Assembly (NCBI GenBank): GCA_014584605.1
Contig: JACTMO010000053.1
Span: 89,792-153,791 of the forward strand
DNA from: Bacteroidota bacterium
GTDB taxonomy: Bacteria > Bacteroidota > Bacteroidia > Flavobacteriales_F > PHOS-HE28
DNA length: 64,000 nucleotides
Direction of reading: 5' to 3'
Shown here: piece by piece, positions 1 through 64,000 of the stretch
How the letters are laid out: each line of letters begins with the position of its first letter
Position numbering within the stretch: position 1 is the stretch's first letter
Notes under the pieces: generated by a model
What the model was told of the DNA's origin: nothing
Seen by the model: the letters and a program-made list of their open reading frames with translations, nothing else
Database searches by the model: none
Made by a program: the position numbers and the translations under genes

Positions 1-488
1 ATCCGCAGGCGGACTGCGAGACCGTGCTGCTCACCGCCGCCTTCGCGCCCAACAGCATCTACGTGTGGTATGTGAACGGCCAGCCCTACAGCGAGGAGCG
101 ATCCCCGCCCTACTACCTTCCGCCCGATGCCGACGATGCCGTGCAGTTCATGCTGGTGGTCACGAACACGGACAGTTGCCGCAGCAGCGACATGGTCACG
201 GTGTACCCGCCCACATGTGTGCATGTGCCGAACGCCGTCACCATGAACGGCGACGGCAACAACGAGCTCTTCTTCCCGGTGGTGTATCCGGCGGTGCGCT
301 TCCGCGAGTTCCGTATCTTCAACCGGTGGGGCGAGGTGATCCACCATTGCACGGGCACGGTGGTCCCTTGGGACGGGACGGTGGGCGGTGCGCGCGCGCA
401 GGACGGCGTGTACGTGTGGAAGCTGCGCTACAGCGACGGCCACGACAACGAGCTGGAGCGGGTGGGGCACGTGACCCTGTTGCGATGA
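1..488 (+). CDS. C-terminal fragment of a T9SS type-B (gliding motility-associated) CTD protein; the 5' end lies outside the window
   Basis: The frame is open from nt 3. The C-terminal module 'VPNAVTMNGDGNNELFFP...FRIFNRWGEVI...WDGT...DGVYVWKLRY...GHVTLLR' is typical of the Bacteroidota type-B T9SS sorting domain. Stop at 486-488. Confidence 0.7.
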   Translation, partial: PQADCETVLLTAAFAPNSIYVWYVNGQPYSEERSPPYYLPPDADDAVQFMLVVTNTDSCRSSDMVTVYPPTCVHVPNAVTMNGDGNNELFFPVVYPAVRFREFRIFNRWGEVIHHCTGTVVPWDGTVGGARAQDGVYVWKLRYSDGHDNELERVGHVTLLR

Positions 489-2869
489 GGAGAGATCACG
501 GCATCGGGGAGACCCTGGCAGGAGCACGGAGCCGCGTGGTCCTTCAGGTGGCCCTGTGGACGGTCTTCATAGGAGTGTTCGTTGGTTGCGACGGTGGTGG
601 GAGCGCATCGGAGAAGGAGGCCGACGTGGCGGACACCACGCGGTATCGCATGCTCTGTGAAGCTGTCCGGTCCGTGTACCGCACCCGACCGGATAGTGCG
701 TGGGCGTTACTTGAACAGGCGGAAGCCACGGCTGCAAGGATCGGAGGGGACAGCCTTCGGTACGATGTTGAGGACCTGCACTACGAGGTGCTGCAAGCCC
801 GATATGATAGCTCCGCTCTTCGGTACCAGTTGGGTCGGATCGCCGATCGGGAGCGCAGCGGCGCACGAGAGCCCTTGATGCACGCCTGGATGAACCTGGC
901 CCTGAACCGGCTGCAGGCGGGGGATTTTCCTGCGGCGGACAGCCTGCTTCACCTCGCCCGCAAGGAGGCGATCTCCCTGAAGGACAGCATGGACCTGGCC
1001 CAGACCGGGTGGATGCTGATGAACGTGCTCAACATGACGGGGCGACCGGGCTCTGCCATCGCCATCGGGAGAGAGGTGCTTCGGATACCACCGACCGGGT
1101 CCGTTCGTCCGATCATCGAACTGGTGCGTCTGGACCAGGCCATCGCGTACATGGGGAATGGAGACCTGGACAGCGCCGATCAGCTTTTCCGGGCCGGCTT
1201 GTCCTCGGACTGGGTGCTGAAAAACCCGAACATATGGCAGTCCGCGGCGGTGAACTATGCCGAGCTCAGGACGAACCAAGGGGATCTCGCGGGAGCGTTG
1301 GACCTGCTCCTCGCCGCCGAAAAGAAATTGGTCGCGCTCGGGGATACGCTCCAACTCGCGGTCCTGAAGATGAACCTGGGCAGCCTGCTTGCCAGTCTCC
1401 ATCGACACGAGGAGGCCTTGGTGGCCTACGAGGATGCGGGGAAATACGCCCGGATCGTGGGCATGCAGGAAATTTCAACTTCCACCAAGGGGCTGATGGC
1501 GCTGCTCAGGGTGAATGGGAATGGACACAAGGAGGGAAGAGCGGTCGCCACCAGGGATGAACCCATCCGTACAGATTTGGAAGTCCTTCGGGAGGCATTG
1601 AGCGCGGCGCGCACCAACACGAGCCAACGCTTCGTGGACCTTTTTCTGACCGGGATCGGATCGGCCCACCTACAGCTCGGGGACCTCCATGGTGCCCGGC
1701 AGGCGATCGACAGTGCGCTCACCGGAGCGCGGGACCGGGGCGATCGAAGCGCCTTGCAGGAAGCGTTGCTCGTCTCCGGTGACATTCATGCGGCCCAAGG
1801 CCGGCCGATGGACGCCGAGCACGACTATGCGGAAGCACTTCGCATCTGCCGTGAGTTGGGAGGCAGACAGCACACCATCCGTGCGCTGGACAGATCGGCC
1901 GGGGTGTATGAAGCCACCGGACGACCGCTGCAAGCCTTGTCGGCCGTCAGGGAGGCGAAGGAACTCCAGCTCCGGCTCTTCACCGACAGCACCATGAATG
2001 AGGTGGCACGGTTGGAGGCCCGGGCCGCGTTCGAGAAGAAACAGCTCACCGACAGCCTCGCCCACGCCCAGCAGCTCGCCTTGGAACGCGCAGAGGCCCA
2101 GGCCCGCATCGACCACCAACGCACGCGCACCGTGGCCGCAATGGGCGGAGGAGCCGTGTTGCTCATGGGTGGCGGTGTGGCGTTCGCGCTGGACCGCCGC
2201 CGCCGCCAGGCCCGTTTCGCGCAGCGGGCCGCCGAACTGGAGCGCGAGGCCGCGCGCTTCGAGACGCAGGCCCTGCGCAGCCAGATGAACCCGCACTTCA
2301 TCTTCAACGCGCTCAACTCCATCGCCGGCTATGTGCAGGGCAACGACCCCGACCGTGCGCAGAGCTTCCTGGCCCGCTTCGCGAAGCTGATGCGGGCCGT
2401 GCTGGAGAACAGCCGCTTTGCCGAAGTGGCGCTGGCCCGGGACCTGGAGGTGCTGCGGGCCTACATGGAACTGGAGCGCGTGCGTGCGCAGGGCAAGTTC
2501 AGTTACACCATCACCGTGGCGCCCGACGTGGACGCAGAGGCGGTGCTGGTGCCGCCGTTGCTGGCGCAGCCCTTCGTGGAGAACGCGATCTGGCACGGGG
2601 TGGCGGGCAAGGAGGGCGAAGGGCGCATCGTCGTGCACGTGGAGCGGGCCGATGGCCAGTTGCGCATCCGGGTGGAGGACGATGGTGTGGGCCGTGCGCA
2701 ACAACGCAGTGCGGTGAGCAGGGAGAAGACCAGCCTGGGCACGGCCATCACGCGCAGCCGGCTGGACCTGGTGGAGAAGCAGAAGGGGGCCCCGGCGGGC
2801 TTCCGTTATGTGGAGGTGCCGGTGGGCACACGCGTGGAGATCCACCTGCCGCTGGAACTGGCGGCATAG
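485..2869 (+). CDS. Sensor histidine kinase: lipoprotein-like N-terminus, TPR repeats, one TM helix, LytS-type His_kinase and HATPase
   Basis: The ATG at 485 overlaps the upstream stop (ATGA). N-terminus 'VVLQVALWTVFIGVFVGCDG' looks like a lipobox. The TPR-like helical region is followed by TM 'AAMGGGAVLLMGGGVAFAL'. 'MNPHFIFNALNSIAGYV' is the PF06580 His_kinase signature, followed by a C-terminal ATPase. The 65..484 part of the tracked ORF is an upstream extension overlapping gene 1 in another frame. Confidence 0.8.
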   Translation: MRRDHGIGETLAGARSRVVLQVALWTVFIGVFVGCDGGGSASEKEADVADTTRYRMLCEAVRSVYRTRPDSAWALLEQAEATAARIGGDSLRYDVEDLHYEVLQARYDSSALRYQLGRIADRERSGAREPLMHAWMNLALNRLQAGDFPAADSLLHLARKEAISLKDSMDLAQTGWMLMNVLNMTGRPGSAIAIGREVLRIPPTGSVRPIIELVRLDQAIAYMGNGDLDSADQLFRAGLSSDWVLKNPNIWQSAAVNYAELRTNQGDLAGALDLLLAAEKKLVALGDTLQLAVLKMNLGSLLASLHRHEEALVAYEDAGKYARIVGMQEISTSTKGLMALLRVNGNGHKEGRAVATRDEPIRTDLEVLREALSAARTNTSQRFVDLFLTGIGSAHLQLGDLHGARQAIDSALTGARDRGDRSALQEALLVSGDIHAAQGRPMDAEHDYAEALRICRELGGRQHTIRALDRSAGVYEATGRPLQALSAVREAKELQLRLFTDSTMNEVARLEARAAFEKKQLTDSLAHAQQLALERAEAQARIDHQRTRTVAAMGGGAVLLMGGGVAFALDRRRRQARFAQRAAELEREAARFETQALRSQMNPHFIFNALNSIAGYVQGNDPDRAQSFLARFAKLMRAVLENSRFAEVALARDLEVLRAYMELERVRAQGKFSYTITVAPDVDAEAVLVPPLLAQPFVENAIWHGVAGKEGEGRIVVHVERADGQLRIRVEDDGVGRAQQRSAVSREKTSLGTAITRSRLDLVEKQKGAPAGFRYVEVPVGTRVEIHLPLELAA

Positions 2870-2933
2870 CCCGCCGGAGTTCCCGCCGACCGAGGGGCCG
2901 CTTGGCAGGACGTGGTGCGGATGTTAGCTTGCG

Positions 2934-3716
2934 ATGCGCGCGACAGTGCACAGTACGCTCATGAACGGGACCAGGATCACGGCAGCGATCATCGACGACG
3001 AGGCCATTTGCATCACGGCCTTGGAGGGCCTGTTGCGCCGACGCCATCCCGAACTCGACCTCGTGGGCACGGCATCCGACGTGCCGGGCGGGGTGGCGCT
3101 GGCGAAGGACAAGCGACCCGACCTGCTCTTTCTGGACGTGGAGCTCGGGGACATGACGGGCTTCGACCTGTTGAAGGCCATCGCACCCCTGCGGCCGCTG
3201 GTGATCTTCACCACGGCCCACGAGAGCTACGTCGTGAAGGCGATCCGGTTCAACGCGCTGGACTATCTGCTGAAGCCCATCGACCCCGAGGAACTGGACG
3301 ATGCGGTACACAAGGCCGTGCGCGAGCGGGGCGGTCATGCCGCTTCACCTGACCGCATAGCACCGCTGCTGGGCACCTTGATGAGCGACCGCCAGCTGGC
3401 GCTGCCCGATGCCAGTGGCCTGGTGGTGGTCCATCTGGACGACATCCTGTACTGCACCAGCGACAACAACTACACCTCGGTGCATGTGCGGGGCGACAAG
3501 AAGCCGATGGTGGTGAGCCGCCCCCTGAGCGAGTTCGATACCTTCCTCGCAGGGCAGGGCTTCGTGCGCATCCACCAGAGCCACCTGATCAATCGCAAGC
3601 ACATCCGTCGCTACATGAAGGGCGAAGGCGGCGAGGTGATCATGAGCGATGGGGCCAACCTGCCCGTGAGCCGCCGTCAGAAGGCCGATCTGATGGAGGC
3701 CTTGGAGCGCTTGTAA
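2934..3716 (+). CDS. LytTR-family response regulator (REC + LytTR DNA-binding domain)
   Basis: REC motifs 'AAIIDDE', 'LFLDVELGDMTGFDLL', 'IFTTAHESYVVKAIRFNALDYLLKP'. C-terminal LytTR 'VVVHLDDILYCTSDNNYTSVHVRGDKKPMVVSRPLSEFDTFL...FVRIHQSHLIN'. An alternative ATG at 2961 is possible. Confidence 0.9.
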   Translation: MRATVHSTLMNGTRITAAIIDDEAICITALEGLLRRRHPELDLVGTASDVPGGVALAKDKRPDLLFLDVELGDMTGFDLLKAIAPLRPLVIFTTAHESYVVKAIRFNALDYLLKPIDPEELDDAVHKAVRERGGHAASPDRIAPLLGTLMSDRQLALPDASGLVVVHLDDILYCTSDNNYTSVHVRGDKKPMVVSRPLSEFDTFLAGQGFVRIHQSHLINRKHIRRYMKGEGGEVIMSDGANLPVSRRQKADLMEALERL

Positions 3717-3736
3717 GGCGGGCCGAACAGACCTCT

Positions 3737-3774
3737 TCCGCCGGATCCTCGGTGCGCGCCGCCGGATCCTCGAT
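3737..3774 (+). promoter_or_regulatory. Two direct repeats of CCGCCGGATCCTCG, 21 bp start-to-start; candidate LytTR operator
   Basis: Copies at ~3738-3751 and ~3759-3772, about 75-110 bp upstream of the ATG at 3849. The same motif pair recurs at 5583-5617. Confidence 0.4.
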
Positions 3775-3848
3775 CCCCATGGGCCGGGTCGTTCGGCCGC
3801 TGGACTTTTGGTCCGTCACCGCACGATCACCCGTCAACCCGACCCGTC

Positions 3849-4652
3849 ATGAACACTATCGCCCGCCACTTCGGCACCTGCATCACCTGCGGCCTTGCGG
3901 CCCTGTTCATCCTCACAAGCGCTCATGCGAACGCGCAAGCCGAAGGCCTGGATGCGCACATCCGTGAACTGGACCGCCAGATCGCCCAGGCTGCGGCCGA
4001 GCAGAACTACGTCGCCGCCGCCGGTCTGCAACGGGACCGCGCCAACTGGGTGGCCCTGAGGGAGGCCATCGACGCCAATGACGCGGCCCGCATCCTGTCC
4101 CTCCAACAGGCGCTTGCGAACCCGTACGTGTACACCGCAGGTGGCAGCGCACAGCGCCCGGCAGAGACCTCTCCCACCGCCAACGGACCCGAGTTCATGC
4201 ATCAGGTCTACACCAAGGAAGCCGATGGCAGCTACCGGCAGCTGGAGAAGGAGGAGGCCAGCCGGTCCTCATCCGGCGGCGGTTATGCCGGTTTTGGCGG
4301 GCGCGTGTCATCGATCAAGATCCCCGGCGACCGCTCCAACGTGCGCTTTCCCGTCGGTACCACGCCCCGCTTCGTGGTGAAGACCTATCCAGGCCAGGAC
4401 CCTTCGGACCTCATCGAGCTGGTGCGCTTTGAGGTGCGCGGCGTCCGCAAGGACCGCTACGCGGATATGAGCAAGAGCAGCCACGCCTTCCATCATCACA
4501 GCAGCAGCGAGGTCACCGAGAACCGCATCCGCATCACCTTCACCAACCTGGGCGAACAGGTGTACGGGATCGCTACCGACGAGCCGCTGCCTGCCGGCGA
4601 GTACGCCTTCCTGAACGGGAGCAAGGTGTTCGCCTTCGGGGTGGGGGAGTGA
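3849..4652 (+). CDS. Secreted hypothetical protein (signal peptide, no recognisable domain)
   Basis: ATG start; N-terminus 'MNTIARHFGTCITCGLAALFILTSAHANAQA' is a signal peptide. No family recognised. A His-rich patch 'HAFHHHSSSE' is present. Confidence 0.6.
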   Translation: MNTIARHFGTCITCGLAALFILTSAHANAQAEGLDAHIRELDRQIAQAAAEQNYVAAAGLQRDRANWVALREAIDANDAARILSLQQALANPYVYTAGGSAQRPAETSPTANGPEFMHQVYTKEADGSYRQLEKEEASRSSSGGGYAGFGGRVSSIKIPGDRSNVRFPVGTTPRFVVKTYPGQDPSDLIELVRFEVRGVRKDRYADMSKSSHAFHHHSSSEVTENRIRITFTNLGEQVYGIATDEPLPAGEYAFLNGSKVFAFGVGE

Positions 4653-4754
4653 GCGGAGGGATGGGAGCGGAAGCACATGGTATGAACGATATCTACGACC
4701 TTGCGTCCTGAAGCCAACGGACCTGCACCAGCCTTAACCAATAACACCGACCTC

Positions 4755-5528
4755 ATGATCTCCCGGATGGCCGTGCTCCTGACCCTGTTGATACTGACCC
4801 CACAAGGCGTCAGCGCGCAGGACGCAACGAATGCTCCCTGGGGAGGCTTCCACGCCGGCGTGGTGCTGGGCCCTGCCTTGGGCAGCGGCAACACCACCGT
4901 GGCCAACGGTACCGACGATCGTTCACAGGTATTCTGGAACCCCGCCTTCGAGAACGGACGGCTGCGCACCCAATACACCCGGCTGATGGTCGGTCCGGCC
5001 TTCGGGATCCAGGGCGGCTACGACCGGCGGATGGGCAACTTCGTGGTGGGGGGATCGCTGGCGCTGATGCGCTCCGGCGCCAAGGCCGAGGAGGGCTACC
5101 TGCTGAGCGGCACCAGCGTATGGTCCAGCGTGTCGGAGGAACGCGAGCAGCGCCTCAACTTCCTGGGCCTGTTGCGTGCCCGTGCCGGTGTGGTGATCAA
5201 GGACCGCTGGCTTGCCTACGGCACCATGGGTCTTTCTTTCGGCGCGGTGCGATACGAGTACGACATGGACAGCCCGGGCAGCAGCGACTATCACGAGGTG
5301 GACGAGGGTCGTGTGGCCGTGGGATGGAACCTGGGCCTGGGTCTGGAGCGCCACATCTGGAAACAGCTCACCGCGCAAGTGGAGTACACCTTCAACGGCA
5401 TGGGCAGGCATACCTACACCACCGTCCCCAGTGGTCGCAACGCCAATATGGACACGCACTTCGACGTCACCTTCCGCGACCATTACCACACGGTGCTTTT
5501 AGGAGCCCGTTGGTATTTCCCGATGTAA
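4755..5528 (+). CDS. Outer-membrane beta-barrel protein (OmpA-like/porin-family barrel)
   Basis: The tracked ORF starts with TTG at 4701; the first ATG at 4755 gives signal peptide 'MISRMAVLLTLLILTPQGVSAQD'. Alternating amphipathic strands, Gly/aromatic-rich, with C-terminal 'ARWYFPM' (terminal aromatic). Confidence 0.6.
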   Translation: MISRMAVLLTLLILTPQGVSAQDATNAPWGGFHAGVVLGPALGSGNTTVANGTDDRSQVFWNPAFENGRLRTQYTRLMVGPAFGIQGGYDRRMGNFVVGGSLALMRSGAKAEEGYLLSGTSVWSSVSEEREQRLNFLGLLRARAGVVIKDRWLAYGTMGLSFGAVRYEYDMDSPGSSDYHEVDEGRVAVGWNLGLGLERHIWKQLTAQVEYTFNGMGRHTYTTVPSGRNANMDTHFDVTFRDHYHTVLLGARWYFPM

Positions 5529-5550
5529 CGGATCGACAGCCAACGTGTTG

Positions 5551-5573
5551 AACGGCGCCGAAGGGGCGCCGTT
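5551..5573 (+). terminator. Perfect 9-bp stem hairpin (AACGGCGCC-GAAGG-GGCGCCGTT) just after the 5528 stop; terminator-like but no U-tract
   Basis: Inverted repeat read directly from the sequence. No T-run follows. Confidence 0.3.
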
Positions 5574-5582
5574 CCGCGTTCC

Positions 5583-5617
5583 CACCGGATCCTCACCATA
5601 CACCGCCGGATCCTCGG
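5583..5617 (+). promoter_or_regulatory. Second pair of CC(A/G)CCGGATCCTC direct repeats, 20 bp start-to-start; candidate LytTR operator
   Basis: 'CCACCGGATCCTCACC' at ~5583 and 'CCGCCGGATCCTCGG' at ~5603, about 80-110 bp upstream of the ATG at 5696. Confidence 0.4.
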
Positions 5618-5695
5618 CCGGGCAAGGAATGCGCAGACTGCCAGGGGAGTTTTGACCCGTCACGAACGACGAACAGCCCAAACACCCTGGTCATC

Positions 5696-6340
5696 ATGAA
5701 CACCCAAGCGAACTTTCGGTCTCTTCTTGTCGGCATCACCCTCTGCCTGTCCATCACCGGCGTGCAGGCACAGGACGCGGATCCCGCACCGGCCTTCGGC
5801 AAAGGCCGCATCGCCCTCAACGCCGGCATCGGCCTGGGCGGTGTGCGCCCCGGCTACTACGGCAGCTACAACGACAGCTACAGCAACAGCCCCACGTTCT
5901 GCCTCAGCGCGGAGGGGGGTGTGGCCAAGGCCGGCCCGGGCGTCATCGGTGTGGGCGGCTTCCTGTCCCACCGCTGGACGCGTCACGTGGATGAAGACAG
6001 CTACGGCAGCGTCACCTACACCTTCGACGAGCGCTGGACCCGCACCACCGTCGGCGTGCGCGCGGCCTGGCACCTCAGCGAGTACGTGCCCGCAGACAAG
6101 CTGGACCTCTATGCCGGAGTGATGCTCGGCTACGCGATCGTGGGATACCGGAACGAGAGCACCCGCACGGTGAACGGAGAGACGACCGCGTACAGCACCA
6201 ACAGCCGTCCGCGTCGGGGCTATGCCGATTGGAGCACCTTCGTGGGCGCCCGCTGGTTCTTCACCCGCAACGTCGGGGTCTATGCGGAGGCGGGCTACGG
6301 CGTAAGCTACATCAACCTGGGGGCGGCCTTCCGTTTCTGA
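5696..6340 (+). CDS. Outer-membrane beta-barrel protein (small porin-like barrel)
   Basis: Signal peptide 'MNTQANFRSLLVGITLCLSITGVQAQD'. Gly/Tyr-rich strands; C-terminal 'GVSYINLGAAFRF' ends in Phe. Confidence 0.6.
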   Translation: MNTQANFRSLLVGITLCLSITGVQAQDADPAPAFGKGRIALNAGIGLGGVRPGYYGSYNDSYSNSPTFCLSAEGGVAKAGPGVIGVGGFLSHRWTRHVDEDSYGSVTYTFDERWTRTTVGVRAAWHLSEYVPADKLDLYAGVMLGYAIVGYRNESTRTVNGETTAYSTNSRPRRGYADWSTFVGARWFFTRNVGVYAEAGYGVSYINLGAAFRF

Positions 6341-6440
6341 GGTGAACGAAGAGTCCGTTCCCCCCGGGAACGGACCAGGGCGGCGCCCCGGCGTTCTTCG
6401 GAACGGCCGGGGCGTTCGCCTACTTTCGGACGGACTTGCC

Positions 6441-7772
6441 ATGGCGACCCCTGCACCCTCTGACGACCCCCGCACCGTGTACACCCTGGCCCAGCTGGCC
6501 CGGGCCGTACAGCGGCAGATCGGGTCGGCCACCCACGGACGCAGCTTCTGGGTGCGTGCCGAGGTGGTGGACCTGAAGGTGAACCGCCACGCGTACCTGG
6601 AGCTCGCCGAGCACCGGAGCGGAACGCGCGTGGCCGTGATGCGCGCGGTGATCTGGCAGGACGCCCTGGCACGGGTCCGCGACAGCCTGGGCGCCGAGGC
6701 CGACGCCATCCTGAAGGAAGGCGTGGAGATCCTGTGCATGGCCCGCGTCAGCTACCACCTGGTCTTCGGCCTCAGCCTGGTGATCGAGGCGGTGGATCCC
6801 GCCTTCAACCTCGGCGCGCTGGAACGCCGCAAGCAGGCCACACTGGCCACCCTGCGCCAGGAGGGCCTGATGGATCTGAACCGCCTGCTGCCCGTGCCGC
6901 GGGTGATGCAGCGCATCGCCGTGCTGACCTCCAGGGGTTCGGCCGCGCACGCCGACCTGGAGAGCCACCTGGCCGGGAACGAGCACGGGTTCCACTTTCA
7001 CGTGCAGGTGTTCCACAGCGCCGTGCAGGGCGACAACGCCGCCTACGAGCTGGGGCGCTCCCTGGCGAAGGTCGATCCAGCCCGCTTCGATGCCGTGGTG
7101 CTGGTGCGGGGCGGCGGCAGCAAGCTCGATCTGGAGGCGTACAACGACCTGGCCCTGGCGCGCATGGTGGCGCGCATGCCCCTGCCGGTGCTCACCGGCA
7201 TCGGGCACGATGTGGACGTCACCGTGGTGGACCACATCGCCCACCGCGCCTTCAAGACGCCCACCGACGTGGCCGACCATCTGGTGGACCATGCACACGC
7301 CTTCGCGCAGGACCTCCTGGGGCGGATGATCCTCCTGCGCCACCAGGTGCTCACGGCCTTCGCGCAGCGGCGCAGCGTGCTGCAGGGCCGGGCCGGAAGC
7401 CTGGCCCACGCCGCCGGTGCCCGGGTGCTCCGCGAGCGCGCTCTGGTGGACGCGGCGGCACAGGATCTCCGCACCGCCCCGCTGCGCCGCCTGCGCCAGG
7501 TGGAGCGCGTGCGCCTGGACGACGCCCGCGAGACCCTCGCGCGCAGCGCACGAAGCGGGCTGCAGCTGCTGACCACGCACCTGCGCGGCATGGAGGACGC
7601 CATCGGCCTGCTGCGCCCCGACAAGCTGCTGGAACGGGGCTTCAGCATTGCCCGCCTTGATGGCGCCGCGGTGCACGACGCCTCCGCCCTCCGCCCCGGC
7701 GACGAACTGGTGACGACCTTTGCACGCGGAAGTGCACGGAGCACCATCACCGCCGTGGAACACGATGGCTGA
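6441..7772 (+). CDS. xseA: Exodeoxyribonuclease VII large subunit
   Basis: OB-fold N-terminus 'FWVRAEVVDLKVNRHAYLELAE' and catalytic region 'VLVRGGGSKLDLEAYNDLALARMVARMPLPVLTGIGHDVDV' match XseA. Start taken at the internal ATG at 6441 (MATPAPSDDPRTVYTLAQLARAVQ). Confidence 0.9.
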   Translation: MATPAPSDDPRTVYTLAQLARAVQRQIGSATHGRSFWVRAEVVDLKVNRHAYLELAEHRSGTRVAVMRAVIWQDALARVRDSLGAEADAILKEGVEILCMARVSYHLVFGLSLVIEAVDPAFNLGALERRKQATLATLRQEGLMDLNRLLPVPRVMQRIAVLTSRGSAAHADLESHLAGNEHGFHFHVQVFHSAVQGDNAAYELGRSLAKVDPARFDAVVLVRGGGSKLDLEAYNDLALARMVARMPLPVLTGIGHDVDVTVVDHIAHRAFKTPTDVADHLVDHAHAFAQDLLGRMILLRHQVLTAFAQRRSVLQGRAGSLAHAAGARVLRERALVDAAAQDLRTAPLRRLRQVERVRLDDARETLARSARSGLQLLTTHLRGMEDAIGLLRPDKLLERGFSIARLDGAAVHDASALRPGDELVTTFARGSARSTITAVEHDG

Positions 7773-7968
7773 AGAACGCCTCACCTACGACACGGCCTAC
7801 GCCGAACTGGAGCGCATCATGCAGGACCTGCAGGAGGACCGCATCGGCGTGGACGAGCTGACGGCCAAGGTGAAGCGGGCCGTGGAATTGGTGGCCTTCT
7901 GCAACACCATGCTGCGGGCCACCGAGGAGGAGGTGGAGCGGATCGTGAAGAAGCTCGGCGAAGGCTGA
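7765..7968 (+). CDS. xseB: Exodeoxyribonuclease VII small subunit
   Basis: 'MAEERLTYDTAYAELERIMQDLQEDRIGVDELTAKVKRAVELVAFCNTML' is typical XseB. The ATG at 7765 overlaps the xseA stop by 8 nt. Confidence 0.85.
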   Translation: MAEERLTYDTAYAELERIMQDLQEDRIGVDELTAKVKRAVELVAFCNTMLRATEEEVERIVKKLGEG

Positions 7969-8052
7969 GGCCGCCCACAGCACCCTGTTGATCTTCCCTT
8001 GGGCCGTGCCCGCGGTCCGGTCCACGGCGCGCTGGACCTTCGCCGCACTTCC

Positions 8053-8421
8053 ATGACCGACCGTTCCGCCGTCCTGCTGCTCGACCGCCTGAAGTCCCTG
8101 GCCGCCCGCAAGGCCCGTTTTGCCTACGATGTGCGGGGCCACAGCTTCGTCACCACCGGTGTGGTGGCGCCCTATGCCCCCGAAAGCGGCCGCGAGGAGG
8201 GTGCCGACCTGGTGGCCGTTTTGCGCCACGCCCTGGAGCACGACGGCGTGGTGAGCGGCGTGCGCGGGCCCGATGGCCGCATGCGGTTCACCAGCTGCCG
8301 TCTCTTCACCGACGTGCACAACGCCGTGGTCTTCGCCCGTGGACAACGCCAGGCCGCGGTGTACAACTGGAACCGCGAGGAGGAGGTGGTCGTGGGGGAG
8401 GGGCTTGCCCACCCGCGCTGA
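8053..8421 (+). CDS. Hypothetical protein
   Basis: Codon bias is consistent with coding; no recognisable domain. The ATG at 8053 is preferred over the TTG at 7999. Confidence 0.4.
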   Translation: MTDRSAVLLLDRLKSLAARKARFAYDVRGHSFVTTGVVAPYAPESGREEGADLVAVLRHALEHDGVVSGVRGPDGRMRFTSCRLFTDVHNAVVFARGQRQAAVYNWNREEEVVVGEGLAHPR

Positions 8422-8525
8422 CCCGCCCTGCGGCCGAAGCCTTTCGCACCGCCGTCGCCCCGATCCGCATGATGTCAGGGGCCCTCCGTCCGCACCGACC
8501 TATGTTGTCCGTCCATCGCATTGCC

Positions 8526-9998
8526 ATGCGCCTGAACGTCCCCGCCCTCGTGCTCCTCCTGGCCGCCTGCCAGGGCGCGCCACCCGCCGCCAACACCACC
8601 GCCCCGCCCGACCGTGGCCCGCTGGGGCGCGACAACATGGCCTACCGTTGGGCCACGGCGGCCCTCGAGGGCACAGCCAACGACACCGAGCGCAATTCCC
8701 CGCGCCCCACGGTCACCAGCCGGCTGCTGGCCCTGGCCTTCACCGCGCAGTTCGACGCCTGGAGCCGTTACGACAGCGTGGCCGACCCCGTATACCTTGG
8801 CGTGCCACGCCGCCCGCAGGCCGAGCGCACCCTGGCCAACAAGGAGAAGGCCATCAGCTATGCCATGTGCCGCGCACTATGCCTGGCCTATCCGGCGGAC
8901 AGCGCCCTCTTCCTGGGCCGCCTCAAGGCGTTCGGCTACGACCCGCAGGACCACCGTCTGGACCCGACCACGCCCCAGGGCATCGGCAACCTGGCGGCCC
9001 GCACCGTTTTCGAGCTGCGCAAAGACGACGGCAGCAACATGTACGGCACCGACCCCGGCGCTCCGGTGCCCTACGGCGACTACACGCACTACGTACCGGT
9101 GAACCCCGTGGAAAAGATGAACGACATCGACCACTGGCAGCCCAAGTACTTCACGCGCGACGACGGCACGAAGTGGGCCCCCGGGGCCCTGACCCCGCAC
9201 TGGGGCCGGGTGCGGCCCCTGATGCTCGACAGCGCGAACCAGTTCCGTTCGCCGCCCCCGCCGCACATGGGCGACCCCCGGCTGGAGGAGGAGGTCCGCC
9301 AGGTGGTGGCCGTACAGGGCTCGCTCACCCTGGCCGAGAAGGCGCTGGTGGAGTTCATGCGCGATGGCCCGCGCAGCGTGCAGCAGGCCGGCCACTGGCT
9401 CATCTTCTCCCGGGATGTCAGCGTGCGCGACCGGCACGACCTGGACCGCGATGTGCAGATGTACTTCGTGGTCACCGCCACGGCGATGGACGCCTTCATC
9501 GCCTGCTGGGAGACCAAGTTCCATTACGACAGCAGCCGGCCGTTCCAGCAGGTGCACCACCTGATGGGCGACGAGGACATGATTGGCTGGCCCGGTCCGC
9601 ACCAGGGGCAGGTGAAGATGAAGGGTCGGGACTGGCGGCCCTATTCACCGGCCAGCTTCCTGTGCCCGGCCTTCCCGTCCTACATCAGCGGCCACAGCAC
9701 CGTGAGCGGCGGTTGCTCGAAGGCGCTGGAGCTTTTCACCGGCAGCGACCGCTACGGCATGGAGGTACGGCTGCTGCCGGGCTGGCTCACCGAGCCAGGC
9801 ATCACCACCGACAGTGTCACCCTGAGCTTCCCCACCTTCTCCTCCACGGCCGAGCAGGCCGGATGGAGCCGGGTGCTCGGCGGCTATCACATCCAGTCGG
9901 ACAACGTGGAGGGCCTGGCCATGGGCCGCAAGGTGGCCGCCGTGACCTACGCCAACTGCAAGGCCCACATCGATGGGCGCACGGACCCCGAGGGCTGA
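8526..9998 (+). CDS. Vanadium-dependent haloperoxidase / PAP2-superfamily lipoprotein
   Basis: Lipoprotein signal 'MRLNVPALVLLLAACQG'. PAP2/haloperoxidase tripartite motif: 'SSRPFQQVHH' (K/RxxxxxxRP), 'PSYISGHST' (PSGH), 'SRVLGGYHIQSDNVEG' (SRxxxxxHxxxD). Confidence 0.6.
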   Translation: MRLNVPALVLLLAACQGAPPAANTTAPPDRGPLGRDNMAYRWATAALEGTANDTERNSPRPTVTSRLLALAFTAQFDAWSRYDSVADPVYLGVPRRPQAERTLANKEKAISYAMCRALCLAYPADSALFLGRLKAFGYDPQDHRLDPTTPQGIGNLAARTVFELRKDDGSNMYGTDPGAPVPYGDYTHYVPVNPVEKMNDIDHWQPKYFTRDDGTKWAPGALTPHWGRVRPLMLDSANQFRSPPPPHMGDPRLEEEVRQVVAVQGSLTLAEKALVEFMRDGPRSVQQAGHWLIFSRDVSVRDRHDLDRDVQMYFVVTATAMDAFIACWETKFHYDSSRPFQQVHHLMGDEDMIGWPGPHQGQVKMKGRDWRPYSPASFLCPAFPSYISGHSTVSGGCSKALELFTGSDRYGMEVRLLPGWLTEPGITTDSVTLSFPTFSSTAEQAGWSRVLGGYHIQSDNVEGLAMGRKVAAVTYANCKAHIDGRTDPEG

Positions 9999-10008
9999 GC
10001 GGCGGCGG

Positions 10009-10428
10009 TCACAGCCAGGCCAGGTACTTGTCCTCCAGCGCCCGCATGGCGGCCTTCTGGGCCTTGCTGCGGTCGTCGTGGCCCAGCAGGTGCAGCAGGC
10101 CGTGCAGCATCACGCGGTGCAGTTCGTGGCGGGCGCTGACCCCGAAGGCCGTGGCGTTCTCCCGGATGCGGTCATAGCTGAGGAGCACATCGCCGCTGGC
10201 CCCGTTGCTGCTCTCCACCGGGAAGGTGATGACATCGGTGTAATCGTCGTGCTGCAGGAAGGTGCGGTTGTAGTGGAGCAGGGTCGCATCGTCCATGGCC
10301 ACGAAGCACACGCGGTCGATCCGGCTGCCATGATCGGCGGCCACGCGCTGCAGCCAGTGGCGCAGTCGGGCACGGTCGCGGAAAGGGTTGGGAACGTCCT
10401 GTACGAGGAAGGTGACCGGGGTGGCCAT
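10009..10428 (-). CDS. ybeY: Endoribonuclease YbeY (rRNA maturation factor)
   Basis: 'HRVMLHGLLHLLGHDD' zinc-binding HxxxHxxxxxH motif, size ~139 aa. The ATG is the complement of 10426-10428 and overlaps the upstream stop (ATGA). Confidence 0.9.
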   Translation of the reverse strand: MATPVTFLVQDVPNPFRDRARLRHWLQRVAADHGSRIDRVCFVAMDDATLLHYNRTFLQHDDYTDVITFPVESSNGASGDVLLSYDRIRENATAFGVSARHELHRVMLHGLLHLLGHDDRSKAQKAAMRALEDKYLAWL

Positions 10429-10865
10429 CACTCCTTCACGGCCGTGGTGTTGAAGGCCATGGCCACCGTGGCGCCGTTGTCGGCGAAGGCGATGTCGTCG
10501 GCCAGTGCCCGCATCAGGAACACGCCGCGGCCGTGCGGTTTCTCGATGTTCTCCGGGTCGGTGGGGTCGGGCAGGTGGTCGTGGTCGAATCCCGCGCCCT
10601 GGTCCTTCACCACGAACACCACCCGGTCGCCATCGGTGTGGTAGCCCACGGTGACCTGCTTGGCGGGGTCCTGCCGGTTGCCGTGGTGGATGGCGTTGTT
10701 CACCGCCTCGGTGAGCGCGATGAGGATGTTGCCGTAATGCGACTCGTGCACTTGGAGCCGGCCGCACACATCATCGATCATCTTCTCCACCAGCGCGATG
10801 TTCTCCGCCCGGCTGGGGAAGTCGATCTGCTCGGTGAACTGCACGTCCTCGGTCAGGGCCGTCAT
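10428..10865 (-). CDS. ATP-binding protein, anti-sigma regulatory factor-like (HATPase_c_2 / RsbW-type)
   Basis: 'GNILIALTEAVNNAIHHGN' N-box and 'VKDQGAGFD' G1-box of GHKL ATPases, ~145 aa. Start overlaps the stop of the upstream giant gene (ATGA). Confidence 0.7.
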   Translation of the reverse strand: MTALTEDVQFTEQIDFPSRAENIALVEKMIDDVCGRLQVHESHYGNILIALTEAVNNAIHHGNRQDPAKQVTVGYHTDGDRVVFVVKDQGAGFDHDHLPDPTDPENIEKPHGRGVFLMRALADDIAFADNGATVAMAFNTTAVKE

Positions 10866-13800
10866 CAGCGTGGTTCAGGTGTGTCAAAAGTACCGAAATA
10901 GTCGTTCACGCGGTCGCGGTAGTACGGCTTGAGGCCGGCGGGCACGGTGCGCAGCAGTTCGGCTTCGCGGGCCTTGCGCTGCTGGTACTCGAAGAAGCGG
11001 GCGGGGTCCTCGGCGGGCCGGTCGCGGCCTTCGTTGCTGGTGCGTTTCTGGTCCAGTTCCCGTTCGCGCTCGGCCTTCTCGGCCTCCAGCAGGCGGGTCA
11101 TGATGTCCTGTTGGCGGCGCAGGGTCTCGGGGGTGATGTTCTTGTTGACGATGTCCTTCTCTTGGCGCTCCATCTGCTCGGCGAGCTTGTTGAGGCCGTT
11201 GCCGGCACCGCTGCCGTCCTTGTTGAGCTCCTGGGCCATGCGCTGCATTTCCTTGCGGATGGCGGCCTGTTGGGCGGCGAGCTGGGCCAGCTGCTGGCTC
11301 ATGCCCGGGGTGTGGCCGCCGGGGTTCTGCTGCCCGGGCTTCTCCCCCTTTTTACGGCCCTCCTCCAGGGCCTTGCGCATGGCGTCCAGCTGCTTCTGCA
11401 GGGCCTCCTGCTGGGCCTTCATCCTGGCCATGCTGGGTTTCTTGCCCTGGCCGCTGCCCGTGCCGCCCGGTTTGTTGCACTGGCCATTGCCGGGCATCTG
11501 GCTCTGCATCTGCTGCTGCATCTGTTGCAGCGCTTCGTCCAGCAGCAGGGCCAGGTTGTTCAGCGCGGTCATGGCGCGTTGCTGGTCATCGGCGGCCATG
11601 GCCTTGTGGCGTTCGTTGGCACGGGCCTCGCCCACATGCTCCAGGGCCTGGTCCATGTGGCCGTTCACGGCGTTCATCTCGCGGTTCACGGTGCCCTGGA
11701 CCTGTGGCACGCGCTTGCTGAGGGCGAAGAGGCTGTCCTCGATCACCCGGGCGGTGCTGCGCAGTTCGCGCTGTTCGCGGCCCAGTTCCATGAAACGCGG
11801 GTCGCGCACACCGGTCGCCTTCAGGCCATCCATCACGCGTTCCTGGTCGAAGCTCAGCTGCACGATGTTCTCCAGCAGCTGGCGCATCGCGTCCATGTCC
11901 TCCTCCTGTTGCTGCTGCTGGCCGCTCTGCATGCCGCTGGTCATCTGGAAGGCCATCTGTTTCATCTGGTCGGCGGCGTTCTGCTGGCTTTGGCCGGCCT
12001 TCTGGTTCTGCTTTTTCTGCAGCTGGTCGCTGCTCTGCTGCTGTTGCTGCCGGATCTGTTCCTCGGTGGGTGCGGTGTCCGGCAGGTCCAGGGGCTTCTC
12101 CAGTTCCTGGTTCTTCTTCTCCAGTTCGTCCACCTGTTCGCGGATGTCCTCAAAGGCCTTGTTCAACGAATCCTGGCGCTGCTGCAGTTCGTCCTGGGGC
12201 CGGTCGCCGGCCTTGGTGTCCTCGGCCAGTTCCTCCTGTTCCCTGGCGAGCTTCTCCAGCTGCTGGGCGATGTCCTCCGTACGCTGCTCCACCTCCATTT
12301 GCTTGAAGAGCTCCAGGCTGCGGTCCAGTTCCTTTTCGATGTCCTCCTGGCTCAGTTTCATTTCCTCCACCTTGTCCAGCAGCTTCTCCTTGTCCAGCTT
12401 GTCGAGCATCTCCTGCATCTGGCGGTAGAGCTCCTTCATCTCCTCGCTCAGCACGTCCTCGAAGAGCTCCTGCAGGCGCTGCTGCTTCTCCAGCACACGC
12501 TCGTCCACCTGGCGGAACTCCTGCTGCTGCTGCTGCTGTTGCCGCAGCTGCTCGGTGGATCGTTCGATGCTGCGCTCCAGTTGTTTCTGCCTGTCGAGCA
12601 GCTTTTGCATGCGCTGCTGGTCCTGCCAGTCGGGCTGCTTCTTGTCCAGCAGGTCGCGCCGCATACGGTCCAGTTCACGCTGCAGGTCCCGGGCCTCCTT
12701 GATGCCCTGCTGGAGGTCCTGGGCGATGGCCTCGCTCTGCTGGGCCCGCTGTTGGGACAGGGCCTCCAAGGTGGGCGCCTCGAAGACCAGGGTGGCACTG
12801 CGGGTGCGTTTGGCGCCATGCACACCGTCGTTGTCCCACACCTCGAACCAGTATTCGACCTTGTCCCCGGGCTGTATGGGCAGGTCGATCAGGTCCCAGG
12901 CGTGCAGGAACTCCTGCCGCACCTGGCGCCGATCCACGGACAGCTCCTGCACGCCCTCGCGCTGGTCCGGTGCCACGCTGTCACCACCGGCGATGAAGCG
13001 GTAGGCGAACTGCAGTCGGGTGAAGCCGTGGTCGTCGCCGATGCTACCCCGGAAGTAGCGGCGTTTGAGGGCGGCGCTGTCCACGCGTTCCTCGACGACG
13101 ATGGTGGGGTACAGGTCGGGCACCACGTCGATGCGGTGGTCCGGCGTTTCGGATGGGCTGCGGTCGCCGTGGTGGGGCACCATGCGGTAGGTGAGCGGTT
13201 CGAGCACGCGTCGGCTGGCGCTGAAGCGGTCGTCGCCGGCGGGTGCCAGGCGGTAGGTGCTGTCGGCGAAGGCCAGGTCGAGCCGCTGGGTGCTGCGGGT
13301 GCCGATGCTCCAGGTGAGGCGGCTGCCGGCTGGCACGGTGGCATCGCCAGCGGTGCGCAGCTGCTCGGCGGGCAGGCCCAGGTAGGCGGGCGGTTCCACG
13401 GTGATCATCACGTCGAGCACAGCGGGGTCGGGCACCACGGTGAGCAGGAGGTCGCGGCTGTCCACCCCTTGGGCGGTAAGGCGGAAGGGGGTGTCCCGAC
13501 CCACGTTGCGGAAGCGGTGGCGGAAACGGTCCACGCCTTCCTTCACCAGGGGGATGGCCCGGCCGTCCACCAGCACGTCCACCTGCTGGGGTAGCACGCT
13601 GCCCTCCACGGCCACCTCCAGCTCGAAGTCCTGTTGCTCGGGCACCTCCAGGCTGCTGTTGCGCACCACGAAGCGGAACGGTGCCTCGGGCGTGAAGGTG
13701 CTGCCGTGCCGGATGAGGCGTTGGGTGGGCCCGGTGATGAAGGAGGGGGCGGCCAGCAGCAGGAGCAACAGCAGCATCAGCGGCGGCAGGGCGAAGCGCA

Positions 13801-14272
13801 GGTGCCGGGCATTGCGCCGCAGATCGATGGCGTTGGCGAAGGGAATGGGCCCAAGCTCGCGGCTGCGCTGGGCGATGCTCGCCTCGATGAGGTCGCGGTG
13901 GCGGTCATCGTGCGCGGCCTGGTCCTTGAGCTGCAGGGTGTTGAGCAGCTTGTCGCGCACCTCGCCGAAATGCGCACCGATGATGCGGGCGGCCTCGGCA
14001 TGGCTGATCACCGGGCCCAGGCGGAAGAGCTTCACCAGCGGCCATGCGATGAAGCGGGCCAGCACCGCCGTGGCGGCCAGCAAGTACCCGTAGAAGAGGG
14101 CCGTGCGCACGCCGGTGCCGAAGCGGCCCACGTATTCAAGCCCGGTGGCCAGCAGGTAGGCCAGCACCAGCAACCCCACGCTGTACAGGGCCCCGCGCAA
14201 CAGCTGGTCCTTGTAATACTTGCGGATGAACGCGTCGAGCTTGGCGATCAGCAGGTCGTGGTCGGAGGCCAT
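10865..14272 (-). CDS. Large membrane-anchored coiled-coil protein, DUF4175-like, Q/E-rich
   Basis: N-terminal TM helices ('GALYSVGLLVLAYLLATGLEYV', 'LMLLLLLLLAAPSFI'), a ~600-aa Q/E/K-rich coiled coil with poly-Q runs, conserved C-terminus 'LKPYYRDRVNDYF'. Start taken at ATG 14270-14272 (MASDHDLL...). Confidence 0.6.
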   Translation of the reverse strand: MASDHDLLIAKLDAFIRKYYKDQLLRGALYSVGLLVLAYLLATGLEYVGRFGTGVRTALFYGYLLAATAVLARFIAWPLVKLFRLGPVISHAEAARIIGAHFGEVRDKLLNTLQLKDQAAHDDRHRDLIEASIAQRSRELGPIPFANAIDLRRNARHLRFALPPLMLLLLLLLAAPSFITGPTQRLIRHGSTFTPEAPFRFVVRNSSLEVPEQQDFELEVAVEGSVLPQQVDVLVDGRAIPLVKEGVDRFRHRFRNVGRDTPFRLTAQGVDSRDLLLTVVPDPAVLDVMITVEPPAYLGLPAEQLRTAGDATVPAGSRLTWSIGTRSTQRLDLAFADSTYRLAPAGDDRFSASRRVLEPLTYRMVPHHGDRSPSETPDHRIDVVPDLYPTIVVEERVDSAALKRRYFRGSIGDDHGFTRLQFAYRFIAGGDSVAPDQREGVQELSVDRRQVRQEFLHAWDLIDLPIQPGDKVEYWFEVWDNDGVHGAKRTRSATLVFEAPTLEALSQQRAQQSEAIAQDLQQGIKEARDLQRELDRMRRDLLDKKQPDWQDQQRMQKLLDRQKQLERSIERSTEQLRQQQQQQQEFRQVDERVLEKQQRLQELFEDVLSEEMKELYRQMQEMLDKLDKEKLLDKVEEMKLSQEDIEKELDRSLELFKQMEVEQRTEDIAQQLEKLAREQEELAEDTKAGDRPQDELQQRQDSLNKAFEDIREQVDELEKKNQELEKPLDLPDTAPTEEQIRQQQQQSSDQLQKKQNQKAGQSQQNAADQMKQMAFQMTSGMQSGQQQQQEEDMDAMRQLLENIVQLSFDQERVMDGLKATGVRDPRFMELGREQRELRSTARVIEDSLFALSKRVPQVQGTVNREMNAVNGHMDQALEHVGEARANERHKAMAADDQQRAMTALNNLALLLDEALQQMQQQMQSQMPGNGQCNKPGGTGSGQGKKPSMARMKAQQEALQKQLDAMRKALEEGRKKGEKPGQQNPGGHTPGMSQQLAQLAAQQAAIRKEMQRMAQELNKDGSGAGNGLNKLAEQMERQEKDIVNKNITPETLRRQQDIMTRLLEAEKAERERELDQKRTSNEGRDRPAEDPARFFEYQQRKAREAELLRTVPAGLKPYYRDRVNDYFGTFDTPEPR

Positions 14273-14382
14273 CGGCGTTGGCGTGGGGCGCCAAGGGGTA
14301 AAGGTACGGGGGTGCGCAGGGGGGCGGGCCCGCCTTCGGTACACCGCAGGGTGTTAAAAGGATCGAAGGGCGGGCGACGGGT

Positions 14383-16143
14383 TCACCGCAGCACCAGGCG
14401 CTGCACCGCGCGCACCCCGGCCCGGTCCGTCAGCTCCAGCAGGTAGCTGCCCATCGGCACGCCGCGCAGGTCCACCTCCGTGGGATGCCCCGCCGGGAGC
14501 GACACCGTCCGTTCGGTCACGGCACGGCCGTGCAGGTCCAGCAGCCGCAGGCTGCACGGCCCTCCGGCCAGCCCCTGTGCGATCAGGGTGAAACGCCCGT
14601 CGCTCGGCACGGGGAACACGCGCAGCAGGCTGCCGGTGGTCCGGTCCGCAACCTCCGTGGTGATCAGCTCCAGGGAGGCTTCCACCGTGCACCCGTCGTC
14701 GGTGGTCACCGTTACGGTGTAGAGACCATCACCCTGGCTGAACACGAAGGCGCCGTCGGCGTTGGGCAGCGCTGTTCCGTTGTAGGTCCAGGCGTAGGTG
14801 CTGAAGCCGTTGTCCGTGAAGAGCACACCGGCGTCGTAGGTGATGGCGATCACCGGGCAGACCACGAGGGTGTCGCTGCTGCCTCCGCAGCCGAACCCGT
14901 TGATACCGGTGGCCCAGTAGCTGCCCGCGCCGGTGGTCTGGATGCAGAGGCCCGTGCCCGGCAGCGTGTCGCCGTTCAGGAACCACAACACGTTCACCAG
15001 CGTGGTGTCGCCGAGGCAGAGGGTTTGCGTGAGCTCCGTGTAGCTGAGCGTCATGTCCGGTGCGGCGTGCACCACCACCACGTCGGTATCGTGGAAGACC
15101 TGCTGCACGCTTTCGCTCACCACCAGGCTGCCCACCGTGCCGTTGGCGATGCTGAAGGGATAGGTGCCTGCGCCGTTCAGCGGGATGTTCCAGGTGCCCA
15201 GGGCATCGTCCTGGCTCACGGGGTCCTCGTCGAAGAAGGCGATCGAGTAGGGTCCGTCGTTCAGCGGGAGGCCCAGGGCGCTCCAGGTGGCGTTGTCCGT
15301 ATCGTCCTGGGTGCTGCCGGTCACCTGCTGTCCGTTCCCGTCGGTGAGCACGAAGTACAGGTCGGGGCTTCCGGAGCAGCCCACCAAGGGCAGATCGGGT
15401 TCCTCCACATCGCCGCACCAGTTGCCGTTCACGCTCACCAGCGTCACCTCGTCCAGCACAAAGCCTCCAAGGGTGGTGGTGAGGGTGGTGGTGTAGCTGC
15501 CCGGCTGGTCGTAGGTGACCGGTGGCGGGCTGGCGCCGGTGGCGGTCTGTCCCCCGCCGAAGTCCCAGGCGTACGTGGTGGGGTCGGGGCTGCCGTCGAT
15601 CAGGGCGGTGTAGGTCACCGTTACCGGTGCGCAGCCCGTGCTCGGGGTGAAGCTGAAGCCCGTGTTGGTGCCGGTGCCGGGCAGCACGTTCAGCAGCACG
15701 GCAAAGCTCTCGGGCACGCTGAGCTGGATGCCGTTGAGCGAGACCTGGGCCAGGATGTCGATGGTGATGCTGTACGTGCCGGCGCCCAGGGCGGTGCCGC
15801 AGATCCGCGCGCAGCCGTACTGGGCCTGTTGCGGGTAGTACACGCCGAGCGGGTCGCTGGTCTCGATGGACAGGCCGAAGGGGATGCCGGTGATGGCGGT
15901 GATGGTCATTTGTTCGAAGTCCACCGTGAAGCCAGTGCCCGGGTCGGTGAAGGAGGGCGGCAGCCAGAAGGTGAGGTCGGCCTGGTAGGGCACCCCGGCC
16001 GTGGCGTCGGGCGGCTGCATCGGGCACAGGGTGGGGTAGGCGGGGCTCACCGTGCAGCTGCTGTCGGGCGTGCAGCCCGGGCATTGCCCGCGGGCGATGG
16101 TGGCACTGAGCAGCAGGAGGGCGAAGGGGATGAGGCGCAGCAT
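14383..16143 (-). CDS. Secreted T9SS type-A CTD protein with PKD/Ig-like repeats
   Basis: Signal peptide 'MLRLIPFALLLLSATIARGQ' (ATG 16141-16143). C-terminal 'LRVFPVPSDGRFTLIAQ...YLLELTDRAGVRAVQRLVLR' is a type-A sorting domain. Confidence 0.75.
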   Translation of the reverse strand: MLRLIPFALLLLSATIARGQCPGCTPDSSCTVSPAYPTLCPMQPPDATAGVPYQADLTFWLPPSFTDPGTGFTVDFEQMTITAITGIPFGLSIETSDPLGVYYPQQAQYGCARICGTALGAGTYSITIDILAQVSLNGIQLSVPESFAVLLNVLPGTGTNTGFSFTPSTGCAPVTVTYTALIDGSPDPTTYAWDFGGGQTATGASPPPVTYDQPGSYTTTLTTTLGGFVLDEVTLVSVNGNWCGDVEEPDLPLVGCSGSPDLYFVLTDGNGQQVTGSTQDDTDNATWSALGLPLNDGPYSIAFFDEDPVSQDDALGTWNIPLNGAGTYPFSIANGTVGSLVVSESVQQVFHDTDVVVVHAAPDMTLSYTELTQTLCLGDTTLVNVLWFLNGDTLPGTGLCIQTTGAGSYWATGINGFGCGGSSDTLVVCPVIAITYDAGVLFTDNGFSTYAWTYNGTALPNADGAFVFSQGDGLYTVTVTTDDGCTVEASLELITTEVADRTTGSLLRVFPVPSDGRFTLIAQGLAGGPCSLRLLDLHGRAVTERTVSLPAGHPTEVDLRGVPMGSYLLELTDRAGVRAVQRLVLR

Positions 16144-16201
16144 GGGGTGGGGCGTGGAGGGCCAAGATATCCGGAACCGCCCTTGTCCCGGCGCATCGCC
16201 T

Positions 16202-17374
16202 TCAGGGCCTGCTGCTCCCCGCGTCAGGACGGTATGGCGTCGTGCCCGGGTGGAAGGTGCGCCAGCTGTGCCAGAACTCCTGGTACGCCGGGAGGGTTTC
16301 CCCTCGGGTGCGGACCACCGGCGCCGCAAGGGTATCGCGTTCATTCCCATGTTGCGAGGCGGCCGACGCGTCGTGCCGGAGCAGCACGGCCGAGAAGTTC
16401 AGCCCATCGTCCGCCAGTTGAAGCAGGATGCTGTCGGTCCCCAGGACGTCCCGGATCGTGCGCTCCCGCTGAAGCTGGTTCCAGTCGTAGGCCCGCGCCT
16501 CGCCGTTGTGGAGCACGCCCACCACCCAGCTCTTGGGCTGCCAGCTGGCCGTGTCGCGGCCTTCGAGCGAAGAGGCCGCGGTGCCCTCGTCATAGGCCTT
16601 CAGCCCATCGTACGCGTTGAGGAAGGAGGGGTCGGGCTGCATCACCAGGCCCTGCGGGTACCGGCGGCGGAACGCGTCTCGCGTGCCTTGTGCGGACGGC
16701 ACCTCCAGCAGGGTCGAACCCTTGAGGGGGCCGGCGATGCACGCACCCGTGGCCTGTCGCCACCAGCTGCCCGTACGGCTGTCCTCGAACATGGCGTTGA
16801 AGTGGTCCATGCCCACCAGGCGGAAGGTCTCCGGCATTCCGTTCACCACCGGGCTGAAGGCCCGGCCCGTGCGACACACGGTGCAATAGGTGACCAGCAC
16901 GGCCTCGCCGCCGATGGTGTCGAGCACCTGGTGGTGGTAGCCGATGAGCTCGATGGGGTAAGCGCGGGCCTCGCCGTGTCGTTCCACGGCCAGCACGAGG
17001 TCGTCCGCCGGGCCGGGGTCCTGCGCCACCGGGGCCATCAGCTTGTTCGCCACGGGCAGGAACATCTTGTCGGCCATGAACCTGAAGTTGAAGAGATAGG
17101 CCACGATGCCGGCCAGGGCCAGCGGGAGCAGCACGGCCAGGCGGCGCCCCCACCCCCCGTGGCGCAGGTGGTGCAGCGCGGGCCCGACCACCAGGGCCAC
17201 CCCGAGCAGGCGCAACCACCACACGTTGCGGTGAAGCCAGTAGGCCATGTCCACCTGCCGCAGGTCGGTGGCCATATCCTCCTGGCTGCCGGGGAAGGGC
17301 ATGATGAAATACACCCGTAGTACTTCGGGTACGAGGAGCAGGAGCAGGCCGGCGAGGAAGGCGAGGGTGCGCAT
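16202..17374 (-). CDS. DUF3179-like membrane protein
   Basis: Start taken at 'MRTLAFLAGLLLLLVPEVL' (ATG 17372-17374). Multi-TM N-terminus, conserved 'YCTVCRTGRAF'. Family assignment is tentative. Confidence 0.5.
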   Translation of the reverse strand: MRTLAFLAGLLLLLVPEVLRVYFIMPFPGSQEDMATDLRQVDMAYWLHRNVWWLRLLGVALVVGPALHHLRHGGWGRRLAVLLPLALAGIVAYLFNFRFMADKMFLPVANKLMAPVAQDPGPADDLVLAVERHGEARAYPIELIGYHHQVLDTIGGEAVLVTYCTVCRTGRAFSPVVNGMPETFRLVGMDHFNAMFEDSRTGSWWRQATGACIAGPLKGSTLLEVPSAQGTRDAFRRRYPQGLVMQPDPSFLNAYDGLKAYDEGTAASSLEGRDTASWQPKSWVVGVLHNGEARAYDWNQLQRERTIRDVLGTDSILLQLADDGLNFSAVLLRHDASAASQHGNERDTLAAPVVRTRGETLPAYQEFWHSWRTFHPGTTPYRPDAGSSRP

Positions 17375-17489
17375 GGCCCCAAGCTGGTCCGTCCGGTCGT
17401 GTCCGCCAGCGGTGCTGTGCCAGGCGTGCCTGCGGCCGTGCGAAGGCCCGCGCTGGATGGACGGGCCCCGGCGGGTATCTTCGCCGGCC

Positions 17490-18806
17490 ATGGCGTGGCG
17501 CAAGTGGGCGGTGAACCTGATGTTGCTGGCGGGCTCCACCACCCTGGCGCTGCTGGTGGCCGAATGGGCCTTCCGGCGCATGCTCTTCAGCAATGGGCCC
17601 GCCTTCGCCGCCCTGCGCGACGCGAACCTCTACGCCGACTCCTTCAACGAGGCCGACCACTGGAAGCTCTACACCCTCTTCGGTGGCGAGTACCGTCCTC
17701 CGGAGGACCCGCACCCGCTGCTGGGCTGGCGCGGCGCGTTCAAGGCCAAGAGCTTGCTGCACGACGATGCGCGGAGCGTGGGCAACAAGCGGCCCGTGCT
17801 GCTCTATGGCGACAGTTACGCCCAGTGCATGTCGGAGGTCTCCTGCTTCCAGGACCTGCTCAACAACGACACCCTCTTCAACCGAGGGCACCACCTGCTC
17901 AACTACGGGGTGGGCGGCTACGGGGTGGACCAGATCACCCTGTTGTTCGAGCAGACCTTCCTGCGCTACGAGCGGCCCTTCGTGGTGTTCAGCCTGATGG
18001 TGAGCGACATGGACCGTTCGCCGCTGGACTGGCGCACCGGGCAGAAGCCCTGGTTCGCGCTGGACGGCGACGGGCTGCGGCTGCAGGGCGTGCCCATCGA
18101 TCCCGATCCGGCGCATTACCTGGCCACGCATCCGGTCACCATCAGCTCCTACCTGTGGCGGCGCTTCCTGTACAGCCCGGCCAACGTGCTGCCCGCTTGG
18201 GCCAACGACCGGTTCAAGGGATGGTCGGCCCACACCCGCCACAAACAGGAGCTCAACACGCGCATCCTGGACCGGGCCATCGCACGCTTGAAGGCCAGCC
18301 GGGTGGACTTCGTGGTGCTGGTGTTCCACTACCTGACGCCCGACCAGCCCGAGTGGATGGTGGGGCGCGAGGACAACTGGCGCGACCGCCTGCTGCGCGA
18401 ACGGCTGGCCTTCCACCAGGTGCCCTACATCTGGAGCAAGGACCTGATCCTGGCCGATCCGGCGTGGACGGGCGCCAACCTGGAGAAGTACATGCTGCTG
18501 GACAACGGCCACCCCACCACCTACTTCAACGGGCTGATCGCGGCGGAGATCCGCAAGGCCGTGCTGGCCCGCGCCGCGAACCACGACCCGCGCAGGCCGC
18601 TGTTCGCGCCCCCCACCTACGCCGAAATGGCCGAGCGCACCGCCCGGGCCATCCGGCAGGACAGCGTGTGGCTTGCCTCCGTGCGGGCCAACGCCGAGCG
18701 CAACGGTCAGTCCCTGGAGGACCGCATCACCGAGGAGGCCTGGTTCGTGGTGCGCGAACAGATGGACGTCACCGGCGAGGCCGTGCGCGCCTATACCCGG
18801 CCCTGA
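17490..18806 (+). CDS. SGNH/GDSL-like hydrolase family membrane-anchored protein
   Basis: N-terminal TM 'WAVNLMLLAGSTTLALLVAEWAF'. 'PVLLYGDSYAQ' resembles GDS(L) block I; 'DNGHPTTY' resembles the DxxH block V. Confidence 0.45.
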   Translation: MAWRKWAVNLMLLAGSTTLALLVAEWAFRRMLFSNGPAFAALRDANLYADSFNEADHWKLYTLFGGEYRPPEDPHPLLGWRGAFKAKSLLHDDARSVGNKRPVLLYGDSYAQCMSEVSCFQDLLNNDTLFNRGHHLLNYGVGGYGVDQITLLFEQTFLRYERPFVVFSLMVSDMDRSPLDWRTGQKPWFALDGDGLRLQGVPIDPDPAHYLATHPVTISSYLWRRFLYSPANVLPAWANDRFKGWSAHTRHKQELNTRILDRAIARLKASRVDFVVLVFHYLTPDQPEWMVGREDNWRDRLLRERLAFHQVPYIWSKDLILADPAWTGANLEKYMLLDNGHPTTYFNGLIAAEIRKAVLARAANHDPRRPLFAPPTYAEMAERTARAIRQDSVWLASVRANAERNGQSLEDRITEEAWFVVREQMDVTGEAVRAYTRP

Positions 18807-18928
18807 CCTTCGCCCGTTACCTTCGCCCGCCCGTTCCCCCCGCCGCCCGTGGGACCTGGGGCGACCCCGCACCGGGCGCCCTCCCCCAGGTCCGGTGGTG
18901 CGCACATGCCCCATGACCTCCTGAACCC

Positions 18929-20467
18929 ATGTCCGTCCGCGTCCGTTTCGCCCCCAGCCCCACCGGCCCCCTGCACATGGGCGGTGTGCGCACGGCCCTT
19001 TACAACTACCTGCTGGCCCGCAAACACGGCGGGCAGTTCCTGCTGCGTATCGAGGACACCGACCAGCAGCGCTTCGTGCCGGGCGCCGAGGAGTACATCC
19101 GCGAGGCCCTGGACTGGTGCGGACTGACGCCCGATGAGAGCCCCTGGACCGGAGGGCCGGACGGACCCTACCGCCAGAGCGAACGCAAGGCCATGTACCG
19201 GCAATATGCCGAGGACCTCATCGCCGCGGACAAGGCCTACTACGCCTTCGACACCCCGGAGGAACTGGAGGCCATGCGGGCGCGTCTGCAGGCCGCCGGG
19301 GTGGCCGCGCCGGCCTACAACGCGGTCACGCGCGAACACATGCGGAACTCGCTCACCCTGAGCGCCGATGAGGTGAAGGCGCGGCTGGCCGACGGCGAGC
19401 CGTACGTGGTGCGCCTCAAGGTGCCGCGCCATCAGGAGGTGCGTTTCGAGGACCTGGTGCGCGGGTGGGTGGTGGTGCACAGCGCCCACATCGACGACAA
19501 GGTGCTGTTCAAGAGCGACGGCATGCCCACCTACCACCTGGCCAACATCGTGGACGACCACCTCATGCGCATAACCCATGTGGTCCGCGGCGAGGAATGG
19601 CTGCCCAGCGCCCCGCTGCACGTGCTGCTCTACGAGGCCTTCGGCTGGGAGCGCCCGGCCTTCGCCCACCTGCCGCTGATCCTGAAGCCCGACGGCAACG
19701 GCAAGCTCAGCAAGCGCGACGGCGACCGCCTGGGTTTCCCGGTGTTCCCGCTCGACTGGACGGACCCCGTCACCGGCGAACGCAGCAGCGGCTACCGCGA
19801 ACGCGGCTACCGGCCCGAGGCCTTTGTGAACATGCTGGCGCTCTTGGGCTGGAACCCGGGGGGCGACCGCGAGCTCATGAGCCTGGAGGAGATGACCGGG
19901 CTCTTCGACCTGGAGCGCGTGCACAAGGGCGGTGCCCGCTTCGATCCGGAGAAGACCAGGTGGTTCAACCAGCAATACCTGCGCCGGGAGCCCGATGCGG
20001 TGCTCGGCGAACAGCTCCGTGCACGGCTGAAAACCGCGAAGGGCATCGACAGCACCCCCGAGCGTGCCGCACGTGCCGCTGCCCTGCTGAAGGATCGCGC
20101 CACCTTCGTGGACGACATGCTCGAGGGCCTGTACCTGTTCACCACCGGCTCGCCCCTGCCGGGCAACGCCGAGGCCGAGGCTGAGCTGCGCAAACGCTGG
20201 CGGCCCGAAGCCGCCCCCGCCCTGGAGGCCTACACCGCCAGGCTGGAGGGCATGGACCGCCCCGCTGCGGCCGAGCTGGAGACCGCCTTCAACGAGGTGC
20301 TCGCCGCCCACGGCCTGAAAGTGGGCCAGGTGATGCCGCTCTACCGCCTGTTCGTGGCGGGCCGCATGCAGGGCCCGGGCATGTTCGACGTCAGCGCCCT
20401 GCTGGGCACGCAAGAGGTGGCCGCAAGGCTGCGGGCTGGAATGGAACACTGCCGCGCATGGGCCTGA
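18929..20467 (+). CDS. gltX: Glutamate--tRNA ligase
   Basis: 'RFAPSPTGPLHMGGVRTALYNYL' HIGH motif and 'KLSKRDG' KMSKS motif. Full-length class I GluRS. Confidence 0.95.
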   Translation: MSVRVRFAPSPTGPLHMGGVRTALYNYLLARKHGGQFLLRIEDTDQQRFVPGAEEYIREALDWCGLTPDESPWTGGPDGPYRQSERKAMYRQYAEDLIAADKAYYAFDTPEELEAMRARLQAAGVAAPAYNAVTREHMRNSLTLSADEVKARLADGEPYVVRLKVPRHQEVRFEDLVRGWVVVHSAHIDDKVLFKSDGMPTYHLANIVDDHLMRITHVVRGEEWLPSAPLHVLLYEAFGWERPAFAHLPLILKPDGNGKLSKRDGDRLGFPVFPLDWTDPVTGERSSGYRERGYRPEAFVNMLALLGWNPGGDRELMSLEEMTGLFDLERVHKGGARFDPEKTRWFNQQYLRREPDAVLGEQLRARLKTAKGIDSTPERAARAAALLKDRATFVDDMLEGLYLFTTGSPLPGNAEAEAELRKRWRPEAAPALEAYTARLEGMDRPAAAELETAFNEVLAAHGLKVGQVMPLYRLFVAGRMQGPGMFDVSALLGTQEVAARLRAGMEHCRAWA

Positions 20468-20808
20468 TCGAGGTGAACGGCATCCGGGTCTTCGCCTACC
20501 ACGGCTGCCTGGAGGAGGAGGCCCGCATCGGCACGCGCTACCGGGTGGATGTGCAGGTGCAGGGCGATCTGTCCCGCGCCGAACAGAGCGACGCATTGGA
20601 CGACACCATCGACTACGGCAGGGTCACCGCCCTGGTGAAGGAGGCCATGGCCGTGCGCAGCCGCCTGATCGAGCATGTGTGCCGCCGGGTGCTCGAGGCC
20701 TTGCGGCAGGAATGGCCCGGCCCCTTCCGGTGGCGGGTGCGTGTGGAGAAGGAGGCCCCGCCGGTGAACGGCGACGTGGACCGGGTGGCCTACACCCTGG
20801 AGGGGTAG
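20458..20808 (+). CDS. folB: Dihydroneopterin aldolase
   Basis: 'IEVNGIRVFAYHGCLEEEARIGTRYRVDV...DDTIDYGRV' is the FolB fold. Overlaps gltX by 10 nt. Confidence 0.85.
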   Translation: MGLIEVNGIRVFAYHGCLEEEARIGTRYRVDVQVQGDLSRAEQSDALDDTIDYGRVTALVKEAMAVRSRLIEHVCRRVLEALRQEWPGPFRWRVRVEKEAPPVNGDVDRVAYTLEG

Positions 20809-20862
20809 CCCTCCTCGCGCGCATCGCCTATCTTCGCGGCCGCCCGTTCGCGGGCAGCACAG

Positions 20863-20933
20863 GGTCACGTGGCCGAGTGGCTAGGCAGAGGTCTGCAAAA
20901 CCTCGTACAGCGGTTCGACTCCGCTCGTGACCT
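20863..20933 (+). tRNA. tRNA-Cys (anticodon GCA)
   Basis: Cloverleaf read from the sequence: acceptor GGTCACG/CGTGACC, D-arm GCCGAGTGGCTAGGC, anticodon loop CTGCAAA, T-arm AGCGGTTCGACTCCGCT. Confidence 0.8.
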
Positions 20934-20938
20934 CCCCA

Positions 20939-20969
20939 GGATCCCCCGCGCTCGGGGGATCCCGCTTTT
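20939..20969 (+). terminator. Rho-independent terminator after tRNA-Cys
   Basis: 10-bp perfect stem GGATCCCCCG/CGGGGGATCC with loop CGCT, followed by CGCTTTTC. Confidence 0.6.
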
Positions 20970-21041
20970 CGGCCCATGGCTACCTTGGGCCGTGCAACGA
21001 TCCGGCCCGTCCCGCGTTAGGTGAACGCCCGTTCCCACCCC

Positions 21042-23432
21042 ATGAGCCCGTCCCCCCTTCTACCGCACCGGACAAAGGTCCTGGCCCTGCTGCTTGCGGC
21101 GCTGCCGTGCATGCCCGCCGCAGCCCAGCTGGCCATCGGTGAATGGCGCGACCATTTCCCCTATCGACAGACCATGGCCGTGGCCGAGGGTGCGGGCCAG
21201 GCCTGGTGCGCCACGCGCAACGCCGTGTTCTCCTACCACCGCATCAGCGGCGAGATGGAGCGCTTCACCAAGGTGAACGCCTTGAGCGATGTGGACGTGA
21301 GCATGCTGGGGTACAACAACGCCGTGGGCGGCCTGCTGGTGGGTTACCGCAACGGCAACCTCGACCTGCTGCGAGGGAGCACGGCCAGCAACCTGAGCGA
21401 CATCAAGCGCAGCAGCATCATCGGCGACAAAGGCATCTACGACATCCACTTCGAAGGCCCCCTGGCCTATCTGGCCTGCGGCTTCGGCATCGTGGTGGTG
21501 GATCTGTCGACCCTGGAGGTCCGCGAGACCTGGTTCATCGCCCCGGGAGGCACCCAGGTGAAGGTGAACGATGTGGCCTTCATGGGCGACTCCATATACG
21601 CGGCCACCAACGGAGGGCTCTTCGCCGCCTATCGGTACGCGCCGAACCTGGCCGCCTTCACTTCCTGGCAGCAACGCAGCGAGCTGCCCGTGCCCAACGG
21701 GCCTTTTAATGCGGTGAACGAGGTGGGCGGCAGGTTGGTGGTGAACTACCACGACGCCGGAGCGACCGACCGGGACACCGTGTTTTACCGCGAGGCCGGT
21801 GCTTGGCAGCGGCTCACGCATGCCTTCGGGCGACAGAACCTCGACATGTCCGTCACCGATGACGGCTCGGCCCTGCTCCTGTGCCAGTCCGATGCGGTGA
21901 CGCGCTACGATGCTGCGTTGGCCTTCGTCGGCGTGTATTCGGGCTATGCGGGCGATCTGCCGATGACACCCGCCATGGCCATCCCCGCGCAGGACGGGAT
22001 GGGCATCTGGGTGGCGGACCGAAACCAGGGGCTGGTGTTCCAGACCAACGGCATCTCGGGGGTCCCGGTGTACCCGCCCGGTCCCAGCACGGCCTCCGCC
22101 CAGCGCATGTCCGCCGCCAAGGGAGGGCTCTACGTGATCACCGGTGGCGTGCAGAGCAACTGGACCAACCAGTTCCGCAAGGAAGGGGTGCACCGGTTCC
22201 TTGCGGGGCAATGGTCCACCACGGACAAGACCAACGACCCCCTCATGCTATCGGGCGCCAATACCTTCGGAGGGGCGGTGAACGACTTCATGGCCGTGGC
22301 CACCGACCCGGAGGATGCGGACCATGCCTTCGTGGGCTCCTGGGAGGAGGGGGTGCTGGAGCTGCGGGGCGGCGCCGTGCAGACCATCCACAACGCGGGC
22401 AACAGCAGCCTGCAGGTGAACCCGGCGTTCGGCGCGGACAATGTCGTGCAGGTGGCCGGCATGGCCTTCGATGCGGAGGGCGATCTATGGGTGACCAACA
22501 GCAACTGCGGAGCACCCATCAGTGTGCGCACGGCGGGGGGCACCTGGCGGTCCTTCGCACCGGGTGCCGTGCTCAACAACAACAGCCTGCTCAGCGACAT
22601 CCTGCCCGCGAGGAACAACCGGCTCAAATGGATGATCCGTCCGCGCAGCAACGGCATGCTGGTGTTCACCGACAACGGCACGCTCAGCGACCCGGGCGAC
22701 GACCAGTACAAGGCGCTCACCACGGCCGAGGGGAGCGGGGGCCTGCCCTCCATGGACGTCTTCAGCATGGCCGAGGACCACGATGGGGAGATCTGGGTCG
22801 GCACCGGCAAAGGCGTGGCCGTGTTCTACATGCCCGATGCGGTCTTCGGCGGTGGCGATTTCGATTGCCAGCAGATCCTGATCGAACAGGGGGGCAACGT
22901 GCAGATCCTCCTGGAGACCGAGGCCGTGAGCGCCATCGCCGTGGACGGCGCGGACCGCAAATGGCTCGGCACCCAGGGCAGCGGGGTCTTCCTCGTCTCG
23001 GCCGATGGCACCGACCAGCTTTTGCATTTCACCGCCGAGGACAGCCCTCTGCCCAGCAACAACATCACCAGCCTGGCCATCGACGGGGAGACCGGAGAGG
23101 TCTTCATCGGAACGGACCAGGGCGTTGTGAGCTACCGGGGCACGGCCACCGAGGGCGGGCTCACCAACGCCTGTGCCAGGGTGTTCCCCAACCCGGTGCG
23201 CGAAACGTACAGCGGGCCCATCGCCATCTCCGGGCTGGTGCGCGACAGCGACGTGAAGGTGACCGATGTGGCCGGGAACCTGGTGTATCACACGGTATCG
23301 GACGGCGGCCAGGCGATCTGGCCGGGCACCGATATGGCCGGCAACCGGGTGAGCACGGGCGTGTACCTGGTGTTCGCCTCCGATGCGGAGGGCAACACCA
23401 AGTGCAACACCAAGGTGCTGGTGTTGCGCTGA
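21042..23432 (+). CDS. PorZ-like T9SS protein: beta-propeller domain(s) plus a type-A CTD
   Basis: Signal peptide 'MSPSPLLPHRTKVLALLLAALPCMPAAAQ' (the tracked ORF begins with GTG at 21021). Repeated 'GGLFAAYRY / IWVGTGKGVAVFY / KWLGTQGSGVFLV' propeller blades of the Reg_prop type. C-terminal 'VFPNPVRETYSGPIAISGL...VYLVFASDAEGNTKCNTKVLVLR' is a type-A CTD. Confidence 0.6.
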   Translation: MSPSPLLPHRTKVLALLLAALPCMPAAAQLAIGEWRDHFPYRQTMAVAEGAGQAWCATRNAVFSYHRISGEMERFTKVNALSDVDVSMLGYNNAVGGLLVGYRNGNLDLLRGSTASNLSDIKRSSIIGDKGIYDIHFEGPLAYLACGFGIVVVDLSTLEVRETWFIAPGGTQVKVNDVAFMGDSIYAATNGGLFAAYRYAPNLAAFTSWQQRSELPVPNGPFNAVNEVGGRLVVNYHDAGATDRDTVFYREAGAWQRLTHAFGRQNLDMSVTDDGSALLLCQSDAVTRYDAALAFVGVYSGYAGDLPMTPAMAIPAQDGMGIWVADRNQGLVFQTNGISGVPVYPPGPSTASAQRMSAAKGGLYVITGGVQSNWTNQFRKEGVHRFLAGQWSTTDKTNDPLMLSGANTFGGAVNDFMAVATDPEDADHAFVGSWEEGVLELRGGAVQTIHNAGNSSLQVNPAFGADNVVQVAGMAFDAEGDLWVTNSNCGAPISVRTAGGTWRSFAPGAVLNNNSLLSDILPARNNRLKWMIRPRSNGMLVFTDNGTLSDPGDDQYKALTTAEGSGGLPSMDVFSMAEDHDGEIWVGTGKGVAVFYMPDAVFGGGDFDCQQILIEQGGNVQILLETEAVSAIAVDGADRKWLGTQGSGVFLVSADGTDQLLHFTAEDSPLPSNNITSLAIDGETGEVFIGTDQGVVSYRGTATEGGLTNACARVFPNPVRETYSGPIAISGLVRDSDVKVTDVAGNLVYHTVSDGGQAIWPGTDMAGNRVSTGVYLVFASDAEGNTKCNTKVLVLR

Positions 23433-23439
23433 GGGCGCC

Positions 23440-24159
23440 ATGCTGCAGGCGGTAAAGGCCCTGGTGCTGCGCACCATAAAGCACACGGACAGCACCGTGG
23501 TGCTGAAGACCTACACCGAGACCTTCGGGGTGCGCAGTTACCTGGTGCGCATGCCCAAGGGTTCGCGGCGCGCGGGCCGCACGGCGCTGCTGCAGCCGCT
23601 CAACCGCCTGGAGCTGGTGGTGGACGAGCGCGCCGACCGCGAGCTGCACCAGTTGCGCGAGCTCCGGCTGCACCGGCCCTATCTGCGCATACCGGGCGAT
23701 GTCCTGCGCACCGCCCAGTTGCTCTTCCTGCAGGAGCTGCTGGTGCGCACCCTGCGCGAGGAGGCCGGTGATCCCGGGCTCTGGTCCTTCCTGCAGCAGG
23801 CATTGGAGCTGCTGGACACGGCCGACGAGGTGCGCGACCTGCCGCTGCGTTTCCTGCTGGGCTACGCCGATGCCTTGGGCTTTGCCCCGGCTCCGCCGGA
23901 GGGCGCCGAGCCCTACTTCGACCTGGTGGAGGGGCGCTTCACCACCGAGCTGCCCTTGCACACGCAGGCCATCACCCCGCCGCTCACCGCCCTCTTCGCG
24001 GCATGGCTGCCCGGCCCGCTGTATGCACCGGCGCCTGGTACCATGCTTCCCGGACAACGTCGCGAACTGCTGGACGCGTTGCTCCGCTATGTGCGCCTTC
24101 ATGTGCCCGGCGCCCCCGAACTGCACTCACCCGACGTGCTCCACCGGACCCTTGGCTGA
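23440..24159 (+). CDS. recO: DNA repair protein RecO
   Basis: 'MLQAVKALVLRTIKHTDSTVVLKTYTETFGVRSYLV' OB-fold N-terminus typical of RecO, ~240 aa. Confidence 0.8.
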   Translation: MLQAVKALVLRTIKHTDSTVVLKTYTETFGVRSYLVRMPKGSRRAGRTALLQPLNRLELVVDERADRELHQLRELRLHRPYLRIPGDVLRTAQLLFLQELLVRTLREEAGDPGLWSFLQQALELLDTADEVRDLPLRFLLGYADALGFAPAPPEGAEPYFDLVEGRFTTELPLHTQAITPPLTALFAAWLPGPLYAPAPGTMLPGQRRELLDALLRYVRLHVPGAPELHSPDVLHRTLG

Positions 24160-24190
24160 GCTGCGGGTATCTTCGACCCCCGCCCGACCC

Positions 24191-26386
24191 ATGGCCCCCC
24201 GCCCGCTCCAGCATCTGGTAGGCCTGCTGGCCCTGGCCGCTTGCGCGGAGGCCCCGACCCGGATGAACGAAATGCGCCCGCCCTCCCCCGACCGCGAACC
24301 GCATCCCATGATCATCCATGGGCACACGCGCCAGGACCCTTACTTCTGGATGCGCCTCACCGAAGCCCAACGCGAGTCGGCGCAGCCTGATGCGCACACG
24401 CGGAAGGTGGTGGCCCACCTGCAGGCCGAGAACGCTTATACCGAAGCCGTGCTCGGGCCGGTGAACACCTTGCGGGAGGACCTCTTCAAGGAGATGAAGG
24501 CCCGGATCAAGGAGACCGACCTGAGCGTGCCCTATCGCGAGAACGGCTACTGGTACAACCATCGTTACGAGGAGGGCCGGGAGTACGCCATCCACATGCG
24601 TGCACCGGTGGGCCCCGACCCCGACAGGCTGCCCGGGACCTTCACCGACATCTTCGATGAGAACCTCATGGCCCGGGGACACGAGTACTTCGATCTGGGC
24701 GACTATGAGCCGAGCCCGGACAACCGTCTGGCGGCGTACAGTATGGACACCGTGGGCCGGCGGCAGTATCTGATCCGCTTCCGCGACCTGACCACCGGCC
24801 AGGACCTGCCCGACGCCATCGCCGGGACCGACGGAGGAGGGGCCTGGGCCGACGACCGCACCTTCTTCTACACGCGAAAGGACCGCACGCTGCGCAGCTA
24901 CAAGGTGTTCCGCCATGTACTGGGCACCGATCCCGGCACGGACGTCGAGGTGTTCCACGAAAAGGACCCGGCCTTCAGTTGCGAGGTGTATCGCAGCCGC
25001 AGCGACCGCTTCGTGATCATCACCACCGAGAGCACCCTTTCCACCGAGCACTGGCTGCTGCCGGTGGACCGTCCGATGGGTGCTTTCGCCCCCTTCCTTT
25101 CGCGGGAGCAGGAGCATGAGCACAGCATTTTCCACGTGCCCCCGCACGATGGCAGGCCCGGGCACTGGTACATCCTCAGCAACTGGCAGGCGCGCAACTT
25201 CCGCCTGATGCGCTGTGCCGAGGACGACCATGCGCACAAGGAGCGGTGGACCGAGGTGATCGCACACCGGGAGGATGTGTTGCTGGAGGACGTGGACCTG
25301 TTCCGCGACCATCTGGTGGTGAGTGAACGGCGCGAGGGCCTCACCCATCTGCGGGTGCGCAGGCTGAGCACCGGGGCTGAGCACGAGATCGCCTTCCACG
25401 ATCCGGCCTACGTCAGTTACACCAGCACCAATCCCGAGTGGGACACGCACCTGTTGCGGTATGGGTACGCCAGCCTTACCACGCCCAACGGGCTGTATCA
25501 GCACGACATGCGCACCGGTACCGACACCTTGCTCAAGCAGCAGGAGGTCCTGGGCGACTTCCGGGCGGACCGCTACGTGAGCGAACGCATCCAGGCCACG
25601 GCCAAGGATGGCACCGCCGTGCCCATCAGTCTGGTGTATCGCAAAGGCACGGCCAGGGATGGCAGCGCACCGACCCTGCTCTATGGCTACGGCAGCTACG
25701 GCATCAGCGTGGAGCCCACGTTCAGCAGTGCGCGCCTCAGTTTGCTGGACCGCGGCTTCGTTTTCGCCATCGCCCATGTGCGCGGCGGCGAGGAGCTGGG
25801 CCGCTCCTGGTACGAGAACGGGCGGATGGAGCACAAGATGAACACCTTCACCGATCTCATCGCGTGCGCCGAGCACCTGGTGAAGGAGCGCTACGCCGAC
25901 CCGACAAGGCTCTTCGCCATGGGCGGCAGTGCGGGCGGCCTGCTGATGGGCGTGGTGACGAACCTGCGCCCCGACCTCTGGAAAGGCATCGTGGCCGAGG
26001 TGCCCTTCGTGGACGTGGTGACCACCATGCTGGACGACAGCATCCCGCTCACCACCGGCGAGTTCGACGAGTGGGGCGACCCCAAGGAACCCGAGGCCTA
26101 TCGACGCATGCTTGCCTACTCACCGTACGACAACGTGAAGGACGCCGTGTACCCGGCGATGCTGATCACCACGGGCTTCCACGACAGCCAGGTGCAGTAT
26201 TGGGAACCGGCCAAGTGGGCGGCACGCCTGCGCGACCACCAGCGGGGTTCCGCACCGATCCTGTTGCATACCAACATGGACGCGGGCCACGGCGGAGCCA
26301 GCGGGCGCTTCGAACGGCTGCGTGAGGTGGCGCTGGACTACGCGTTCCTGTTGTGGCAGGCCGGACTGGCTGAAGAAGCGCCGTAG
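24191..26386 (+). CDS. ptrB: Oligopeptidase B (S9A prolyl oligopeptidase family)
   Basis: N-terminal propeller followed by the catalytic 'GGSAGGLLMG' serine motif; 'FHDSQVQYWEPAKWAARLR'. Start at ATG 24191; the tracked ORF from 23699 is a spurious upstream extension across recO. Confidence 0.9.
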   Translation: MAPRPLQHLVGLLALAACAEAPTRMNEMRPPSPDREPHPMIIHGHTRQDPYFWMRLTEAQRESAQPDAHTRKVVAHLQAENAYTEAVLGPVNTLREDLFKEMKARIKETDLSVPYRENGYWYNHRYEEGREYAIHMRAPVGPDPDRLPGTFTDIFDENLMARGHEYFDLGDYEPSPDNRLAAYSMDTVGRRQYLIRFRDLTTGQDLPDAIAGTDGGGAWADDRTFFYTRKDRTLRSYKVFRHVLGTDPGTDVEVFHEKDPAFSCEVYRSRSDRFVIITTESTLSTEHWLLPVDRPMGAFAPFLSREQEHEHSIFHVPPHDGRPGHWYILSNWQARNFRLMRCAEDDHAHKERWTEVIAHREDVLLEDVDLFRDHLVVSERREGLTHLRVRRLSTGAEHEIAFHDPAYVSYTSTNPEWDTHLLRYGYASLTTPNGLYQHDMRTGTDTLLKQQEVLGDFRADRYVSERIQATAKDGTAVPISLVYRKGTARDGSAPTLLYGYGSYGISVEPTFSSARLSLLDRGFVFAIAHVRGGEELGRSWYENGRMEHKMNTFTDLIACAEHLVKERYADPTRLFAMGGSAGGLLMGVVTNLRPDLWKGIVAEVPFVDVVTTMLDDSIPLTTGEFDEWGDPKEPEAYRRMLAYSPYDNVKDAVYPAMLITTGFHDSQVQYWEPAKWAARLRDHQRGSAPILLHTNMDAGHGGASGRFERLREVALDYAFLLWQAGLAEEAP

Positions 26387-26395
26387 GGGCCTCCC

Positions 26396-26626
26396 TCAGA
26401 TGGCGATGCGCTCGGCATGCACGATCTCCTCGGGCGTCATGGGGATCACCGACACGGGCTGCTGCGGGTCGCGCTGAAAGCGTTCATAGTCGTGAACGCT
26501 GGCGAAGAAGATCCGTTGCACACCACCGCTGTCCACCTCCCAGACCACGCCGAAGACCTCTTTGCCGGAGCGCAGTTTGAAGCGGCAATGCTTGTGGTAC
26601 AGCGCGCGTATGTCCGGTTGTTCCAT
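26396..26626 (-). CDS. Small hypothetical protein (~76 aa)
   Basis: Open frame with typical codon usage. The start could be ATG 26626 (MEQPDIRAL) or ATG 26671. No domain recognised. Confidence 0.35.
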   Translation of the reverse strand: MEQPDIRALYHKHCRFKLRSGKEVFGVVWEVDSGGVQRIFFASVHDYERFQRDPQQPVSVIPMTPEEIVHAERIAI

Positions 26627-26678
26627 GGGGTGGGCGGGCACCCTAAAAGTAGCAGGTCCGAAGGGGTGCATGGCACAT

Positions 26679-26716
26679 GTTTTTTTGAACAGGCGGTCAG
26701 GTCCTGTTGAAAAAAC
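26679..26716 (+). promoter_or_regulatory. AT-rich 13-bp imperfect palindrome (TTTTTTTGAACAGG-N8-CCTGTTGAAAAAA); operator- or promoter-like
   Basis: Read directly from the sequence. Conspicuously AT-rich in a ~70% GC background. Lies immediately upstream of the minus-strand small ORF and downstream of the mltD-like gene. Confidence 0.4.
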
Positions 26717-26763
26717 GCGACCCCTGTCCGGGCTATTGCTTGGCGTTCAGCCACCTGCAATTT

Positions 26764-28290
26764 TCAGCCCGGCTGCTTGGCCACCTTGATCTTCTTGCCC
26801 GGGGCCAGCTGTTTCGAGTTGAGCCCCTGATTGAGGCGCTTGAGGTCCTCCACGGTCACGCCGGGATAGCGTTGGGCGATGCCCCACAGGGTGTCGCCCG
26901 GCTGTACGGTATGGTAGATATAGTCCTCCACCGAAGGTCGGCGTTCTTCTTCGTTCCGCGGGGCTTGTTCGGCGGAGGCCGGACGCGCGACGGCCGCAGC
27001 CGCCACTTGTCCAACGCGCAACCGCTGGCCCGGCTGGATCCGGTCCCCGCGCAGGTGGTTCCACGCCTTCAACTGGGATACCGTAACACCGTGGCGTGCT
27101 GCGATGGTGCCCAACGATTCCCCTCTGCGCACGGTGTGCTGGCGCATCACGGGCTCGGCTGGTGCCGCCATGGTCGCGGCGGGCACGGCGACCGGGGCGG
27201 ACATGGCGGCCAGGGCGCGGTAGCGCAGGCTGTCCTCGCGGTCGATGAAGGCGCCCACGATGTCGCGCGGCAGGTACAGCGTGGCCGGCTGGTCCGGGTC
27301 GGGTACATAGCCCTGCTTGAACACCGGGTTCAGTTCGCGCAGCATCGTTTCGTCCGATCCCGTGAAACGGGCCAGGTCGGCCAGCGTGAGCGGATAGCAC
27401 ACCTGCACGGTGTCCACCTCGTACGCGCAGAAGTTGGGCGCGATGGGATAGAGGTTGTGTTCCGCGGCGTGCTCGAAGATGTAGTTGACGGCGATGAAGG
27501 CGGGCACATAACCGCGGGTCTCCCGCGGCAAGTGGTCGTACACCTCCCAGTAATCCATGCGGCCACCGCTGCGGCGGATGGCCTTGTTCACGTTGCCGGG
27601 CCCGCAGTTATAGGCGGCCAGGGCCATCTCCCAGTTGCCGAAGATGCGGTGCAGGTCCTTCAGGTAGCGGCAGGCGGCCTCGGTGCTCCGGTACACATCG
27701 CTGCGCTCGTCCACATAGCTGTCCACGCGCAGGCCGTAGAGCTTGCCGGTGCCCACGATGAACTGCCAGAGGCCCACGGCGGCGGCGCGGCTGCGGGCCC
27801 CGGGTTGCAGGGCGCTTTCCACCACGGCCAGGTATTTCAGCTCGTGCGGCAGGCCGTGGCGCTCCAGGGCTTCCTCAAAGACCGGAAAGTAGAGCTGGGC
27901 CAGGCCCAGCATGCGGCTCGTTTGCTCACGTTTGCGGACGGCGTAGAGATCGATGTACGCCTGCACCACGCTGTTGTACGTCAGGGCGAAAGGCGTGCGC
28001 TGGTCGAGCACGGTCAGGCGGCGGCGCATCTCCTCGGGCGGGTAGGAGGGCACCGCGTCGGCGGCGAAGCCATGGACGTTGAGCACGCTGGTATCGGCCG
28101 TGAAGCGGTCGTTCATCACCCAGGGCAGGTGGGCCAGTTCGTCCAGGCGCTGCAGCACCGGGTCGTCAGCGGGCAGGGGAGGGCTGTCCTGGGCCGGTTG
28201 AGCGGCGATCGCCAGGGGCAGGGCCGTGCCCAGCAGCGCCGCAAGACGCCGGGTGATGCCGGTCCCCATCGGAAGGCGGAAAGCGTTCAT
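26764..28290 (-). CDS. Membrane-bound lytic murein transglycosylase D-like (SLT domain + LysM repeats)
   Basis: SLT catalytic region 'LKYLAVVESALQPGARSRAAAVGLWQFIVGTGKLYGL...ALAAYNCGPGNVNKAI'. Two C-terminal LysM motifs ('HTVRRGESLGTIAARHGVTVSQLKAWN', 'YHTVQPGDTLWGIAQRYPGVTVEDLKRLN'). Start at ATG 28288-28290 (MNAFRL...). Confidence 0.85.
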   Translation of the reverse strand: MNAFRLPMGTGITRRLAALLGTALPLAIAAQPAQDSPPLPADDPVLQRLDELAHLPWVMNDRFTADTSVLNVHGFAADAVPSYPPEEMRRRLTVLDQRTPFALTYNSVVQAYIDLYAVRKREQTSRMLGLAQLYFPVFEEALERHGLPHELKYLAVVESALQPGARSRAAAVGLWQFIVGTGKLYGLRVDSYVDERSDVYRSTEAACRYLKDLHRIFGNWEMALAAYNCGPGNVNKAIRRSGGRMDYWEVYDHLPRETRGYVPAFIAVNYIFEHAAEHNLYPIAPNFCAYEVDTVQVCYPLTLADLARFTGSDETMLRELNPVFKQGYVPDPDQPATLYLPRDIVGAFIDREDSLRYRALAAMSAPVAVPAATMAAPAEPVMRQHTVRRGESLGTIAARHGVTVSQLKAWNHLRGDRIQPGQRLRVGQVAAAAVARPASAEQAPRNEEERRPSVEDYIYHTVQPGDTLWGIAQRYPGVTVEDLKRLNQGLNSKQLAPGKKIKVAKQPG

Positions 28291-28394
28291 GGTCAAGGAC
28301 AAAGTAAGGTTAATACGCAGGGAGGCCCGGCTTGTTATCCGCGCCGGTCGTCCACGATGCACTGTGAATGGCGCAAGGACCGGGCCATGCGCCC

Positions 28395-29468
28395 TCACGC
28401 TTTCTCCTTCCGCTCCTTCTCGCGCTTCTGCGGCTGCAGGGGGTTGGCCCCGATGGTCTTGAAGAGCTCCCGGGCGCGCAGCACGTCCACGGCCAGCCAT
28501 ACCGCATGGCGGAAGCTGCCCTCATCGGCCACGCCCTGACCGGCGATGTCCAGCCCGGTGCCATGGTCGGGGCTGGTGCGCACGATGGGCAGGCCGGCCG
28601 TGAAGTTGACGCCATGGCCGAAGCTCAGCGCCTTGAAAGGCGCCAGCCCCTGGTCGTGGTACATGGCCAGCACGCCGTCGAAATGCCGGTAGGCCCCGCT
28701 TCCGAAGAAGCCGTCGGCGGCATAGGGGCCCATGGCGGCGATGCCTTCGGCCGCGAGCTGCCGCACGGCGGGCAGGATGCGTTCGCGGTCCTCGCTGCCC
28801 AGGGTGCCGCCGTCGCCGGCATGCGGGTTCAGCCCCAGCACGGCCAGGCGCGGGTTGGCGATGCCGAAGTCGCGAAGCAGGCTCTGGTGGAAGAGCCGTG
28901 CCTTGGACACGATGCGCTCGGTGGTGATGGCGGCGGCCACGTCCTTCAGCGGGATGTGGCCGGTCACCGTGCCCACGCGCAGCCCGTCGGCCACCAGCAC
29001 CATCAACACCTGGTCCACCCCGGCCACGTGGGCCAGGTACTCGGTGTGCCCGGGATGGGCGAAGCCGGCGGCTTCCATGCTGTGCTTGTCGATGGGCGCG
29101 GTGACCAGCACGTCCACCTTGCCGCTGGCCAGGTCCTGGGTGGCGGCCTCCAGGCTTCGGATGGCAAAGGCGGCAAGGGGTGCGCTGGGCCGGCCCAGTT
29201 CCAGGGTGGGCTCATCGTCCCACAAGTTCACCAGGTTGAACTTCCGGGGCAGGGCATCGGCCGCGTCGTTCACCCGGTGGAATTGCACCTCTTCGAGGCC
29301 GAGCTGTTTGCGGTGCTGGCTCACGGCCTTGGCCGAGGCGTACAGCACGGGGGTCAGCTCCTGCAGCATGCGGGCGTCCTCGAAGGTCTTCAGCACCACC
29401 TCGATGCCGATGCCCTGCAGATCGCCGCAGCTGATGCCCACGCGCACGGGTCGTCGTTCGCTGCTCAT
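28395..29468 (-). CDS. pdxA: 4-hydroxythreonine-4-phosphate dehydrogenase
   Basis: 'VGISCGDLQGIGIEVVLK', 'GHTEYLA', 'NPHAGDGG' are PdxA signatures. Start overlaps the pepA stop (ATGA). Confidence 0.9.
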   Translation of the reverse strand: MSSERRPVRVGISCGDLQGIGIEVVLKTFEDARMLQELTPVLYASAKAVSQHRKQLGLEEVQFHRVNDAADALPRKFNLVNLWDDEPTLELGRPSAPLAAFAIRSLEAATQDLASGKVDVLVTAPIDKHSMEAAGFAHPGHTEYLAHVAGVDQVLMVLVADGLRVGTVTGHIPLKDVAAAITTERIVSKARLFHQSLLRDFGIANPRLAVLGLNPHAGDGGTLGSEDRERILPAVRQLAAEGIAAMGPYAADGFFGSGAYRHFDGVLAMYHDQGLAPFKALSFGHGVNFTAGLPIVRTSPDHGTGLDIAGQGVADEGSFRHAVWLAVDVLRARELFKTIGANPLQPQKREKERKEKA

Positions 29469-30895
29469 GCCCTGGCGCGGCGTTGGAGGAATTCCACCAG
29501 CAGCCGCACACCCGTGCCGGTGCCGCCCTTGGGCCGGTAGCCGTCGCGGCGCGTGAGGAAGGCCGGGCCGGCAATGTCCAGGTGGATGTAGGGCCGCGTG
29601 GTGAACCGCGCCAGGAACTTGCCGGCCGTGATCATGCCCGCGCTATCGCCGCCCAGGTTCTTCAGGTCGGCGATCTCGCTGTCCAGTTCCCGGTCGTACT
29701 CCTTCCAGAAGGGGAAGTGGGCGATGCGCTCATGCACCTGGTCACCGGCCTCCTTCAGGCGGTCGAACACTTCTTCGTCGGCCGTGCCCATGGCCACGAT
29801 GCCCTGCGTGCCGATGGCGCGGGCGGCGGCGCCGGTGAGGGTGGCCACCGTGACGATGGTCTCGGCGCCGTAGGGTTCGGCGTAGCTCAGCGCATCGGCC
29901 AGCAGCATGCGTCCCTCGGCATCGCTGTTCATCACTTCCACGGTGAGGCCGTTGTGCATGCGCACCACGTCGCCCGGGGCGAACGCGTTGCCGCCGGGCC
30001 GGTTGTCCGTGGCGGGTACCAGGGCCACCACATGCACGGGCAGCTCCAGCAAGGCTGCGGCGGCGATGGCACCGGCCACGCAGGCCCCTCCGGCCATGTC
30101 GCATTTCATGTGGTCCATGCTGTTGGGCGTGGGTTTCAGGCTCAGCCCGCCCGTGTCGTACACCACACCCTTGCCCACCAGTACGATCGGCCTGGCGTTC
30201 ACGGCCTTTTTGGGCTTGTGCTCCAGGATGCTGAAGGTGGGAGGGTCCACGCTGCCCTTGTTCACGGCGAGCAGGCCGCCCATGCCCATGGCTTCGATCT
30301 GCGCCTTGTCCAGCATCTGGAACTTCACCCCGGCATTGCGGCACAGGGTGCGCAGCTCGCTGGCCAGCTGCACGGCGTTGAGGGCGCTGACCGGCTCGTT
30401 CACCAGGTCGCGCACCGTGCACACCACGCCCGTCAGGTCGTTCAGGCGGTCCACGGCCCGGCGGTCGATGTCCGGATGCACGATGCGGATGCGCTTGAGG
30501 GTAACGGGAGCCTTGCCGGTCTTGTACTTGCGGAAGGCATAGGCGCCCAGGGCGATGCCCTCGGCCAGGGCCAGCAGCAGGTCGCTGTCGTCGTGGAGGC
30601 CCACCAGCTGGGCTTCGGTGCGCTTGGCGGCGGCCAGGCGTTCGGCCATCAGGGCTCCGGCGCGGCGGGCGTTCTCCAGCACCTCGGGCCGGGGCGCCTT
30701 GGCGGGTTCGTGCGCAAGCACCAGTCGGCCGCTCACGTCCACGGCGGCCAGGCCCTCTTCCTGGCCGAGCTGCGTTCCAAGGTAGTGCTGGTCGGTGCGG
30801 TCGAGCTCCAGCTCGCGCAGGCGGGCCTTGCCGGCCACCAGGGCCAGGGTATCGGCGCCCGTTGCGGGCTTGGAGGCTTTCTCGAAGGTGATCAT
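29465..30895 (-). CDS. pepA: Leucyl aminopeptidase (M17)
   Basis: 'VGKGVVYDTGGLSLKP', 'MKCDMAGGA', 'NSDAEGRMLLADAL' are the M17 signature. Start at ATG 30893-30895 (MITFEKASKP). Confidence 0.9.
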   Translation of the reverse strand: MITFEKASKPATGADTLALVAGKARLRELELDRTDQHYLGTQLGQEEGLAAVDVSGRLVLAHEPAKAPRPEVLENARRAGALMAERLAAAKRTEAQLVGLHDDSDLLLALAEGIALGAYAFRKYKTGKAPVTLKRIRIVHPDIDRRAVDRLNDLTGVVCTVRDLVNEPVSALNAVQLASELRTLCRNAGVKFQMLDKAQIEAMGMGGLLAVNKGSVDPPTFSILEHKPKKAVNARPIVLVGKGVVYDTGGLSLKPTPNSMDHMKCDMAGGACVAGAIAAAALLELPVHVVALVPATDNRPGGNAFAPGDVVRMHNGLTVEVMNSDAEGRMLLADALSYAEPYGAETIVTVATLTGAAARAIGTQGIVAMGTADEEVFDRLKEAGDQVHERIAHFPFWKEYDRELDSEIADLKNLGGDSAGMITAGKFLARFTTRPYIHLDIAGPAFLTRRDGYRPKGGTGTGVRLLVEFLQRRARA

Positions 30896-31058
30896 GGGGG
30901 GGGCGGGTGCGGCCGCTGGATGAGGGCCAGGCCAAAGATAGCCGGACACCCTTGGGCCCGCCCGGCCACACACCAGGCGCCGCCCTTGCACGTTCCATTC
31001 CCACCGGCCGTCGCGCCGCCCGCGCGCACGGCCCGGAAATGGCGACCTTTGACCGACG

Positions 31059-33683
31059 ATGCTCCGCCTGCGCCCGTTCCTCGTCCTCCTTGCCCTGCTG
31101 GCCTCTTTCGCCGTACGGGCCACCCATAACCGGGCGGGCGAGATCGTGTACTGCGTGGACCCGGACAACCCGTTGCGGTACTTCGTGCAGATCATCACCC
31201 ACTCGAAGACCAGCGCACCGGCGGACCGGCCGGAACTGGAGATCTACTGGGGCGACGGTTCGAGCGACACCCTGCCGCGCGTGTCCATCACGCCCATCCT
31301 CGGCGCCGACGCGCAAAGGAACGTGTACGAAGGCGTGCATGTGTTCAACGGCCCCGGTCAGTACATCCTGAGCTTCGAGGACCCCAACCGCAACGAAGGG
31401 GTGCTCAACATCCCCAACTCAGTGAACCAGACCTTCTGCGTCAAGTCGATGCTCACCATCGGCCCGCTCACCGGGGGCAACTGCAGCGTGAACTTCCTGA
31501 ACAGCCCCCTGCAGGACGCCTGCCTGAACACCATGTGGGCGCACAACTCGGTGGCCTTCGACGCCGATGGCGACAGCCTGAGCTACGAACTGCTGGTGTG
31601 CGCCGGTCTGGGCTGCGATCCCATCCCGGGCTACGTTTATCCCGATGCGGTGTCGCCAGCGCCGGACGTGTTCCAGATCGACGGGTTCACCGGCACCCTG
31701 TACTGGGATGCTCCGCAACTGATCGGGGAGTACAACATCGCCTTTCGCGTGCGGGAATGGCGCAAGGTGAACGGTATCCCCTATGAAGTGGGCTGGGTGG
31801 TGCGCGACATGCAGGTGACGGTGAAGCCGTGCAGCAACCAGCCGCCCGTGGTGGACCCGGTGCCCGACACATGCGTGGTGGCCGGCACGGTGCTCACGGT
31901 GAACGTGCAGGCCGGCGACCCCGATCCCGCACAGAACGTGACGCTCACCGCGCTGGGCGGCCCGATGGTGCTGCAACAGAGCCCGGCCACCTTCCAAGCC
32001 GGCCCGCCGGACAATCCGGTGACCGGCGTGCTCACCTGGAGCACGGTGTGCGCCCACGTGCGACTGCAGCCCTACCAGGTGGTGTTCCGCGCCAGCGACA
32101 ACGGCACGCCGGTGGTCCTGGAGGACTATGAACCCATGAACATCACCGTGGTGGCGCCAGCACCGGAGAACCCCACGGCCGCACCCCTGGTGGACGCCAT
32201 CCAGGTGGGCTGGGACGCGAGCGTATGCACCAATGCGGATGGCTACCGCATTTACCGGCGGGTGGGTCCCTTCCCCTTCGTGCCCGACCACTGCGAGACC
32301 GGCGTACCGGCCTACACCGGCTACCAGCTCATCGGCACGGCGGCAGGGAGCGGCACCACCACCTTCCTGGACGACCAGGTCCTCTTCGGCGTGCAGTACT
32401 GCTACCGCATCACGGCATACTTCGGCGATGGGGCCGAGAGCTACAGCAGCGACGAGGTCTGCGCCTTCCTGGAGCGCACCGTGCCGCTGATGACCAAGGT
32501 GAGCGTGGGCGTCACCGATGGCACCGCCGGTCAGGACACCGTGCGATGGACCAACGCCATCGAGCTCGACACCATCGCCCATCCAGGTCCTTACCGGTTC
32601 CAACTGTACCGGGGCGATGGCTTCGGCAGCGCCGGCACCCTGGTGCACACCAGTGCCCTGCACCCCTTCCTGGTCCATCCGGACACCGGGTTCGTGGACA
32701 CAGGTCTCAACACCTCGACACAGCCGAACACCTATAGGGTGGAGCTTTTCGGTTCGGGCGGCACGGTGCGCATCGGCAGCAGCGATCCCGCGTCCAGCGT
32801 GTTCCTGAGCCTGGCCCCGGATGACGAGCGCATCGACCTGAGCTGGCAGGCCAACGTGCCCTGGACGAACACCAGCCATGCGGTGGACCGCTTCGACGGC
32901 ACCCAATGGGTGCAGATCGCCAACACCACCGAACCGCTGTACACGGACACCGGCCTGGTGAACGGACAGACCTACTGCTACCGCGTGCGGACCAGCGGGG
33001 CGTACGGCGACCCGTCGGTCATTGCACCCCTGGTCAACTACAGCCAGGAGGCCTGTGGGCAACCCGTGGACCTGACCCCACCCTGTGCGCCCACCCTGAC
33101 GCTGGACAGCGACTGTGAAGAACCGCTCAACGTGCTGGCCTGGACCAACCCCGACCACAGCTGTGCGGACGACACCTGGTCCTACACGATCTGGTTCACC
33201 GACTCGCTGGGGGGCACGCTGCTGCCCATCGCCACCATCTTCGGCGCTGCGGACACCACCTTCACCCATACGAACGGCAACAGCGTGGCGGGTTGCTACG
33301 CGGTGACGGCCACCGACAGCGTGGGCAACGAAAGTCTGCTGAGCGATACGCTGTGCGCGGACAACTGCCCGCAGTACACGCTGCCCAATGTGTTCAGCCC
33401 CAACGGCGACCGCACGAACGACCATTTTGTCCCCTTCCCGTACCGCGGTGTGGAGCGCATCGACCTGCAGGTGTTCAACCGGTGGGGCAATGTGGTGTTC
33501 ACCACGGAAGACCCCGCCATCGGCTGGGACGGTACCGCGCAGGCCAGCGGGGAGCCCTGTCCGGACGGAGTGTACTACTACCTCTGTACGGTGACCTTTG
33601 CCCGCCTCACCGGGCCGGAGCAGCTGCAATTGAACGGATACGTGCACATCCTGCGCGGGCAGGGCAGCGGCAATGTGAACTGA
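31059..33683 (+). CDS. Large secreted T9SS type-B (gliding motility-associated) CTD protein with Fn3/Ig-like repeats
   Basis: Signal peptide 'MLRLRPFLVLLALLASFAVRA'. C-terminal 'LPNVFSPNGDRTNDHFVPF...DLQVFNRWGNVVF...WDGT...GVYYYLCTV...GYVHILR'. Confidence 0.75.
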   Translation: MLRLRPFLVLLALLASFAVRATHNRAGEIVYCVDPDNPLRYFVQIITHSKTSAPADRPELEIYWGDGSSDTLPRVSITPILGADAQRNVYEGVHVFNGPGQYILSFEDPNRNEGVLNIPNSVNQTFCVKSMLTIGPLTGGNCSVNFLNSPLQDACLNTMWAHNSVAFDADGDSLSYELLVCAGLGCDPIPGYVYPDAVSPAPDVFQIDGFTGTLYWDAPQLIGEYNIAFRVREWRKVNGIPYEVGWVVRDMQVTVKPCSNQPPVVDPVPDTCVVAGTVLTVNVQAGDPDPAQNVTLTALGGPMVLQQSPATFQAGPPDNPVTGVLTWSTVCAHVRLQPYQVVFRASDNGTPVVLEDYEPMNITVVAPAPENPTAAPLVDAIQVGWDASVCTNADGYRIYRRVGPFPFVPDHCETGVPAYTGYQLIGTAAGSGTTTFLDDQVLFGVQYCYRITAYFGDGAESYSSDEVCAFLERTVPLMTKVSVGVTDGTAGQDTVRWTNAIELDTIAHPGPYRFQLYRGDGFGSAGTLVHTSALHPFLVHPDTGFVDTGLNTSTQPNTYRVELFGSGGTVRIGSSDPASSVFLSLAPDDERIDLSWQANVPWTNTSHAVDRFDGTQWVQIANTTEPLYTDTGLVNGQTYCYRVRTSGAYGDPSVIAPLVNYSQEACGQPVDLTPPCAPTLTLDSDCEEPLNVLAWTNPDHSCADDTWSYTIWFTDSLGGTLLPIATIFGAADTTFTHTNGNSVAGCYAVTATDSVGNESLLSDTLCADNCPQYTLPNVFSPNGDRTNDHFVPFPYRGVERIDLQVFNRWGNVVFTTEDPAIGWDGTAQASGEPCPDGVYYYLCTVTFARLTGPEQLQLNGYVHILRGQGSGNVN

Positions 33684-34276
33684 TGTTCACCGGCATCGTG
33701 GAAGAGGTGGGCCGTGTGGTGGCCGTGCGGCCCGAAGGTGGCAACCTGCATCTGGACATCGCGGCGCGCATGGCCCCGGAACTGCGCGTGGACCAGAGCG
33801 TGGCGCACAACGGGGTCTGCCTCACCGTGGTGGCCCTGGCCGACGATCGTTACCGCGTGACGGTGGTGCGGGAGACCCTTGAGCGCAGCAACATGGGCGC
33901 CCTTCGGCCTGGCGATGGCGTGGACCTGGAGCGCAGCCTCCGCATGGGCGACCGTCTCGACGGGCACTTGGTGCAGGGCCATGTGGACGCGGTGACGCGT
34001 TGCCGGGACGTCCGCGAGGAGGGGGGCAGCTGGCGCTTCGCGTTCACCCTGGAGGACGCGCACCGTGCGCTGGTGGTGGAAAAGGGCAGCGTATGCCTCA
34101 ACGGGGTCAGCCTCACGGTGGCCCGGCTTCACGAGGGGCGCTTCGAGGTGGCCGTCATCCCCTACACGTACCACCACACGGTGTTCCACACCTTGCGGCC
34201 CGGCGATGCGGTGAACGTGGAGTTCGATGTGCTGGGCAAATACGTGGCGCGCATGATGGCCGACCGCAAGGGCTGA
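33683..34276 (+). CDS. ribE: Riboflavin synthase (alpha subunit)
   Basis: 'MFTGIVEEVGRV' and the duplicated lumazine-binding halves 'NGVCLTVV' / 'NGVSLTVA'. The ATG overlaps the upstream stop (TGATG). Confidence 0.9.
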   Translation: MFTGIVEEVGRVVAVRPEGGNLHLDIAARMAPELRVDQSVAHNGVCLTVVALADDRYRVTVVRETLERSNMGALRPGDGVDLERSLRMGDRLDGHLVQGHVDAVTRCRDVREEGGSWRFAFTLEDAHRALVVEKGSVCLNGVSLTVARLHEGRFEVAVIPYTYHHTVFHTLRPGDAVNVEFDVLGKYVARMMADRKG

Positions 34277-34397
34277 GCCAGGCACCTGTCCGGACCCCTT
34301 CACCGGCGTTCCACGGAGCTCCCTTGCCCATGCCTCGCCATCGGCCCGCGCATGAACAGGCGCACATCCGCAGGCGGCCCGGTGTAGCCAGGGGGTG

Positions 34398-36320
34398 TCA
34401 CCGTTTCACCAGAACGCCGCGCACGCCGTCCGCCTCCACCACATACACCCCGGCGGCAAGGTCGGCCACGGGCAGCGCGATGCGCCGGTCGGTGATCGGT
34501 CGTGCGGGCAGAACGCGCACCGAACGGCCGTGGAGGTCGGTGATGCGCACATCCGCATGGCCTTGATGCGTGCCGCCCAGGTACAGCAGCGCATCGCCTT
34601 CGGCGGGGTTGGGGTACAGCACGGCACGGCCGTCGGTGGCTGCCAGCGTGGGCACGCGCAACACCAGGTTCTGTCCGGTGATCAGCCAGGTGTCCGGGTC
34701 CAGCAGCACGCTGTCCGCCTGGAAGGGCAGCCACAGGCCGAAGGTCTGGCCATCGGCGGTATGGTCCAGCACCACCAGGCTGTCCTGGGTGCCGTTCTTG
34801 AAGCGCAGGGGTACGGGGAGCTCGAAGAAGGCAACGCTGGGGTGCGAGCTGCTCTGGAACAGCTGCAGGGACACGTTGCCGCCCGCGTCCTGGCTCCATT
34901 CCACGGTGTAGGAGGGGTGGCCCTCGCCGATGTACCAATCGGCCATGAAGCCGTCGAGGTCCAGCCCGCTGGCGGCCTCCAGGTGGCCCTGTAGATCGCT
35001 GGTGTGGGCGTTGGAATAGGCCAGTTGCGGGTCGTTCAGGTAGTTGCGACAGCCGGCGAAGAAGGCGCTGTCCCCGCACACCCAGCGCAGCATGTGCAGC
35101 ACCATCGCGCCTTTGCGGTAGGTCAGGCGGGCGCTGAACAGACGGGCGATGTCGGTGGTGTCGCTCACCCGGACGCTGCCGTCCGGCAGGCTGGTGATGT
35201 CGGCCACCTGCGCCAGCTTCCACCCGGGCCAGTATTGTGCGGCGAGCGTTTCGTAGCACAGGCCGGAGAGGTAGGTCGCGAAGCCTTCGTTGAGCCACAG
35301 GTCCTGCCAGCTGGCGCAGGTCACCTTGTCGCCGAACCATTGGTGGGCCAGCTCATGGGCGGCCAGTTCGTAGCTCCACCCGCCCATGAAGGTCATGGTC
35401 TGGTGTTCCATGCCGCCGCCCCAGCCGAACTGCGCATGCCCGTACTGCTCGTCCGCGAAGGGGTAGTTGCCGAAGCGGCTGCTGTAGAAGGGCATCTGCT
35501 GGGCCACATCGCCGGCCACAAGCTGCGCCAGGTAGTCGTCCTGCGGATAGGCATAGGTCCACATCGTCACCGTGTCGCCGACCAGGGGGATCTGTGTCTG
35601 GCTGACGGTGTAGTCGCACACGGCCGTTGCGATCAGGTAGTAAGCGATGGGGTGGCGGTGGCGCCAGTGATGGATGCGTTGCGTGCCGCCGTTCACGGGG
35701 GTCACCGACATCAGCACGCCGTTGCTCACCGCCTCATATGCGGCCGGAACCGTGAGGAACACGTCGATGGAATCGATCTTGTCGTGCAGGTCCTGTTTGC
35801 AGGGCCACCAGTCGCGCGCACCGTAGGGTTCGCTCAGGGTCCACTGGGCGGTGTTGCCCAGTGGGTTGCCCACGGCGAAGGAGCCGAAGCCGCTGCCGCT
35901 GGGGGCACCGCTGTACACCACCGTCACACTGTCCATGGCGCCCGGGGCCAGCGGCGTGGGAAGGTCGATCCACAGGATGCCGTCGGTGCCGTGCGTCCAG
36001 ATGAGCGGGTCGGTGCCATGCAGCACGGCGCTCACGTGAAGGGCGGTGTCGGCATCGAAGCGCAGGGTGCTCAGTACGGCGGTGGCCGTGAAGTGGCTCC
36101 GCACCGTGCCGCTGATGAAGTTCACGGCCGGGTCGATCGACCATTCCAGCCGGTGGTGGTGAAGGTCATAGCCCCAGGTAGGGCTGCCGTGCCGCAACAG
36201 GTGTTCCGTCCCATGCCGCTCGCGCCAGGCCAGTTCGTCGAGCACGCCTTTGTCCCAGGCCACTTGCGCGGTGGCGCCCAGGGCCAGCAGCAGGGTGCCG
36301 AGCAGGGCAGGGTGCCGCAT
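34398..36320 (-). CDS. M1-family zinc metallopeptidase (aminopeptidase N-like) with T9SS type-A CTD
   Basis: 'GGMEHQTM' (GAMEN-like) and 'HELAHQWFGDKVT...WLNEGFATY' (HEXXH + E). C-terminal 'VLYPNPAEGDALLYLGG...YVVEADGVRGVLVKR'. Confidence 0.85.
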   Translation of the reverse strand: MRHPALLGTLLLALGATAQVAWDKGVLDELAWRERHGTEHLLRHGSPTWGYDLHHHRLEWSIDPAVNFISGTVRSHFTATAVLSTLRFDADTALHVSAVLHGTDPLIWTHGTDGILWIDLPTPLAPGAMDSVTVVYSGAPSGSGFGSFAVGNPLGNTAQWTLSEPYGARDWWPCKQDLHDKIDSIDVFLTVPAAYEAVSNGVLMSVTPVNGGTQRIHHWRHRHPIAYYLIATAVCDYTVSQTQIPLVGDTVTMWTYAYPQDDYLAQLVAGDVAQQMPFYSSRFGNYPFADEQYGHAQFGWGGGMEHQTMTFMGGWSYELAAHELAHQWFGDKVTCASWQDLWLNEGFATYLSGLCYETLAAQYWPGWKLAQVADITSLPDGSVRVSDTTDIARLFSARLTYRKGAMVLHMLRWVCGDSAFFAGCRNYLNDPQLAYSNAHTSDLQGHLEAASGLDLDGFMADWYIGEGHPSYTVEWSQDAGGNVSLQLFQSSSHPSVAFFELPVPLRFKNGTQDSLVVLDHTADGQTFGLWLPFQADSVLLDPDTWLITGQNLVLRVPTLAATDGRAVLYPNPAEGDALLYLGGTHQGHADVRITDLHGRSVRVLPARPITDRRIALPVADLAAGVYVVEADGVRGVLVKR

Positions 36321-36383
36321 AGCCGAAAGGTACGATGTGCGGAGGTTCGGGCTCCTGTCGCGCAGTGCGAACGGGCCGGGCCG

Positions 36384-37337
36384 TCAGCGTACGGCTTTCA
36401 GGATGGCGCGCACGGCCTCGCTCCGGCCCATGGTGTAGAAGTGCAGGCAGGGCACGTTGCGGGCGGTCAGTTCACGGGCCTGTTGGACACCCCATTCGAT
36501 GCCCACCTGCTTGACCTCCTCATCCGTGCGGCATTTGGCCAGCTCGGTGCTGAAGGCCACCGGCAGGTCCAGGTGGAAGGTCTTGGGGATGAAGGCGATG
36601 TGCTTCCGGTTGGTGAGGGGCTTGAGGCCGGGGATGATGGGCACGGTGATGCCCTCGGCGCGGCAGCGGTCCACGAAGGCGAAGTACTTGGCGTTGTCGA
36701 AGAACATCTGGGTCACCAGGTACTCGGCACCGGCCTCCACCTTCTGCTTCAGGTAGGCGATGTCGGTGTCCAGGTTCAGCGCCTCGGGGTGCTTCTCGGG
36801 GTAGCAGGCGGCGCCGATGCACAGGTCGGTGGGAGCGGTCTCCGTTTCCTCCTCGTGCAGGTAATGGCCCTTGTTGAGGGCGGCGATCTGGCGCACCAGG
36901 TCCACGGCGTGAGCGTGGCCATCGCGCTCGGGCACGAAATGCCCCTCGTTCTTGATGGCGTCGCCCCGCAGGGCCAGCACGTTGCCGATGCCCAGGAAGT
37001 TGAGCTCGATGAGGGCGTCCTCGGTGTCCTCCTGGCTGAAGCCACCGCAGATCAGGTGGGGCACCGTGTCCACGCTGTACTTGGCCTTGATCATGGCGCA
37101 GATGCCCACGGTGCCCGGGCGTTTGCGCAGGCGCACCTTGCGCAGCAGGCCATGCCCCATGTCCTTGTAGAGCACCTCTTCGCGGTGGTACGTGACGTTG
37201 ATGAAGCTCGGGCCGAACTCCATCAACGGGTCGATGCCTTCGTAGATCGAACGGATGTCGCGGCCCTTGAGCGGGGGCAGGATCTCGAAGCTGAAGAGCG
37301 TGGCGGAGGCCTTGCGCAGGTGGTCGGTGACCTTCAT
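36384..37337 (-). CDS. metF: 5,10-methylenetetrahydrofolate reductase
   Basis: 'FSFEILPP', 'SFINVTY', 'HLICGG', 'LRGD', 'YLVTQMFFD' are MetF signatures. Confidence 0.9.
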   Translation of the reverse strand: MKVTDHLRKASATLFSFEILPPLKGRDIRSIYEGIDPLMEFGPSFINVTYHREEVLYKDMGHGLLRKVRLRKRPGTVGICAMIKAKYSVDTVPHLICGGFSQEDTEDALIELNFLGIGNVLALRGDAIKNEGHFVPERDGHAHAVDLVRQIAALNKGHYLHEEETETAPTDLCIGAACYPEKHPEALNLDTDIAYLKQKVEAGAEYLVTQMFFDNAKYFAFVDRCRAEGITVPIIPGLKPLTNRKHIAFIPKTFHLDLPVAFSTELAKCRTDEEVKQVGIEWGVQQARELTARNVPCLHFYTMGRSEAVRAILKAVR

Positions 37338-37400
37338 GGCGGGCGGCGAAGATAGGCGAACGCCCCGCTGGGCGGGGCGTTGGCACGGGTGGCATCGCGC

Positions 37401-39521
37401 TCAGCGCAACAGGGTCACATGGCCGGAGTACTCCTTGCCGTCGCTGCGCGTGAGAACGTAGTAGTAGGTGCCCTCGCTCACATCCTTGGGCGACCACTGG
37501 TTGCGATAGCTGGCGCTCTCGTACACCTTCTGGCCCCAGCGGTTGTACACCTTCAGGTCGCTGTTGGGGAAGTACTCCACGCCGGAGAATTCCAGGTTGT
37601 CGTTATCACCATCGCCGTTGGGGCTGAACACATTGGGCACGAAGATCTCCGTGGGGATCACCAGGAAGAGGTAGGTGGCCGTGTCGGTGCAGCCGTTGCT
37701 GGTGGTCACCGTCAGGGTGATCGGGTAGGTGCCCGGCTCGTCGAAGGTGATGCCTGCGGTGCTGCCGGTGCCGCCCCCCTGGCCGCCCAGGTCCCACAGC
37801 CACTGCGTGATGGGGTCCTGGCTGCTGCTGCCGTCGCTGAAGATCACCGGGGTCCCGGGGAACACCGGACCGGGTGGATCGGCGAGGATGCCGGCCTCGG
37901 GCCCGGGAGCGGTCACCACGTTCACGGGAGCCGAGGTGCCCTGGCAGCCCGCATCATTGGTCACCGTCACCGTATAGGTGCCGGTGTTCACCGCCACGGT
38001 CGGGGTCTGTGCGCCGGTGCTCCACAGGTATTGTGCGTAGGGCTGTGTGGTGCTGAGCACGGCCGGGTCGTCCCCGCAGGAGAACAGGTTGCCGGTGATC
38101 ACGGGCTGGGGCACCGGAGCTTCGGTCACCACCACCGTGTTGCTGCCGAAGGTGCAGTAGCCGGCGGTGACCTCCACGCTGTAGGTGCCCGGGCCCACCA
38201 GCACGCTGTTGCCGTCGTACCCGTTGCTCCAGGTGTACGTGTCGTAGAGCGGGGGCACCGAGAGGGTGACGCCCTGCCCGGCGCAGGCCACGGTGTCGCC
38301 GGCGATCACCGGGGCCGGCAGGGTGGTGAAGTACACCTCCACCACGATGTCGATGGTGGTGGTGAGCGGCGGCGAGCCGTTGTCGGTGGCCGTGAAGGTG
38401 ATGGTGTGGAAACCGGCCTCCAGCGGGGTGGGGGTGAACTGGCCCTGCACCACCACCGAGTTGTTGCCGCTGGTGTTCAGCACCTCGGCATAGCCCGAGA
38501 GGGTGGGGGCCGTGGAACTGGCCACCGTCACCTGGCCCTGCTCGGGGGCGATGAAGTTCATCTCGATGTCCACCAGCTCGCCGGTGCACACCCGCACGGT
38601 GTCGCACAGGAAGGTGCTGCTGGCGATGGGCGGGATGTTCTGGGTGCTCACCGAGGTGGTGAAGACGAAGTTCTGATCGTCCAGCCAGTCCACGCCGTCC
38701 GGCACGCCAAAGGGCCCATCATAGGCCATGCCCGGCTGGTCAAAGGTGCCGAACTGGATGTAGTCCACCCCATTGCCACGGTTGGCACCCACCACCGCCG
38801 GGATGCCCCCGAAGCCGTTGGTGCCCTGGGAGGCCGCACCAGTGGTCCAGTCCATGTCCTTGTAGCAGAAGCTCACGTTCCGGCCCACGCCGATCACCGG
38901 ATCGTTGCCGTCGGTGATGATCAGCTGGAAGGTGCATTTCTTGTCGGTCTCCGAGTTGTAATACCCCACATCCACCCAGTTCACATACAACGCCGAGGGG
39001 GTCACCTTGTAGAGCACCTGACCGCCGTTGAGGCCCATGCCGTCGTCGCCGCGGGTGTCCACGTCCGCCCAGAAAGGCGCCACCATGATGAAATCGGCGT
39101 TGGGGAAGGAGCTTGCGCTGTACGTGGGGTAGGGGGCCTGGAAGGAGATGTTGCCGTTGTTGTTGATGAACAACGTGTTGTAGAGGTCGCCGTAAAGATT
39201 GAACTGGAAGGGGATGTAGATGGCCGCAGAGGAGCCGTCGTCGTTGGGCGCCAGGGCCAGTTGGTAGGTGCTATCCGGCGTGATCCAGCAGTTACAGTCG
39301 CCGTTCACACCACCACCGCCGCCTTTGGGACGGGCTGGTGCTGCCGTGGAGCGGTGTACCGGCGGGGTTATGGGCTCCTGCGCCGGTCGCAGCAATTCGA
39401 ATTCGGCGGGCAGCCTGCCCTGGGCCTTCAGGGCGTCGTAGTCGGCCGTGGTGAGCTTCACTTGGGCCACGGCGGCGCTGTGCAGCACCATGGCGGCGAA
39501 AAGGAGGAGCGGTTTGCGCAT
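37401..39521 (-). CDS. Adhesin-like T9SS type-B CTD protein, paralog A (NIDO-like N-terminal domain, Ig/PKD-like repeats)
   Basis: Signal peptide 'MRKPLLLFAAMVLHSAAVAQ'. The N-terminal ~270 aa ('DCNCWI...IPFQFNLYGDLYNTLFINNNGNISF...FWADVDTRG') is tentatively nidogen-like. C-terminal 'VPNVFSPNGDGDNDNLEF...VYNRWGQKVYE...GTYYYVL...GHVTLLR'. Confidence 0.75.
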   Translation of the reverse strand: MRKPLLLFAAMVLHSAAVAQVKLTTADYDALKAQGRLPAEFELLRPAQEPITPPVHRSTAAPARPKGGGGGVNGDCNCWITPDSTYQLALAPNDDGSSAAIYIPFQFNLYGDLYNTLFINNNGNISFQAPYPTYSASSFPNADFIMVAPFWADVDTRGDDGMGLNGGQVLYKVTPSALYVNWVDVGYYNSETDKKCTFQLIITDGNDPVIGVGRNVSFCYKDMDWTTGAASQGTNGFGGIPAVVGANRGNGVDYIQFGTFDQPGMAYDGPFGVPDGVDWLDDQNFVFTTSVSTQNIPPIASSTFLCDTVRVCTGELVDIEMNFIAPEQGQVTVASSTAPTLSGYAEVLNTSGNNSVVVQGQFTPTPLEAGFHTITFTATDNGSPPLTTTIDIVVEVYFTTLPAPVIAGDTVACAGQGVTLSVPPLYDTYTWSNGYDGNSVLVGPGTYSVEVTAGYCTFGSNTVVVTEAPVPQPVITGNLFSCGDDPAVLSTTQPYAQYLWSTGAQTPTVAVNTGTYTVTVTNDAGCQGTSAPVNVVTAPGPEAGILADPPGPVFPGTPVIFSDGSSSQDPITQWLWDLGGQGGGTGSTAGITFDEPGTYPITLTVTTSNGCTDTATYLFLVIPTEIFVPNVFSPNGDGDNDNLEFSGVEYFPNSDLKVYNRWGQKVYESASYRNQWSPKDVSEGTYYYVLTRSDGKEYSGHVTLLR

Positions 39522-39535
39522 GGATCGTTCGGAGG

Positions 39536-42451
39536 TCACTTCAGCAGGCTCACATGGCCCACCCATTCCTGCTTGTCGGCGGCGAACACCGGTCGGCCGA
39601 TCAGCCGCCAGGTGTACACCCCGGAGGGCAGGATCTCCCCGCCGCCTTGGGCGCGGCCGTCCCAGCCCTGCAGGATGTCGTGGGTCTTGAAGATGAGCTG
39701 ACCCCAGCGGTCATAGACCTCCAGGGTATGCTCTTCGGGCACCAGGTCCGCCAGGATGGGCAGGAAGATCTCATTGAGGTTGTTGCCGTCGGGCGTGAAG
39801 GCGTTGGGCACGTAGATGGCCGGCACGTACACCGGCACCACCTTGCACAGCGAATCGGCGCAGCCATAGCGGTCGACCACATGCAGGCACACCTCGTGGT
39901 CATCGCCGATCACATCGCTGAACTCGTAGTACAGCGTGCGCTGGGTGGCGGTGTCCGTACCGTTGAAGGTCCACAGCCATTCAACGGCCTCGGGGTCGTC
40001 GCTGGCGAAGTAGATGGATGCGTTGTGCTCGGTTCCCGGGTTGGGGCTGAAGGTGAAGGTGGCCTGCGGGGCCGGCTTGGCGATCACCGCGCCCGGCACC
40101 TGCAACTGGTCGGTGCAGCCTGCGGGGGTGGTCACCGTCAGCCCCACGGTGTAGGAGCCCGGCGTGCTGTACAGGTGCGTCACGCTGTCGCAGCCCAGGG
40201 TGCTGGACCCATCGCCCAGGTCCCATACGCAGACCCCGCCCAGGAAGGCGCTGTCGGTGGTGTTGTACAGGCCCGCCAGCACCGGTACGCACCCGCTGTC
40301 GGGGTCCACCGTGAAGGTCACCACGGGCAGGGGGTTCACGGTCACCTCCACCAGGGCCGTGTCGATGAGATGGGTGCAGCTGCCGCCGCCCTGCACGGCG
40401 TACAGGTAGGTACCAGCGGGGTCCACCGACGGATCGAGCATGGCGGCGTGCGCCTGTCCCCCCGGGTCGGTCCAGCTGCCGCCCAAGTCCGGCGAGCCGC
40501 CCAACAAGGGGAACAACGGGGTCGCCGGGCCGTCCGCACAGAGCGTCAGCAGGGCGTCCTGCCCGGCGTCGGGTTCGGGGTCCACGGACAGGGTAAGGGT
40601 GGCGGTGAGCGTCGGGCAGGGCGCCGTGGCGGTCACCGTGTAGGTGTAGGCGCCTGGAGGATCGTTGGCGGCGTTGAAGGTGCCCGGGAAGGGTTGCTGG
40701 TTGGGATCGGTCCACGTGCCGGTGGCGTCGGGCGTGCCGCCCAGGGTGGCCAGCATGTCCAGCGGCGCGGCGTCGGTGCACAGGGTGAGGGCGGCGTCCG
40801 TGCCGGCGTCCACGGCCTGGGGAATGGAGACCGTGACAAAGGCCGTGTCGTTGGGGCAGGGACTTGTGCCGGACACGATGTAGCGGTATGTCCCGGCCGG
40901 GTCGGTACCGGGGTCAAGCGTTCCGGAGAAGACGCTGCCGTTGGGATATTGCCATGCGCCCGTGGCCATGGGGCCGCCGGGGATGTTCAGGAAGAGGTCG
41001 TCCGGCCCGTCGCTGCTGCAATAGGACAGGGCCACGTCCTGCCCGGCGTTCACCGAGGCCTGGGTGGTCATGGTCACCGTGCCGGTGGAGGCGCAGCTGC
41101 TGCCCTGACCCACGGCATAGAGGTAGGCCCCGTCGATATCGGTGCCCGGGGTGAAGGTGCCGGTGTGCACGTTGCCGTTGGGGTCGGTCCAGTCGCCGTT
41201 GGCCGGTGGATTTCCACCCAGCAGGGTCAGCATGTCCAGCGGCGGTTCCGAATCGCACACCGTCAGTGCGCCCGATGTGATCACCGACCCCTGCTGCACC
41301 TCGACGATGATGTTCACGGTGGAGGTCATCGATGGGGTGCCGTCGTCGGTGCCCTGGATGGAGATGACGTGGAAGCCCACGTCGGCCGGAGTGGGCAGGA
41401 TGTCGATGCTGATGGTGGCGGCCAGGCCCGGCACCAGGCTGGTGATGTTGAAGTTGGTCAGGGTGAGGCTGGTGGCCGAGGGGGTGGTGATCTGGCCCGG
41501 CTCGGGGGAGAGGAAGGTGACGTCCAGGGTGGCCAGGTCGCCCACGCACAGGATGATCGAATCGCACACGCTCTGGCCGCTCACCACCGGAGGCACGTTG
41601 GCCGTGGTGATGTCGGTGCTGAAGCTGAAGTACTGGTCGTCCAGGAAGCTCACCCCATCGTTGAGGCCGAAGGGCCCGTCGTAGGCCGTGCCGGGCTGAT
41701 CGAAGCGGCCGAACTGGATGTAGTCCACACCGTTGCCCTCGTTGGCCCCCACGCTGGCGGGCGTGCCGCCAAAGCCGTTGGTGCCCCCGCTGGCAGAGCC
41801 CGTGGTCCACTGCATGTCCTTGTAACAAAAGCTCACGTTGGCCCCGTTGGGCACCACCGGATCGGTGCCGTCGGTGATGATCAATTGGAAGGTGTTGACC
41901 TTGTCGGTCATGCTGTTGTAGTAGCCCACGTTGGTCCAGTTCACGTACAGGGCCGTGGAGGTCACCTTGAACTGCACCACGTTGTTGCCGAAACCCGGTC
42001 CTCGCAGGTCCACATCGGCCCAGAAGGGGGCCACCATGGTGTAGCCGTTGAAGGGGAATCCCGTGGAGCTGAACGTGCCATAATACTGGCCGAAGCTGAC
42101 GTTGCCGTTGATGTTGATATAGACCGTGTTGTACAGCGTGCCGTAGAGATAGAACTGGAAGGGCAGCATGATCGGGCCGTAGCTGCCGTCATCGGCGTTG
42201 TGGAATCCGCTCGCATCCCACTGACTGGTGTTGTTGATCGTGGTATAGCTGGCGTCGGGCAGGATCCAGCAATCGCAGGTGGCGCTGCCGCCGCGTTGCA
42301 TGTACGGATCGGGTGCCGGGGCACCTCCCGTTGCTGGTGCAGGGGGGTGGGTGCTGAGCTTCCAGGCGTCGTAACTGGCCTGGTCGTACGGTACCTGTCC
42401 TGTGCCGGTCAGCGCGGTCAGCAGCAGCAGGGGGATCAGGAGGTGCCGCAT
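39536..42451 (-). CDS. Adhesin-like T9SS type-B CTD protein, paralog B (same NIDO-like N-terminal domain, longer repeat region)
   Basis: The N-terminus 'CDCWILPDASY...MLPFQFYLYGTLYNTVYININGNVSF...FWADVDLRG' aligns with paralog A over ~270 aa. PKD-like 'VWDLGDGSSTLG'. C-terminal 'VPNAFTPDGNNLNEIFLP...VYDRWGQLIFK...GHVSLLK'. Confidence 0.75.
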   Translation of the reverse strand: MRHLLIPLLLLTALTGTGQVPYDQASYDAWKLSTHPPAPATGGAPAPDPYMQRGGSATCDCWILPDASYTTINNTSQWDASGFHNADDGSYGPIMLPFQFYLYGTLYNTVYININGNVSFGQYYGTFSSTGFPFNGYTMVAPFWADVDLRGPGFGNNVVQFKVTSTALYVNWTNVGYYNSMTDKVNTFQLIITDGTDPVVPNGANVSFCYKDMQWTTGSASGGTNGFGGTPASVGANEGNGVDYIQFGRFDQPGTAYDGPFGLNDGVSFLDDQYFSFSTDITTANVPPVVSGQSVCDSIILCVGDLATLDVTFLSPEPGQITTPSATSLTLTNFNITSLVPGLAATISIDILPTPADVGFHVISIQGTDDGTPSMTSTVNIIVEVQQGSVITSGALTVCDSEPPLDMLTLLGGNPPANGDWTDPNGNVHTGTFTPGTDIDGAYLYAVGQGSSCASTGTVTMTTQASVNAGQDVALSYCSSDGPDDLFLNIPGGPMATGAWQYPNGSVFSGTLDPGTDPAGTYRYIVSGTSPCPNDTAFVTVSIPQAVDAGTDAALTLCTDAAPLDMLATLGGTPDATGTWTDPNQQPFPGTFNAANDPPGAYTYTVTATAPCPTLTATLTLSVDPEPDAGQDALLTLCADGPATPLFPLLGGSPDLGGSWTDPGGQAHAAMLDPSVDPAGTYLYAVQGGGSCTHLIDTALVEVTVNPLPVVTFTVDPDSGCVPVLAGLYNTTDSAFLGGVCVWDLGDGSSTLGCDSVTHLYSTPGSYTVGLTVTTPAGCTDQLQVPGAVIAKPAPQATFTFSPNPGTEHNASIYFASDDPEAVEWLWTFNGTDTATQRTLYYEFSDVIGDDHEVCLHVVDRYGCADSLCKVVPVYVPAIYVPNAFTPDGNNLNEIFLPILADLVPEEHTLEVYDRWGQLIFKTHDILQGWDGRAQGGGEILPSGVYTWRLIGRPVFAADKQEWVGHVSLLK

Positions 42452-42458
42452 GCCGGGT

Positions 42459-43646
42459 TCAACGGATGATGTTCACGGTGTTGCTGAAGATCTTGGCCCG
42501 GCCCGCCAGGTCCACCACCTCCACGGCATAAAGGTAGGTCCCACTGGGGCAGGGCTGGCCGTGCAGATCGTTACCGTCCCAAGGACGAAGGTCGTTGGCC
42601 GAGTACACCATCGAACCATTGGTGCTGCTGAAGATCCGCACGGCCACACGTTGATATTGGCTGCCCTGCGGTACCCATTGTTCGTTCTCCCCATCGCCGT
42701 TGGGGGTGAACACATTGGGGATGAAGAGCACGGGCTCGGGGACGGCCGTTCCCCCGGCCTCCGGTCCAGGCTCGGGTACCAGCACCTCGACAGGGCTCCG
42801 TGCAGCCTCAGGCGTGCGGTCCTTGCCGTGGGACAGCTCGTGCAGCACCTCCTCCACGACCTGCCTGCCCGCAGGGTCCGGTACGGCCTCCATCGTCCGT
42901 TGTGCGACCTGTACGGAGGCGGCGACCGCTTCGGATGTCGGGGCATCGGATCCGGCGACCTGCGCCGGTGCGGGGTCGGTGGACACCATGTGTTCCTGCG
43001 CGGTCGTGGCGGCGCCATCGGTCGTTGCCCCCTCGGGTTCGGCGGGAAGCGTGACCGTTCGGGCGGGTTGGGGTGCGGCTGCCGGGGTGAGCACCGTGGC
43101 CTTCGGTCCTGGGGGCGCTCCGGCGTTGGCGGTGGGCGTGTCCGCGATCACCGGTGCGGTGACCACGGAGCGAGGGACGGGGTTCACCACCGGTGCCTTC
43201 ACCGCGACCGGTCCTGCACGGTGCTTGTCCGCCGCCAGGTACAGCCCGCCGACCAGCAACAAGGCCGCTGCACCACCGACCGCCCAACCCACCACGGAAC
43301 TGCCGCCAGGAATGGTCGCGCCCCGGCCCAGCTGACCTTCGATGGCGGTCCATGCGGAGTTCGGTACGGCCGCCTCATGACCGGCGAAGCGCTCGCGCAA
43401 CAGGCTGTTCACCGGATCGGCCTGGCCCACCCGTTGTTCGATGGCCCCCCAACTGGCGGGGTCCACCGCGACCTCGTGGTCGGCGAAGCGCTCGCGCAGC
43501 AGCCCGCAGATCGGGTCGGTACCTACGGCGGCCATGGCCGTCCGGGTGCGGATCGCCTCCCACACCCCGCGTGGTACGGCCATCTCATGGTCGGCGAAGC
43601 GCTCGCGCAGGGTCCGGGTCAGTTCATCCTTCCGCTCCATCGCCAT
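42459..43646 (-). CDS. Single-pass membrane protein, anti-sigma-factor-like: cytoplasmic triple repeat, TM helix, Pro/Ala-rich linker, T9SS type-B CTD
   Basis: Immediately downstream of, and overlapping, the ECF sigma gene. Three ~23-aa repeats 'LLRERFADHE(M/V)AV...W.AI'. TM 'VVGWAVGGAAALLLVGGLYLAA'. Low-complexity P/A/T linker. C-terminal 'IPNVFTPNGDGENEQWVP...VRIFSSTNGSMVYSANDLRPWDGNDL...GTYLYAVEVVD...NIIR'. Confidence 0.6.
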   Translation of the reverse strand: MAMERKDELTRTLRERFADHEMAVPRGVWEAIRTRTAMAAVGTDPICGLLRERFADHEVAVDPASWGAIEQRVGQADPVNSLLRERFAGHEAAVPNSAWTAIEGQLGRGATIPGGSSVVGWAVGGAAALLLVGGLYLAADKHRAGPVAVKAPVVNPVPRSVVTAPVIADTPTANAGAPPGPKATVLTPAAAPQPARTVTLPAEPEGATTDGAATTAQEHMVSTDPAPAQVAGSDAPTSEAVAASVQVAQRTMEAVPDPAGRQVVEEVLHELSHGKDRTPEAARSPVEVLVPEPGPEAGGTAVPEPVLFIPNVFTPNGDGENEQWVPQGSQYQRVAVRIFSSTNGSMVYSANDLRPWDGNDLHGQPCPSGTYLYAVEVVDLAGRAKIFSNTVNIIR

Positions 43647-44181
43647 AGATGTCGGCCGCCTCCTTGGGCAGCAGTTTGCGCAGGTAGGCGCGTGCTTTCA
43701 TGAACTGGCTCTTCGAGGTGTTCTCGCTGATCCCCATCATCTCGCTGATCTCCTTGTGGGCGTAGCCTTCGATGGCGAAGAGGTTGAACACCGCCCGGTA
43801 TCCCGGGGGCAGGGCCTGGATCAGTTCCATGAGCTCATCGGTGCTCATCTGGCCAAGCACTTGGGCATCCTCGCTGTGCAGGTGCTCGGCCTCGGTGAGG
43901 TCCAGGCTGTGGTCGTAGGGCTTGTTCCGCCGGATGTGGTCCAAGGCGGTGTTCACCATGGTGCGGGCGATCCACCCCCCCAGCGGACCATCGCCGCGGT
44001 AGTGGTCCATTTTCTGGAACACCTTAACGAACCCGTCCTGCAGGATGTCCTGGGCCTGTTCACGCCCCGGGGCGTACCGCATGCAGATGCTCATCATCTT
44101 CCGGGCGTAGCAACGGTAGAGCTCCTTCTGGGCCAGGGGGTCGCCCTGGAGGCATCCGTTCACGAGCTGTTCGTCGGTCAT
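43624..44181 (-). CDS. RNA polymerase ECF-type sigma-70 factor
   Basis: Region 2 'ELYRCYARKMMSICMRYAPGREQAQDILQDGFVKVF' and region 4 'LPPGYRAVFNLFAIEGYAHKEISEMMGISENTSKSQ'. ATG at 44179-44181; the tracked ORF begins with TTG at 44208. Confidence 0.9.
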   Translation of the reverse strand: MTDEQLVNGCLQGDPLAQKELYRCYARKMMSICMRYAPGREQAQDILQDGFVKVFQKMDHYRGDGPLGGWIARTMVNTALDHIRRNKPYDHSLDLTEAEHLHSEDAQVLGQMSTDELMELIQALPPGYRAVFNLFAIEGYAHKEISEMMGISENTSKSQFMKARAYLRKLLPKEAADIYGDGAEG

Positions 44182-44383
44182 GTGTGGCGCACCAAAGCCG
44201 TTCAACAAAAGGTGCTTCCGGGTGGAATGATGCGATCCGCCCCCGAAAAGTTGCCCGGCCCCTGCAAGTTAGGGCACCGGCCCGGGTCCGGGGAAGCCGA
44301 CCGCCGGACTTCGCACCGACCGTCGGCCCCTTCGGCCAACGCCGCCTTACCTTCGTGCGTCCCAGAAGACAACAGAACCGAAC

Positions 44384-45013
44384 ATGAAGACCGCGATCGC
44401 GATCTCCGCCATGGCCTTGCTGGGCATGGCGCCGCACGACGAATTGAAGGACCTGAACCTGGGCGACCCGCTGCCCATGCCCGACCACCGCATGCTGGAC
44501 GTGGGCGGCCAGGAGAAGAGCCTGCGGGAACTGGCCGGCCGCAATGGCCTGTTGGTGATCTTCACCTGCAACACCTGCCCCTTCGTGGTGGGCACCGAGG
44601 ACAGCGAAGGCTGGGAGGGGCGTTACCCCGGGCTGGGCGTTTTTGCCCGGCAGCACGGGGTCGGCATGGCACTGGTGAACAGCAACGAGGCCAAGCGCAC
44701 GGCGGGCGATGGGTATGAGGACATGCGGAAACGGTACGAGGAGAAGGGCTACAACCATTACTACCTGCTGGACACGGGCCACCAGGTGGCCGATGCCTTC
44801 GCGGCCCGCACCACGCCTCATGTGTTCCTGTTCGACAAGGACCTCAAACTGGTGTACAAGGGTGCGGTGGACGACCGCGTGGAGAAGGCGGCCGACGTGA
44901 AACAGCCCTTCGTGCGCAACGCCATCACCAACCTGGCCGAAGGCCGCACGATCGATCCGACGGTGACGCGCAACATCGGGTGCAGCATCAAGCGGGTGGA
45001 GCACACGCACTGA
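44384..45013 (+). CDS. Thioredoxin-fold (redoxin/AhpC-TSA-like) protein
   Basis: 'LLVIFTCNTCPFV' CxxC in a thioredoxin-fold context; 'TPHVFLFDKDLKLVYKGAVDD'. Confidence 0.7.
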   Translation: MKTAIAISAMALLGMAPHDELKDLNLGDPLPMPDHRMLDVGGQEKSLRELAGRNGLLVIFTCNTCPFVVGTEDSEGWEGRYPGLGVFARQHGVGMALVNSNEAKRTAGDGYEDMRKRYEEKGYNHYYLLDTGHQVADAFAARTTPHVFLFDKDLKLVYKGAVDDRVEKAADVKQPFVRNAITNLAEGRTIDPTVTRNIGCSIKRVEHTH

Positions 45014-45130
45014 AGCTGCGCTGTGGACAACAGGCTTGCGGCCGCTCCCCCGGGGCGGCCGCGCTGTTGAAAAGAGGTGCCTGTGCGCACGCTGCGCACT
45101 TCGTTCCTTTGTGCGAAAGGCAAAGCGGAC

Positions 45131-46438
45131 ATGAACGTGCTGCTGATCGGTAGCGGGGGACGCGAGCACGCCCTGGCCTGGAAACTGGCCCAGAGCACCC
45201 TGCTGGACACCCTCTACATCGCCCCGGGCAACCCGGGCATGGCGCGCCACGGGCGCCTGGTGGACCTCGACCTGCACGATGGCAAGGCGCTGCGTCGCTT
45301 TCTGTTGGACAAGGAGATCCGGTATGTGGTGGTGGGGCCCGAGGGTCCCCTGGTGGAAGGGTTGCACGACCGTATCGCCGCGGACCCCAAGCTGGCGGAG
45401 GTCACCGTGATCGGACCGCGTGCGGCGGCAGCCCGCCTGGAGGGCAGCAAGGACTTCGCCAAGGAGTTCATGTTCCGCCACGGCATCCCCACGGCCGCAC
45501 ACCGCACCTTCGGCCCCGGGGAGTTCAAACAGGCCGTGGCACACCTGGAGCGGGTGAAGCCGCCGTATGTGCTGAAGGCCGACGGACTGGCCGCAGGCAA
45601 GGGCGTGGTGATCACCGCCGACCGCAAGGAGGCGGAAAAAGTGCTGCGCGACATGCTGGAGAAAGGCCGCTTCGGCGCGGCCGGGGAACGCGTGGTGATC
45701 GAGGACCATCTGGCCGGCATCGAGGTCAGTGCCTTCCTGATCACCGACGGCCGGTCCTTCAAGATGCTGCCCTCGGCCAAGGACTACAAGCGCATCGGCG
45801 ACGGCGACACCGGCCCCAACACGGGCGGCATGGGCGCCGTGAGCCCCGTGCCCTTTGCGGACAAGGACTTCATGCAGAAGGTGCATGACCGCATCGCCGC
45901 CCCGACCATCCGGGGGCTGCAGCAGGAGGGCATCGCCTACCAGGGCTTTCTGTTCATGGGCCTGATGAACGTGGGCGGTGAGCCGTACGTGATCGAGTAC
46001 AACGTGCGCCTGGGCGATCCGGAGGCCGAGGCCATCCTGCCAAGGCTGCGCAGCGACCTCATGGACCTGTTCGAGGGTATCGCCACCGGAACCCTGAGCG
46101 AACGGCATGTGGACGTGGACGACCGCACCTGCGTGAGCGTGGTGCTGGCCAGCGAGGGCTATCCCGGGGAGGTGATCAAGGGGCGGACCATACAAGGGCT
46201 GCAGCAGGTGAGCGGGGCCCATGTGTTCCACGCCGGGACCGCCGAGGGGCCGCAGGGCCTGGTGACCGCCGGCGGTCGTGTCCTGGTGGTCACCGCCATG
46301 GGCAAGGACCTGGAGCATGCCATCCTGAACTGCTACACGCAGGCGGCAGGCGTTACCTTCCAAGGAAGGCAGTTGCGGATGGATATCGGCCAGGACCTGG
46401 TGCGCCAGCCGGCCCGGACGGGTGCCGCGCAGACCTGA
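45131..46438 (+). CDS. purD: Phosphoribosylamine--glycine ligase
   Basis: 'MNVLLIGSGGREHALAWKL', ATP-grasp 'VLKADGLAAGKGVVI', 'GPNTGGMGAVSP'. Start at ATG 45131. Confidence 0.95.
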   Translation: MNVLLIGSGGREHALAWKLAQSTLLDTLYIAPGNPGMARHGRLVDLDLHDGKALRRFLLDKEIRYVVVGPEGPLVEGLHDRIAADPKLAEVTVIGPRAAAARLEGSKDFAKEFMFRHGIPTAAHRTFGPGEFKQAVAHLERVKPPYVLKADGLAAGKGVVITADRKEAEKVLRDMLEKGRFGAAGERVVIEDHLAGIEVSAFLITDGRSFKMLPSAKDYKRIGDGDTGPNTGGMGAVSPVPFADKDFMQKVHDRIAAPTIRGLQQEGIAYQGFLFMGLMNVGGEPYVIEYNVRLGDPEAEAILPRLRSDLMDLFEGIATGTLSERHVDVDDRTCVSVVLASEGYPGEVIKGRTIQGLQQVSGAHVFHAGTAEGPQGLVTAGGRVLVVTAMGKDLEHAILNCYTQAAGVTFQGRQLRMDIGQDLVRQPARTGAAQT

Positions 46439-46448
46439 GGGCAAGCGA

Positions 46449-46631
46449 TCAGTGCATGCCGCCCTCCTCCTTGGCCTTGCGGTTGAACCGGCCCTGCAGG
46501 CGCAGCCAGTAAACGATGCCGAACCCCAGCACGCAGGCGAAGAGCACCGGCGGCATCCAGCCGAACGGGGTGAGGAACCACTCGAACGTGTTCTGCAGGA
46601 AGTGACCGATGCCGAACCAGATCTGTTGCAT
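46449..46631 (-). CDS. Small membrane protein (60 aa)
   Basis: 'MQQIWFGIGHFLQNTFEWFLTPFGWMPPVLFACVLGFGIVYWL' has one or two hydrophobic helices. No homolog recognised. Confidence 0.35.
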   Translation of the reverse strand: MQQIWFGIGHFLQNTFEWFLTPFGWMPPVLFACVLGFGIVYWLRLQGRFNRKAKEEGGMH

Positions 46632-46679
46632 GGTACGCGTGCTTGAGGCCCGCCAAAGATAGGTGTCCGTCCCTTCCGC

Positions 46680-47657
46680 ATGCTCGTTCGCGCCTATCGC
46701 ACCTATCAGCCCGCGCTCCTGTTGGGGTTGCTGATCCTCGCCCCGGCGGTCTGGTCGGGCACCTGGGCGCACGGGGTTCCACTGCCCCCGGGCCCTTACA
46801 TGCCGGGTTACCGGCCCTTCGCGCTGGCCTTTGCGTGGTGGCCCTGGACCGCGCCGTTGATGGGTGCGCTGGCCACTGCGGCCTTGGCCCTGCAGCTCGA
46901 CCGCCTGGCCAACGATCGCGAACTGTTCGAACGGCACCACCACCTGCCGGCCCTGCTGCTGCCGCTGTTACTGGCCACAGGCCCGTTGCGCATGGCCCCC
47001 GATCCGGCGATGCTGGGCATGCCCGCCGTACTGCAGGCCTTGCGGATCGCCTGGGGCACCCAGGGCAGGCATCGGGCCCTGGCCCCCCTGTTCGATGCGG
47101 GTTGCCTGGTGGGCGTGGCCGCACTGTTCCACTTCCCCTACGTGTTCCTGGTGGTGGTGCTGTGGGCCTCGGTGGCCGTGATGCGGCCCTACGCCTGGCG
47201 TGATTACGCCGTACCCCTGCTGGGCATGGTGCTGGTGCTGGTGCTGGCCTGGGGCGTGGTGGGCCTGGTGGGCGGCCTGGGCGGATGGGCACCCCTCGGC
47301 ACCATGCCCCTGCGCACGGCCGATCCCCTGCCGGACCAATGGCTGCGCGACCGGCTGGCCCCCGCGACCGTGGTGCTGCTCTGGCTCATCGCCGTGCCAG
47401 CCATGGCCGGGGTGTATCGGCGCAGCATCATGCGGGAGAAGAACGTACGCGCCTCCTTCCTGGCCTTTGCGTTCACCTGTGTGCTGTTGCTGGGCTTCGC
47501 GGTCCTGCTGGGGCAACCGCCGTCCGCCGTACTGGTGGCCTGCCCCCTGGCGGTGGTACTGAGCTACCCGCTGCAGGCCGCCCGCCACCTCTGGCCGGCC
47601 GAACTGGCCGTGGCCGTATTGCTGGTGGCGGCCGTGGCCGGCCCTTGGTGGGGCTGA
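46680..47657 (+). CDS. Polytopic integral membrane protein, function unknown
   Basis: About 8 hydrophobic segments; no soluble domain. Confidence 0.5.
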   Translation: MLVRAYRTYQPALLLGLLILAPAVWSGTWAHGVPLPPGPYMPGYRPFALAFAWWPWTAPLMGALATAALALQLDRLANDRELFERHHHLPALLLPLLLATGPLRMAPDPAMLGMPAVLQALRIAWGTQGRHRALAPLFDAGCLVGVAALFHFPYVFLVVVLWASVAVMRPYAWRDYAVPLLGMVLVLVLAWGVVGLVGGLGGWAPLGTMPLRTADPLPDQWLRDRLAPATVVLLWLIAVPAMAGVYRRSIMREKNVRASFLAFAFTCVLLLGFAVLLGQPPSAVLVACPLAVVLSYPLQAARHLWPAELAVAVLLVAAVAGPWWG

Positions 47658-47700
47658 GTACCTTTGGCCCCGCCGTTCCCCAAGGCGCGGCCCATCGGTC

Positions 47701-48390
47701 ATGAAGTGCGGCGTCGTCATCTTCCCGGGCTCCAACTGCGACGAGGACATGGTGCAGGTGCTGGAGGCCCAGGGCGGCGGTCCGGTCGAGCGGCTTTGGC
47801 ACAAGGAGCACGACCTGCGGGGCTGCGACCTGGTGGTGCTGCCCGGCGGCTTCAGCTACGGGGACTACCTGCGTTCGGGGGCCATCGCGCGGTTCTCGCC
47901 CATCATGCAGGAGGTGGCGGCCCATGCCGAACGCGGCGGGCTCGTGCTGGGGGTGTGCAACGGGTTCCAAGTGCTGTGCGAAGCGGGACTGCTGCCCGGA
48001 GCGCTGCTGCACAACGGGGGCCAGCGCTTCATCTGCCGCAACGTGCACATCACGCCGGCCACCAAGCGCACCGCGCTCACACAGGCCATCGCGCGCAAGG
48101 TGCTCACCATCCCCATCGCGCACGGCGAGGGCCGCTACCACATCGATGCCGCCGGCCTCAAGCGCCTGAAGGACGGCGACCAGGTGCTCTTTCGCTATTG
48201 CGATGCCGAAGGGAATGTGCACGAGGAGGCCAACCCCAACGGCAGCATGGACCACATCGCGGGCGTGTGCAACGAAGGCCGGAACGTGTTCGGCATGATG
48301 CCCCATCCGGAGCGTGCGGCCGATGCCCTGCTGGGCAACACCGACGGCATGGCGCTGTTCACCGGGCTCCTAAAGGCCGTCGCCGTCTGA
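47701..48390 (+). CDS. purQ: Phosphoribosylformylglycinamidine synthase subunit PurQ (glutaminase)
   Basis: '[17 protein letters not shown]', '[20 protein letters not shown]', '[11 protein letters not shown]', 'MPHPER' are class I GATase/PurQ signatures. Confidence 0.9.
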
Positions 48391-50418
48391 GACCACCGGC
48401 ATCAGGAGCGGCCGCACCTTCCGGTCCCCGGCGGGGTCCGCCCACGCCCCCGCAGCATCCTCCCGGCACCCTTCCCAGCCCAGGAGCCGCATGCCCGGCG
48501 CGGGCAACGCCTCCAACCGCAGGGGTGCGCCCGCGAAGCCGGTGATGCTGTGCCGGCCCGGCGGGAGCACGATGCCGTCGAGCAGCACGGTCCCTTGGGC
48601 ATTTTCCGGGACCAGGACGGAGACGGTGCCCAAGGAGGTGCCCGTGAACCGGGCCAGATGGCGCAGCAGATGTCCGGGCCGGCGCAGGGCGTGGACGCGC
48701 AGGTCGGCGTGGCTCTCTTCCGGGGTGGGCATGGCCATGCGACGGTGCCAGAGGGCGTGGTCGGCGCGCATCAGCGCGGCATGCGCCGCGAACAGGCTGT
48801 CGGCCAGCGCGGCGGCAGGGGCGGGTGCCAGCACGGTGGCCAGGAGCGTGGCCGTTCGCGCCAGCAGCAGCGGGCGCAACTGCGGATGGTCCAACAGGGC
48901 GGACAGGTATGGGGCGGCCGGGAGCGGCGCCTGGGCGATGCGGCTTGCCGAGGGGTCCTCCGGTGGGGCCCACAGGTCCATGTCGTACAGCACCCAGCGC
49001 CACCGGCCTCCGGGCTGTGCGGGGCGCCAGCAGCGCATGTTCAGGTCGTGGTCGGCACGGCCGGACCACAGGTCGAAACAGGCCAGTTCGATCAGGCTTC
49101 CGAGGTCGATGAAGACCTCCAGACTGTCGAGCGGTGCGCGTCGCGCCAAAAGGTCCAGGGCCCGTTCATAGGGCGCACGGTCGCCTTTCACCACGCGCCC
49201 CTCGGGACCCTCCACGATGTCCAGATGTTCGGCCTCGGTCAGGGACAGCAGAAAGTCCTCGTTCTTGGCGGGCATCAGCCGATAGGTCCCCTGCGGAACA
49301 CCGTTGAGCGTAAGCGGCAACGGGGTGCCTGGCTGCACATCGAGGCGGTCGCCGGCGCGGTGCACGCTCACCTCGGCGAACAGGTTGCGCAGCAAGGCGT
49401 GCGGGGTGGCGTCGGCACGCAGCACCACGTTGCGCCAGGTGCTGCCATCGGGCAGGGGCAGGCTGCGCGTGCCGTCGGTGGCGCTGAGGTTGAACGAACG
49501 CTTGGGCAAGCCGCGCGAGCCGGAGCCCGAGAGGCGAAGGCGCACGGCCGAGGCAGCGGTATCCACCATGCCGGGCAGAGCGACCTTTGCGGGCCGTACC
49601 CAGGCCGGGCCGGTACGGACATGGTTGGCGCGGTCGCCTTCGATCATCAATCCGCGCCGGGGGTCGAACAGCTCCGGCGGGTTGATGCAGAGCGAAGCGC
49701 CCGAACCAGGGGCTTTCTGTCCCTGCACCCAGGTCTCGGCGCTCGCGAGCAGGTCGGCGCGCCAGGCCACCGCCCGCACGGTGCGGTTCTCCGGAAGGGC
49801 CATCGGGCCGGTGACCACGGTGCCATGGCCGGGGGAGGGCGGGCTGCCGTCGGTGGTGCAGGTCACCGTGCAGCCGTTGCAGGCGTTGAGCACGAGACCG
49901 CCCATCGTGCGTTGTGCCACGGGGGCCGGTGCCCGGCCCCGGATGGGCTGTGCGGCCCGGTTGGGCGCTTCCGGTCCCGGGTCGGTGAGAAAGCTCCAGG
50001 TGCCCGCCCCGTCGGGCAGGCGACCGATGGAGACCCCGGGCGGCACGCTGGGCCAGCGGAAGGCATCGAGCATGCGGCGACCATCCGCACCGAAGAGCAG
50101 CAGATCGCCACCGGCCGCAGGCAGGTGCATCAGAGCGCCTTCCCCATCGCTCCGACCCCGCACCACCACCATGCGATGCCGACCCGGAGGCAGGAGCGGC
50201 TGCTCCTGCAGCACCACCCGGAATGGTTCGCGGACCAGGAGCATGCCGTGAAGGTCCACGGGTACCGTATCGGCATTGAAGAGCTCCACCCAGCCGCTGT
50301 CCGCCGGATGCACCATGGGCAGCACCTCGTTGATCCGCACGGCCTGGGCCTGTGCGATGAGACCGGACCCCCACATCAGCAGGGCCGCCATGGCGTGGCG
50401 GGGCAGGCGTTGGCACAT
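48370..50418 (-). CDS. Secreted lamin-tail-domain (LTD) protein, CotH-like
   Basis: Signal peptide '[26 protein letters not shown]'. LTD signature 'VRINEVLP...DSGWVELFN'. The large central domain is of CotH-like type (tentative). Confidence 0.5.
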
Positions 50419-50670
50419 CGGGCCAAAGTTGGCATGGCGCGGAGCATGCTGCCGCAAGTATCGGTTAACACGGCTGCCGCCGGTCCTGCTTACGGAGCCG
50501 GTGCGCAGGAAGCGGTCGATCCCGGCATCGGACAGGGGCGTGAAGAAGTGTGGAGGTGAGGATGGCCAGGGCTTTCAGCTTCCTTACGTCCTCACCTCTT
50601 CACCGGAACAGGTTGGATCTTCGTTGCCGCTTCAGTAACTTGCCCACGCTCCGAACGCCACTACGTCTCC

Positions 50671-52062
50671 ATGCGCAACACGACCCTGCTTCTTCTATCC
50701 GGCCTTGCCATCAGCGCCATGGGCCAGGGCACGATCACCAGTGTACAGATCACCCCGAGCACGCTCACCGAATGCACGTTCATGAACGTGACGGTGATCG
50801 GCACCATCCCCGGGAACGCCCAGGTGACGGGTTTCGTCCCGGGGCAGAACGGGAACAACATCACCATCGTGTTGACCGCCTCGGGCACGGGAGGCGGAAC
50901 GGGATCGTTCAACCAGCCGTTGCCGCCCCTGGGCCCGTACACCGCCGGGACCTACAACGTGCAGATCTCGCTGGAGCTGAACGGCACCATCACGGATACC
51001 GAGACGCTTCAGCGCACCGTGCAGCCGGGCGTGAACCCTGACGCGGGCACGGATGCCTCGGTCTTGGGGGTGTGCGACACGGACCCCAATTTCCTGTTGA
51101 TCAATGAACTGGGTGGTTCGCCCGACCCCGGAGGGGTGTGGACCAACCCGCTGAACCAGCCGCACAGCGGCAATTTCAACCCGGGCACCGATCCGGGCGG
51201 GTTCTACCTGTACACCATCGAGGCCCTGGCCCCGTGCAGCACCGTGCAGAGCAGCGTGTACGTGGAATACGCGCCCAACAGCGATCCCGGTGACGATGGC
51301 GCGGTGACCGTGTGCGTGAACGGGGCTCCGATCGACCTGTTCGCCAACCTGCAGGGCACCCCGGAGACCGGTGGCACGTGGAGCGGCCCCAGTCCGGTGG
51401 TGAACGGCCAGTACGACCCGGCCACGATGACGCCCGGAGCCTACGTGTACACGGTGCAGGGCATGGGCAACTGCGGCAACCCCTCGGCCACGGTGACCGT
51501 GAGCGAGGCGAACCTGCCCAACGCCGGCACGGCCGTGCCCATCACGGCCTGCGCCACGGACACCAGCCTGACGCTCAGTACCGGGCTCACGGGTAATCCC
51601 TTGCAAACGGGCGTGTGGCTCGATCCGCTCGGTTTTCTGCTCGGGCCCTACAACGTGGTCATCAACCCGTCCATCTACGGTGCCGGCAACCACAACTTCC
51701 GCTACGTGGCCACCAACACCTTCTGCCCCAACGACACCACCACGGTGCCGGTGACCCTGCTGGCCGCACCGTGCGGCATCAGCGTGCAGGAGATCGCCGC
51801 CGGCGTGACGCGATTCAAGGTAATGCCCAACCCGGCCCGCGAACGCGCCACGGTGGAGCTGAGCCTTGCCGCGGGCATGGGTGCGGTGCGGCTGGAGTTG
51901 CTCGGCACCGACGGCCGTTCCGTGCGTCGGGAGCGGCTGGCCGGCAGCGGCCGCACCGAACTGCGCCACGACCTCGACCTCGGCGGGCTCGAGGCAGGCA
52001 CCTACCTGCTGCGCCTCACCACGGACCGTGGGAACGTGGCGCGGACCCTGGTGGTGGAATAA
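50671..52062 (+). CDS. Secreted T9SS type-A CTD protein (Ig-like repeats)
   Basis: Signal peptide 'MRNTTLLLLSGLAISAMGQ'. C-terminal 'FKVMPNPARERATVELS...GTYLLRLTTDRGNVARTLVVE'. Confidence 0.7.
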   Translation: MRNTTLLLLSGLAISAMGQGTITSVQITPSTLTECTFMNVTVIGTIPGNAQVTGFVPGQNGNNITIVLTASGTGGGTGSFNQPLPPLGPYTAGTYNVQISLELNGTITDTETLQRTVQPGVNPDAGTDASVLGVCDTDPNFLLINELGGSPDPGGVWTNPLNQPHSGNFNPGTDPGGFYLYTIEALAPCSTVQSSVYVEYAPNSDPGDDGAVTVCVNGAPIDLFANLQGTPETGGTWSGPSPVVNGQYDPATMTPGAYVYTVQGMGNCGNPSATVTVSEANLPNAGTAVPITACATDTSLTLSTGLTGNPLQTGVWLDPLGFLLGPYNVVINPSIYGAGNHNFRYVATNTFCPNDTTTVPVTLLAAPCGISVQEIAAGVTRFKVMPNPARERATVELSLAAGMGAVRLELLGTDGRSVRRERLAGSGRTELRHDLDLGGLEAGTYLLRLTTDRGNVARTLVVE

Positions 52063-52269
52063 GCCAGCGACGGTCGAACGGGCGGGGCGGTGCATCGCAT
52101 GGTGCACCGCCCCGTGCGCTTCACAGCGCGTTGCGCGTCACCCAGTAGCGCCAGGCCACCAGCAGCTTTTGGAGCTTGGAAAGGCGCGTGAGGTCCTTGT
52201 CCCAGAGCTTGGGCAGCACGGCCTTGTTCAGGCGGGCCAGCAGGCGGAACACGGAGCGGCGCATGGGAC

Positions 52270-53238
52270 CTATCGGCATGCGGTGCCGCAGTGCTCGTGC
52301 TCCCACTCGAGCTCGATGGTGGCGTGATGGATGCCCAGCTCCTGGAGCACCTCGCGGGCGCGGCTTTTGACGGCCAGGGCCTCGCGAAGTTCCACATCGG
52401 CCACCACCAGGTGCACCGTGTGGACCACGAAGCTCCCGTCCAGGCTCCAGGTGTGCTGGTCGTGCAGGTCGCGCACATGGGGCAGGGCCAGCAGCCTCTC
52501 GCGCACGGCGGCCAGGTCGATGCCTTCGGGCACATGCTGCATGAGGATGGCCGTTCCACGGCGCAGGGTGCCCACGGCGTTCACCAGGATGAAGAGGCTG
52601 ATGCCCACGCTCAACAGGGGGTCCACCACGGCCCAGCGGGTGAAGTGGATCACCACGGCGCCCACCAGCACGGCCGCCCAGCCCAGCACGTCCTCCAGCA
52701 GATGCAGGTAGGCGCCGCGTTCGTTCAGTGTGGCACCGCCGTGCAGGCGCCAGGCCGCCAGGCCGTTCATGGCCAGGCCGAAGAGGGCGATGCCGATCAT
52801 GCCCACGGCGTGGGGCTCCCGGGGGTGCAGCACCTTGGGCAGGCTCACCACCATCATGCCCAGTGCGCCGACGATCAGCACCAGGCTGGTGAGCCACCCG
52901 CCCAGCATGCTGAAGCGGCCGTAGCCGTAGCTGTAGTGCGGATCGCGACCCTTCAGGGCCACCCGCTGGAGCCACCATGCGGTGCCCAGCACCAGGCAAT
53001 CGCCAGCGTCGTGCATCGCATCGGTGAGCACCGCGATGCTCCCGGTCCACCACCCACCGCCCAGCTCCACCAGGGTGAAGGCCAGGTTGAGGAAGAAGGC
53101 GGCACGCAGCGCCCGCGCACCCTCGGCCTTCACGTGACCGTGTGTGTGGGAGGGCCGCCCCGCAAGGTGGTGCGGCCCGTGATGGTCATGCTGCGGATGA
53201 ACGTGTGCCACCGGTGCAAGGTAGCCCGGCCGCAACAA
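52270..53238 (-). CDS. Cation diffusion facilitator (CDF) family metal efflux transporter
   Basis: His-rich N-terminus 'HVHPQHDHHGPHH...HTHGH'. TM2 'AVLTDAMHDAGD' and TM5 'HLLEDVLGW' metal-binding motifs. There is no in-frame ATG before TM1, so the start is TTG (53238) or GTG (~53211). Confidence 0.85.
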   Translation of the reverse strand: MLRPGYLAPVAHVHPQHDHHGPHHLAGRPSHTHGHVKAEGARALRAAFFLNLAFTLVELGGGWWTGSIAVLTDAMHDAGDCLVLGTAWWLQRVALKGRDPHYSYGYGRFSMLGGWLTSLVLIVGALGMMVVSLPKVLHPREPHAVGMIGIALFGLAMNGLAAWRLHGGATLNERGAYLHLLEDVLGWAAVLVGAVVIHFTRWAVVDPLLSVGISLFILVNAVGTLRRGTAILMQHVPEGIDLAAVRERLLALPHVRDLHDQHTWSLDGSFVVHTVHLVVADVELREALAVKSRAREVLQELGIHHATIELEWEHEHCGTACR

Positions 53239-53279
53239 GGACGAGGAACGATGCCGTGGCCGCCCCCTACCTTGCGCCC

Positions 53280-53747
53280 ATGTCCACGCCCGTCGCTCCC
53301 GCGCCGCGCACCTTCGGCCAGAAGGTGGGGCGCTTCACCATCCGCCTGCTCCTGCTGGTCCTCGTCGGCCTGCTGGCCTGGCTGCTGTTCATCTACTACG
53401 CCGTGTACAGCGAGGGCAGCCGGAGCGGCATGGTCATCCGGCTCAGCAAACGCGGGGTGCTGTTCAAGACCTGGGAGGGACAGCTGAACATGCAGAGCTT
53501 CGGGGCCGTGGACCCCAAGGGGACCTCCCTGAACGAGGTGTTCAACTTCAGCGTGCAGAAGGGCGATGAAGGGCTCTACCGGCAACTGGAAGAGGCCAGC
53601 CTGAGCGGAGAGAGGGTGAACCTGCACTACGTGGAGCGCTACGCCCGGCTGCCCTGGCGGGGCGAGACGACCTGTTTCATCACCCGGGTGGAGCGCAGCG
53701 GCACGCCGGGCGATGCGCAGCGGGAGAGGTCGCCCGTGGGGCACTGA
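53280..53747 (+). CDS. Hypothetical membrane protein
   Basis: 'FTIRLLLLVLVGLLAWLLFIYYAVY' TM helix followed by a ~120-aa soluble domain. No family recognised. Confidence 0.4.
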   Translation: MSTPVAPAPRTFGQKVGRFTIRLLLLVLVGLLAWLLFIYYAVYSEGSRSGMVIRLSKRGVLFKTWEGQLNMQSFGAVDPKGTSLNEVFNFSVQKGDEGLYRQLEEASLSGERVNLHYVERYARLPWRGETTCFITRVERSGTPGDAQRERSPVGH

Positions 53748-55709
53748 TCAGCCCACCACCACGCGCCCGGTCTTGCGGGCGAGGGCCACCTTGGCCTTGA
53801 TGAGCAGCATCTTCTTTTGCAGGACCTCAGCCTGCCCCTCCGGCCGTTCCGTGTCGCGCAGGCGCTCGTCGAGCTCTTCCAGCATGCGGTCCAGGCGGCG
53901 TTCCCGCAGGATGTCGAACCCCTCCTCCAGCGCGTCCTGCAGTTTGTCGCGCTCGTGCACGGTGTGGATCCGGTGGCGTTCCTTCCAGTTGGGGCTCAGC
54001 AGATGGCGGTCGGTGAGCAGGTCGATGGCCAGTTCGCGCCAGTCCGCCTGGTCGTGCCCGGCATAGTGTGCGGCACTGACGTCCTCCCCCCTGTTGCTGG
54101 CGTGCCGGTAGTCCATGTAGATCTCCCTGAACAGGGGCTCATCGAACATCAGGTCGTCCAGGGCCAGGAGCTCGAACATGTACTCGGCCACGCTGTATTC
54201 GGTGTCGCTGGTGCTGCCGTCCTCGAGCCGGATGGGCACCATGATCCGCTGGTGGCCGTAGTTGAGCAGGATGCGCAGCAGGTCGCGCTCCTGGGCCGCG
54301 GTGCCTTTGATGGGCGCGGGAGGGGGCTGGGGCACCTGCAGCGCGGGGGCCTCGACCTCTGGGACCTCGTGCGTGCCATGCCGTTTTCGGTAAGCGCTCC
54401 GCAGCACCTTGTTCAGTTCGCTCAGCAGGGCCTGTTCGCTCACCTCCATCAGGCGGCCGCATTGCTGGATGTACAGCTGGCGCAGCACCTGGTCGGGGAT
54501 GCGGGCGATGCTCTCCACGATGCTGTGGATGGCGGCCGCCTTGAGGACGGGATCGCCGCCGGTGTCCTTCACCAGCAGCTCGGTCTTGAACGCCAGGAAA
54601 TCCCTGGCGGCATCGCGCAGGAAGACCTCCACCTCGCTGCTGGGGCGGCTGCGGGCGAAGCTGTCGGGGTCCTCCCCATCGGGGAAGAGCACCACCTTCA
54701 CGCCCAGGCCTTCGGCCAGGATGAGGTCGATGCCGCGCAGGCTGGCCTTGATGCCGGCGGGGTCGCCGTCGTACAGGATGGTGACCTGCCCGGCGTAGCG
54801 CTTGATCAGGCGCACCTGGTCCTCGGTGAGGCTGGTGCCGCTGCTGGCCACCACGTTGCGGATGCCGGCCTGGTGCAGGCTGATCACATCGGTATAGCCC
54901 TCCACCAGCAGGCAGGTGCCGCTGTCGGCGATGGCCTTCTTGGCGAAGTGGATGCCGTACAGGGAGCGGCTCTTGACGTAGAGGGTGCTCTCGGGGCTGT
55001 TGAAGTACTTGGGCAGCTTCGCGCCGCCGCCTTTGTCGCTGCGCAACGCACGTGCCCCGAAGGCGATCACCTGCCCGCCGAGCCCGTGCACGGGGAAGGT
55101 GACACGCCCGGCGAAGAAGTCCCACGCCGTGCCGTCCTCGCGTCGCTTGATCCAGCCGGCCTTTTCCACCAGCTCGGGGTCGAAGCCCTGGGCGCGGGCG
55201 GCGGCGGCGAAGGCCGAGCCCTGTTCGGGCACATAGCCCAGCTGGAAGGTGCGGATGACCTCGTCGCGGAAACCGCGCTCGTGGAAGTAGGCCAGGCCGA
55301 TGCGGCGCCCCTCATCGGTGTCCCAGAGCTGGCCGATGCTCCATTCGGTGGCGAAGCGCTGCACGGCGGCCAGGCTCTCGCGTTCGCTGTGCTCCAGTTG
55401 CTGCTCCGGGGTGGCCTCTGTCTCCGGCAGGTCGATGTGGTACCGCTTGGCCAGCCAGCGGATCGCCTCCACGTAGCTCAGATGCTCGTGCTTCTGCAGG
55501 AAGGTGATGGCGTCCCCGGCCTCGCCGCAGCCGAAGCACTTGAAGATGCCCAGCGCGGGGCTGACGTTGAAGCTGGGCGTCTTCTCGTTGTGGAAGGGGC
55601 ACAGGCCCAGGTAGCGGGGCCCCTTGCGCTTCAGGGCCACGAACTCGCCCACGACCTCTTCGACGCGGACGACGTCCTTGACGCGTTGAATGGCCTCGGG
55701 CGCGATCAC
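53748..55709 (-). CDS. dnaG: DNA primase
   Basis: Zinc ribbon 'CPFHNEKTPSFNVSPALGIFKCFGCGEAG' and TOPRIM 'LLVEGYTDVISLHQAGIRNVVASSGTSLT'. Tail-to-tail with the previous gene. Confidence 0.95.
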   Translation of the reverse strand: MIAPEAIQRVKDVVRVEEVVGEFVALKRKGPRYLGLCPFHNEKTPSFNVSPALGIFKCFGCGEAGDAITFLQKHEHLSYVEAIRWLAKRYHIDLPETEATPEQQLEHSERESLAAVQRFATEWSIGQLWDTDEGRRIGLAYFHERGFRDEVIRTFQLGYVPEQGSAFAAAARAQGFDPELVEKAGWIKRREDGTAWDFFAGRVTFPVHGLGGQVIAFGARALRSDKGGGAKLPKYFNSPESTLYVKSRSLYGIHFAKKAIADSGTCLLVEGYTDVISLHQAGIRNVVASSGTSLTEDQVRLIKRYAGQVTILYDGDPAGIKASLRGIDLILAEGLGVKVVLFPDGEDPDSFARSRPSSEVEVFLRDAARDFLAFKTELLVKDTGGDPVLKAAAIHSIVESIARIPDQVLRQLYIQQCGRLMEVSEQALLSELNKVLRSAYRKRHGTHEVPEVEAPALQVPQPPPAPIKGTAAQERDLLRILLNYGHQRIMVPIRLEDGSTSDTEYSVAEYMFELLALDDLMFDEPLFREIYMDYRHASNRGEDVSAAHYAGHDQADWRELAIDLLTDRHLLSPNWKERHRIHTVHERDKLQDALEEGFDILRERRLDRMLEELDERLRDTERPEGQAEVLQKKMLLIKAKVALARKTGRVVVG

Positions 55710-55758
55710 GGTGGGGCCCCGCGTGTTCGGCGGGGATCGAAGGTAAGGCGGTGGCCGG

Positions 55759-56250
55759 TCAATGTTCGGCGCGCACCGTGCCGGTGCTGTCGTACACCAC
55801 GGTCTTGATCAGCGCGCCGGCCTCGTCGTGGAACCGCCATTCGCCCACGGGGGTGCCGTGGTGGTTCTGGCCCAGGTAGCGCACGGCGCCGTTGGGGTGG
55901 AACACTGCCACGGGACCATGGGCCATGCCATCGCGATATTCGGTCTGGCTCAGCAGGCGGCCCCGCGTGGTGAAGCTGCGCCAGATGCCATGTCTGCGGC
56001 CGTTGCGGACCACGCCCCGCAGGGTGGTGCCGTCGGGGAGCTGCTGCACCTGGGGCCCGTCGCGCGGTGCGGCGGGGACCGTGTCGCCCCCCACCGCCCC
56101 CGGGTCCGCCTGTTCGGCATGGGGGTTCTCCGGTACGCCGCACGCGGTCAGCATCAGGAGCAGGAGCAGCGACCAGGTCCTGGCCAGGGCCTTCGTCGTC
56201 CGGCCCTGAGGCGCATCGGGGTGCAACGGGAGAGGGGGCGTTGGGCTCAT
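55759..56250 (-). CDS. MORN-repeat lipoprotein (YwqK-like)
   Basis: Lipobox 'LLLLMLTACG'. Repeated 'G..R.G.W..F' MORN-like units. Confidence 0.55.
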   Translation of the reverse strand: MSPTPPLPLHPDAPQGRTTKALARTWSLLLLLMLTACGVPENPHAEQADPGAVGGDTVPAAPRDGPQVQQLPDGTTLRGVVRNGRRHGIWRSFTTRGRLLSQTEYRDGMAHGPVAVFHPNGAVRYLGQNHHGTPVGEWRFHDEAGALIKTVVYDSTGTVRAEH

Positions 56251-57233
56251 TTCTCGCGGTCCACGGTGAGGTGCACGAGTCCTTCGAGGGAGCGCCGTGC
56301 CGGGGTGTCGGCGAAGGTGTGCAGCACCTCCAGAGCCTGGTCCCGGAGCTCCAGCATGCGCCGTTGGGCATGGGCCACGCCGCCCACCTCCACCACGCGG
56401 CGCACCACGCGGTCCACGGCGGCGCGGTCCTGCTGGCGGGCCTTCACGGCGCGCACCATCCAGCGGCGGTCCCCGGAAGGGACCTGGCGCAGGGCGTGGA
56501 TCAGCGGCAGGGTGAGCTTGCGCTCCTTGATGTCCAGCCCGGTGGGCTTGCCGGTGGGGCTGCTGTCCGGCCCGTTCACGGGGTAGTCGAACAGGTCGTC
56601 CTTGATCTGAAAGGCGATGCCGGCCAGTTCGCCGAAGCGGCGCATGCGCTCCACCTCATCGGGGCTGGCCCCGCCGGCCGCAGCTCCGCTGGCGCAGCAG
56701 GCGGCGATCAGGCTGGCGGTCTTCTGGCGGATGATGTCGAAGTACACGGCCTCGTCGAAGTTGAGGGAGCGGGCCTTCTCCAGCTGCAGCAGCTCGCCCT
56801 CGCTCATTTCTCGGACCGCACGGCTCACAATGCCCAGCAGTTCGAACTGGCGGTGCTCCACGGCCAGTAAAAGGCCCCGGCTCAGCAGGTAATCGCCCAC
56901 CAGCACGGCGATCTTGTTCTTCCACAGGGCATTGATGCTGAAGAAGCCGCGGCGGAGCGGGCTGGTGTCCACCACATCGTCATGCACCAGGGTGGCGGTG
57001 TGCAGCAGCTCGATGAGGCTGGCGGCCACGAAGCCGTTGTCGTTCACCGGACCGAACTGGCGGGCGCTGAGCAGCGTGAACATGGGCCGCATCTGCTTGC
57101 CCTTGCGGCGCACGATGTAGTGCATCACCCGGTCGAGCAGGGCCACCCGGCTGCGCATGGCCTCGCGGAACCGCCCCTCGAACACGCGCATCTCCTCGGC
57201 GATGGGGCGCTGGATCTCCTCGAGGCTGGGCAT
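56247..57233 (-). CDS. Polyprenyl diphosphate synthase (IspB-like, trans-isoprenyl diphosphate synthase)
   Basis: FARM 'LVHDDVVD' and SARM 'KDDLFD'. Overlaps the downstream gene by 4 nt. The start could be ATG 57233 or 57263. Confidence 0.85.
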   Translation of the reverse strand: MPSLEEIQRPIAEEMRVFEGRFREAMRSRVALLDRVMHYIVRRKGKQMRPMFTLLSARQFGPVNDNGFVAASLIELLHTATLVHDDVVDTSPLRRGFFSINALWKNKIAVLVGDYLLSRGLLLAVEHRQFELLGIVSRAVREMSEGELLQLEKARSLNFDEAVYFDIIRQKTASLIAACCASGAAAGGASPDEVERMRRFGELAGIAFQIKDDLFDYPVNGPDSSPTGKPTGLDIKERKLTLPLIHALRQVPSGDRRWMVRAVKARQQDRAAVDRVVRRVVEVGGVAHAQRRMLELRDQALEVLHTFADTPARRSLEGLVHLTVDREK

Positions 57234-57300
57234 GGACCGGGGGCGGAGGGCAAAGATGCGCATCGGCCGGTCGGTGGGAGGCACCGCCGCTGCGGACCCT

Positions 57301-57912
57301 TCAGGGCTTCACGGGCCGCGGTCGGTCGTCCCCGGCCAGGGTCCAGCCGCCGTTCTCCACCACGGCGCGCAGCACCACCAGGAACTCCTCCTTCTGCTTG
57401 GCGGCGGCTTCGAAGAGCCCGCTCTGCGGCAGCCGTTGCTCGATGCGGGCCTTGGCCTGGGCCTGCATGCGGGTGTGGTCCGCGGCGCTGAAATCGGCGA
57501 AGGCCCCCTCCTGCAGGTCGAAATACTTCACGTCGTGCTCCAGGGCCAGGAGCTTCGGTGCGTCCATGCCGGTGAGGCGCACCGTGCGCGTGGCCTCGTC
57601 GAAGGAGAGCCCCAGCCCGTCCAGGTCGTAGCCCACCGAGGCGCGGGCCTTCACCAGCAGGATGGCCTGCTTGCGGTTCCAGCCCATGTTCCTGGTCCAG
57701 TCGAACCACGCCGCGCTGTTGTCGCTGTAGGTGAACACTTCGCTGAGGTCGCCCTCCACCGTCACCAGCTTCAGCACCGGGCGGATGCGCTCCAGCAACA
57801 CGGTCTCCGTCACCTGTTCGGCCGGTGCGTCGGGCCGGTACGCCTCGCGGGTGAGGAAGAAGACCAGCAGGGCCACGCCCAACAGGAGCAGGAGACCGGT
57901 GGTGCGTTTCAT
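57301..57912 (-). CDS. DUF4230-domain protein (N-terminal TM anchor)
   Basis: 'MKRTTGLLLLLGVALLVFFLTRE' anchor followed by a soluble DUF4230-like domain. Its 5' end and upstream region are duplicated at 59854-59995. Confidence 0.6.
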   Translation of the reverse strand: MKRTTGLLLLLGVALLVFFLTREAYRPDAPAEQVTETVLLERIRPVLKLVTVEGDLSEVFTYSDNSAAWFDWTRNMGWNRKQAILLVKARASVGYDLDGLGLSFDEATRTVRLTGMDAPKLLALEHDVKYFDLQEGAFADFSAADHTRMQAQAKARIEQRLPQSGLFEAAAKQKEEFLVVLRAVVENGGWTLAGDDRPRPVKP

Positions 57913-57953
57913 GGTGCGGTGGCAAAGGTGGCACGGCGGCGCCGTAAGTCGCC
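57812..57953. repeat. Direct repeat copy 1 (~140 bp; the central ~100 bp is near-identical to 59854-59995)
   Basis: Aligned by eye: 57850-57950 versus 59892-59992 differ at 1-2 positions, and the flanks are more diverged. Covers the DUF4230 start codon, about 33 codons of coding sequence, and ~40 bp upstream. Confidence 0.7.
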
Positions 57954-57984
57954 TCTGAGCTGCCGTTGCCCGTTCTGACCGGTT

Positions 57985-58012
57985 GGTTGTGGATCACACA
58001 AGGTAGTTTCAT
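57985..58012 (+). promoter_or_regulatory. Candidate Bacteroidota-type promoter (TTG ... TAGTTTCA) upstream of the low-GC T9SS gene
   Basis: 'GGTTGTGGATCACACAAGGTAGTTTCATCACGG' resembles the -33 TTTG / -7 TAnnTTTG architecture, about 25 nt upstream of ATG 58033. Confidence 0.3.
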
Positions 58013-58032
58013 CACGGTAAGCTCCTGATCCC

Positions 58033-59814
58033 ATGAAGACAACGCAGACTTTGGCCGTGTCAATGGCCCTGGGCTCTCTATCATCCATGGCACAGAGCTT
58101 CGATCACTTGGATGCGAACATGATCCGGGCCCGATTCACGGCCCATGGCATGATCGGGCTTGATCGGAGCGTTGGCGAGCCGGATTTTGAGGTGCCCGTT
58201 GGAAGCGGGGCCCATGCGTTGTTCGCAGCCTCAATGTGGGTGGGTGGGTACGATACGCTTGGCAGCTTGCATCTTGCTGGCCTGCTGTTCGACCAGAACG
58301 GGCTGCCCGACTACGCCCCAGGACCGCTTACAACGGACGGCAGCGCATCGATCACTCCGGCCGTGTCAGCCCAGTATGATCAAGTGTTCAAGGTCAAAGC
58401 CGTGGATGTTGCCCTGCACCAGGCCTACTACGATTGTTTGAACACGCCAGGATGCGATGTCAATGTTCAGTTCCCCGGGTATGTGATACCCCAGAGTTTT
58501 CTTGACTGGCCAGGGAACGGTGACACCTTGGCTGGTCAGGCCGCCCGGTTGGCGCCATTCATCGATCTTGATGGTGACGGGCTGTATGAGCCGACCGCCG
58601 GTGATGCACCATGCATCCACGGGGATGAAGCACTCTATTTCATGTTCAATGATGTGCTGAACCCGCATGGCACGGGCGGTGCTCCCCTTGGTATCGAGGT
58701 CCATGCCATGCCCTTCGCATTCTATTCCGCCAACGAGGCACTCGCGCACACGCTCTTCATCAAGTACCGGCTCATCAATCGAAGCGATGACTCCTTTGAA
58801 ATGGTCCGCATTGGTCTGTTCACTGACTATGACCTTGGATATGGTCGTGATGACTACGTGGGCTCTGATCCCGGAAGGAATCTCGGCTACGTGTACAACG
58901 CGGATACGCTGGATGAAACGACATCAACCTATACCGGATATGGGTCGATGCCACCCGCTTTTGGGACAACGCAGCTCAAAGGTCCGTTCCTGGAGCCTGA
59001 TGGGTTTGACGATCCCGAAGGACCGGGTATACCCGCTTTCAATGGCTCTGGTTTTGGTGACCTGGTGGTCGACAATGAACGTCATGGTGTCGCGTACATG
59101 ACCTACTTCAGCAATGACGCCACCGCCCGAGGCAATCCGAATACAGCCGAACAGTTCTTCGGTTATCTGAGCGGGTACTGGCGCGACGGAACACCGCTCT
59201 TCCATGGAGGCACTGGGCATTACTCCGATCCCGAGGCCACGACCGTTCCAGCGCGCTTTGCATTTCCAAGTTCTGAAGACCCACTTGGAGCGGGAACAGG
59301 TGGTCAGGTGATGGCTCCATGGGCGGAGCATTCATCAGGCAATCAACCGAGGGATAGGCGGATGGTCATGTCGGCCGGACCCGTGGAGCTGGATGCCGGA
59401 GAGGAGATCGAACTTGTCTACGCGTTCGTGTTCGCCCGCCCAGGATCCAATGGGCTGATGAGCAGCGTTCTGCGGCTACAGGAAAGGGTGGATTCGGTAC
59501 AGGCTTTTTACAATGATCTGCCGGAGGCGTGCAACGGAGCGGGATCTCAGGTGGGTTTGGAGGAACACACAGACCGTGGACCAATCGTATTTCCCGTTCC
59601 GGCCGAAGATCGTCTGACCTTAAGGCTTGAGGTCCCCGGTCCAGTGGAATTGGTCGTGTACGATATGCTCGGCGTGGAGTGCTCGAGAGGGCGCGATACC
59701 GGGGATCTGATCCAGATCGACCTTTCGGAGCTTGGTCAAGGCTCGTATCTGTTGCATGTTGCTCAAGGCGAGGTGAGCCATGTTGTTCCGTTCATGAAGA
59801 TCACGACCAGATAG
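58033..59814 (+). CDS. Secreted T9SS type-A CTD protein of unknown function, with markedly lower GC than its surroundings
   Basis: Signal peptide 'MKTTQTLAVSMALGSLSSMAQS'. C-terminal 'IVFPVPAEDRLTLRLEVPGPVELVVYDMLG...GSYLLHVAQGEVSHVVPFMKITTR'. Third-codon positions are visibly less G/C-rich (~55% GC by eye versus ~70% for flanking genes). Confidence 0.7.
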   Translation: MKTTQTLAVSMALGSLSSMAQSFDHLDANMIRARFTAHGMIGLDRSVGEPDFEVPVGSGAHALFAASMWVGGYDTLGSLHLAGLLFDQNGLPDYAPGPLTTDGSASITPAVSAQYDQVFKVKAVDVALHQAYYDCLNTPGCDVNVQFPGYVIPQSFLDWPGNGDTLAGQAARLAPFIDLDGDGLYEPTAGDAPCIHGDEALYFMFNDVLNPHGTGGAPLGIEVHAMPFAFYSANEALAHTLFIKYRLINRSDDSFEMVRIGLFTDYDLGYGRDDYVGSDPGRNLGYVYNADTLDETTSTYTGYGSMPPAFGTTQLKGPFLEPDGFDDPEGPGIPAFNGSGFGDLVVDNERHGVAYMTYFSNDATARGNPNTAEQFFGYLSGYWRDGTPLFHGGTGHYSDPEATTVPARFAFPSSEDPLGAGTGGQVMAPWAEHSSGNQPRDRRMVMSAGPVELDAGEEIELVYAFVFARPGSNGLMSSVLRLQERVDSVQAFYNDLPEACNGAGSQVGLEEHTDRGPIVFPVPAEDRLTLRLEVPGPVELVVYDMLGVECSRGRDTGDLIQIDLSELGQGSYLLHVAQGEVSHVVPFMKITTR

Positions 59815-59844
59815 GGAAGATCATCATGCAACCGAGGATCCGGT

Positions 59845-59955
59845 TCACCCCTCCACCTCCTCGGCCGGTGGCGCGGGCCGGTACACCTCGCGGGTGATGA
59901 AGAAGACCAGCAGGGCCACGCCCAACAGGAGCAGGAGACCGGTGGTGCGTTTCAT
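59845..59955 (-). pseudogene. Truncated duplicate of the DUF4230 N-terminus (36 codons), inside direct repeat copy 2
   Basis: Encodes 'MKRTTGLLLLLGVALLVFFITREVYRPAPPAEEVEG*', compared with the intact gene's 'MKRTTGLLLLLGVALLVFFLTREAYRPDAPAEQVTE...'. Confidence 0.5.
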
Positions 59956-59995
59956 GGTGCGGTGGCAAAGGTGGAACGGCGGCGCCGATACCTTT
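59854..59995. repeat. Direct repeat copy 2
   Basis: See copy 1. Confidence 0.7.
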
Positions 59996-60000
59996 GGCCG

Positions 60001-60597
60001 ATGCGCCACGGATGGCTGTTCTCCACGTGCGTCGTGGGTCTTCTGTTGGCCGGATGCGGCGCAGCGTCCCGTGTGGACCTGGACACGCTGCGGACCATGG
60101 AGCACCGGCTCGCGGATGGCGCGGTCGTGGCGGGTCGATCGCTTTTCGGTGCGGGCCACACCTTGGTGCTGACCCTGGATCCCGAGTGCCCGCTCTGCCT
60201 GATGCACGCGCCCGAGCTGGCCACGCTGGTGCCCGATGATGGGCTGCACATCGTGGGGCTGTATGCGTCGCCCTACATTGTCCCCGACAGCGCGCGGGCC
60301 TTCGCCGAACGGAACGGGTTCCGCTTTCCGCAGGTGATGGACCCTGCGTGTGCGATCGCGCAGGCGTTGGATGCGGTGGTCACCCCCGAGGCGTTCCTCC
60401 TGGCGGCGGACGGCACGGTGCTGTACCGTGGCGCCATCGACGATCGCGCACAGCGGGCCGGGCGCAAGAAGCCCGAGGCCACCCGCCATCATCTGCGCGA
60501 TGCGCTCGCGGCCGTGCGGCGGGGTGAACGTCCTGCTGCGGCCCATGTGCGGGCCGTGGGCTGCTTTCTGGAATGCACGGAAGTGGAGGTGCCATGA
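60001..60597 (+). CDS. TlpA-like thiol-disulfide oxidoreductase / redoxin lipoprotein
   Basis: Lipobox 'WLFSTCVVGLLLAGCG'. 'TLVLTLDPECPLCLMHAPEL' is a CxxC thioredoxin-fold motif. ATG at 60001. Confidence 0.65.
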   Translation: MRHGWLFSTCVVGLLLAGCGAASRVDLDTLRTMEHRLADGAVVAGRSLFGAGHTLVLTLDPECPLCLMHAPELATLVPDDGLHIVGLYASPYIVPDSARAFAERNGFRFPQVMDPACAIAQALDAVVTPEAFLLAADGTVLYRGAIDDRAQRAGRKKPEATRHHLRDALAAVRRGERPAAAHVRAVGCFLECTEVEVP

Positions 60598-61988
60598 GGG
60601 AGATGGCCATCATCGTGGTCCTTGCGGCCTGGTTGGCCCTACTGCCCGGCTGTGGTCCGGTGGACCCGGTGGATGCGGTGACGGACCTGCCCGACACGGT
60701 GACCTTCGCCGACCACATCGCCCCGCTGGTGCGCAGCCATTGCATGCCGTGCCACAGCCCTGGGCATGCCGGCCCCTTCGCGCTCATCACCTACGGGGAT
60801 GTGCGGCGCAAGGCGCGCACCGTGGGGCATGTGACGCGCCAGCGGTTCATGCCGCCATGGCCGGCGGACACCACCTACAGCCGGTTCGTGGGCGAGCGGG
60901 TGCTCACGGCACGGCAGATCGCGCTCATCGGGAAATGGGTGGAGCAAGGCATGCCGCCGGGCGACACGGCTGCGCTGCCCCCGATGCCTGTTGTCCAGGA
61001 GGCCGGAGGGCTGGGCCCGCCGGACCTGGTGGTGCCGGTGTCGGGCACCTGCACCATCCCGGGCGATGGGCGGGACCGCTTCATCATCGCCAAGGCGCCC
61101 TTCGAGCTGGTGCGGGACACCTTCCTGCGGGCGGTGGCCTTCGTGCCGGGGAACCGCCGCCTGGTGCACCACATGAACGGCGCGCTCATCAACTACCCGG
61201 AAGGGGCCAAGGCCGACGTGTTCGCCGGGTCGGGACCGATCGACGCCGAGCAGCTGGGCGGTCCGCCGGCCTTCGCGCAACTGGGCCTGGCCAACGACGA
61301 TGGCAGCTGGCCGCCCCTGGTGCCCAGCGTGGTGAACTACCTCCCCGGCCTGGCACCGCTGGTGCTGCCCGAGGGACTGGGCGGTCTGTATCTGGCGCGC
61401 AAGGGCGCCTTCCTGCTGAACACGGTGCACTATGGCCCCAGCGACCGGGAGGCTACCGACCGGAGCAGCTTCCACCTGTGGTTCGCGCGCCGCGCGCCGG
61501 AACGCCCGTTGCAGGAGCTTGCCATGGGCAGCACGCACACCCCCGTGGTCCCACCGCTGCACCTGGAACCCGGCGAGGTGCGCACCTTCAGCACCCGGCT
61601 CACCGTGCCCAAGGCGATCAGCGTGCTGGCCGTGAACCCCCACATGCACCTGCTGGGCACCCGCTTCAAGGCCTATGCACTGCGCGGTGCGGACACCATC
61701 CCGCTGGTGCGCATCCTGGATTGGGATTTCCGCTGGCAGTACAGCTACACCTTCCGGCATCCGGTCCCGCTGCGTGCCGGGGATGTCCTCGTGGCCGAGG
61801 GCAGCTTCGACAACAGTGCGGAGAACCCGGACCAGCCCTTTGACCCCCCGCGCGAAGTGCAGGGCCGTGACAGCCGGTTCATGCGCACCACCGACGAGAT
61901 GTTCCAGTTCTTCGTCACCTATGTGGACTGGAGGGCGGGGGATGAGAGCCTGCCATTGAGTGCGGTCGATCCATCCGTCGGCAAGTGA
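60594..61988 (+). CDS. Lipoprotein with an N-terminal heme-c motif (CxxCH) and a PHM/DBH-like type-2 copper monooxygenase-like domain
   Basis: Lipobox 'LAAWLALLPGCG'. 'HCMPCHSPGHAGPF' (CxxCH). Candidate Cu ligands 'LVHHMNG' (HH), 'NPHMHLLG' (HxH) and 'TDEMFQF' (Met), in the order seen in peptidylglycine monooxygenase-like proteins. The start overlaps the upstream redoxin gene by 4 nt. Confidence 0.5.
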   Translation: MREMAIIVVLAAWLALLPGCGPVDPVDAVTDLPDTVTFADHIAPLVRSHCMPCHSPGHAGPFALITYGDVRRKARTVGHVTRQRFMPPWPADTTYSRFVGERVLTARQIALIGKWVEQGMPPGDTAALPPMPVVQEAGGLGPPDLVVPVSGTCTIPGDGRDRFIIAKAPFELVRDTFLRAVAFVPGNRRLVHHMNGALINYPEGAKADVFAGSGPIDAEQLGGPPAFAQLGLANDDGSWPPLVPSVVNYLPGLAPLVLPEGLGGLYLARKGAFLLNTVHYGPSDREATDRSSFHLWFARRAPERPLQELAMGSTHTPVVPPLHLEPGEVRTFSTRLTVPKAISVLAVNPHMHLLGTRFKAYALRGADTIPLVRILDWDFRWQYSYTFRHPVPLRAGDVLVAEGSFDNSAENPDQPFDPPREVQGRDSRFMRTTDEMFQFFVTYVDWRAGDESLPLSAVDPSVGK

Positions 61989-62064
61989 CGTACGGCGGCC
62001 GGGCGCACAGGACCGGCGACCCGTTGCGGTGCAGGCACGCGATGGCCCAGGGCGAGCCGGCGGC

Positions 62065-62979
62065 TCACGCCTGCGCCAGGGGATCCGGTCCGGTGACCTC
62101 GCTCGCACGCTTGCCGCGCTGCAGCCAGCCGTTGATGAAGAGGCAGCCGAGGATGAGGGCGAAGCCCAGGTAGGAACCCACGGTGAGCTTCTCCTCCGCG
62201 CCCCAGATGAGCAGCGCGAAGATGATGGTGTACACCGGCTCCAGGTTCACGGTGAGCATCACGGTGAAGGGGCTGAGCTGCCGCATGACCGCGATGCCGG
62301 CCACGAAGGCGAAGGTGGTGCACACCAGGCCCAGCAGCAGTTGGTAGATGATGTCGCTGGTCGGCAACTGCCAGAGCGCTGGCGCCAGATCACCCGTGAC
62401 AAGGCCGTAGAGCGCCAGGGCCGCCACCACGCTCAGCATCTCGTAGAAGCCGATGCGCAGGGCGTTGTCGCGCTGCACCAGCACCCCGTTCACCACGTTG
62501 AACCAGGCGCTGAGCAGGGCGCTGAGGGTGGCCACGGCGATGCCCAGGCGGTGCTGCACCTCCAGCCCGAAGATGAGCAGCAGGGCGGCCACCACCACGA
62601 TGCCCAGAACGACCTCGCTCACACGGATGCGGCGCTTGAACCAGAAGGGCTCCATGAGCGCAGTGAACACCGTGCTGGTGCTGAGGCAGGCGGCGGCGAT
62701 GCTGGCGGTGCTCAGCTTGATGGCGCCGTAGAAGGTGATCCAGTGCCCCAGGATGATGAGGCCCACCAGCAGGTAGTTCGCCAGGCCCGGGGTGCGCGGC
62801 GATAGGCTCCTGCGCGTGGCCAGCGCCACCACGGCAAGTCCCAACGCGCCGATCACCGTGCGCGTGTACACCAGGTGCAGGGTGGGCTGCTGGATCAGCT
62901 TGCCCAGGATGCCCGTGAAGCCCCACACGAACACCGTGACGTGCAGCAGCACGAGCGCATTGCGTTGGGCCTTGGGCAT
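62065..62979 (-). CDS. EamA/DMT-family transporter
   Basis: 10 TM helices in a duplicated 5+5 arrangement. Start at ATG 62977-62979 (MPKAQRNALVLLH). Confidence 0.8.
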   Translation of the reverse strand: MPKAQRNALVLLHVTVFVWGFTGILGKLIQQPTLHLVYTRTVIGALGLAVVALATRRSLSPRTPGLANYLLVGLIILGHWITFYGAIKLSTASIAAACLSTSTVFTALMEPFWFKRRIRVSEVVLGIVVVAALLLIFGLEVQHRLGIAVATLSALLSAWFNVVNGVLVQRDNALRIGFYEMLSVVAALALYGLVTGDLAPALWQLPTSDIIYQLLLGLVCTTFAFVAGIAVMRQLSPFTVMLTVNLEPVYTIIFALLIWGAEEKLTVGSYLGFALILGCLFINGWLQRGKRASEVTGPDPLAQA

Positions 62980-62984
62980 GGGGC

Positions 62985-63563
62985 TCAGTGCGCGTCGTCG
63001 TCCACCTTGGAGACCCCGCCGCTCACCACGAACTTCATCACGTCGGCCGCACGCGCATCGAGGGCCGTGACGTTGCTTGCCGGAACGATCACCAGGTTGC
63101 CGCTCCAGGCGAAGCTGTGCGGCATGTACACGGCGACCTTGCCCTTGGGCAGGCCCAGGTGCGCCAGGTCGTCCTCGGTGATGAAGCCGAGCCGCTCCAG
63201 GTCGCTGGCGGCCGAGAGGCGCACCAGCACCGGCCGGTCGAAGCGCCGCTTGTTGCCCACCACGGCCTCCACCAGGTCCTTGATCGCGCCATAGAAGGTC
63301 TTCAGGAAGGGGATGCGCTTGAGCACCTCCTCGCCGATCTCGGCCACGGGCTGGTAGAGGATGGTGCTGCCCAGCCAGCCGAAGAGGGTGAGGCCCACCA
63401 GCAGGGTGAGCAGACCCACGCCGGGGATGTCGATGGGGATGATGCCGTCCAGGAAGGCCAGGGCCTTCCACAGGGCCCAGATGAGCACGGTGGCCGGTAC
63501 CACCAGCAACAGGCCGCGCAGGAAGTAGCCCAGCAGGATACGGCCGATGCGGCGGGGGCCCAT
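62985..63563 (-). CDS. DUF502-domain membrane protein
   Basis: 'MGPRRIGRILLGYFLRGLLLVVPATVLIWAL...IPGVGLLTLLVGLTLFGWL' is the typical DUF502 N-terminal topology. ATG at 63561-63563. Confidence 0.7.
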   Translation of the reverse strand: MGPRRIGRILLGYFLRGLLLVVPATVLIWALWKALAFLDGIIPIDIPGVGLLTLLVGLTLFGWLGSTILYQPVAEIGEEVLKRIPFLKTFYGAIKDLVEAVVGNKRRFDRPVLVRLSAASDLERLGFITEDDLAHLGLPKGKVAVYMPHSFAWSGNLVIVPASNVTALDARAADVMKFVVSGGVSKVDDDAH

Positions 63564-63595
63564 GACGGGGCAAAGGTAACCGGCCGCCGGACCGG

Positions 63596-63943
63596 TCACG
63601 GAAGGTCGTCGCGCACCTTGCGGGGCAGGGCGGCGCGGACCCGATCGTGGCTGTGGCGGGCCATTTGCAACAGCAGGCGGTGGGGTACGCTGCCGTCGGT
63701 GCGCACCGTGTTCCAGTGGCGCTTGTTCAGGTGAGGGCCGGGGGTGATGCCGGGGTATCGTTCCCGCAGCTCGATGGTACGCTCGGGATCGCACTTCAGG
63801 TTCACGCTCCCGAAGCGGTCCACGTCCAACCGTGCGATGATGCGGCCGCCCACACGGAAGGCCAGCACGTCCGGTCCGAAGGGAGGGTCCTTGCTGAAAC
63901 CCGGCAGCCCGGCGCAGTACGCGCGGAACGCCGCGAGCGTCAT
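63596..63943 (-). CDS. MmcQ/YjbR-family protein
   Basis: 'MTLAAFRAYCAGLPG...FGPDVLAFRVGGRIIARL...LKCDPERTIELRERYPGITPGPHLNKRHWNTV' matches the MmcQ/YjbR fold. Confidence 0.7.
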   Translation of the reverse strand: MTLAAFRAYCAGLPGFSKDPPFGPDVLAFRVGGRIIARLDVDRFGSVNLKCDPERTIELRERYPGITPGPHLNKRHWNTVRTDGSVPHRLLLQMARHSHDRVRAALPRKVRDDLP

Positions 63944-64000
63944 GGCAGCAGCGCGTAGAGCAGAGGGCGGCTGGGGGCGGCGTCGTTGATCCAGTGGGCC

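What the first reader, a model, noticed from the sequence alone, without database searches (positions are those of the whole stretch)
3737..5617. Paired direct repeats CCGCCGGATCCTCG with 20-21 bp periodicity upstream of two secreted/OM protein genes, adjacent to a LytTR regulator
The 13-14-bp motif occurs as two direct copies spaced 21 bp start-to-start (3738/3759), upstream of the secreted-protein gene at 3849. It occurs again as two copies spaced 20 bp (5583/5603), upstream of the OM beta-barrel gene at 5696. LytTR regulators such as AgrA, ComE and PlnC characteristically bind imperfect direct repeats separated so that the periodicity is ~21-22 bp (two helical turns). A LytTR response regulator and its LytS-type kinase are encoded immediately upstream (485-3716). 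This suggests a local regulon of kinase, regulator, secreted protein and two porin-like proteins controlled through these repeats. The GGATCC core is otherwise rare in this window.
Basis: partly seen in the sequence, partly recalled or inferred. Interest (0 to 1): 0.7.

Follow-up and report, generated by a model that had tools for sequence, protein, structure and literature searches.

The report
Conserved LytTR-type operator direct repeats
Two pairs of a 10-base repeat (CCGGATCCTC, 21 bases apart) sit at a fixed distance upstream of two envelope-protein promoters next to a LytTR two-component regulator. They are conserved in about a dozen related uncultured Flavobacteriales, so they are almost certainly that regulator's binding sites: a solid but ordinary regulatory motif.

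Summary
CCGGATCCTC occurs 5 times exactly in the window (0.16 expected). Four copies form two pairs, at 3741/3762 and 5585/5606. GGATCC itself is not rare (17 found, 20 expected).

Each pair is followed, exactly 41 nt after the start of the second repeat, by a Bacteroidota sigma-A -7 box (GAnTTTTG), with the ATG about 40 nt further on. No -33 TTTG is present.

Scans of public genomes and metagenomes recovered the same pair only in orthologous kinase-regulator loci of high-GC Flavobacteriales MAGs. All other hits were tandem coding repeats in unrelated taxa. Across 19 promoters from about 12 species, only the two repeats (core CCGnATnCTC) and the -7 box are conserved.

The first pair usually lies 0-25 nt after the regulator's stop codon, even where the downstream gene differs. 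Where the OMP2 gene has decayed (L031), its pair and -7 box have decayed too.

This matches the published LytTR operator architecture. Binding by the adjacent regulator is inferred, not shown. No site lies upstream of the kinase, so autoregulation is unsupported. Verdict: new member of a known kind, with moderate to low interest.

The parts
485..2869 (+). Sensor histidine kinase. It has an N-terminal transmembrane or signal segment, about 510 aa of periplasmic TPR repeats, a second transmembrane segment near aa 550-570, and a cytoplasmic His_kinase (PF06580) plus HATPase_c core.
   Evidence: Pfam; hydropathy and translation. Orthologues align from about aa 137 of the longer ORF, which supports the ATG at 485.
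2934..3716 (+). Response regulator with REC and LytTR DNA-binding domains. The predicted phospho-acceptor is D68. This is the proposed binder of the repeats.
   Evidence: Pfam LytTR 70 bits (cut-off 22.6) and Response_reg 69 bits. Best NCBIfam model is BtsR at 113 bits, below its cut-off. Translation.
3738..3751 (+). Distal repeat of pair A (CCGCCGGATCCTCG; conserved core 3741-3750), at about -74..-65 from the predicted start site.
3759..3772 (+). Proximal repeat of pair A (CCGCCGGATCCTCG; core 3762-3771), at about -53..-44.
3803..3810 (+). Sigma-A -7 box GACTTTTG (consensus TAnnTTTG, 7 of 8 matched). The predicted transcription start is about 3815. No -33 TTTG is present.
   Evidence: conserved column block. 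The box occupies -12..-5 in Flavobacterium (PMC9723704).
3849..4652 (+). SP: a lineage-restricted exported protein with a signal peptide, a three-helix region, a disordered linker and an Ig-like beta-sandwich. It is the first gene driven by pair A.
   Evidence: No Pfam or NCBIfam hit. Only 15 homologue clusters exist, all from Flavobacteriales MAGs. AF2 model pLDDT 74. Only generic Ig-like fold matches were found, none with E<=0.001.
4755..5528 (+). OMP1: an outer-membrane beta-barrel protein (PF13505). It is probably co-transcribed with SP, because the 102-nt gap holds no repeat pair and no terminator.
5542..5580 (+). GC-rich hairpin (10-bp core stem 5550-5574) after OMP1. It is the likely terminator separating the two transcription units.
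   Evidence: Fold -27.7 kcal/mol, z = -2.5. An equivalent hairpin precedes the pairs in L128, L138 and L137.
5582..5595 (+). Distal repeat of pair B (CCACCGGATCCTCA; core 5585-5594).
5603..5616 (+). Proximal repeat of pair B (CCGCCGGATCCTCG; core 5606-5615).
5647..5654 (+). Sigma-A -7 box GAGTTTTG, at the same 41-nt offset from the proximal repeat as in pair A. The predicted start is about 5659.
5696..6340 (+). OMP2: a small exported protein, distantly related to proteins that a source names 'outer membrane protein with beta-barrel domain'. It is the gene driven by pair B.
   Evidence: No Pfam hit.

Best explanation
The two repeat pairs are operators for the phosphorylated form of the LytTR response regulator encoded just upstream (2934-3716).

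Proposed mechanism:
- A regulator dimer binds head-to-tail to two CCGnATnCTC half-sites whose centres lie two helical turns (21 bp) apart, at about -70 and -49.
- From there it recruits or stabilises sigma-A RNA polymerase at promoters that have a near-consensus -7 box (GAnTTTTG) but no -33 element. These promoters are therefore activator-dependent.
- Pair A drives SP and OMP1. Pair B, downstream of a terminator hairpin, drives OMP2.
- The input comes from the adjacent kinase, whose roughly 510-aa periplasmic TPR domain would sense an unidentified envelope signal.

Shown here:
- The sites exist and are far beyond chance.
- Their geometry is fixed.
- They are evolutionarily conserved as footprints.
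- They are linked to the regulator gene.

Inferred:
- The identity of the binding protein.
- Activation rather than repression.
- The transcription start sites.
- The signal.
For: 1. Statistics: 5 exact 10-mers against 0.16 expected, and 2 pairs against 0 expected.

2. Colinear promoters: the two promoters align without gaps from the distal repeat to the -7 box. TTTG sits at offset 45 from the proximal repeat in both.

3. Genome scan: of the 119 loci returned from the GTDB species-representative collection, the four Flavobacteriales hits (L031, L079, L093, L095) are all this same kinase-regulator locus. The other 115 are mostly 21-bp tandem coding repeats in unrelated taxa. None of them has TTTG at that offset.

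4. Metagenome scan: in the untruncated scan of 23 loci, every hit that is not a tandem coding repeat is again this locus.

5. Footprint: the information-content profile over 19 promoters from about 12 species shows conservation only at the distal repeat, the proximal repeat and the -7 box. Spacers and flanks are free, although regulator identity falls to 64% and GC content to 50%.

6. Linkage to the regulator: the first pair lies 0-25 nt after the regulator's stop codon in most species (114-192 nt in L145 and L137), while the downstream gene varies.
- SP in the window.
- A beta-helix protein in L095.
- A 340-aa protein in L143.
- An FGE-sulfatase protein in L149.
- A DUF5362-like protein in L151.
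- A LytTR-only protein in L152.

7. SP without the regulator: SP homologues that are not next to the regulator (L146, L150) have no pair.

8. Natural decay: in L031 the OMP2 gene has decayed. There its pair has collapsed to a single degenerate copy and the -7 box is lost.

9. Published architecture: LytTR operators are two 9-11 nt repeats with an 11-13 nt spacer, for example YpdB's GGCATTTCAT repeat (PMC4847170). AgrA's repeats lie immediately upstream of P2/P3 (PMC4227749). The -7 box position comes from PMC9723704.
Against: - No binding or expression data exist. These organisms are uncultured MAGs.
- The transcription start sites are predicted from a consensus box only.
- No site lies upstream of the kinase-regulator genes. 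The autoregulatory loop typical of Agr/Com/Pln systems is therefore absent, although YpdB and BtsR also lack it.
Absence of distant regulon members is not proven.
- The source genome beyond this 64-kb window was not scanned.
- The LytTR domain has no close solved relative by sequence, so base-contact residues could not be checked.
Confidence: 0.8

Rival explanations
1. The repeats are real promoter operators, but they are bound by a different transcription factor encoded elsewhere. The adjacent LytTR regulator acts on other targets.
For: No direct binding evidence exists. Any dimeric or tandem-binding factor could use 21-bp-spaced direct repeats.
Against: The first pair stays within 0-25 nt of the LytTR gene's stop codon in most species, even though the downstream gene changes. 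The unit length and spacer match the LytTR rule exactly. All pairs found lie within about 6 kb downstream of the regulator. SP homologues away from the regulator lack them.
Confidence: 0.08
2. The regulator binds the repeats but represses, or only modulates, transcription. It might, for example, block read-through from its own gene rather than activate the downstream promoters.
For: Pair A begins only 22 nt after the regulator's stop codon, and no terminator lies between them (one search shows only a weak terminator-like hit at 3791-3805). AgrA can also repress at some sites.
Against: The sites are centred at about -70 and -49, upstream of the polymerase footprint. The promoters lack a -33 element and have a suboptimal first base in the -7 box. 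That combination is typical of activator-dependent promoters. Pair B follows a strong hairpin, so no read-through needs blocking there.
Confidence: 0.07
3. The repeats are a GATC (Dam-type) methylation-dependent switch, with paired GATC sites as in pap or agn43 phase variation.
For: Each GGATCC contains GATC. A further GATC often follows the proximal repeat (CCTCGATC).
Against: GATC is not the conserved part. Relatives carry CCGAATTCTC, CCGGATACTC, CCGGATTCTC, CCGGATGCTC and CCGCATTCTC at the same positions. The invariant bases are CCG, AT and CTC.
Confidence: 0.02
4. The repeats are a chance or neutral duplication (slippage), a dispersed repeat element, or a structured RNA element in the 5' or 3' UTR.
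For: The genome is GC-rich. 21-bp tandem repeats containing this 10-mer occur by chance in many high-GC genomes.
Against: The spacers are unrelated in sequence. Conservation extends to species with 64% regulator identity and 50% GC, while surrounding bases drift. The distance to the -7 box is fixed. There is no Rfam match, and RNA folding is no better than shuffles, with z = +0.18 and -0.55. Both pairs lie upstream of the predicted start sites.
Confidence: 0.02

Closest known systems
YpdA/YpdB (E. coli) operator in the yhjX promoter
   Same: It is a LytS-family kinase core paired with a LytTR regulator. The operator is a direct repeat of a 10-nt motif (GGCATTTCAT) within the general LytTR rule of an 11-13 nt spacer (PMC4847170). 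It controls a small local or non-autoregulated target set. One natural half-site variant here (CCGCATTCTC in L079/L137) even resembles the GCATT core.
   Different: The half-site sequence differs (CCGnATnCTC). The kinase sensor is a periplasmic TPR domain rather than a multi-pass membrane domain. The promoter is the Bacteroidota -7 type without a -33 element. The targets are exported or outer-membrane proteins, not a transporter. The regulator scores below the BtsR/YpdB equivalog cut-offs.
AgrA P2/P3, ComE and PlnC/PlnD operators of Gram-positive peptide quorum-sensing systems
   Same: Each has two direct repeats about 21 bp apart immediately upstream of the core promoter. The promoters are suboptimal and need the activator (PMC4227749). 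Several promoters in one locus share the same paired sites.
   Different: No autoinducing-peptide gene, AgrB or ABC exporter is present. No site lies upstream of the kinase-regulator genes, so there is no autoinduction loop. The host is Gram-negative and the half-site is GC-rich.
BtsS/BtsR (YehU/YehT), the best-scoring NCBIfam model for the regulator
   Same: It has the same REC plus LytTR architecture. From my own knowledge of Kraxenberger et al. 2012, cited but not read here, it uses a direct-repeat operator and a single local target.
   Different: The score is 113 bits against a 246-bit cut-off, so this regulator is not an orthologue. The half-site and the sensor domain differ.
Bacteroidota sigma-A promoters (-33 TTTG / -7 TAnnTTTG)
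   Same: The conserved box GAnTTTTG matches 7 of 8 positions of TAnnTTTG. It lies about 40 nt upstream of the ATG.
   Different: There is no -33 element. The first base is G or C instead of T in most instances. A variant box, TTGCTTCG, occupies the same offset in L137 and L152.

Membership tests
LytTR-regulator operator (AgrA/ComE/PlnC/VirR/YpdB/BtsR type) | Two repeats of 9-11 nt separated by an 11-13 nt spacer | tested here: met
   The conserved core is 10 nt with an 11-nt spacer, 21 bp start to start, in both window pairs and in nearly all of the roughly 25 pairs found in relatives. The rule is taken from PMC4847170.
LytTR-regulator operator (AgrA/ComE/PlnC/VirR/YpdB/BtsR type) | Location immediately upstream of the core promoter of the regulated gene, on the same strand | tested here: met
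   The proximal repeat starts 41 nt before a conserved -7 box in both window promoters. TTTG lies at offset 45 in about 21 of 25 pairs, and all are on the strand of the downstream gene. The start sites are predicted, not mapped.
LytTR-regulator operator (AgrA/ComE/PlnC/VirR/YpdB/BtsR type) | A cognate regulator with a LytTR DNA-binding domain | tested here: met
   PF04397 scores 70 bits against a 22.6-bit cut-off in the gene that ends 22 nt before pair A. Orthologues accompany the pairs in all 12 or so species.
LytTR-regulator operator (AgrA/ComE/PlnC/VirR/YpdB/BtsR type) | Physical, phosphorylation-dependent binding of the regulator to the repeats | not testable with these tools
   This needs EMSA, footprinting or ChIP.
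Peptide quorum-sensing cassette (Agr/Com/Pln/Fsr) | A signal-peptide precursor and processing or export genes in the locus, with an operator upstream of the kinase-regulator operon (autoinduction) | tested here: not met
   No such genes appear among the neighbours. No pair with 2 or fewer mismatches lies upstream of the kinase in any locus.
LytS/LytT-type two-component system | Kinase with a His_kinase (PF06580) and HATPase_c core | tested here: met
   PF06580 scores 77.5 bits and HATPase_c 30.5 bits.
LytS/LytT-type two-component system | A multi-pass membrane (5TM-LytS type) sensor domain | tested here: not met
   Only two hydrophobic segments are present, and they flank about 510 aa of TPR repeats. 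This is the TPR-sensor architecture common in Bacteroidota.
BtsR / YpdB orthologue | Score above the NCBIfam equivalog cut-off | tested here: not met
   BtsR scores 113.5 bits against a 246-bit cut-off. LytR scores 94 bits against 375.
Bacteroidota sigma-A promoter | A -7 box TAnnTTTG | tested here: met
   GACTTTTG and GAGTTTTG match 7 of 8 positions, and the column block is conserved. Consensus and position come from PMC9723704.
Bacteroidota sigma-A promoter | A -33 TTTG element | tested here: not met
   The columns between the proximal repeat and the -7 box carry no conserved TTTG. This is consistent with dependence on an activator.
GATC methylation switch | GATC conserved in the paired sites | tested here: not met
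   The variants GAATTC, GGATAC, GGATTC, GGATGC and GCATTC occur at orthologous sites.

The most novel reading that the evidence does not exclude
This is the first sequence-defined operator, and the first minimal regulon, for the very abundant but uncharacterised Bacteroidota class of TPR-sensor kinase plus LytTR regulator systems.

On this reading the system is a lineage-specific envelope-damage response, possibly to oxidative damage. It would switch on small outer-membrane beta-barrels, an exported Ig-like protein and, in some species, a periplasmic methionine-sulfoxide reductase (MsrB). It would do so from -33-less sigma-A promoters with rigid activator geometry.
Probability: 0.25. Interest if true: 0.5.

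Novelty: new member of a known kind. Interest (0 to 1): 0.35.

Why it matters
LytTR regulators paired with TPR-sensor kinases are among the commonest two-component systems in Bacteroidota. I found no paper in the searchable library that defines an operator or regulon for any of them.

This locus offers three things:
- A precise, testable half-site: CCGnATnCTC, spaced 21 bp.
- A fixed activator-to-promoter geometry for the unusual Bacteroidota -7/-33 promoter type.
- A compact target set of exported and outer-membrane proteins.

It could serve as a template for predicting regulons of this family. It could also provide an inducible promoter part for Flavobacteriia. It does not change how LytTR regulators are understood to work.

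Tried and rejected
- GGATCC rarity: rejected. There are 17 copies against 20 expected.
- Sigma-70 promoter scan: no hits in 3500-6000. This is expected, because Bacteroidota promoters differ.
- RNA element: no Rfam hit and no excess folding.
- ECF-type promoter (GGAAC...CGTC): considered because CCGTC follows the -7 box. It was dropped because the region that would hold a -35 element is not conserved.
- Function of SP: there is no Pfam or NCBIfam hit. The AF2 model (pLDDT 74) gave only generic Ig-like matches with E>0.001 in PDB. The afdb50 library was unavailable.
- Solved-structure search with the regulator: only REC-domain matches, and no close LytTR structure.
- Covariation between regulator and half-site: regulators at 53-54% identity (L153, L154) lie in different gene contexts and have no pair. 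They mark the boundary of the orthologous group but are not informative about co-evolution.
- Fifth 10-mer at 59834: it lies between convergent gene ends, with no partner and no box, so it is a chance copy.
- Stop-free-frame test for 'coding versus intergenic' on the scan hits: uninformative in high-GC DNA.
Full report
**1. Observation**

The 14-mer CCGCCGGATCCTCG starts at 3738 and again at 3759. The related CCACCGGATCCTCA starts at 5582, and CCGCCGGATCCTCG starts at 5603. Both pairs are therefore 21 bp apart.

- The shared exact core CCGGATCCTC occurs 5 times in 64 kb, against 0.16 expected from dinucleotide-preserving shuffles.
- The pair pattern occurs twice against 0 expected.
- GGATCC alone is not unusual: 17 found against 20.4 expected.
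- The fifth copy (59834-59843, minus strand) has no partner. It lies between two convergent ORF ends, so it is a chance copy.

**2. Anatomy**

Gene content, in order:
- 485-2869: a kinase with two hydrophobic segments flanking about 510 aa of TPR repeats, then a His_kinase (PF06580) and HATPase_c core.
- 2934-3716: a REC plus LytTR response regulator.
- 3849-4652: SP, a signal-peptide protein with no family assignment.
- 4755-5528: OMP1, an OMP_b-brl protein.
- 5696-6340: OMP2, a small protein whose distant relatives are named outer-membrane beta-barrel proteins.

The two upstream regions align without gaps from the distal repeat to a box, GGAnTTTTGnnCCGTCAC. The TTTTG begins exactly 44 nt after the start of the proximal 10-mer in both regions.

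GAnTTTTG matches 7 of 8 positions of the Bacteroidota sigma-A -7 box TAnnTTTG. In Flavobacterium that box occupies -12 to -5 (PMC9723704). This gives the following predictions:
- Starts near 3815 and 5659.
- Repeats at about -74..-65 and -53..-44.
- 5' leaders of about 35 nt.

No -33 TTTG is present.

A GC-rich hairpin (5542-5580; -27.7 kcal/mol, z = -2.5) separates OMP1 from pair B. The 102-nt gap between SP and OMP1 has neither a pair nor a hairpin. The likely transcription units are therefore SP-OMP1 and OMP2.

**3. Comparative evidence**

*Genome scan.* I scanned the GTDB species-representative genome collection for CCGGATCCTC-N10-12-CCGGATCCTC.
- Four loci come from Flavobacteriales MAGs. 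BLAST shows that all four are the orthologous kinase-regulator locus, at 68-88% nucleotide identity.
- The other 115 are mostly 21-bp tandem coding repeats in actinobacteria, planctomycetes, clostridia and archaea. In these the spacer is repeated as well. None has TTTG at the diagnostic offset.

*Metagenome scan.* A stricter pattern on the metagenome collection gave 23 loci and was not truncated. Every hit that is not a tandem coding repeat is again this locus.

*More distant relatives.* SP homologues form only 15 clusters, all from Flavobacteriales MAGs. Fetching their contigs, and those of more distant regulator homologues, added relatives with GC content down to 50% and regulator identity down to 58%.
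- A scan with CCGNATNCTC-N11-CCGNATNCTC, allowing up to 2 mismatches, finds 1-3 pairs in each kinase-regulator locus.
- All pairs are on the coding strand of the downstream gene.
- TTTG is at offset 45 in about 21 of 25 pairs.
- Three further pairs carry a variant box, TTGCTTCG, at the same offset (L137 and L152).

*Footprint.* An information-content profile over 19 promoters shows three footprints only: the distal repeat, the proximal repeat and the -7 box. Spacers and flanks are unconstrained. Half-site variants are CCGAATTCTC, CCGCATTCTC, CCGGATACTC, CCGGATTCTC and CCGGATGCTC. The recognised core is therefore CCG-nATn-CTC. GATC is not conserved, which removes a methylation-switch reading.

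**4. Link to the regulator**

- The first pair begins 0-25 nt after the regulator's stop codon in most species (114-192 nt in L145 and L137).
- This holds although the next gene differs. It is SP in the window, a beta-helix protein in L095, a 340-aa protein in L143, an FGE-sulfatase-domain protein in L149, a DUF5362-like protein in L151 and a LytTR-only protein in L152.
- SP homologues that are not adjacent to the regulator (L146, L150) have no pair.
- In L031 the OMP2 gene has decayed: its ATG is now ACG and most of the gene body is deleted. Its pair has collapsed to one degenerate copy, with one 21-bp unit lost, and the -7 box is gone.

Together these observations tie the element to the regulator and to expression of the downstream gene.

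**5. Mechanism**

The architecture equals the published LytTR operator rule: two 9-11 nt repeats separated by 11-13 nt, with no shared consensus between systems. YpdB's direct repeat of GGCATTTCAT is one example (PMC4847170). AgrA's repeats lie immediately upstream of suboptimal P2/P3 promoters (PMC4227749).

I therefore propose that a phosphorylated regulator dimer binds head-to-tail on the same DNA face at about -70 and -49. From there it activates -33-less sigma-A promoters.

The CCG/AT/CTC pattern fits the major-minor-major groove readout known from the AgrA-DNA structure. That point rests on established knowledge and inference and was not tested here. Activation rather than repression, the start sites and the signal are also inferred.

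No pair lies upstream of the kinase. Autoregulation is thus not supported, and the system is not a peptide quorum-sensing cassette.

**6. What the regulon does**

The targets are exported or outer-membrane proteins of unknown function.
- The SP model (pLDDT 74) shows a helical N-terminal region and an Ig-like beta-sandwich. No informative structural match was found.
- In relatives, a lipoprotein-type MsrB is either a direct target (L137, pair at 12135) or a neighbour of the kinase (L145, L149). A redoxin lies nearby in L148.

An envelope-damage or oxidative-stress role is a reasonable but weak hypothesis.

**7. Rivals**

- Another transcription factor binds the sites: about 0.08.
- The regulator represses rather than activates: about 0.07.
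- A GATC methylation switch: about 0.02.
- Chance, a dispersed repeat, or an RNA element: about 0.02. There is no Rfam hit, and RNA folding is no better than shuffles.

**8. Verdict**

This is a new member of a known kind: a LytTR operator with a new half-site, in an uncultured high-GC Flavobacteriales lineage, coupled to a Bacteroidota-type promoter. I found no described operator for a Bacteroidota LytTR system in the searchable library, which gives it modest value as a template. Interest 0.35.

Noticed in passing
window 59834-59843 (- strand); 58001-60000: A lone exact CCGGATCCTC lies between two convergent ORF ends (58033..59814 on the + strand, 59845..60546 on the - strand). It has no partner and no -7 box. 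The surrounding 2 kb has GC 0.577 against about 0.67 elsewhere, so it may be foreign DNA.
   Followed up: partly
window 10001-14000: AT skew is strongly negative (-0.32 and -0.25) over the 1159-aa minus-strand ORF 10865..14344. This suggests an unusually composed or repetitive large protein gene.
   Followed up: no
L031:1050-1290 (orthologue of window 5529-5760): In the closest species representative, the OMP2 gene has decayed: its ATG is now ACG and the gene body is deleted. Its repeat pair has collapsed to one copy (CCGGATCCCC, one 21-bp unit lost) and the -7 box is lost. This is a natural 'knock-out' that links the element to the gene.
   Followed up: yes
L137:12135-13004; L145:5707-6498; L149:3750-4181; L148:14580-15209: A methionine-sulfoxide reductase B (SelR/MsrB, with a lipoprotein-like signal) recurs with this two-component system. 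It is a direct target of a perfect repeat pair in L137 and the gene just upstream of the kinase in L145 and L149. A redoxin lies nearby in L148. This hints at an envelope oxidative-damage theme.
   Followed up: partly
L137:12176-12183; L152 about 6835 and about 7317: A variant box, TTGCTTCG, replaces GAnTTTTG at exactly the same offset (41 nt from the proximal repeat) in three promoters. It may be a weaker or alternative -7 element.
   Followed up: partly
L143:6968, 9847; L145:9844; L149:7350, 9844: In lower-GC relatives the half-site core changes symmetrically from GGATCC to GAATTC, so both forms are palindromic hexamers. Other variants (GGATAC, GGATTC, GGATGC) are not symmetric, so the significance is unclear.
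   Followed up: partly
L151:4602-5822: An IS element (DDE_Tnp_1 transposase) is inserted between the kinase and regulator genes. The repeat pair and -7 box after the regulator remain intact.
   Followed up: no
L152:6862-7248: In this relative, the first gene downstream of the regulator and its degenerate repeat pair encodes a stand-alone 128-aa LytTR-domain protein. It could be a competitor or partner of the regulator.
   Followed up: no
window 24-488: The 3' end of a gene for a protein with a T9SS type-B C-terminal sorting domain overlaps the kinase start codon (ATG at 485). In relatives this is a roughly 2000-aa PKD/CHU_C protein (L147, L148), so the kinase may be co-transcribed with it.
   Followed up: partly
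window 3811-3819 and 5655-5663: A CCGTCAC motif directly after the -7 box is shared by both window promoters and partly conserved in relatives (TTTGrnnCCGyc). It spans the predicted start site, and its role is unknown.
   Followed up: no

Follow-up and report, generated by a model that had tools for sequence, protein, structure and literature searches.

In the FlgM/sigma-28 system a protein that regulates a sigma factor bears the signal recognised by the very apparatus that exports substrates controlled by that sigma factor; FlgM, a soluble protein, does itself leave the cell by this route. How the expression of T9SS cargo is matched to secretion capacity is, to our knowledge, little understood outside Porphyromonas. 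In P. gingivalis the CTD protein PorA feeds into signalling by the ECF sigma factor SigP (PMC7712824). Cargo of the type-B class is anchored by PorP/SprF-like shuttles, with "orphan" substrates also described (PMC9143113, PMC12618676), and secretion of the SprB CTD needs all five conserved type-B CTD motifs (PMC12618676).

Here we describe a locus within the window (the whole stretch of DNA that was analysed, 64,000 nucleotides) that we are slightly inclined to read as a conserved four-gene operon, in which an ECF sigma factor and its CTD-bearing membrane partner are joined to two surface NIDO cargo genes, and which would belong to uncultured, high-G+C Flavobacteriales. Read in this way, the locus is a deeply conserved and tightly packed link of a dedicated ECF sigma factor to type-B T9SS cargo.

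Gene order, candidate promoter and probable operon end

The features of the locus, in the direction of transcription, are as follows.

44227 to 44255, minus strand: ECF-type promoter candidate GGCAACTT-N12-GATCGCATCAT, with a -35-like element at 44248-44255 and a -10-like element at 44227-44237
43624 to 44181, minus strand: ECF sigma factor, 185 aa, ATG at 44181
42459 to 43646, minus strand: sigma-coupled single-pass membrane protein (the partner), a putative anti-sigma, 395 aa
39536 to 42451, minus strand: gene B, 971 aa
37401 to 39521, minus strand: gene A, 706 aa, ATG at 39521, stop at 37401
37359 to 37381, minus strand: GC-rich hairpin AACGCCCCGC-CCA-GCGGGGCGTT, a perfect 10-bp stem 19 nt past the stop of gene A and before metF

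An earlier sequence-only reading had taken genes A and B for tandem paralogues on the minus strand; both open reading frames are present, and their N-terminal modules are 49% identical over 387 residues (BLASTP, E 7e-114). The 14 bp that it placed between the TGA of B and the ATG of A was also found on measurement, the 8 bp that it placed between the upstream gene and B is in fact 7 bp (TGA to the ATG of B), and of its two sizes 971 aa is right, the other, 707 aa, having counted the stop codon of gene A. To call proteins of 706 and 971 aa "giant", as it did, is an overstatement. Between the partner gene and the sigma gene there is an overlap of 23 nt. An assembly artefact is excluded as the identical locus is present on 7 contigs from independent sequencing runs.

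Among 78 species-level genome loci the pair of sigma gene and membrane-CTD gene was found in 25, with a NIDO gene next in 22 of these and two NIDO genes in 15, with gaps of 31 bp or less; the 15 loci with the full order of sigma, membrane protein, NIDO and NIDO are from Flavobacteriales. The sigma and partner frames overlap by 4-26 nt in 23 of the 25 loci, and an overlap is also seen in the distant loci L087-L089. The order extends to the genes that follow, running sigma, membrane-CTD, NIDO971, NIDO706, metF and M1 peptidase in GCA_016717445.1 and GCA_016713875.1 (fragmented in GCA_016712025.1), and the trio of sigma, partner and NIDO gene is kept together with the promoter motif at a partner identity of only 30%. 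Some sigma/partner pairs precede type-B cargo that is not of the NIDO kind, and what these pairs are linked with may therefore be the type-B route and not NIDO as such.

The sigma protein is matched in Pfam by Sigma70_r2 (60.4 bits), r4_2 (57.6 bits) and Sigma70_ECF (33.2 bits) and by TIGR02937 (92.9 bits against a cut-off of 42.9), with no equivalog-level model reaching its cut-off. Its start codon was set by alignment with 24 orthologues, all of which start MTDE(Q/R). Upstream of 44181, where a search for an ECF-type promoter had been proposed, there is one conserved candidate, the -10-like element of which ends 45 nt 5' of the sigma ATG. This block is the sole conserved stretch in the otherwise unalignable upstream regions of 24 loci, and the pattern GCAAC-N14-17-GCATCAT has one match in the window where 0.04 would be expected. 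The pattern occurs in 27 of 86 loci, as one copy each (two in L016), and the motif is seen in every locus with enough upstream sequence, the distant L087 and L089 included. The -10-like element reads CGC where the canonical form is CGT; a paralogous cluster carries the classical motif GGCAACC-N16-CGTCTA. When metagenome contigs were searched with the pattern at least 120 stretches were returned, nearly all of them chance matches in unrelated organisms and 7 of them upstream of sigma orthologues; no extra regulon members were identified among the metagenome matches listed. The ECF sigma factor probably drives its own operon from the GGCAACTT-N12-GATCGCATCAT promoter.

At the other end, the 63-nt spacer after gene A (-27.2 kcal/mol, z -2.24) holds the sole strong hairpin, which is probably the end of the operon. 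It is absent from the consensus terminator scan of 37000-44700 because it has no T-tract, and the one terminator-like site which that scan did report lies on the plus strand and is irrelevant. Neither an Rfam scan nor a tRNA scan gave a match within the locus. A consensus sigma-70 promoter scan of the same interval, of a kind that does not cover Bacteroidota or ECF promoters, found none.

It would seem improbable that the four neighbours are transcribed separately and that the sigma factor has no control of the cargo genes, for gaps of 7 and 14 bp are too small for a promoter outside coding sequence, the tight spacing is kept in the 15 species-level loci, and the sole conserved non-coding motif and the sole strong hairpin lie upstream of the sigma gene and after gene A respectively. 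What can be said for separate transcription is that the consensus scans used are blind to Bacteroidota housekeeping promoters, and that in the paralogous cluster a terminator-like hairpin stands between the partner gene and the NIDO gene. The single operon of sigma, anti-sigma and two cargo genes drawn by the sequence-only reading agrees with the conserved order and gaps, the one conserved promoter candidate and the terminal hairpin; these comparisons give strong support to co-transcription of A and B with the ECF sigma pair, and the conserved order and spacing suggest that transcription would run through all four genes.

The NIDO-headed cargo proteins

Genes A and B encode proteins of the same plan, with approximate limits as follows.

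37401 to 39521, minus strand, gene A: signal peptide at the N-terminus
38622 to 39296, minus strand, gene A: NIDO head
38328 to 38621, minus strand, gene A: cadherin-like Ig domain
37887 to 38327, minus strand, gene A: two Cys-pair repeats
37656 to 37886, minus strand, gene A: PKD
37404 to 37655, minus strand, gene A: type-B CTD
39536 to 42451, minus strand, gene B: signal peptide at the N-terminus
41582 to 42277, minus strand, gene B: NIDO head
41288 to 41581, minus strand, gene B: cadherin-like Ig domain
40337 to 41287, minus strand, gene B: four Cys-pair repeats
39827 to 40336, minus strand, gene B: PKD region
39539 to 39826, minus strand, gene B: type-B CTD

By inspection, both cargo proteins have N-terminal hydrophobic signal-like segments (MRKPLLLFAAMVLHSAAVAQ and MRHLLIPLLLLTALTGTGQ), which we take for Sec signal peptides. 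The sequence-only reading had seen a NIDO-like module in both and had made its case depend on a significant NIDO match; Pfam gives NIDO (PF06119) at 80.7 bits for A (E 1.8e-22) and 74.2 bits for B (E 1.8e-20) against a cut-off of 25, each protein covering positions 1-155 of the 186 in the model. The N-terminal module common to A and B does align as it had claimed, with an extent by BLASTP of ~390 residues and not ~270. Type-B T9SS CTDs at the end of both proteins, also claimed, are recovered by CHU_C (PF13585; A 76.6 and B 52.8 bits, cut-off 27) and by TIGR04131, the type-B sorting domain of NCBIfam (A 48.4 and B 36.6 bits, cut-off 35, which B barely exceeds). PKD_4 is matched in Pfam at 41 bits in A and 44.8 bits in B (cut-off 27).

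The divergence of the middle regions holds good, A having two repeats of ~70 aa and B four of ~80 aa, each bracketed by a Cys pair; these repeats were defined by cysteine spacing together with a MAFFT alignment of the segments, and against Pfam at E<=1 they return only sub-threshold PKD_6, Ig_7 and Big_9. The resulting stalks of Ig/PKD-type repeats are ~225 aa long in A and ~490 aa in B, and would hold ligand-binding heads of one kind at two distances from the cell.

These differences in repeat type and number, along with independent tandem NIDO pairs in other lineages (L065, L069 and L074), might be taken to favour a recent tandem duplication with repeat regions rapidly diversifying under selection, which the sequence-only reading had thought typical of surface proteins. 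We regard this as very improbable; indeed it is already contradicted by the A-type and B-type copies forming separate clades across many genomes and by the identity of the stalks among orthologues (51-79%), which is near that of other regions. Distinct species keep the lengths of 706 and 971 aa, even in genomes in which the sigma partner is only 54% identical, and conservation is highest in the NIDO head (71-91% identity among orthologues). The duplication is, on this sequence comparison, old and predates species divergence.

The NIDO cargo genes are in themselves ordinary, being added members of a large and already named family of Bacteroidota surface or secreted proteins. The family has 1,193 matches, with type-A or type-B CTDs, and the module is present in over 1,100 proteins of Bacteroidota, for which NCBI already uses the name "nidogen-like domain-containing protein", and the blocks NNNGN(I/V)SF and APFWADVD are invariant across the bacterial family. 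Literature searches found no published work on bacterial NIDO proteins. In animals NIDO is found in nidogen-1/2, MUC4, alpha-tectorin and SNED1, which share profile homology with A and B and are likewise extracellular. The neighbouring domains differ, being EGF, G2, AMOP or VWD in the animal proteins and Ig/cadherin-like, PKD and CHU_C in A and B, and the CTDs of A and B are of the T9SS type, a bacterial secretion route that the animal proteins do not share. That A and B are orthologues of nidogen was considered and rejected, as the homology is at the level of the domain only and no EGF, G2, AMOP or VWD modules are present.

An AlphaFold2 model of residues 75-397 of gene A, covering the NIDO and Ig domains, is confident (pLDDT 91.5, pTM 0.89). 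Compared by sequence with PDB chains the module meets no solved structure of NIDO, its only matches being marginal ones to cadherins within the Ig part, and when the model was compared with the PDB by Foldseek the best TM-scores were 0.27 or less, on the Ig-like part only or at an rmsd above 15 Å, and thus uninformative for the NIDO fold. It is because of this that only the architecture entitles us to speak of a "ligand-binding head", and it is likewise the architecture that suggests an adhesin or matrix-binding role for A and B. A bacterial head that is modelled so confidently and has no match among solved structures could itself be a tractable route to the NIDO fold and its ligand.

With regard to export, T9SS machinery and further cargo are encoded in the genome: the window holds a PorZ-like gene at 21021-23432 (PorZ_N_b_propeller, 104.7 bits) and several further CTD proteins, with sprA and gldKLMN lying outside it. 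A PorP/SprF-like gene was found neither in the scanned ORFs of the window nor in the gene tables of L006-L008, and with no such shuttle gene adjacent A and B would count as "orphan" type-B substrates in the sense of PMC12618676. Most likely, to judge by their domains, A and B are exported by the T9SS and held at the surface via a PorP/SprF-like shuttle encoded elsewhere.

A and B could instead be released soluble binding proteins or enzymes, with a NIDO module that is catalytic or carbohydrate-binding and acts on an external polymer. Many homologues are short (~470-490 aa) with a type-A CTD and no stalk, a secreted M1 peptidase is among the conserved neighbour genes, glycosidase accessory domains appear among the weak Foldseek matches, and the missing adjacent anchor gene could be read in the same way. 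We nevertheless think release unlikely: the structural matches are only to the Ig-like part, at TM-scores no higher than those given above, no catalytic family is matched in A or B by Pfam or NCBIfam, and a head, repeat stalk and type-B CTD make up the layout of anchored type-B proteins such as SprB (PMC9143113, PMC12618676). SprB and Fjoh_3952 of Flavobacterium johnsoniae and PG1035 of Porphyromonas gingivalis have, like A and B, a signal peptide, a repeat-rich body and TIGR04131/PF13585; A and B differ from SprB in being far smaller, NIDO-headed and placed in what would be a dedicated ECF sigma operon.

The membrane partner of the sigma factor

The partner protein has the following parts, again with approximate limits.

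43311 to 43646, minus strand: three helix-loop-helix repeats
43221 to 43310, minus strand: membrane helix
42732 to 43220, minus strand: Pro/Ala-rich disordered linker
42462 to 42731, minus strand: type-B-like CTD without RWG

The CTD scores 46.6 bits with CHU_C (cut-off 27) and 38.6 bits with TIGR04131 (cut-off 35). This T9SS type-B-like domain was absent from the sequence-only reading, and it is by the CTD alone that NCBI names the protein. The AlphaFold2 model starts with helices (residues 2-107), which are followed by a membrane helix (124-142), a disordered stretch (143-305) and a beta-sandwich (306-395, pLDDT 95-98). In a Foldseek search the CTD matches only Ig/FN3/PKD sandwiches of a generic kind and the helical repeats have no match, and residues 1-150 have no match in Pfam or NCBIfam even at E<=10, with no anti-sigma family (ASD/zf-HC2, FecR, RskA) among them.

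The protein has no N-terminal Sec signal peptide, with a helical domain of ~110 aa preceding its sole hydrophobic segment. Over 100 members of the family the N-side flank of the membrane helix has a net charge of +0.2 and the C-side flank one of -1.3, which favours an N-in orientation; the partner in the window has a C-side flank of net +2, opposite to the family trend. At 50% identity the family comprises 127 clusters, with CHU_C in 102 of the 111 scanned, and the N-terminal motif is also found fused to other C-terminal domains, for example an OMP beta-barrel in 5 members.

The CTDs of the partner proteins differ systematically from those of cargo. The motif RWG, or (N/D)RWG, which is possibly one of the five published type-B motifs, is present in all 83 NIDO cargo CTDs and all 33 other cargo CTDs and in none of 100 partner CTDs. 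Furthermore, six ORFs without RWG among the "other" type-B CTD proteins all turned out to be sigma-adjacent partner proteins. Since the partner CTDs have lost a motif that every cargo CTD keeps, we infer that the partner docks to a component of the T9SS or outer membrane and is not exported itself.

The "anti-sigma" label that the sequence-only reading gave to this protein was based on its position alone and finds no match to an anti-sigma family model. From its position and topology, an anti-sigma function seems most likely, with the sigma factor held by the helical repeats in the cytoplasm. The partner gene would be translationally coupled to the sigma gene and its product would be a single-pass inner-membrane protein, the long Pro/Ala-rich linker of which sets the type-B-CTD-like beta-sandwich in the periplasm; such a FecR-like trans-envelope arrangement could make release of the sigma factor depend on the condition of the type-B secretion route. 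We tentatively suggest, as a possibility rather than an expectation, that the partner represents a new class of anti-sigma factor, in which a degenerate, RWG-less type-B signal on a periplasm-spanning linker serves as the sensor, docking to the T9SS translocon or a PorP-like shuttle but not exported, and reporting the occupancy or integrity of the type-B route to an ECF sigma factor for type-B cargo genes. Literature searches found no anti-sigma factors with T9SS CTDs.

Alternatively the partner may not be an anti-sigma factor at all and may be a membrane-tethered accessory protein or unusual type-B T9SS substrate, such as one that escorts the NIDO cargo or helps in its assembly, the sigma factor being regulated by other means. 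This would suit an N-terminus that no anti-sigma family matches, a name taken from the CTD, a CTD that passes the curated type-B thresholds, and the constant company of type-B cargo, non-NIDO cargo included. It fits poorly with a frame that in nearly all loci shares an overlap with the sigma gene, with a helical domain placed before the sole membrane helix in the absence of a signal peptide, which is the standard anti-sigma layout, and with an N-terminal motif that is joined to the OMP beta-barrel and other C-terminal domains, as a modular sigma-binding domain should be; that RWG has been lost speaks against ordinary export. We therefore consider an accessory role doubtful. A membrane partner that bears a systematically altered cargo secretion signal offers a concrete hypothesis that is cheaply testable.

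Comparison with known regulatory systems

Were the partner to prove a new class of anti-sigma factor, the T9SS would have its own equivalent of FecR/FecA signalling or of the secretion-coupled control seen with FlgM. The layout would be that of FecI/FecR, in which an ECF sigma gene is followed by the gene for a single-pass protein with its N-terminal domain in the cytoplasm and, in the periplasm, a C-terminal domain able to reach a partner in the outer membrane, and the promoter here may be autoregulated. The partner differs from FecR in that it matches neither FecR nor any other anti-sigma family and bears a type-B-like CTD on a disordered Pro/Ala linker of ~165 aa, and no TonB-dependent transducer is adjacent.

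The likeness to PorXY-SigP-PorA (PMC7712824) is that a protein with a CTD acts, or here would act, on an ECF sigma pathway that is tied to the T9SS. PorA is a small secreted CTD protein that acts by way of a two-component system (PMC7712824), whereas here the CTD belongs to the membrane partner of the sigma factor itself, and it is cargo and not the T9SS machinery that the operon encodes. With FlgM/sigma-28 the likeness is conceptual, that of a secretion-coupled anti-sigma factor; unlike FlgM the partner is anchored in the membrane, and the signal domain that it carries is without the motif kept by all cargo.

The four-gene locus and its NIDO cargo pair

The window has a G+C content of ~67% and carries four genes that are tightly packed head to tail on the minus strand (37401-44181), and independent sequencing runs yielded 7 contigs with the identical locus.

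43624-44181, minus strand: ECF sigma factor, 185 aa from its ATG (the automatic ORF list starts at TTG 44208)
42459-43646, minus strand: partner, a membrane protein of 395 aa whose ATG lies 23 nt inside the sigma gene
39536-42451, minus strand: gene B, 971 aa, 7 nt past the preceding stop
37401-39521, minus strand: gene A, 706 aa, 14 nt past the gene B stop

The sigma factor is a generic ECF factor. Genes A and B are tandem paralogues with 49% identity over 387 N-terminal residues (E 7e-114), similarity that recurs in the tail made up of PKD and the C-terminal secretion domain (CTD). Both match Pfam NIDO (80.7 bits for A and 74.2 for B, curated threshold 25), both are above the Pfam curated thresholds for PKD and CHU_C, and both pass the NCBIfam type-B sorting-domain model, B barely (36.6 vs 35); their N-termini are signal-peptide-like segments and their C-termini type-B CTDs. 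The sequence-only reading therefore described them correctly save for small numbers and the word "giant", which is unwarranted at 706 and 971 aa; the 14-bp gap stands, A has 706 rather than 707 residues, the gap before B is 7 rather than 8 bp, and ~390 rather than ~270 residues are shared. A and B are Pfam NIDO members at the domain level and belong to the type-B CTD cargo class; orthology to nidogen is rejected.

The AlphaFold2 model of A residues 75-397, made on 54 homologues, is all-beta (pLDDT 91.5, pTM 0.89) and is read as a NIDO part (~225 residues) followed by an Ig-type part (~100 residues), together the head. The Ig-type part bears a cadherin-like signature, ...TATDNGSPPLTTTIDIVVEV..., its cadherin matches being marginal in a PDB sequence search and Big_9/Cadherin sub-threshold in Pfam. 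No PDB counterpart of the NIDO part was found by sequence or structure search, with Foldseek of the NIDO+Ig model against the PDB giving TM-scores of <=0.27 and credible alignments restricted to the Ig part. After the head, A has two ~70-aa repeats flanked by cysteine pairs and then one PKD domain, and B has four ~80-aa repeats, of a type unlike those of A, and then a PKD region of ~170 aa.

Searching with the head module recovered 1,193 proteins at E<=1e-5, and among the matches listed with a source name all were from Flavobacteriales, Crocinitomicaceae or other Bacteroidota. Relatives are typically 470-570 aa with a type-A or type-B CTD, and several already bear the NCBI name "nidogen-like domain-containing protein"; as a literature search turned up nothing published on bacterial NIDO proteins, the family is annotated but unstudied. 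A and B are members with longer stalks (the repeat region after the head), and the cargo pair is itself ordinary, being new members of an already named family.

When NIDO modules from 28 loci are placed in a neighbour-joining tree, the A-type copies (~700-730 aa) form one clade and most B-type copies (~970-1030 aa) a separate one, with a second set of ~975-1020-aa copies branching next to the A clade; independent tandem NIDO pairs have arisen in other lineages (L065, L069 and L074). Lengths of exactly 971 and 706 aa are kept in genomes where the partner is only 54% identical, and the NIDO head is the best-conserved segment among orthologues (71-86% for A, 58-91% for B), above the signal/linker, stalk and PKD segments. 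It had been proposed that the repeat region was diversifying under selection, which the clade split, fixed lengths and conserved head contradict; they indicate an old duplication, with purifying selection keeping two fixed stalk lengths.

Gene order, putative promoter and surroundings

A head-profile scan of one genome per species gave 78 loci, mapped by ORF calling and phmmer, with the sigma and partner pair in 25 of them. NIDO gene(s) come next in 22 of these 25 and two NIDO genes in 15, cargo-gene gaps are <=31 bp, and in 23 the sigma gene overlaps that of the partner; partners at 30% identity still lie between an overlapping ECF sigma gene and a NIDO gene, and no sigma gene adjoins the more distant NIDO genes (Crocinitomicaceae, others). 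Gene calls and Pfam gave the order sigma, CHU_C protein, NIDO-971, NIDO-706, metF, M1 peptidase in two assemblies and, in fragments, in a third.

The sigma upstream regions of 24 loci share a sole alignable block, GGCAAC(T/C)T-N12-(GA)TCGCATCAT, which ends ~15-20 nt 5' of the sigma ATG, in the region where the sequence-only reading had suggested checking for an ECF-type promoter. It has a -35 element with AAC and, ~15 nt downstream, a CG-containing -10 element, and looks like an autoregulated ECF promoter. A relaxed form of the pattern has 1 match in the window vs 0.04 expected by chance, and occurs in 27/86 loci, in single copy except for two in L016. Among the aligned loci only the window (44182-44226, minus strand) and L001, a contig with this same sequence, have an extra ~33 nt between block and ATG. 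A perfect 10-bp GC hairpin starts 19 nt past the gene A stop, and the 7- and 14-bp gaps are too small for a hairpin or promoter-like element. From the conserved order and spacing, promoter motif, hairpin and tiny gaps, co-transcription of the four genes is well supported by comparison.

The window also encodes other CTD cargo besides A and B, as well as a component of the type IX secretion route (T9SS).

21021-23432, plus strand: PorZ-like T9SS component (PorZ_N_b_propeller, 104.7 bits)
31059-33683, plus strand: type-B CTD protein, 874 aa, with no other Pfam match
34398-36320, minus strand: M1 peptidase with type-A CTD
36384-37337, minus strand: metF

The 874-aa protein, M1 peptidase and metF likewise stand beside the operon in GCA_016713875.1, GCA_016717445.1 and GCA_016712025.1, and the PorZ-like gene has a tRNA-Cys gene (20862-20936) and a gene for an S9 prolyl oligopeptidase as neighbours. 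The one stretch of low G+C (0.577 vs ~0.67) contains a 593-aa ORF (58033-59814, plus strand) whose tail is of the type-A-like T9SS kind; it may have been horizontally acquired. Furthermore, a 1,159-aa ORF (10865-14344, minus strand) has coding-like codon bias and no Pfam match, and sits within a stretch whose AT skew is unusually strong (-0.25 to -0.32).

The partner protein and its RWG-less CTD

The partner, previously called an anti-sigma factor, resembles one in position and layout yet matches no anti-sigma family in Pfam or NCBIfam, its N-terminus also at a relaxed Pfam cut-off. Its sole database match is a type-B CTD (CHU_C 46.6 bits, TIGR04131 38.6 bits), the domain by which alone NCBI names its relatives, and it has no signal peptide. 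In the AlphaFold2 model, on 111 relatives, residues 2-107 form three helix-loop-helix repeats, each carrying the motif RF.GHE..V....W..I, followed by a membrane helix (124-142), a disordered Pro/Ala-rich stretch of ~165 residues and a beta-sandwich (306-395, pLDDT 95-98). Charges flanking the membrane helix favour a cytoplasmic N-terminus across 100 family members, the window's own partner being an exception.

Searched exhaustively, the first 150 residues gave 127 clusters at 50% identity; CHU_C ends 102 of the 111 scanned and an outer-membrane beta-barrel 5. In the family alignment, A2, these five have the N-terminal repeat motif but end in OMP_b-brl_2 instead of a CTD. This suggests that the N-terminal domain is modular, sigma-coupled and fused to varied outer-membrane-directed C-termini.

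The RWG motif is found in none of 100 partner-family CTDs in A2 (window CTD 42462-42731, minus strand), whereas all 116 cargo CTDs examined have it (83/83 NIDO, 33/33 other from the same loci), and the six RWG-less "other" type-B ORFs were every one a sigma-adjacent partner protein. Partner CTDs retain PN.FTPNGDG.N[DE], W[DN]G, G.Y.Y and the terminal hydrophobic-hydrophobic-R, and so pass the profile thresholds but lack the full cargo motif set. Secretion of the F. johnsoniae SprB CTD needs all five conserved type-B motifs (PMC12618676), of which RWG may be one.

Related clusters, proposed mechanism and precedents

Among related ARRANGEMENTS, a paralogous cluster is present in the genomes of relatives. 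It starts with a second ECF sigma factor, at ~E 1e-42 to that of the window; the partner there carries a single N-terminal repeat, then a membrane helix, two PKD domains and a CTD without RWG; and a B-type NIDO gene of ~993 aa comes last. Upstream of its sigma gene is the textbook ECF form GGCAACC-N16-CGTCTA. It lies at ~5600-10750 in each of L039, L040, L044, L048 and L052, and in L040 and L044 there is a terminator-like hairpin between the partner and NIDO genes.

A third NIDO gene (~470-510 aa, type-A CTD) directly upstream of the sigma gene is common among relatives (L007 7888-9327; also L021, L022, L024, L025, L030 and L051); in the window (44384-46438) a redoxin gene and purD stand there instead. 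Two metagenome loci have, after the sigma/partner pair, a non-NIDO type-B protein (CUB, PKD, proprotein-convertase P-domain, CHU_C) with a CTD close to that of gene A.

L108 4044-6590, minus strand: non-NIDO type-B cargo
L178 5413-7875, minus strand: non-NIDO type-B cargo

The constant feature is therefore the sigma factor, the RWG-less CTD partner and a type-B cargo, NIDO being the usual cargo.

We would envisage that the sigma factor activates the four-gene operon to which it belongs and that the cytoplasmic repeats of the partner sequester it. The CTD-like domain, on a periplasm-spanning linker, would contact a component of the T9SS or the outer membrane but not itself be exported, so that the status of the type-B route would govern sigma release. 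A and B would be exported by the T9SS and anchored at the surface through a PorP/SprF-like shuttle whose gene lies elsewhere, and would present the conserved NIDO head on stalks of two lengths for ligand binding. No shuttle gene was found next to A/B among the window ORFs scanned, and "orphan" type-B substrates with a shuttle encoded elsewhere are a known class (PMC9143113, PMC12618676).

The conserved module of sigma factor, CTD partner and type-B cargo, of which a literature search found no description, is a variant of ECF signalling. The nearest precedents for the sigma/partner scheme include FecR-type trans-envelope signalling and the PorA input to SigP signalling in P. gingivalis (PMC7712824), with FlgM a precedent in concept.

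Follow-up and report, generated by a model that had tools for sequence, protein, structure and literature searches.

How could an ECF sigma factor be controlled by a partner protein whose extracytoplasmic part folds only into a type IX secretion system (T9SS) recognition domain? This question is raised by two overlapping genes in a 64,000-nucleotide stretch of Bacteroidota DNA, which is called the window here. In Bacteroidota, the matching of T9SS cargo expression to the state of the machine is known mainly from the PorXY-SigP-PorA system of Porphyromonas gingivalis. The locus comprises the following features:

44228..44255, minus strand: putative two-box ECF-type promoter, GGCAAC-N15-CGCATCA, conserved upstream of the sigma gene
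43624..44181, minus strand: 185-aa sigma factor of the ECF type (group 4; Sigma70_r2, Sigma70_r4_2, TIGR02937)
42459..43646, minus strand: anti-sigma-like gene, 395 aa, with a 23-nt overlap with the sigma stop
43299..43646, minus strand: aa 1-116, N-terminal and predicted to be cytoplasmic, containing three helix-loop-helix repeats (repeat detection, AF2)
43230..43298, minus strand: single Gly/Ala-rich transmembrane (TM) helix, aa ~117-139 (hydropathy, AF2)
42732..43229, minus strand: acidic A/P/V/T-rich disordered linker, aa 140-305 (composition, AF2 pLDDT)
42831..42872, minus strand: short conserved amphipathic helix in the linker, aa 259-272, GRQVVEEVLHEL (AF2, family alignment)
42462..42731, minus strand: T9SS type-B-class C-terminal domain (CTD), aa 306-395, apparently of a specialised subclass (PF13585, TIGR04131, AF2)
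39536..42451, minus strand: cargo 1, a 971-aa NIDO + PKD + type-B CTD protein whose start lies 7 nt past the anti-sigma stop
37401..39566, minus strand: cargo 2, a ~721-aa NIDO + PKD + type-B CTD protein with an uncertain start (domain matches)

The product of the first gene consists of sigma-2 and sigma-4 domains only (PF04542, PF08281, TIGR02937) and lies within the ECF size range of ~180-200 aa. Domain scores are 60.4 bits for Sigma70_r2, 57.6 bits for Sigma70_r4_2 and 92.9 bits for TIGR02937, and the NCBIfam matches are generic, none of them placing the protein in a specific ECF group. The open reading frame (44208..43624, minus strand) opens at a TTG; the N-terminus conserved among homologues, MTDEQLV, begins at the ATG at 44181, and we therefore take this ATG as the start, giving a protein of 185 aa, the same length as in all homologues. 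These scores, the 23-nt overlap and the one TM segment of the second product bear out the original prediction of an ECF sigma factor with an overlapping, single-pass anti-sigma-like partner, and the two genes look like a co-transcribed pair. A two-box motif upstream of the sigma gene probably acts as a promoter, with GGCAACyTT as the putative -35 and ATCsCATCA as the putative -10 box; both boxes are invariant and their spacing is fixed across nine aligned loci. The motif GGCAAC-N15-CGCATCA has one exact match in the window (44229-44254, minus strand). Each of 16 sigma/anti-sigma loci contains a single copy of it, and 77 other loci contain none.

The second gene is not a chance open reading frame, since public data include one identical protein as well as 16 homologues, and PF13585 is present in all of them. 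Its N-terminal region contains three repeats of ~25-35 aa each (aa 12-35, 48-72 and 80-106), with the family consensus eLfReRFqGHEapVDPgvW.aISgQL, which AF2 models as helix pairs at low confidence. Two to three repeats are present in the CTD-bearing family, and variants with one repeat also occur; a single repeat is about 30-35 aa long here. No Pfam or NCBIfam model matches this region, even at E<=10, and a PDB sequence search with it gave no match; the classical anti-sigma domains zf-HC2, RskA, RseA and FecR were not detected in it (Pfam/NCBIfam, E<=10). We regard the repeats as a putative sigma-binding module.

A nearly invariant QLG motif precedes the TM helix in the family alignment. This helix is the sole hydrophobic segment of the protein, starting at aa ~117, with a mean Kyte-Doolittle hydropathy of 1.87 and an AF2 helix at aa 120-138. 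No Sec signal peptide was found, and the first ~35 aa are without a hydrophobic region (family median best 10-aa hydropathy 0.43). That the hydrophobic segment might itself be a cleavable signal peptide was ruled out by the charged N-region of 116 aa and by the lack of a consistent AxA site in the homologues. The N-terminus may lie inside and the C-terminus outside; few K/R residues are found on either flank of the helix, so that the positive-inside rule is nearly uninformative, and only the net-charge difference weakly favours this orientation.

The linker beyond the membrane, originally put at ~180 aa, measures ~166 aa (aa 140-305) and has a pLDDT below 50 (AF2) apart from the helix at aa 259-272. 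In 118 family representatives, linkers are 132-210 aa long (median 154, sd 11.8), with a median net charge of -14 and an unconserved sequence; it is the length of the linker that is constrained, and not its sequence. The linker helix aligns across the family, a similar motif being present in 66 of the 118 members, ~49 aa ahead of the CTD.

The CTD scores 46.6 bits against PF13585 (CHU_C), for which the gathering cutoff is 27. Against TIGR04131 it scores 38.6 bits, a model whose cutoff of 35 it passes only narrowly. AF2 folds it into a small beta-sandwich with a pLDDT of ~90, and Foldseek matches it in the PDB only to generic Ig-like sandwiches, one of them within PorU. The protein carries no passenger domain, and the beta-barrel models PF13568 (OMP_b-brl_2) and PF13505 have no match in its 395 aa. 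Domain scores and AF2 thus agree with the earlier claim that a T9SS type-B-class CTD is the only folded extracytoplasmic module. Its description as a 'canonical' type-B CTD holds in part: an HMM check was run and both PF13585 and TIGR04131 are passed, and the PNVFTPNGDG, W-G, G-Y-Y and terminal strand motifs are retained, but the score barely exceeds the TIGR04131 cutoff and the xRWG motif is found in 0 of 126 anti-sigma-type CTDs, against 88 of 106 cargo CTDs (the CTD-only ORFs of the fetched loci). The CTD also clusters with other anti-sigma CTDs and not with those of the adjacent cargo. On the sequence evidence, it is a divergent, specialised subclass of the type-B class. A separate proposal, that it was recently copied from the adjacent cargo CTD, was ruled out, as anti-sigma CTDs give scores of 140-355 among themselves and of ~80-128 against their own cargo CTDs. 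The PorP/SprF family had no match among the window ORFs scanned or the genes listed for homologous loci; orphan type-B substrates served by a distant shuttle are known (PMC12618676).

The combination of these parts is widespread. An N-terminal profile retrieved 459 cluster representatives (E<=1e-3), and the CTD is carried by 126 among the 142 listed matches of at least 300 aa, so that at least 126 clusters, formed at 50% identity, share the architecture. The N-terminal alignment gave nothing but fragments in word-indexed homology searches. Where DNA context was available, all 17 ORFs with both N-terminal region and CTD come immediately after a close homologue of the sigma gene, co-oriented with it and overlapping or abutting it. 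A contig scan with CTD-derived patterns gave mostly CTD-only loci, which serve as the background control: ~70 of these yielded only 2 sigma matches. The sigma factor is 82-97% identical to the sigmas paired with homologous anti-sigma-CTD genes, whereas the anti-sigma-like proteins of such pairs are only 30-54% identical.

Downstream, type-B-CTD cargo lies directly 3′ of the anti-sigma gene in every locus examined. Cargo 1 follows the anti-sigma gene in homologous loci too, and cargo 2 is conserved there; genomes from 67% to 35% GC retain the same succession of sigma, anti-sigma-CTD, type-B-CTD cargo and metF, preceded by the conserved two-box motif. The survey that had been proposed alongside the original prediction therefore finds the architecture conserved, in at least 126 clusters, and syntenic with type-B-CTD cargo, with the cargo and metF order kept. 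The cargo was expected to be 'giant', which products of 971 and 721 aa are not.

The N-terminal module also occurs elsewhere. The repeat heads proteins in which a TM helix and a disordered region are followed by a PF13568 barrel, and the N-terminal profile matches four such proteins with E-values of 3.7e-18 (P0132), 3.3e-15 (P0140), 3.2e-9 (P0155) and 4.4e-8 (P0164); a single-repeat HMM matches aa 9-34 of a further barrel protein, P0169. A search with a Dma-type alignment recovered five proteins, none from Bacteroides. The loci of two of the four profile-matched barrel proteins were inspected, and in both the gene immediately follows that of an ECF sigma factor 40-41% identical to the present one. 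This compares with 21% for an unrelated ECF sigma and is indirect evidence that the present sigma factor may belong to ECF group 21, that of the Dma partner sigmas. The barrel architecture is that of the Dma anti-sigma factors, in which an N-terminal sigma-binding peptide, a TM helix and a long disordered tether lead to an outer-membrane beta-barrel (PMC10927553). Proteins with this architecture have been validated as anti-sigma factors by experiment: Dma1 spans both membranes, and its residues 1-40 pull down the sigma factor Das1 (PMC10927553). Transposon insertions in the related M0N98_03760 activate its regulon (PMC9308784), and both Dma1 and M0N98_03760 react when the envelope is perturbed (PMC10927553, PMC9308784). 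Given the common N-terminal repeat and the common plan of TM helix and disordered region, the present protein appears Dma-like, with the barrel swapped for a T9SS tag. The suggestion that no such case had been described needs qualifying in this light: we found no paper describing an anti-sigma factor, or sigma-binding module, fused to a T9SS CTD, but the Dma anti-sigma factors have the same plan with a barrel (PMC10927553).

Our preferred reading, to which we give a probability of roughly 0.6, is that of a Dma-like anti-sigma factor in which the outer-membrane beta-barrel has been replaced by a specialised T9SS type-B-class CTD, and in which docking of this domain controls release of the sigma factor. 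The helix-loop-helix repeats would hold the ECF sigma factor on the cytoplasmic side of the inner membrane, the one Gly/Ala-rich TM helix would anchor the protein, and the acidic tether of ~155 aa and constrained length would span the periplasm and offer the CTD to the T9SS. The docking site could be the translocon, or a PorP/SprF-type shuttle at the outer membrane. Whether the CTD is engaged, pulled or free would decide on regulated proteolysis of the tether and TM helix, and cleavage would free the sigma factor to act on its own conserved promoter, switching on an operon that encodes the sigma and anti-sigma factors together with two NIDO/PKD surface proteins bearing type-B CTDs. The architecture and its conservation, the strict linkage to the sigma gene, the promoter motif, the cargo synteny and the N-terminal homology to Dma-architecture proteins are observed, whereas sigma binding, the N-in/C-out topology, T9SS docking, proteolytic release and the direction of regulation are the parts of this model that we infer. 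The original proposal of a T9SS-coupled sigma release by engagement, pulling or cleavage is plausible, and compatible with the data.

Several observations stand against this docking model. The CTD is missing xRWG and comprises only ~90 folded aa; functional type-B signals are reported as 150-235 aa, and secretion of the SprB CTD needs all five conserved motifs (PMC12618676). The window ORFs scanned include no PorP/SprF, and a PorA tethered to the inner membrane was not transported to the surface (PMC12152298). Finally, an inner-membrane-anchored chain passing through SprA would have to stay threaded through the outer membrane.

The Dma relationship also lends itself to a reading without T9SS sensing, which we hold to be rather unlikely: the CTD would simply do the job of the Dma barrel as a passive outer-membrane tether, sensing envelope or outer-membrane stress or periplasmic distance and not T9SS activity, with the cargo as part of an envelope regulon. 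The N-terminal module is common to beta-barrel Dma-type proteins, the tightly constrained linker length is as expected for a ruler or tether, Dma1 and M0N98_03760 are envelope-responsive (PMC10927553, PMC9308784), and PorP-like barrels hold type-B CTDs at the surface (PMC9143113). However, the presence of type-B-CTD cargo directly after the anti-sigma gene in every locus examined points to a T9SS-specific output. Anchoring of the CTD would, moreover, itself depend on T9SS function, which makes this reading and the T9SS-sensing one hard to separate.

The features of the CTD that fit poorly with export raise another alternative, for which we see a smaller chance. As a distinct subclass without xRWG and with only ~90 folded residues, the CTD may be recognised but not translocated; it would stay in the periplasm as a bait, competing with cargo CTDs for a periplasmic T9SS component or shuttle, and occupancy of that site would set the stability of the anti-sigma factor. 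This can be likened to the binding of the PorA CTD to PorY, and an inner-membrane-tethered PorA CTD signals from the periplasm although it is not exported (PMC12152298). A length-constrained tether of ~155 aa, however, exceeds what contact near the inner membrane would need, and no candidate partner was identified.

It is similarly doubtful that the protein is a genuine T9SS substrate, in which case the assembled and energised T9SS would capture the CTD, pull the tether, force cleavage or extraction of the anchor and so free the sigma factor. If true, this would constitute a FlgM-like secretion-competence checkpoint across two membranes, by which type-B adhesin cargo is switched on only when it can be exported.

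That the protein is no anti-sigma factor at all, and instead merely belongs to the sigma operon as a small protein of the surface or the T9SS whose signal anchor stays uncleaved, its repeats serving another role, is very improbable: its N-terminus has no Pfam or NCBIfam anti-sigma domain even at E<=10, its helices are of low AF2 confidence and sigma binding is putative, but the gene overlaps or abuts a sigma gene in 17 of 17 cases, its repeat is common to sigma-adjacent proteins of Dma architecture, the first 40 aa of Dma1 suffice for sigma binding (PMC10927553), and 116 charged residues ahead of the hydrophobic segment do not make a signal peptide.

Under the docking reading, the union of a Dma module, a T9SS recognition domain and a type-B cargo operon would link two questions in one polypeptide, namely how T9SS cargo is regulated and what triggers Dma proteins. 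The Dma N-terminal module is found with three different C-termini (beta-barrel, CTD, and PKD + CTD), a combinatorial use which argues that the principle is general in the phylum.

Among known systems, FecA/FecR/FecI cell-surface signalling and RseA/DegS/RseP, two systems discussed in PMC10927553, combine a folded periplasmic domain with a separate outer-membrane receptor or with OMP signals. The present protein would resemble FecR and RseA as a single-pass anti-sigma factor that signals an event at the outer membrane or in the periplasm to an ECF sigma factor by regulated proteolysis, but unlike them it has no detectable FecR, RseA or zf-HC2 domain. FlgM is a soluble cytoplasmic anti-sigma-28 factor that leaves the cell intact by way of the flagellar T3SS. 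The likeness is conceptual, in that an anti-sigma factor carries an export signal and the competence of a machine could control the sigma factor; there is no homology, the signal in our case would be periplasmic, and release would need proteolysis.

In the PorA-PorXY-SigP system of P. gingivalis, a T9SS CTD provides a signal upstream of an ECF sigma factor, as may be the case here, and the output consists of T9SS component genes (PMC7712824, PMC12152298). The CTD of PorA is a periplasmic signal, and continues to signal from the periplasm when tethered to the inner membrane (PMC12152298). In contrast to the present fusion, PorA is a separate type-A cargo protein with a signal peptide and acts through the two-component proteins PorY and PorX (PMC7712824, PMC12152298). 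Type-B cargo with PorP/SprF-type shuttles, as in the pairs SprB/SprF and PG1035/PorP (PMC9143113, PMC12618676), shares with our protein a CTD that passes PF13585 and TIGR04131 and keeps most motifs; the anti-sigma-like protein differs in having no cleavable signal peptide, xRWG, passenger or adjacent shuttle gene, and in its predicted inner-membrane anchor.

The closest relatives are the Dma proteins, represented by Dma1/Das1 (BT_4721/BT_4720) of Bacteroides thetaiotaomicron, Reo/EcfO of B. fragilis and M0N98_03760/61 of Phocaeicola vulgatus (PMC10927553, PMC9308784). As in Dma, the gene lies right after that of an ECF sigma factor and encodes a short N-terminus, predicted to be cytoplasmic, which is followed by a single TM helix, a long disordered tether and, at the C-terminus, a module probably destined for the outer membrane; both families are restricted to Bacteroidota, and the N-terminal repeat is homologous to that of the Dma-architecture proteins with which it was compared (P0132 and its like). 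The two differ in their C-termini, a T9SS type-B-class CTD of ~90 aa here and an 8-stranded PF13568 barrel in Dma; in the number of N-terminal repeats, two to three here and one in Dma; and in their operons, which contain T9SS cargo here and NigD-type genes in Dma.

The ECF sigma factor and its anti-sigma-like partner head a run of genes on the minus strand, in a window of ~67% GC:

44208..43624, minus strand: ORF of the ECF sigma factor; the conserved N-terminus MTDEQLV starts from the ATG at 44181, giving 185 aa
43646..42459, minus strand: anti-sigma-like gene, 395 aa, sharing 23 nt with the 3' end of the sigma gene
42451..39536, minus strand: cargo gene 1, 971 aa, beginning 7 nt past the anti-sigma gene; NIDO, PKD and CHU_C domains
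39566..37401, minus strand: cargo gene 2, ~721 aa; NIDO, PKD and CHU_C domains
37337..36384, minus strand: metF, after cargo gene 2
34398-36320, minus strand: M1 peptidase with a weak type-A CTD match, after metF

Domain-model searches identified sigma-2 and sigma-4 domains in the sigma factor, and the 971-aa and ~721-aa proteins are predicted type-B T9SS cargo. "Flavobacteriales bacterium" MAGs are the source of the public copies of the 395-aa protein and of its nearest relatives.

Residues 1-116 of the 395-aa protein comprise three repeats of ~25-35 aa each (12-35, 48-72 and 80-106), with the family consensus eLfReRFqGHEapVDPgvW.aISgQL. Each was modelled by AF2, at low confidence, as a helix-loop-helix, and the N-terminus matched no Pfam model, NCBIfam model or PDB sequence. 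The sole hydrophobic segment (residues ~117-139, mean Kyte-Doolittle hydropathy 1.87) is Gly/Ala-rich, modelled as a helix by AF2 and preceded by a nearly invariant QLG motif. It is followed by an A/P/V/T-rich, acidic linker (residues 140-305), disordered except for a conserved amphipathic helix at 259-272. The protein has no Sec signal peptide, and its topology is probably N-in, C-out, because the long charged N-terminus lacks such a signal, the TM helix has a net negative flank on its C-terminal side, the location is a sensible one for a CTD, and Dma1 of the dual-membrane anti-sigma (Dma) family provides a precedent. Across 118 representatives, the tether between TM helix and CTD spans 132-210 aa (median 154, s.d. 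11.8), with an acidic (median net charge -14) and essentially unconserved sequence. Constrained length despite such divergence fits a spacer that has to bridge a set distance in the periplasm, as has been suggested for Dma1.

Residues 306-395 exceeded the cutoffs of both type-B models, as expected from the original prediction (PF13585, 46.6 bits, cutoff 27; TIGR04131, 38.6 bits, cutoff 35). AF2 folds them confidently into a small beta-sandwich (pLDDT ~90). Structurally this resembles generic Ig-like domains, one of the matches lying within PorU. Local alignment scores between the anti-sigma CTDs of different loci are 140-355, versus ~80-128 between these CTDs and those of the cargo in the same operon, and the xRWG motif occurs in none of 126 anti-sigma family members versus 88 of 106 CTD-only ORFs. 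By sequence, the module is a type-B-class CTD of a specialised, vertically inherited subclass. Functional type-B signals are 150-235 residues long, and secretion by the SprB CTD requires all five conserved motifs (PMC12618676). In one cluster representative (P0026, 395 aa) repeats, TM helix and linker are kept and the CTD is lost, apparently through a frameshift around residue ~300; the probable cause is misassembly or decay to a pseudogene.

A full-length search recovered 17 proteins (30-100% identity), all 17 with PF13585. When 50%-identity cluster representatives were searched exhaustively with a profile of two repeats and the TM helix, 459 matched at E<=1e-3, of which 131 reached E<=1e-10; among the matches listed, 126 of the 142 of at least 300 aa carry the CTD. 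In every locus with DNA context (17 ORFs in 16 loci plus the window), the gene lies directly behind one for a close homologue of the window's sigma, in the same orientation and in most cases with overlapping codons; ~70 loci with other type-B-CTD genes gave two further sigma matches only. Between loci the sigma is 82-97% identical, its partners only 30-54%. Gene order and protein anatomy thus confirm the predicted pairing of a sigma factor with a single-pass protein ending in a type-B-class CTD, and the arrangement of TM helix, linker and CTD beside a sigma is conserved, with cargo following in most loci. Some details needed revision: the linker has 166 aa rather than ~180, the "giant" cargo proteins have 971 and ~721 aa, and the "canonical" CTD is of a specialised subclass.

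In the window, and in most of the loci that include downstream sequence, the anti-sigma gene is followed by a type-B-CTD cargo gene, usually with NIDO/PKD; at the exception, L016, the next ORF scanned has PKD and P-domain matches and no CTD. Next comes metF, in the window and five loci (L001, L003, L011, L023, L045), with GC ranging from 67% down to 35%. 5' of the sigma gene lies a two-box motif, GGCAACyTT-N12-ATCsCATCA, with invariant boxes, fixed spacing and a variable spacer in nine aligned loci. Its sole exact match within the 64-kb window is at 44229-44254 (minus strand), and each of 16 sigma/anti-sigma loci has a single copy, against none in 77 other loci. We infer an autoregulated ECF-type promoter. 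With no intergenic gap longer than 7 nt, it would also drive the cargo genes. About 10-20 nt further upstream of GGCAAC (window ~44262-44270, minus strand), and at matching positions in L001, L003, L008-L010 and L032, is another conserved box (GTATCTTG / CTAACTTG); loosely resembling the Bacteroidota housekeeping -7 element, it might give basal transcription. In L045, a 35%-GC relative, the two-box motif is absent 5' of the sigma gene, and a tandem array of ~24-nt units (…TTTATCCTTTGCGCCTCTGCGAG…) is found upstream of that gene (~4330-4520, plus strand).

About 20 kb from the operon lies a PorZ-like gene (21021-23432, plus strand; PorZ N-terminal beta-propeller, 104.7 bits); PorZ belongs to the attachment complex of the T9SS. 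The window ORFs that were scanned include no PorP/SprF gene; a distant shuttle can be used by orphan type-B substrates (PMC12618676), and PorP-like barrels retain type-B CTDs (PMC9143113). The window is rich in further T9SS cargo besides the operon, including the M1 peptidase above:

31053-33683, plus strand: type-B CHU_C protein, 876 aa
14383-16398, minus strand: ORF with a weak type-A CTD match
50560-52062, plus strand: ORF with a weak type-A CTD match
58033-59814, plus strand: ORF with a weak type-A CTD match, in the window's only low-GC stretch (58-60 kb, GC 0.58)

A ~1160-aa ORF at 10865-14353 (minus strand), without a Pfam match, combines N-terminal hydrophobic segments with a very long coiled-coil-like stretch rich in Q, E and K; this stretch explains a strong AT-skew anomaly at 10-14 kb.

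The N-terminal repeat, in 1 to ~6 copies, also heads three further kinds of Bacteroidota protein. These continue with a TM helix, long linker, PKD and CHU_C (representatives P0135, P0136, P0143); after a single repeat, with a TM helix, linker, PKD-like segment and CTD (loci L045, L073); or with a TM helix, long disordered region and OMP beta-barrel (PF13568/PF13505; P0132, P0140, P0155, P0164 and P0169, the last PF13505 only). Among those looked up, an ECF sigma gene directly precedes the genes for the barrel proteins and the PKD+CTD protein; these sigmas are 40-41% identical to the window's, versus 21% for an unrelated neighbouring ECF sigma. The latter, a second sigma on the L004 contig, has a partner with three copies of a different motif, L..FL..RLEG.LTPEQ, ahead of its TM helix (region 1-1481, minus strand), which may represent another repeat-built anti-sigma family. 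A small OMP beta-barrel protein (PF13505) beside a LytTR response regulator in the window (4686-5528 and 2928-3716, both plus strand) was rejected as Dma-type, as no sigma precedes its gene and it lacks the repeat motif.

We favour, with a probability of about 0.6, a Dma-like anti-sigma factor with a T9SS recognition domain as its outer-membrane module. The repeats would sequester the ECF sigma and the CTD would dock to the T9SS or a PorP/SprF-type shuttle; the docking state would set regulated proteolysis and sigma release, and the freed sigma would drive the operon that encodes it, and with it the two adhesin-like type-B cargo proteins. The TM helix, being rich in Gly and Ala, could be a suitable substrate for a site-2 protease. 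It is possible, though less likely, that the CTD is a mere outer-membrane anchor and the signal general envelope stress. [quoted passage not shown] Similarly doubtful is a FlgM-like secretion checkpoint, with the T9SS pulling on the tag and so releasing the sigma. That the protein is no anti-sigma factor at all is very improbable, because of the 17/17 sigma linkage and the shared Dma-type N-terminus.

The proposed Dma-like factor has close parallels in the Dma family. In Bacteroides thetaiotaomicron, Dma1 traverses both membranes, and its residues 1-40, about the size of one repeat here, are enough to pull down the ECF21 sigma Das1 (PMC10927553). The Dma1 paper also reports that the N-terminal region of Reo sequesters EcfO in B. 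fragilis (PMC10927553), and in P. vulgatus transposon insertions in M0N98_03760 activate the sigma regulon (PMC9308784). The repeat-headed barrel proteins, with TM helix, long disordered region and barrel, have the architecture of this family, whose defining feature in these papers is the beta-barrel (PMC10927553, PMC9308784). The link to Dma1 itself rests on shared architecture and on homology to these Dma-architecture proteins. [quoted passage not shown] The core idea of the original prediction survives, but its claim that a sensor-less, envelope-spanning anti-sigma factor has no precedent does not, given the Dma family: the architecture is not categorically new, but probably kin to that of Dma-type anti-sigma factors.
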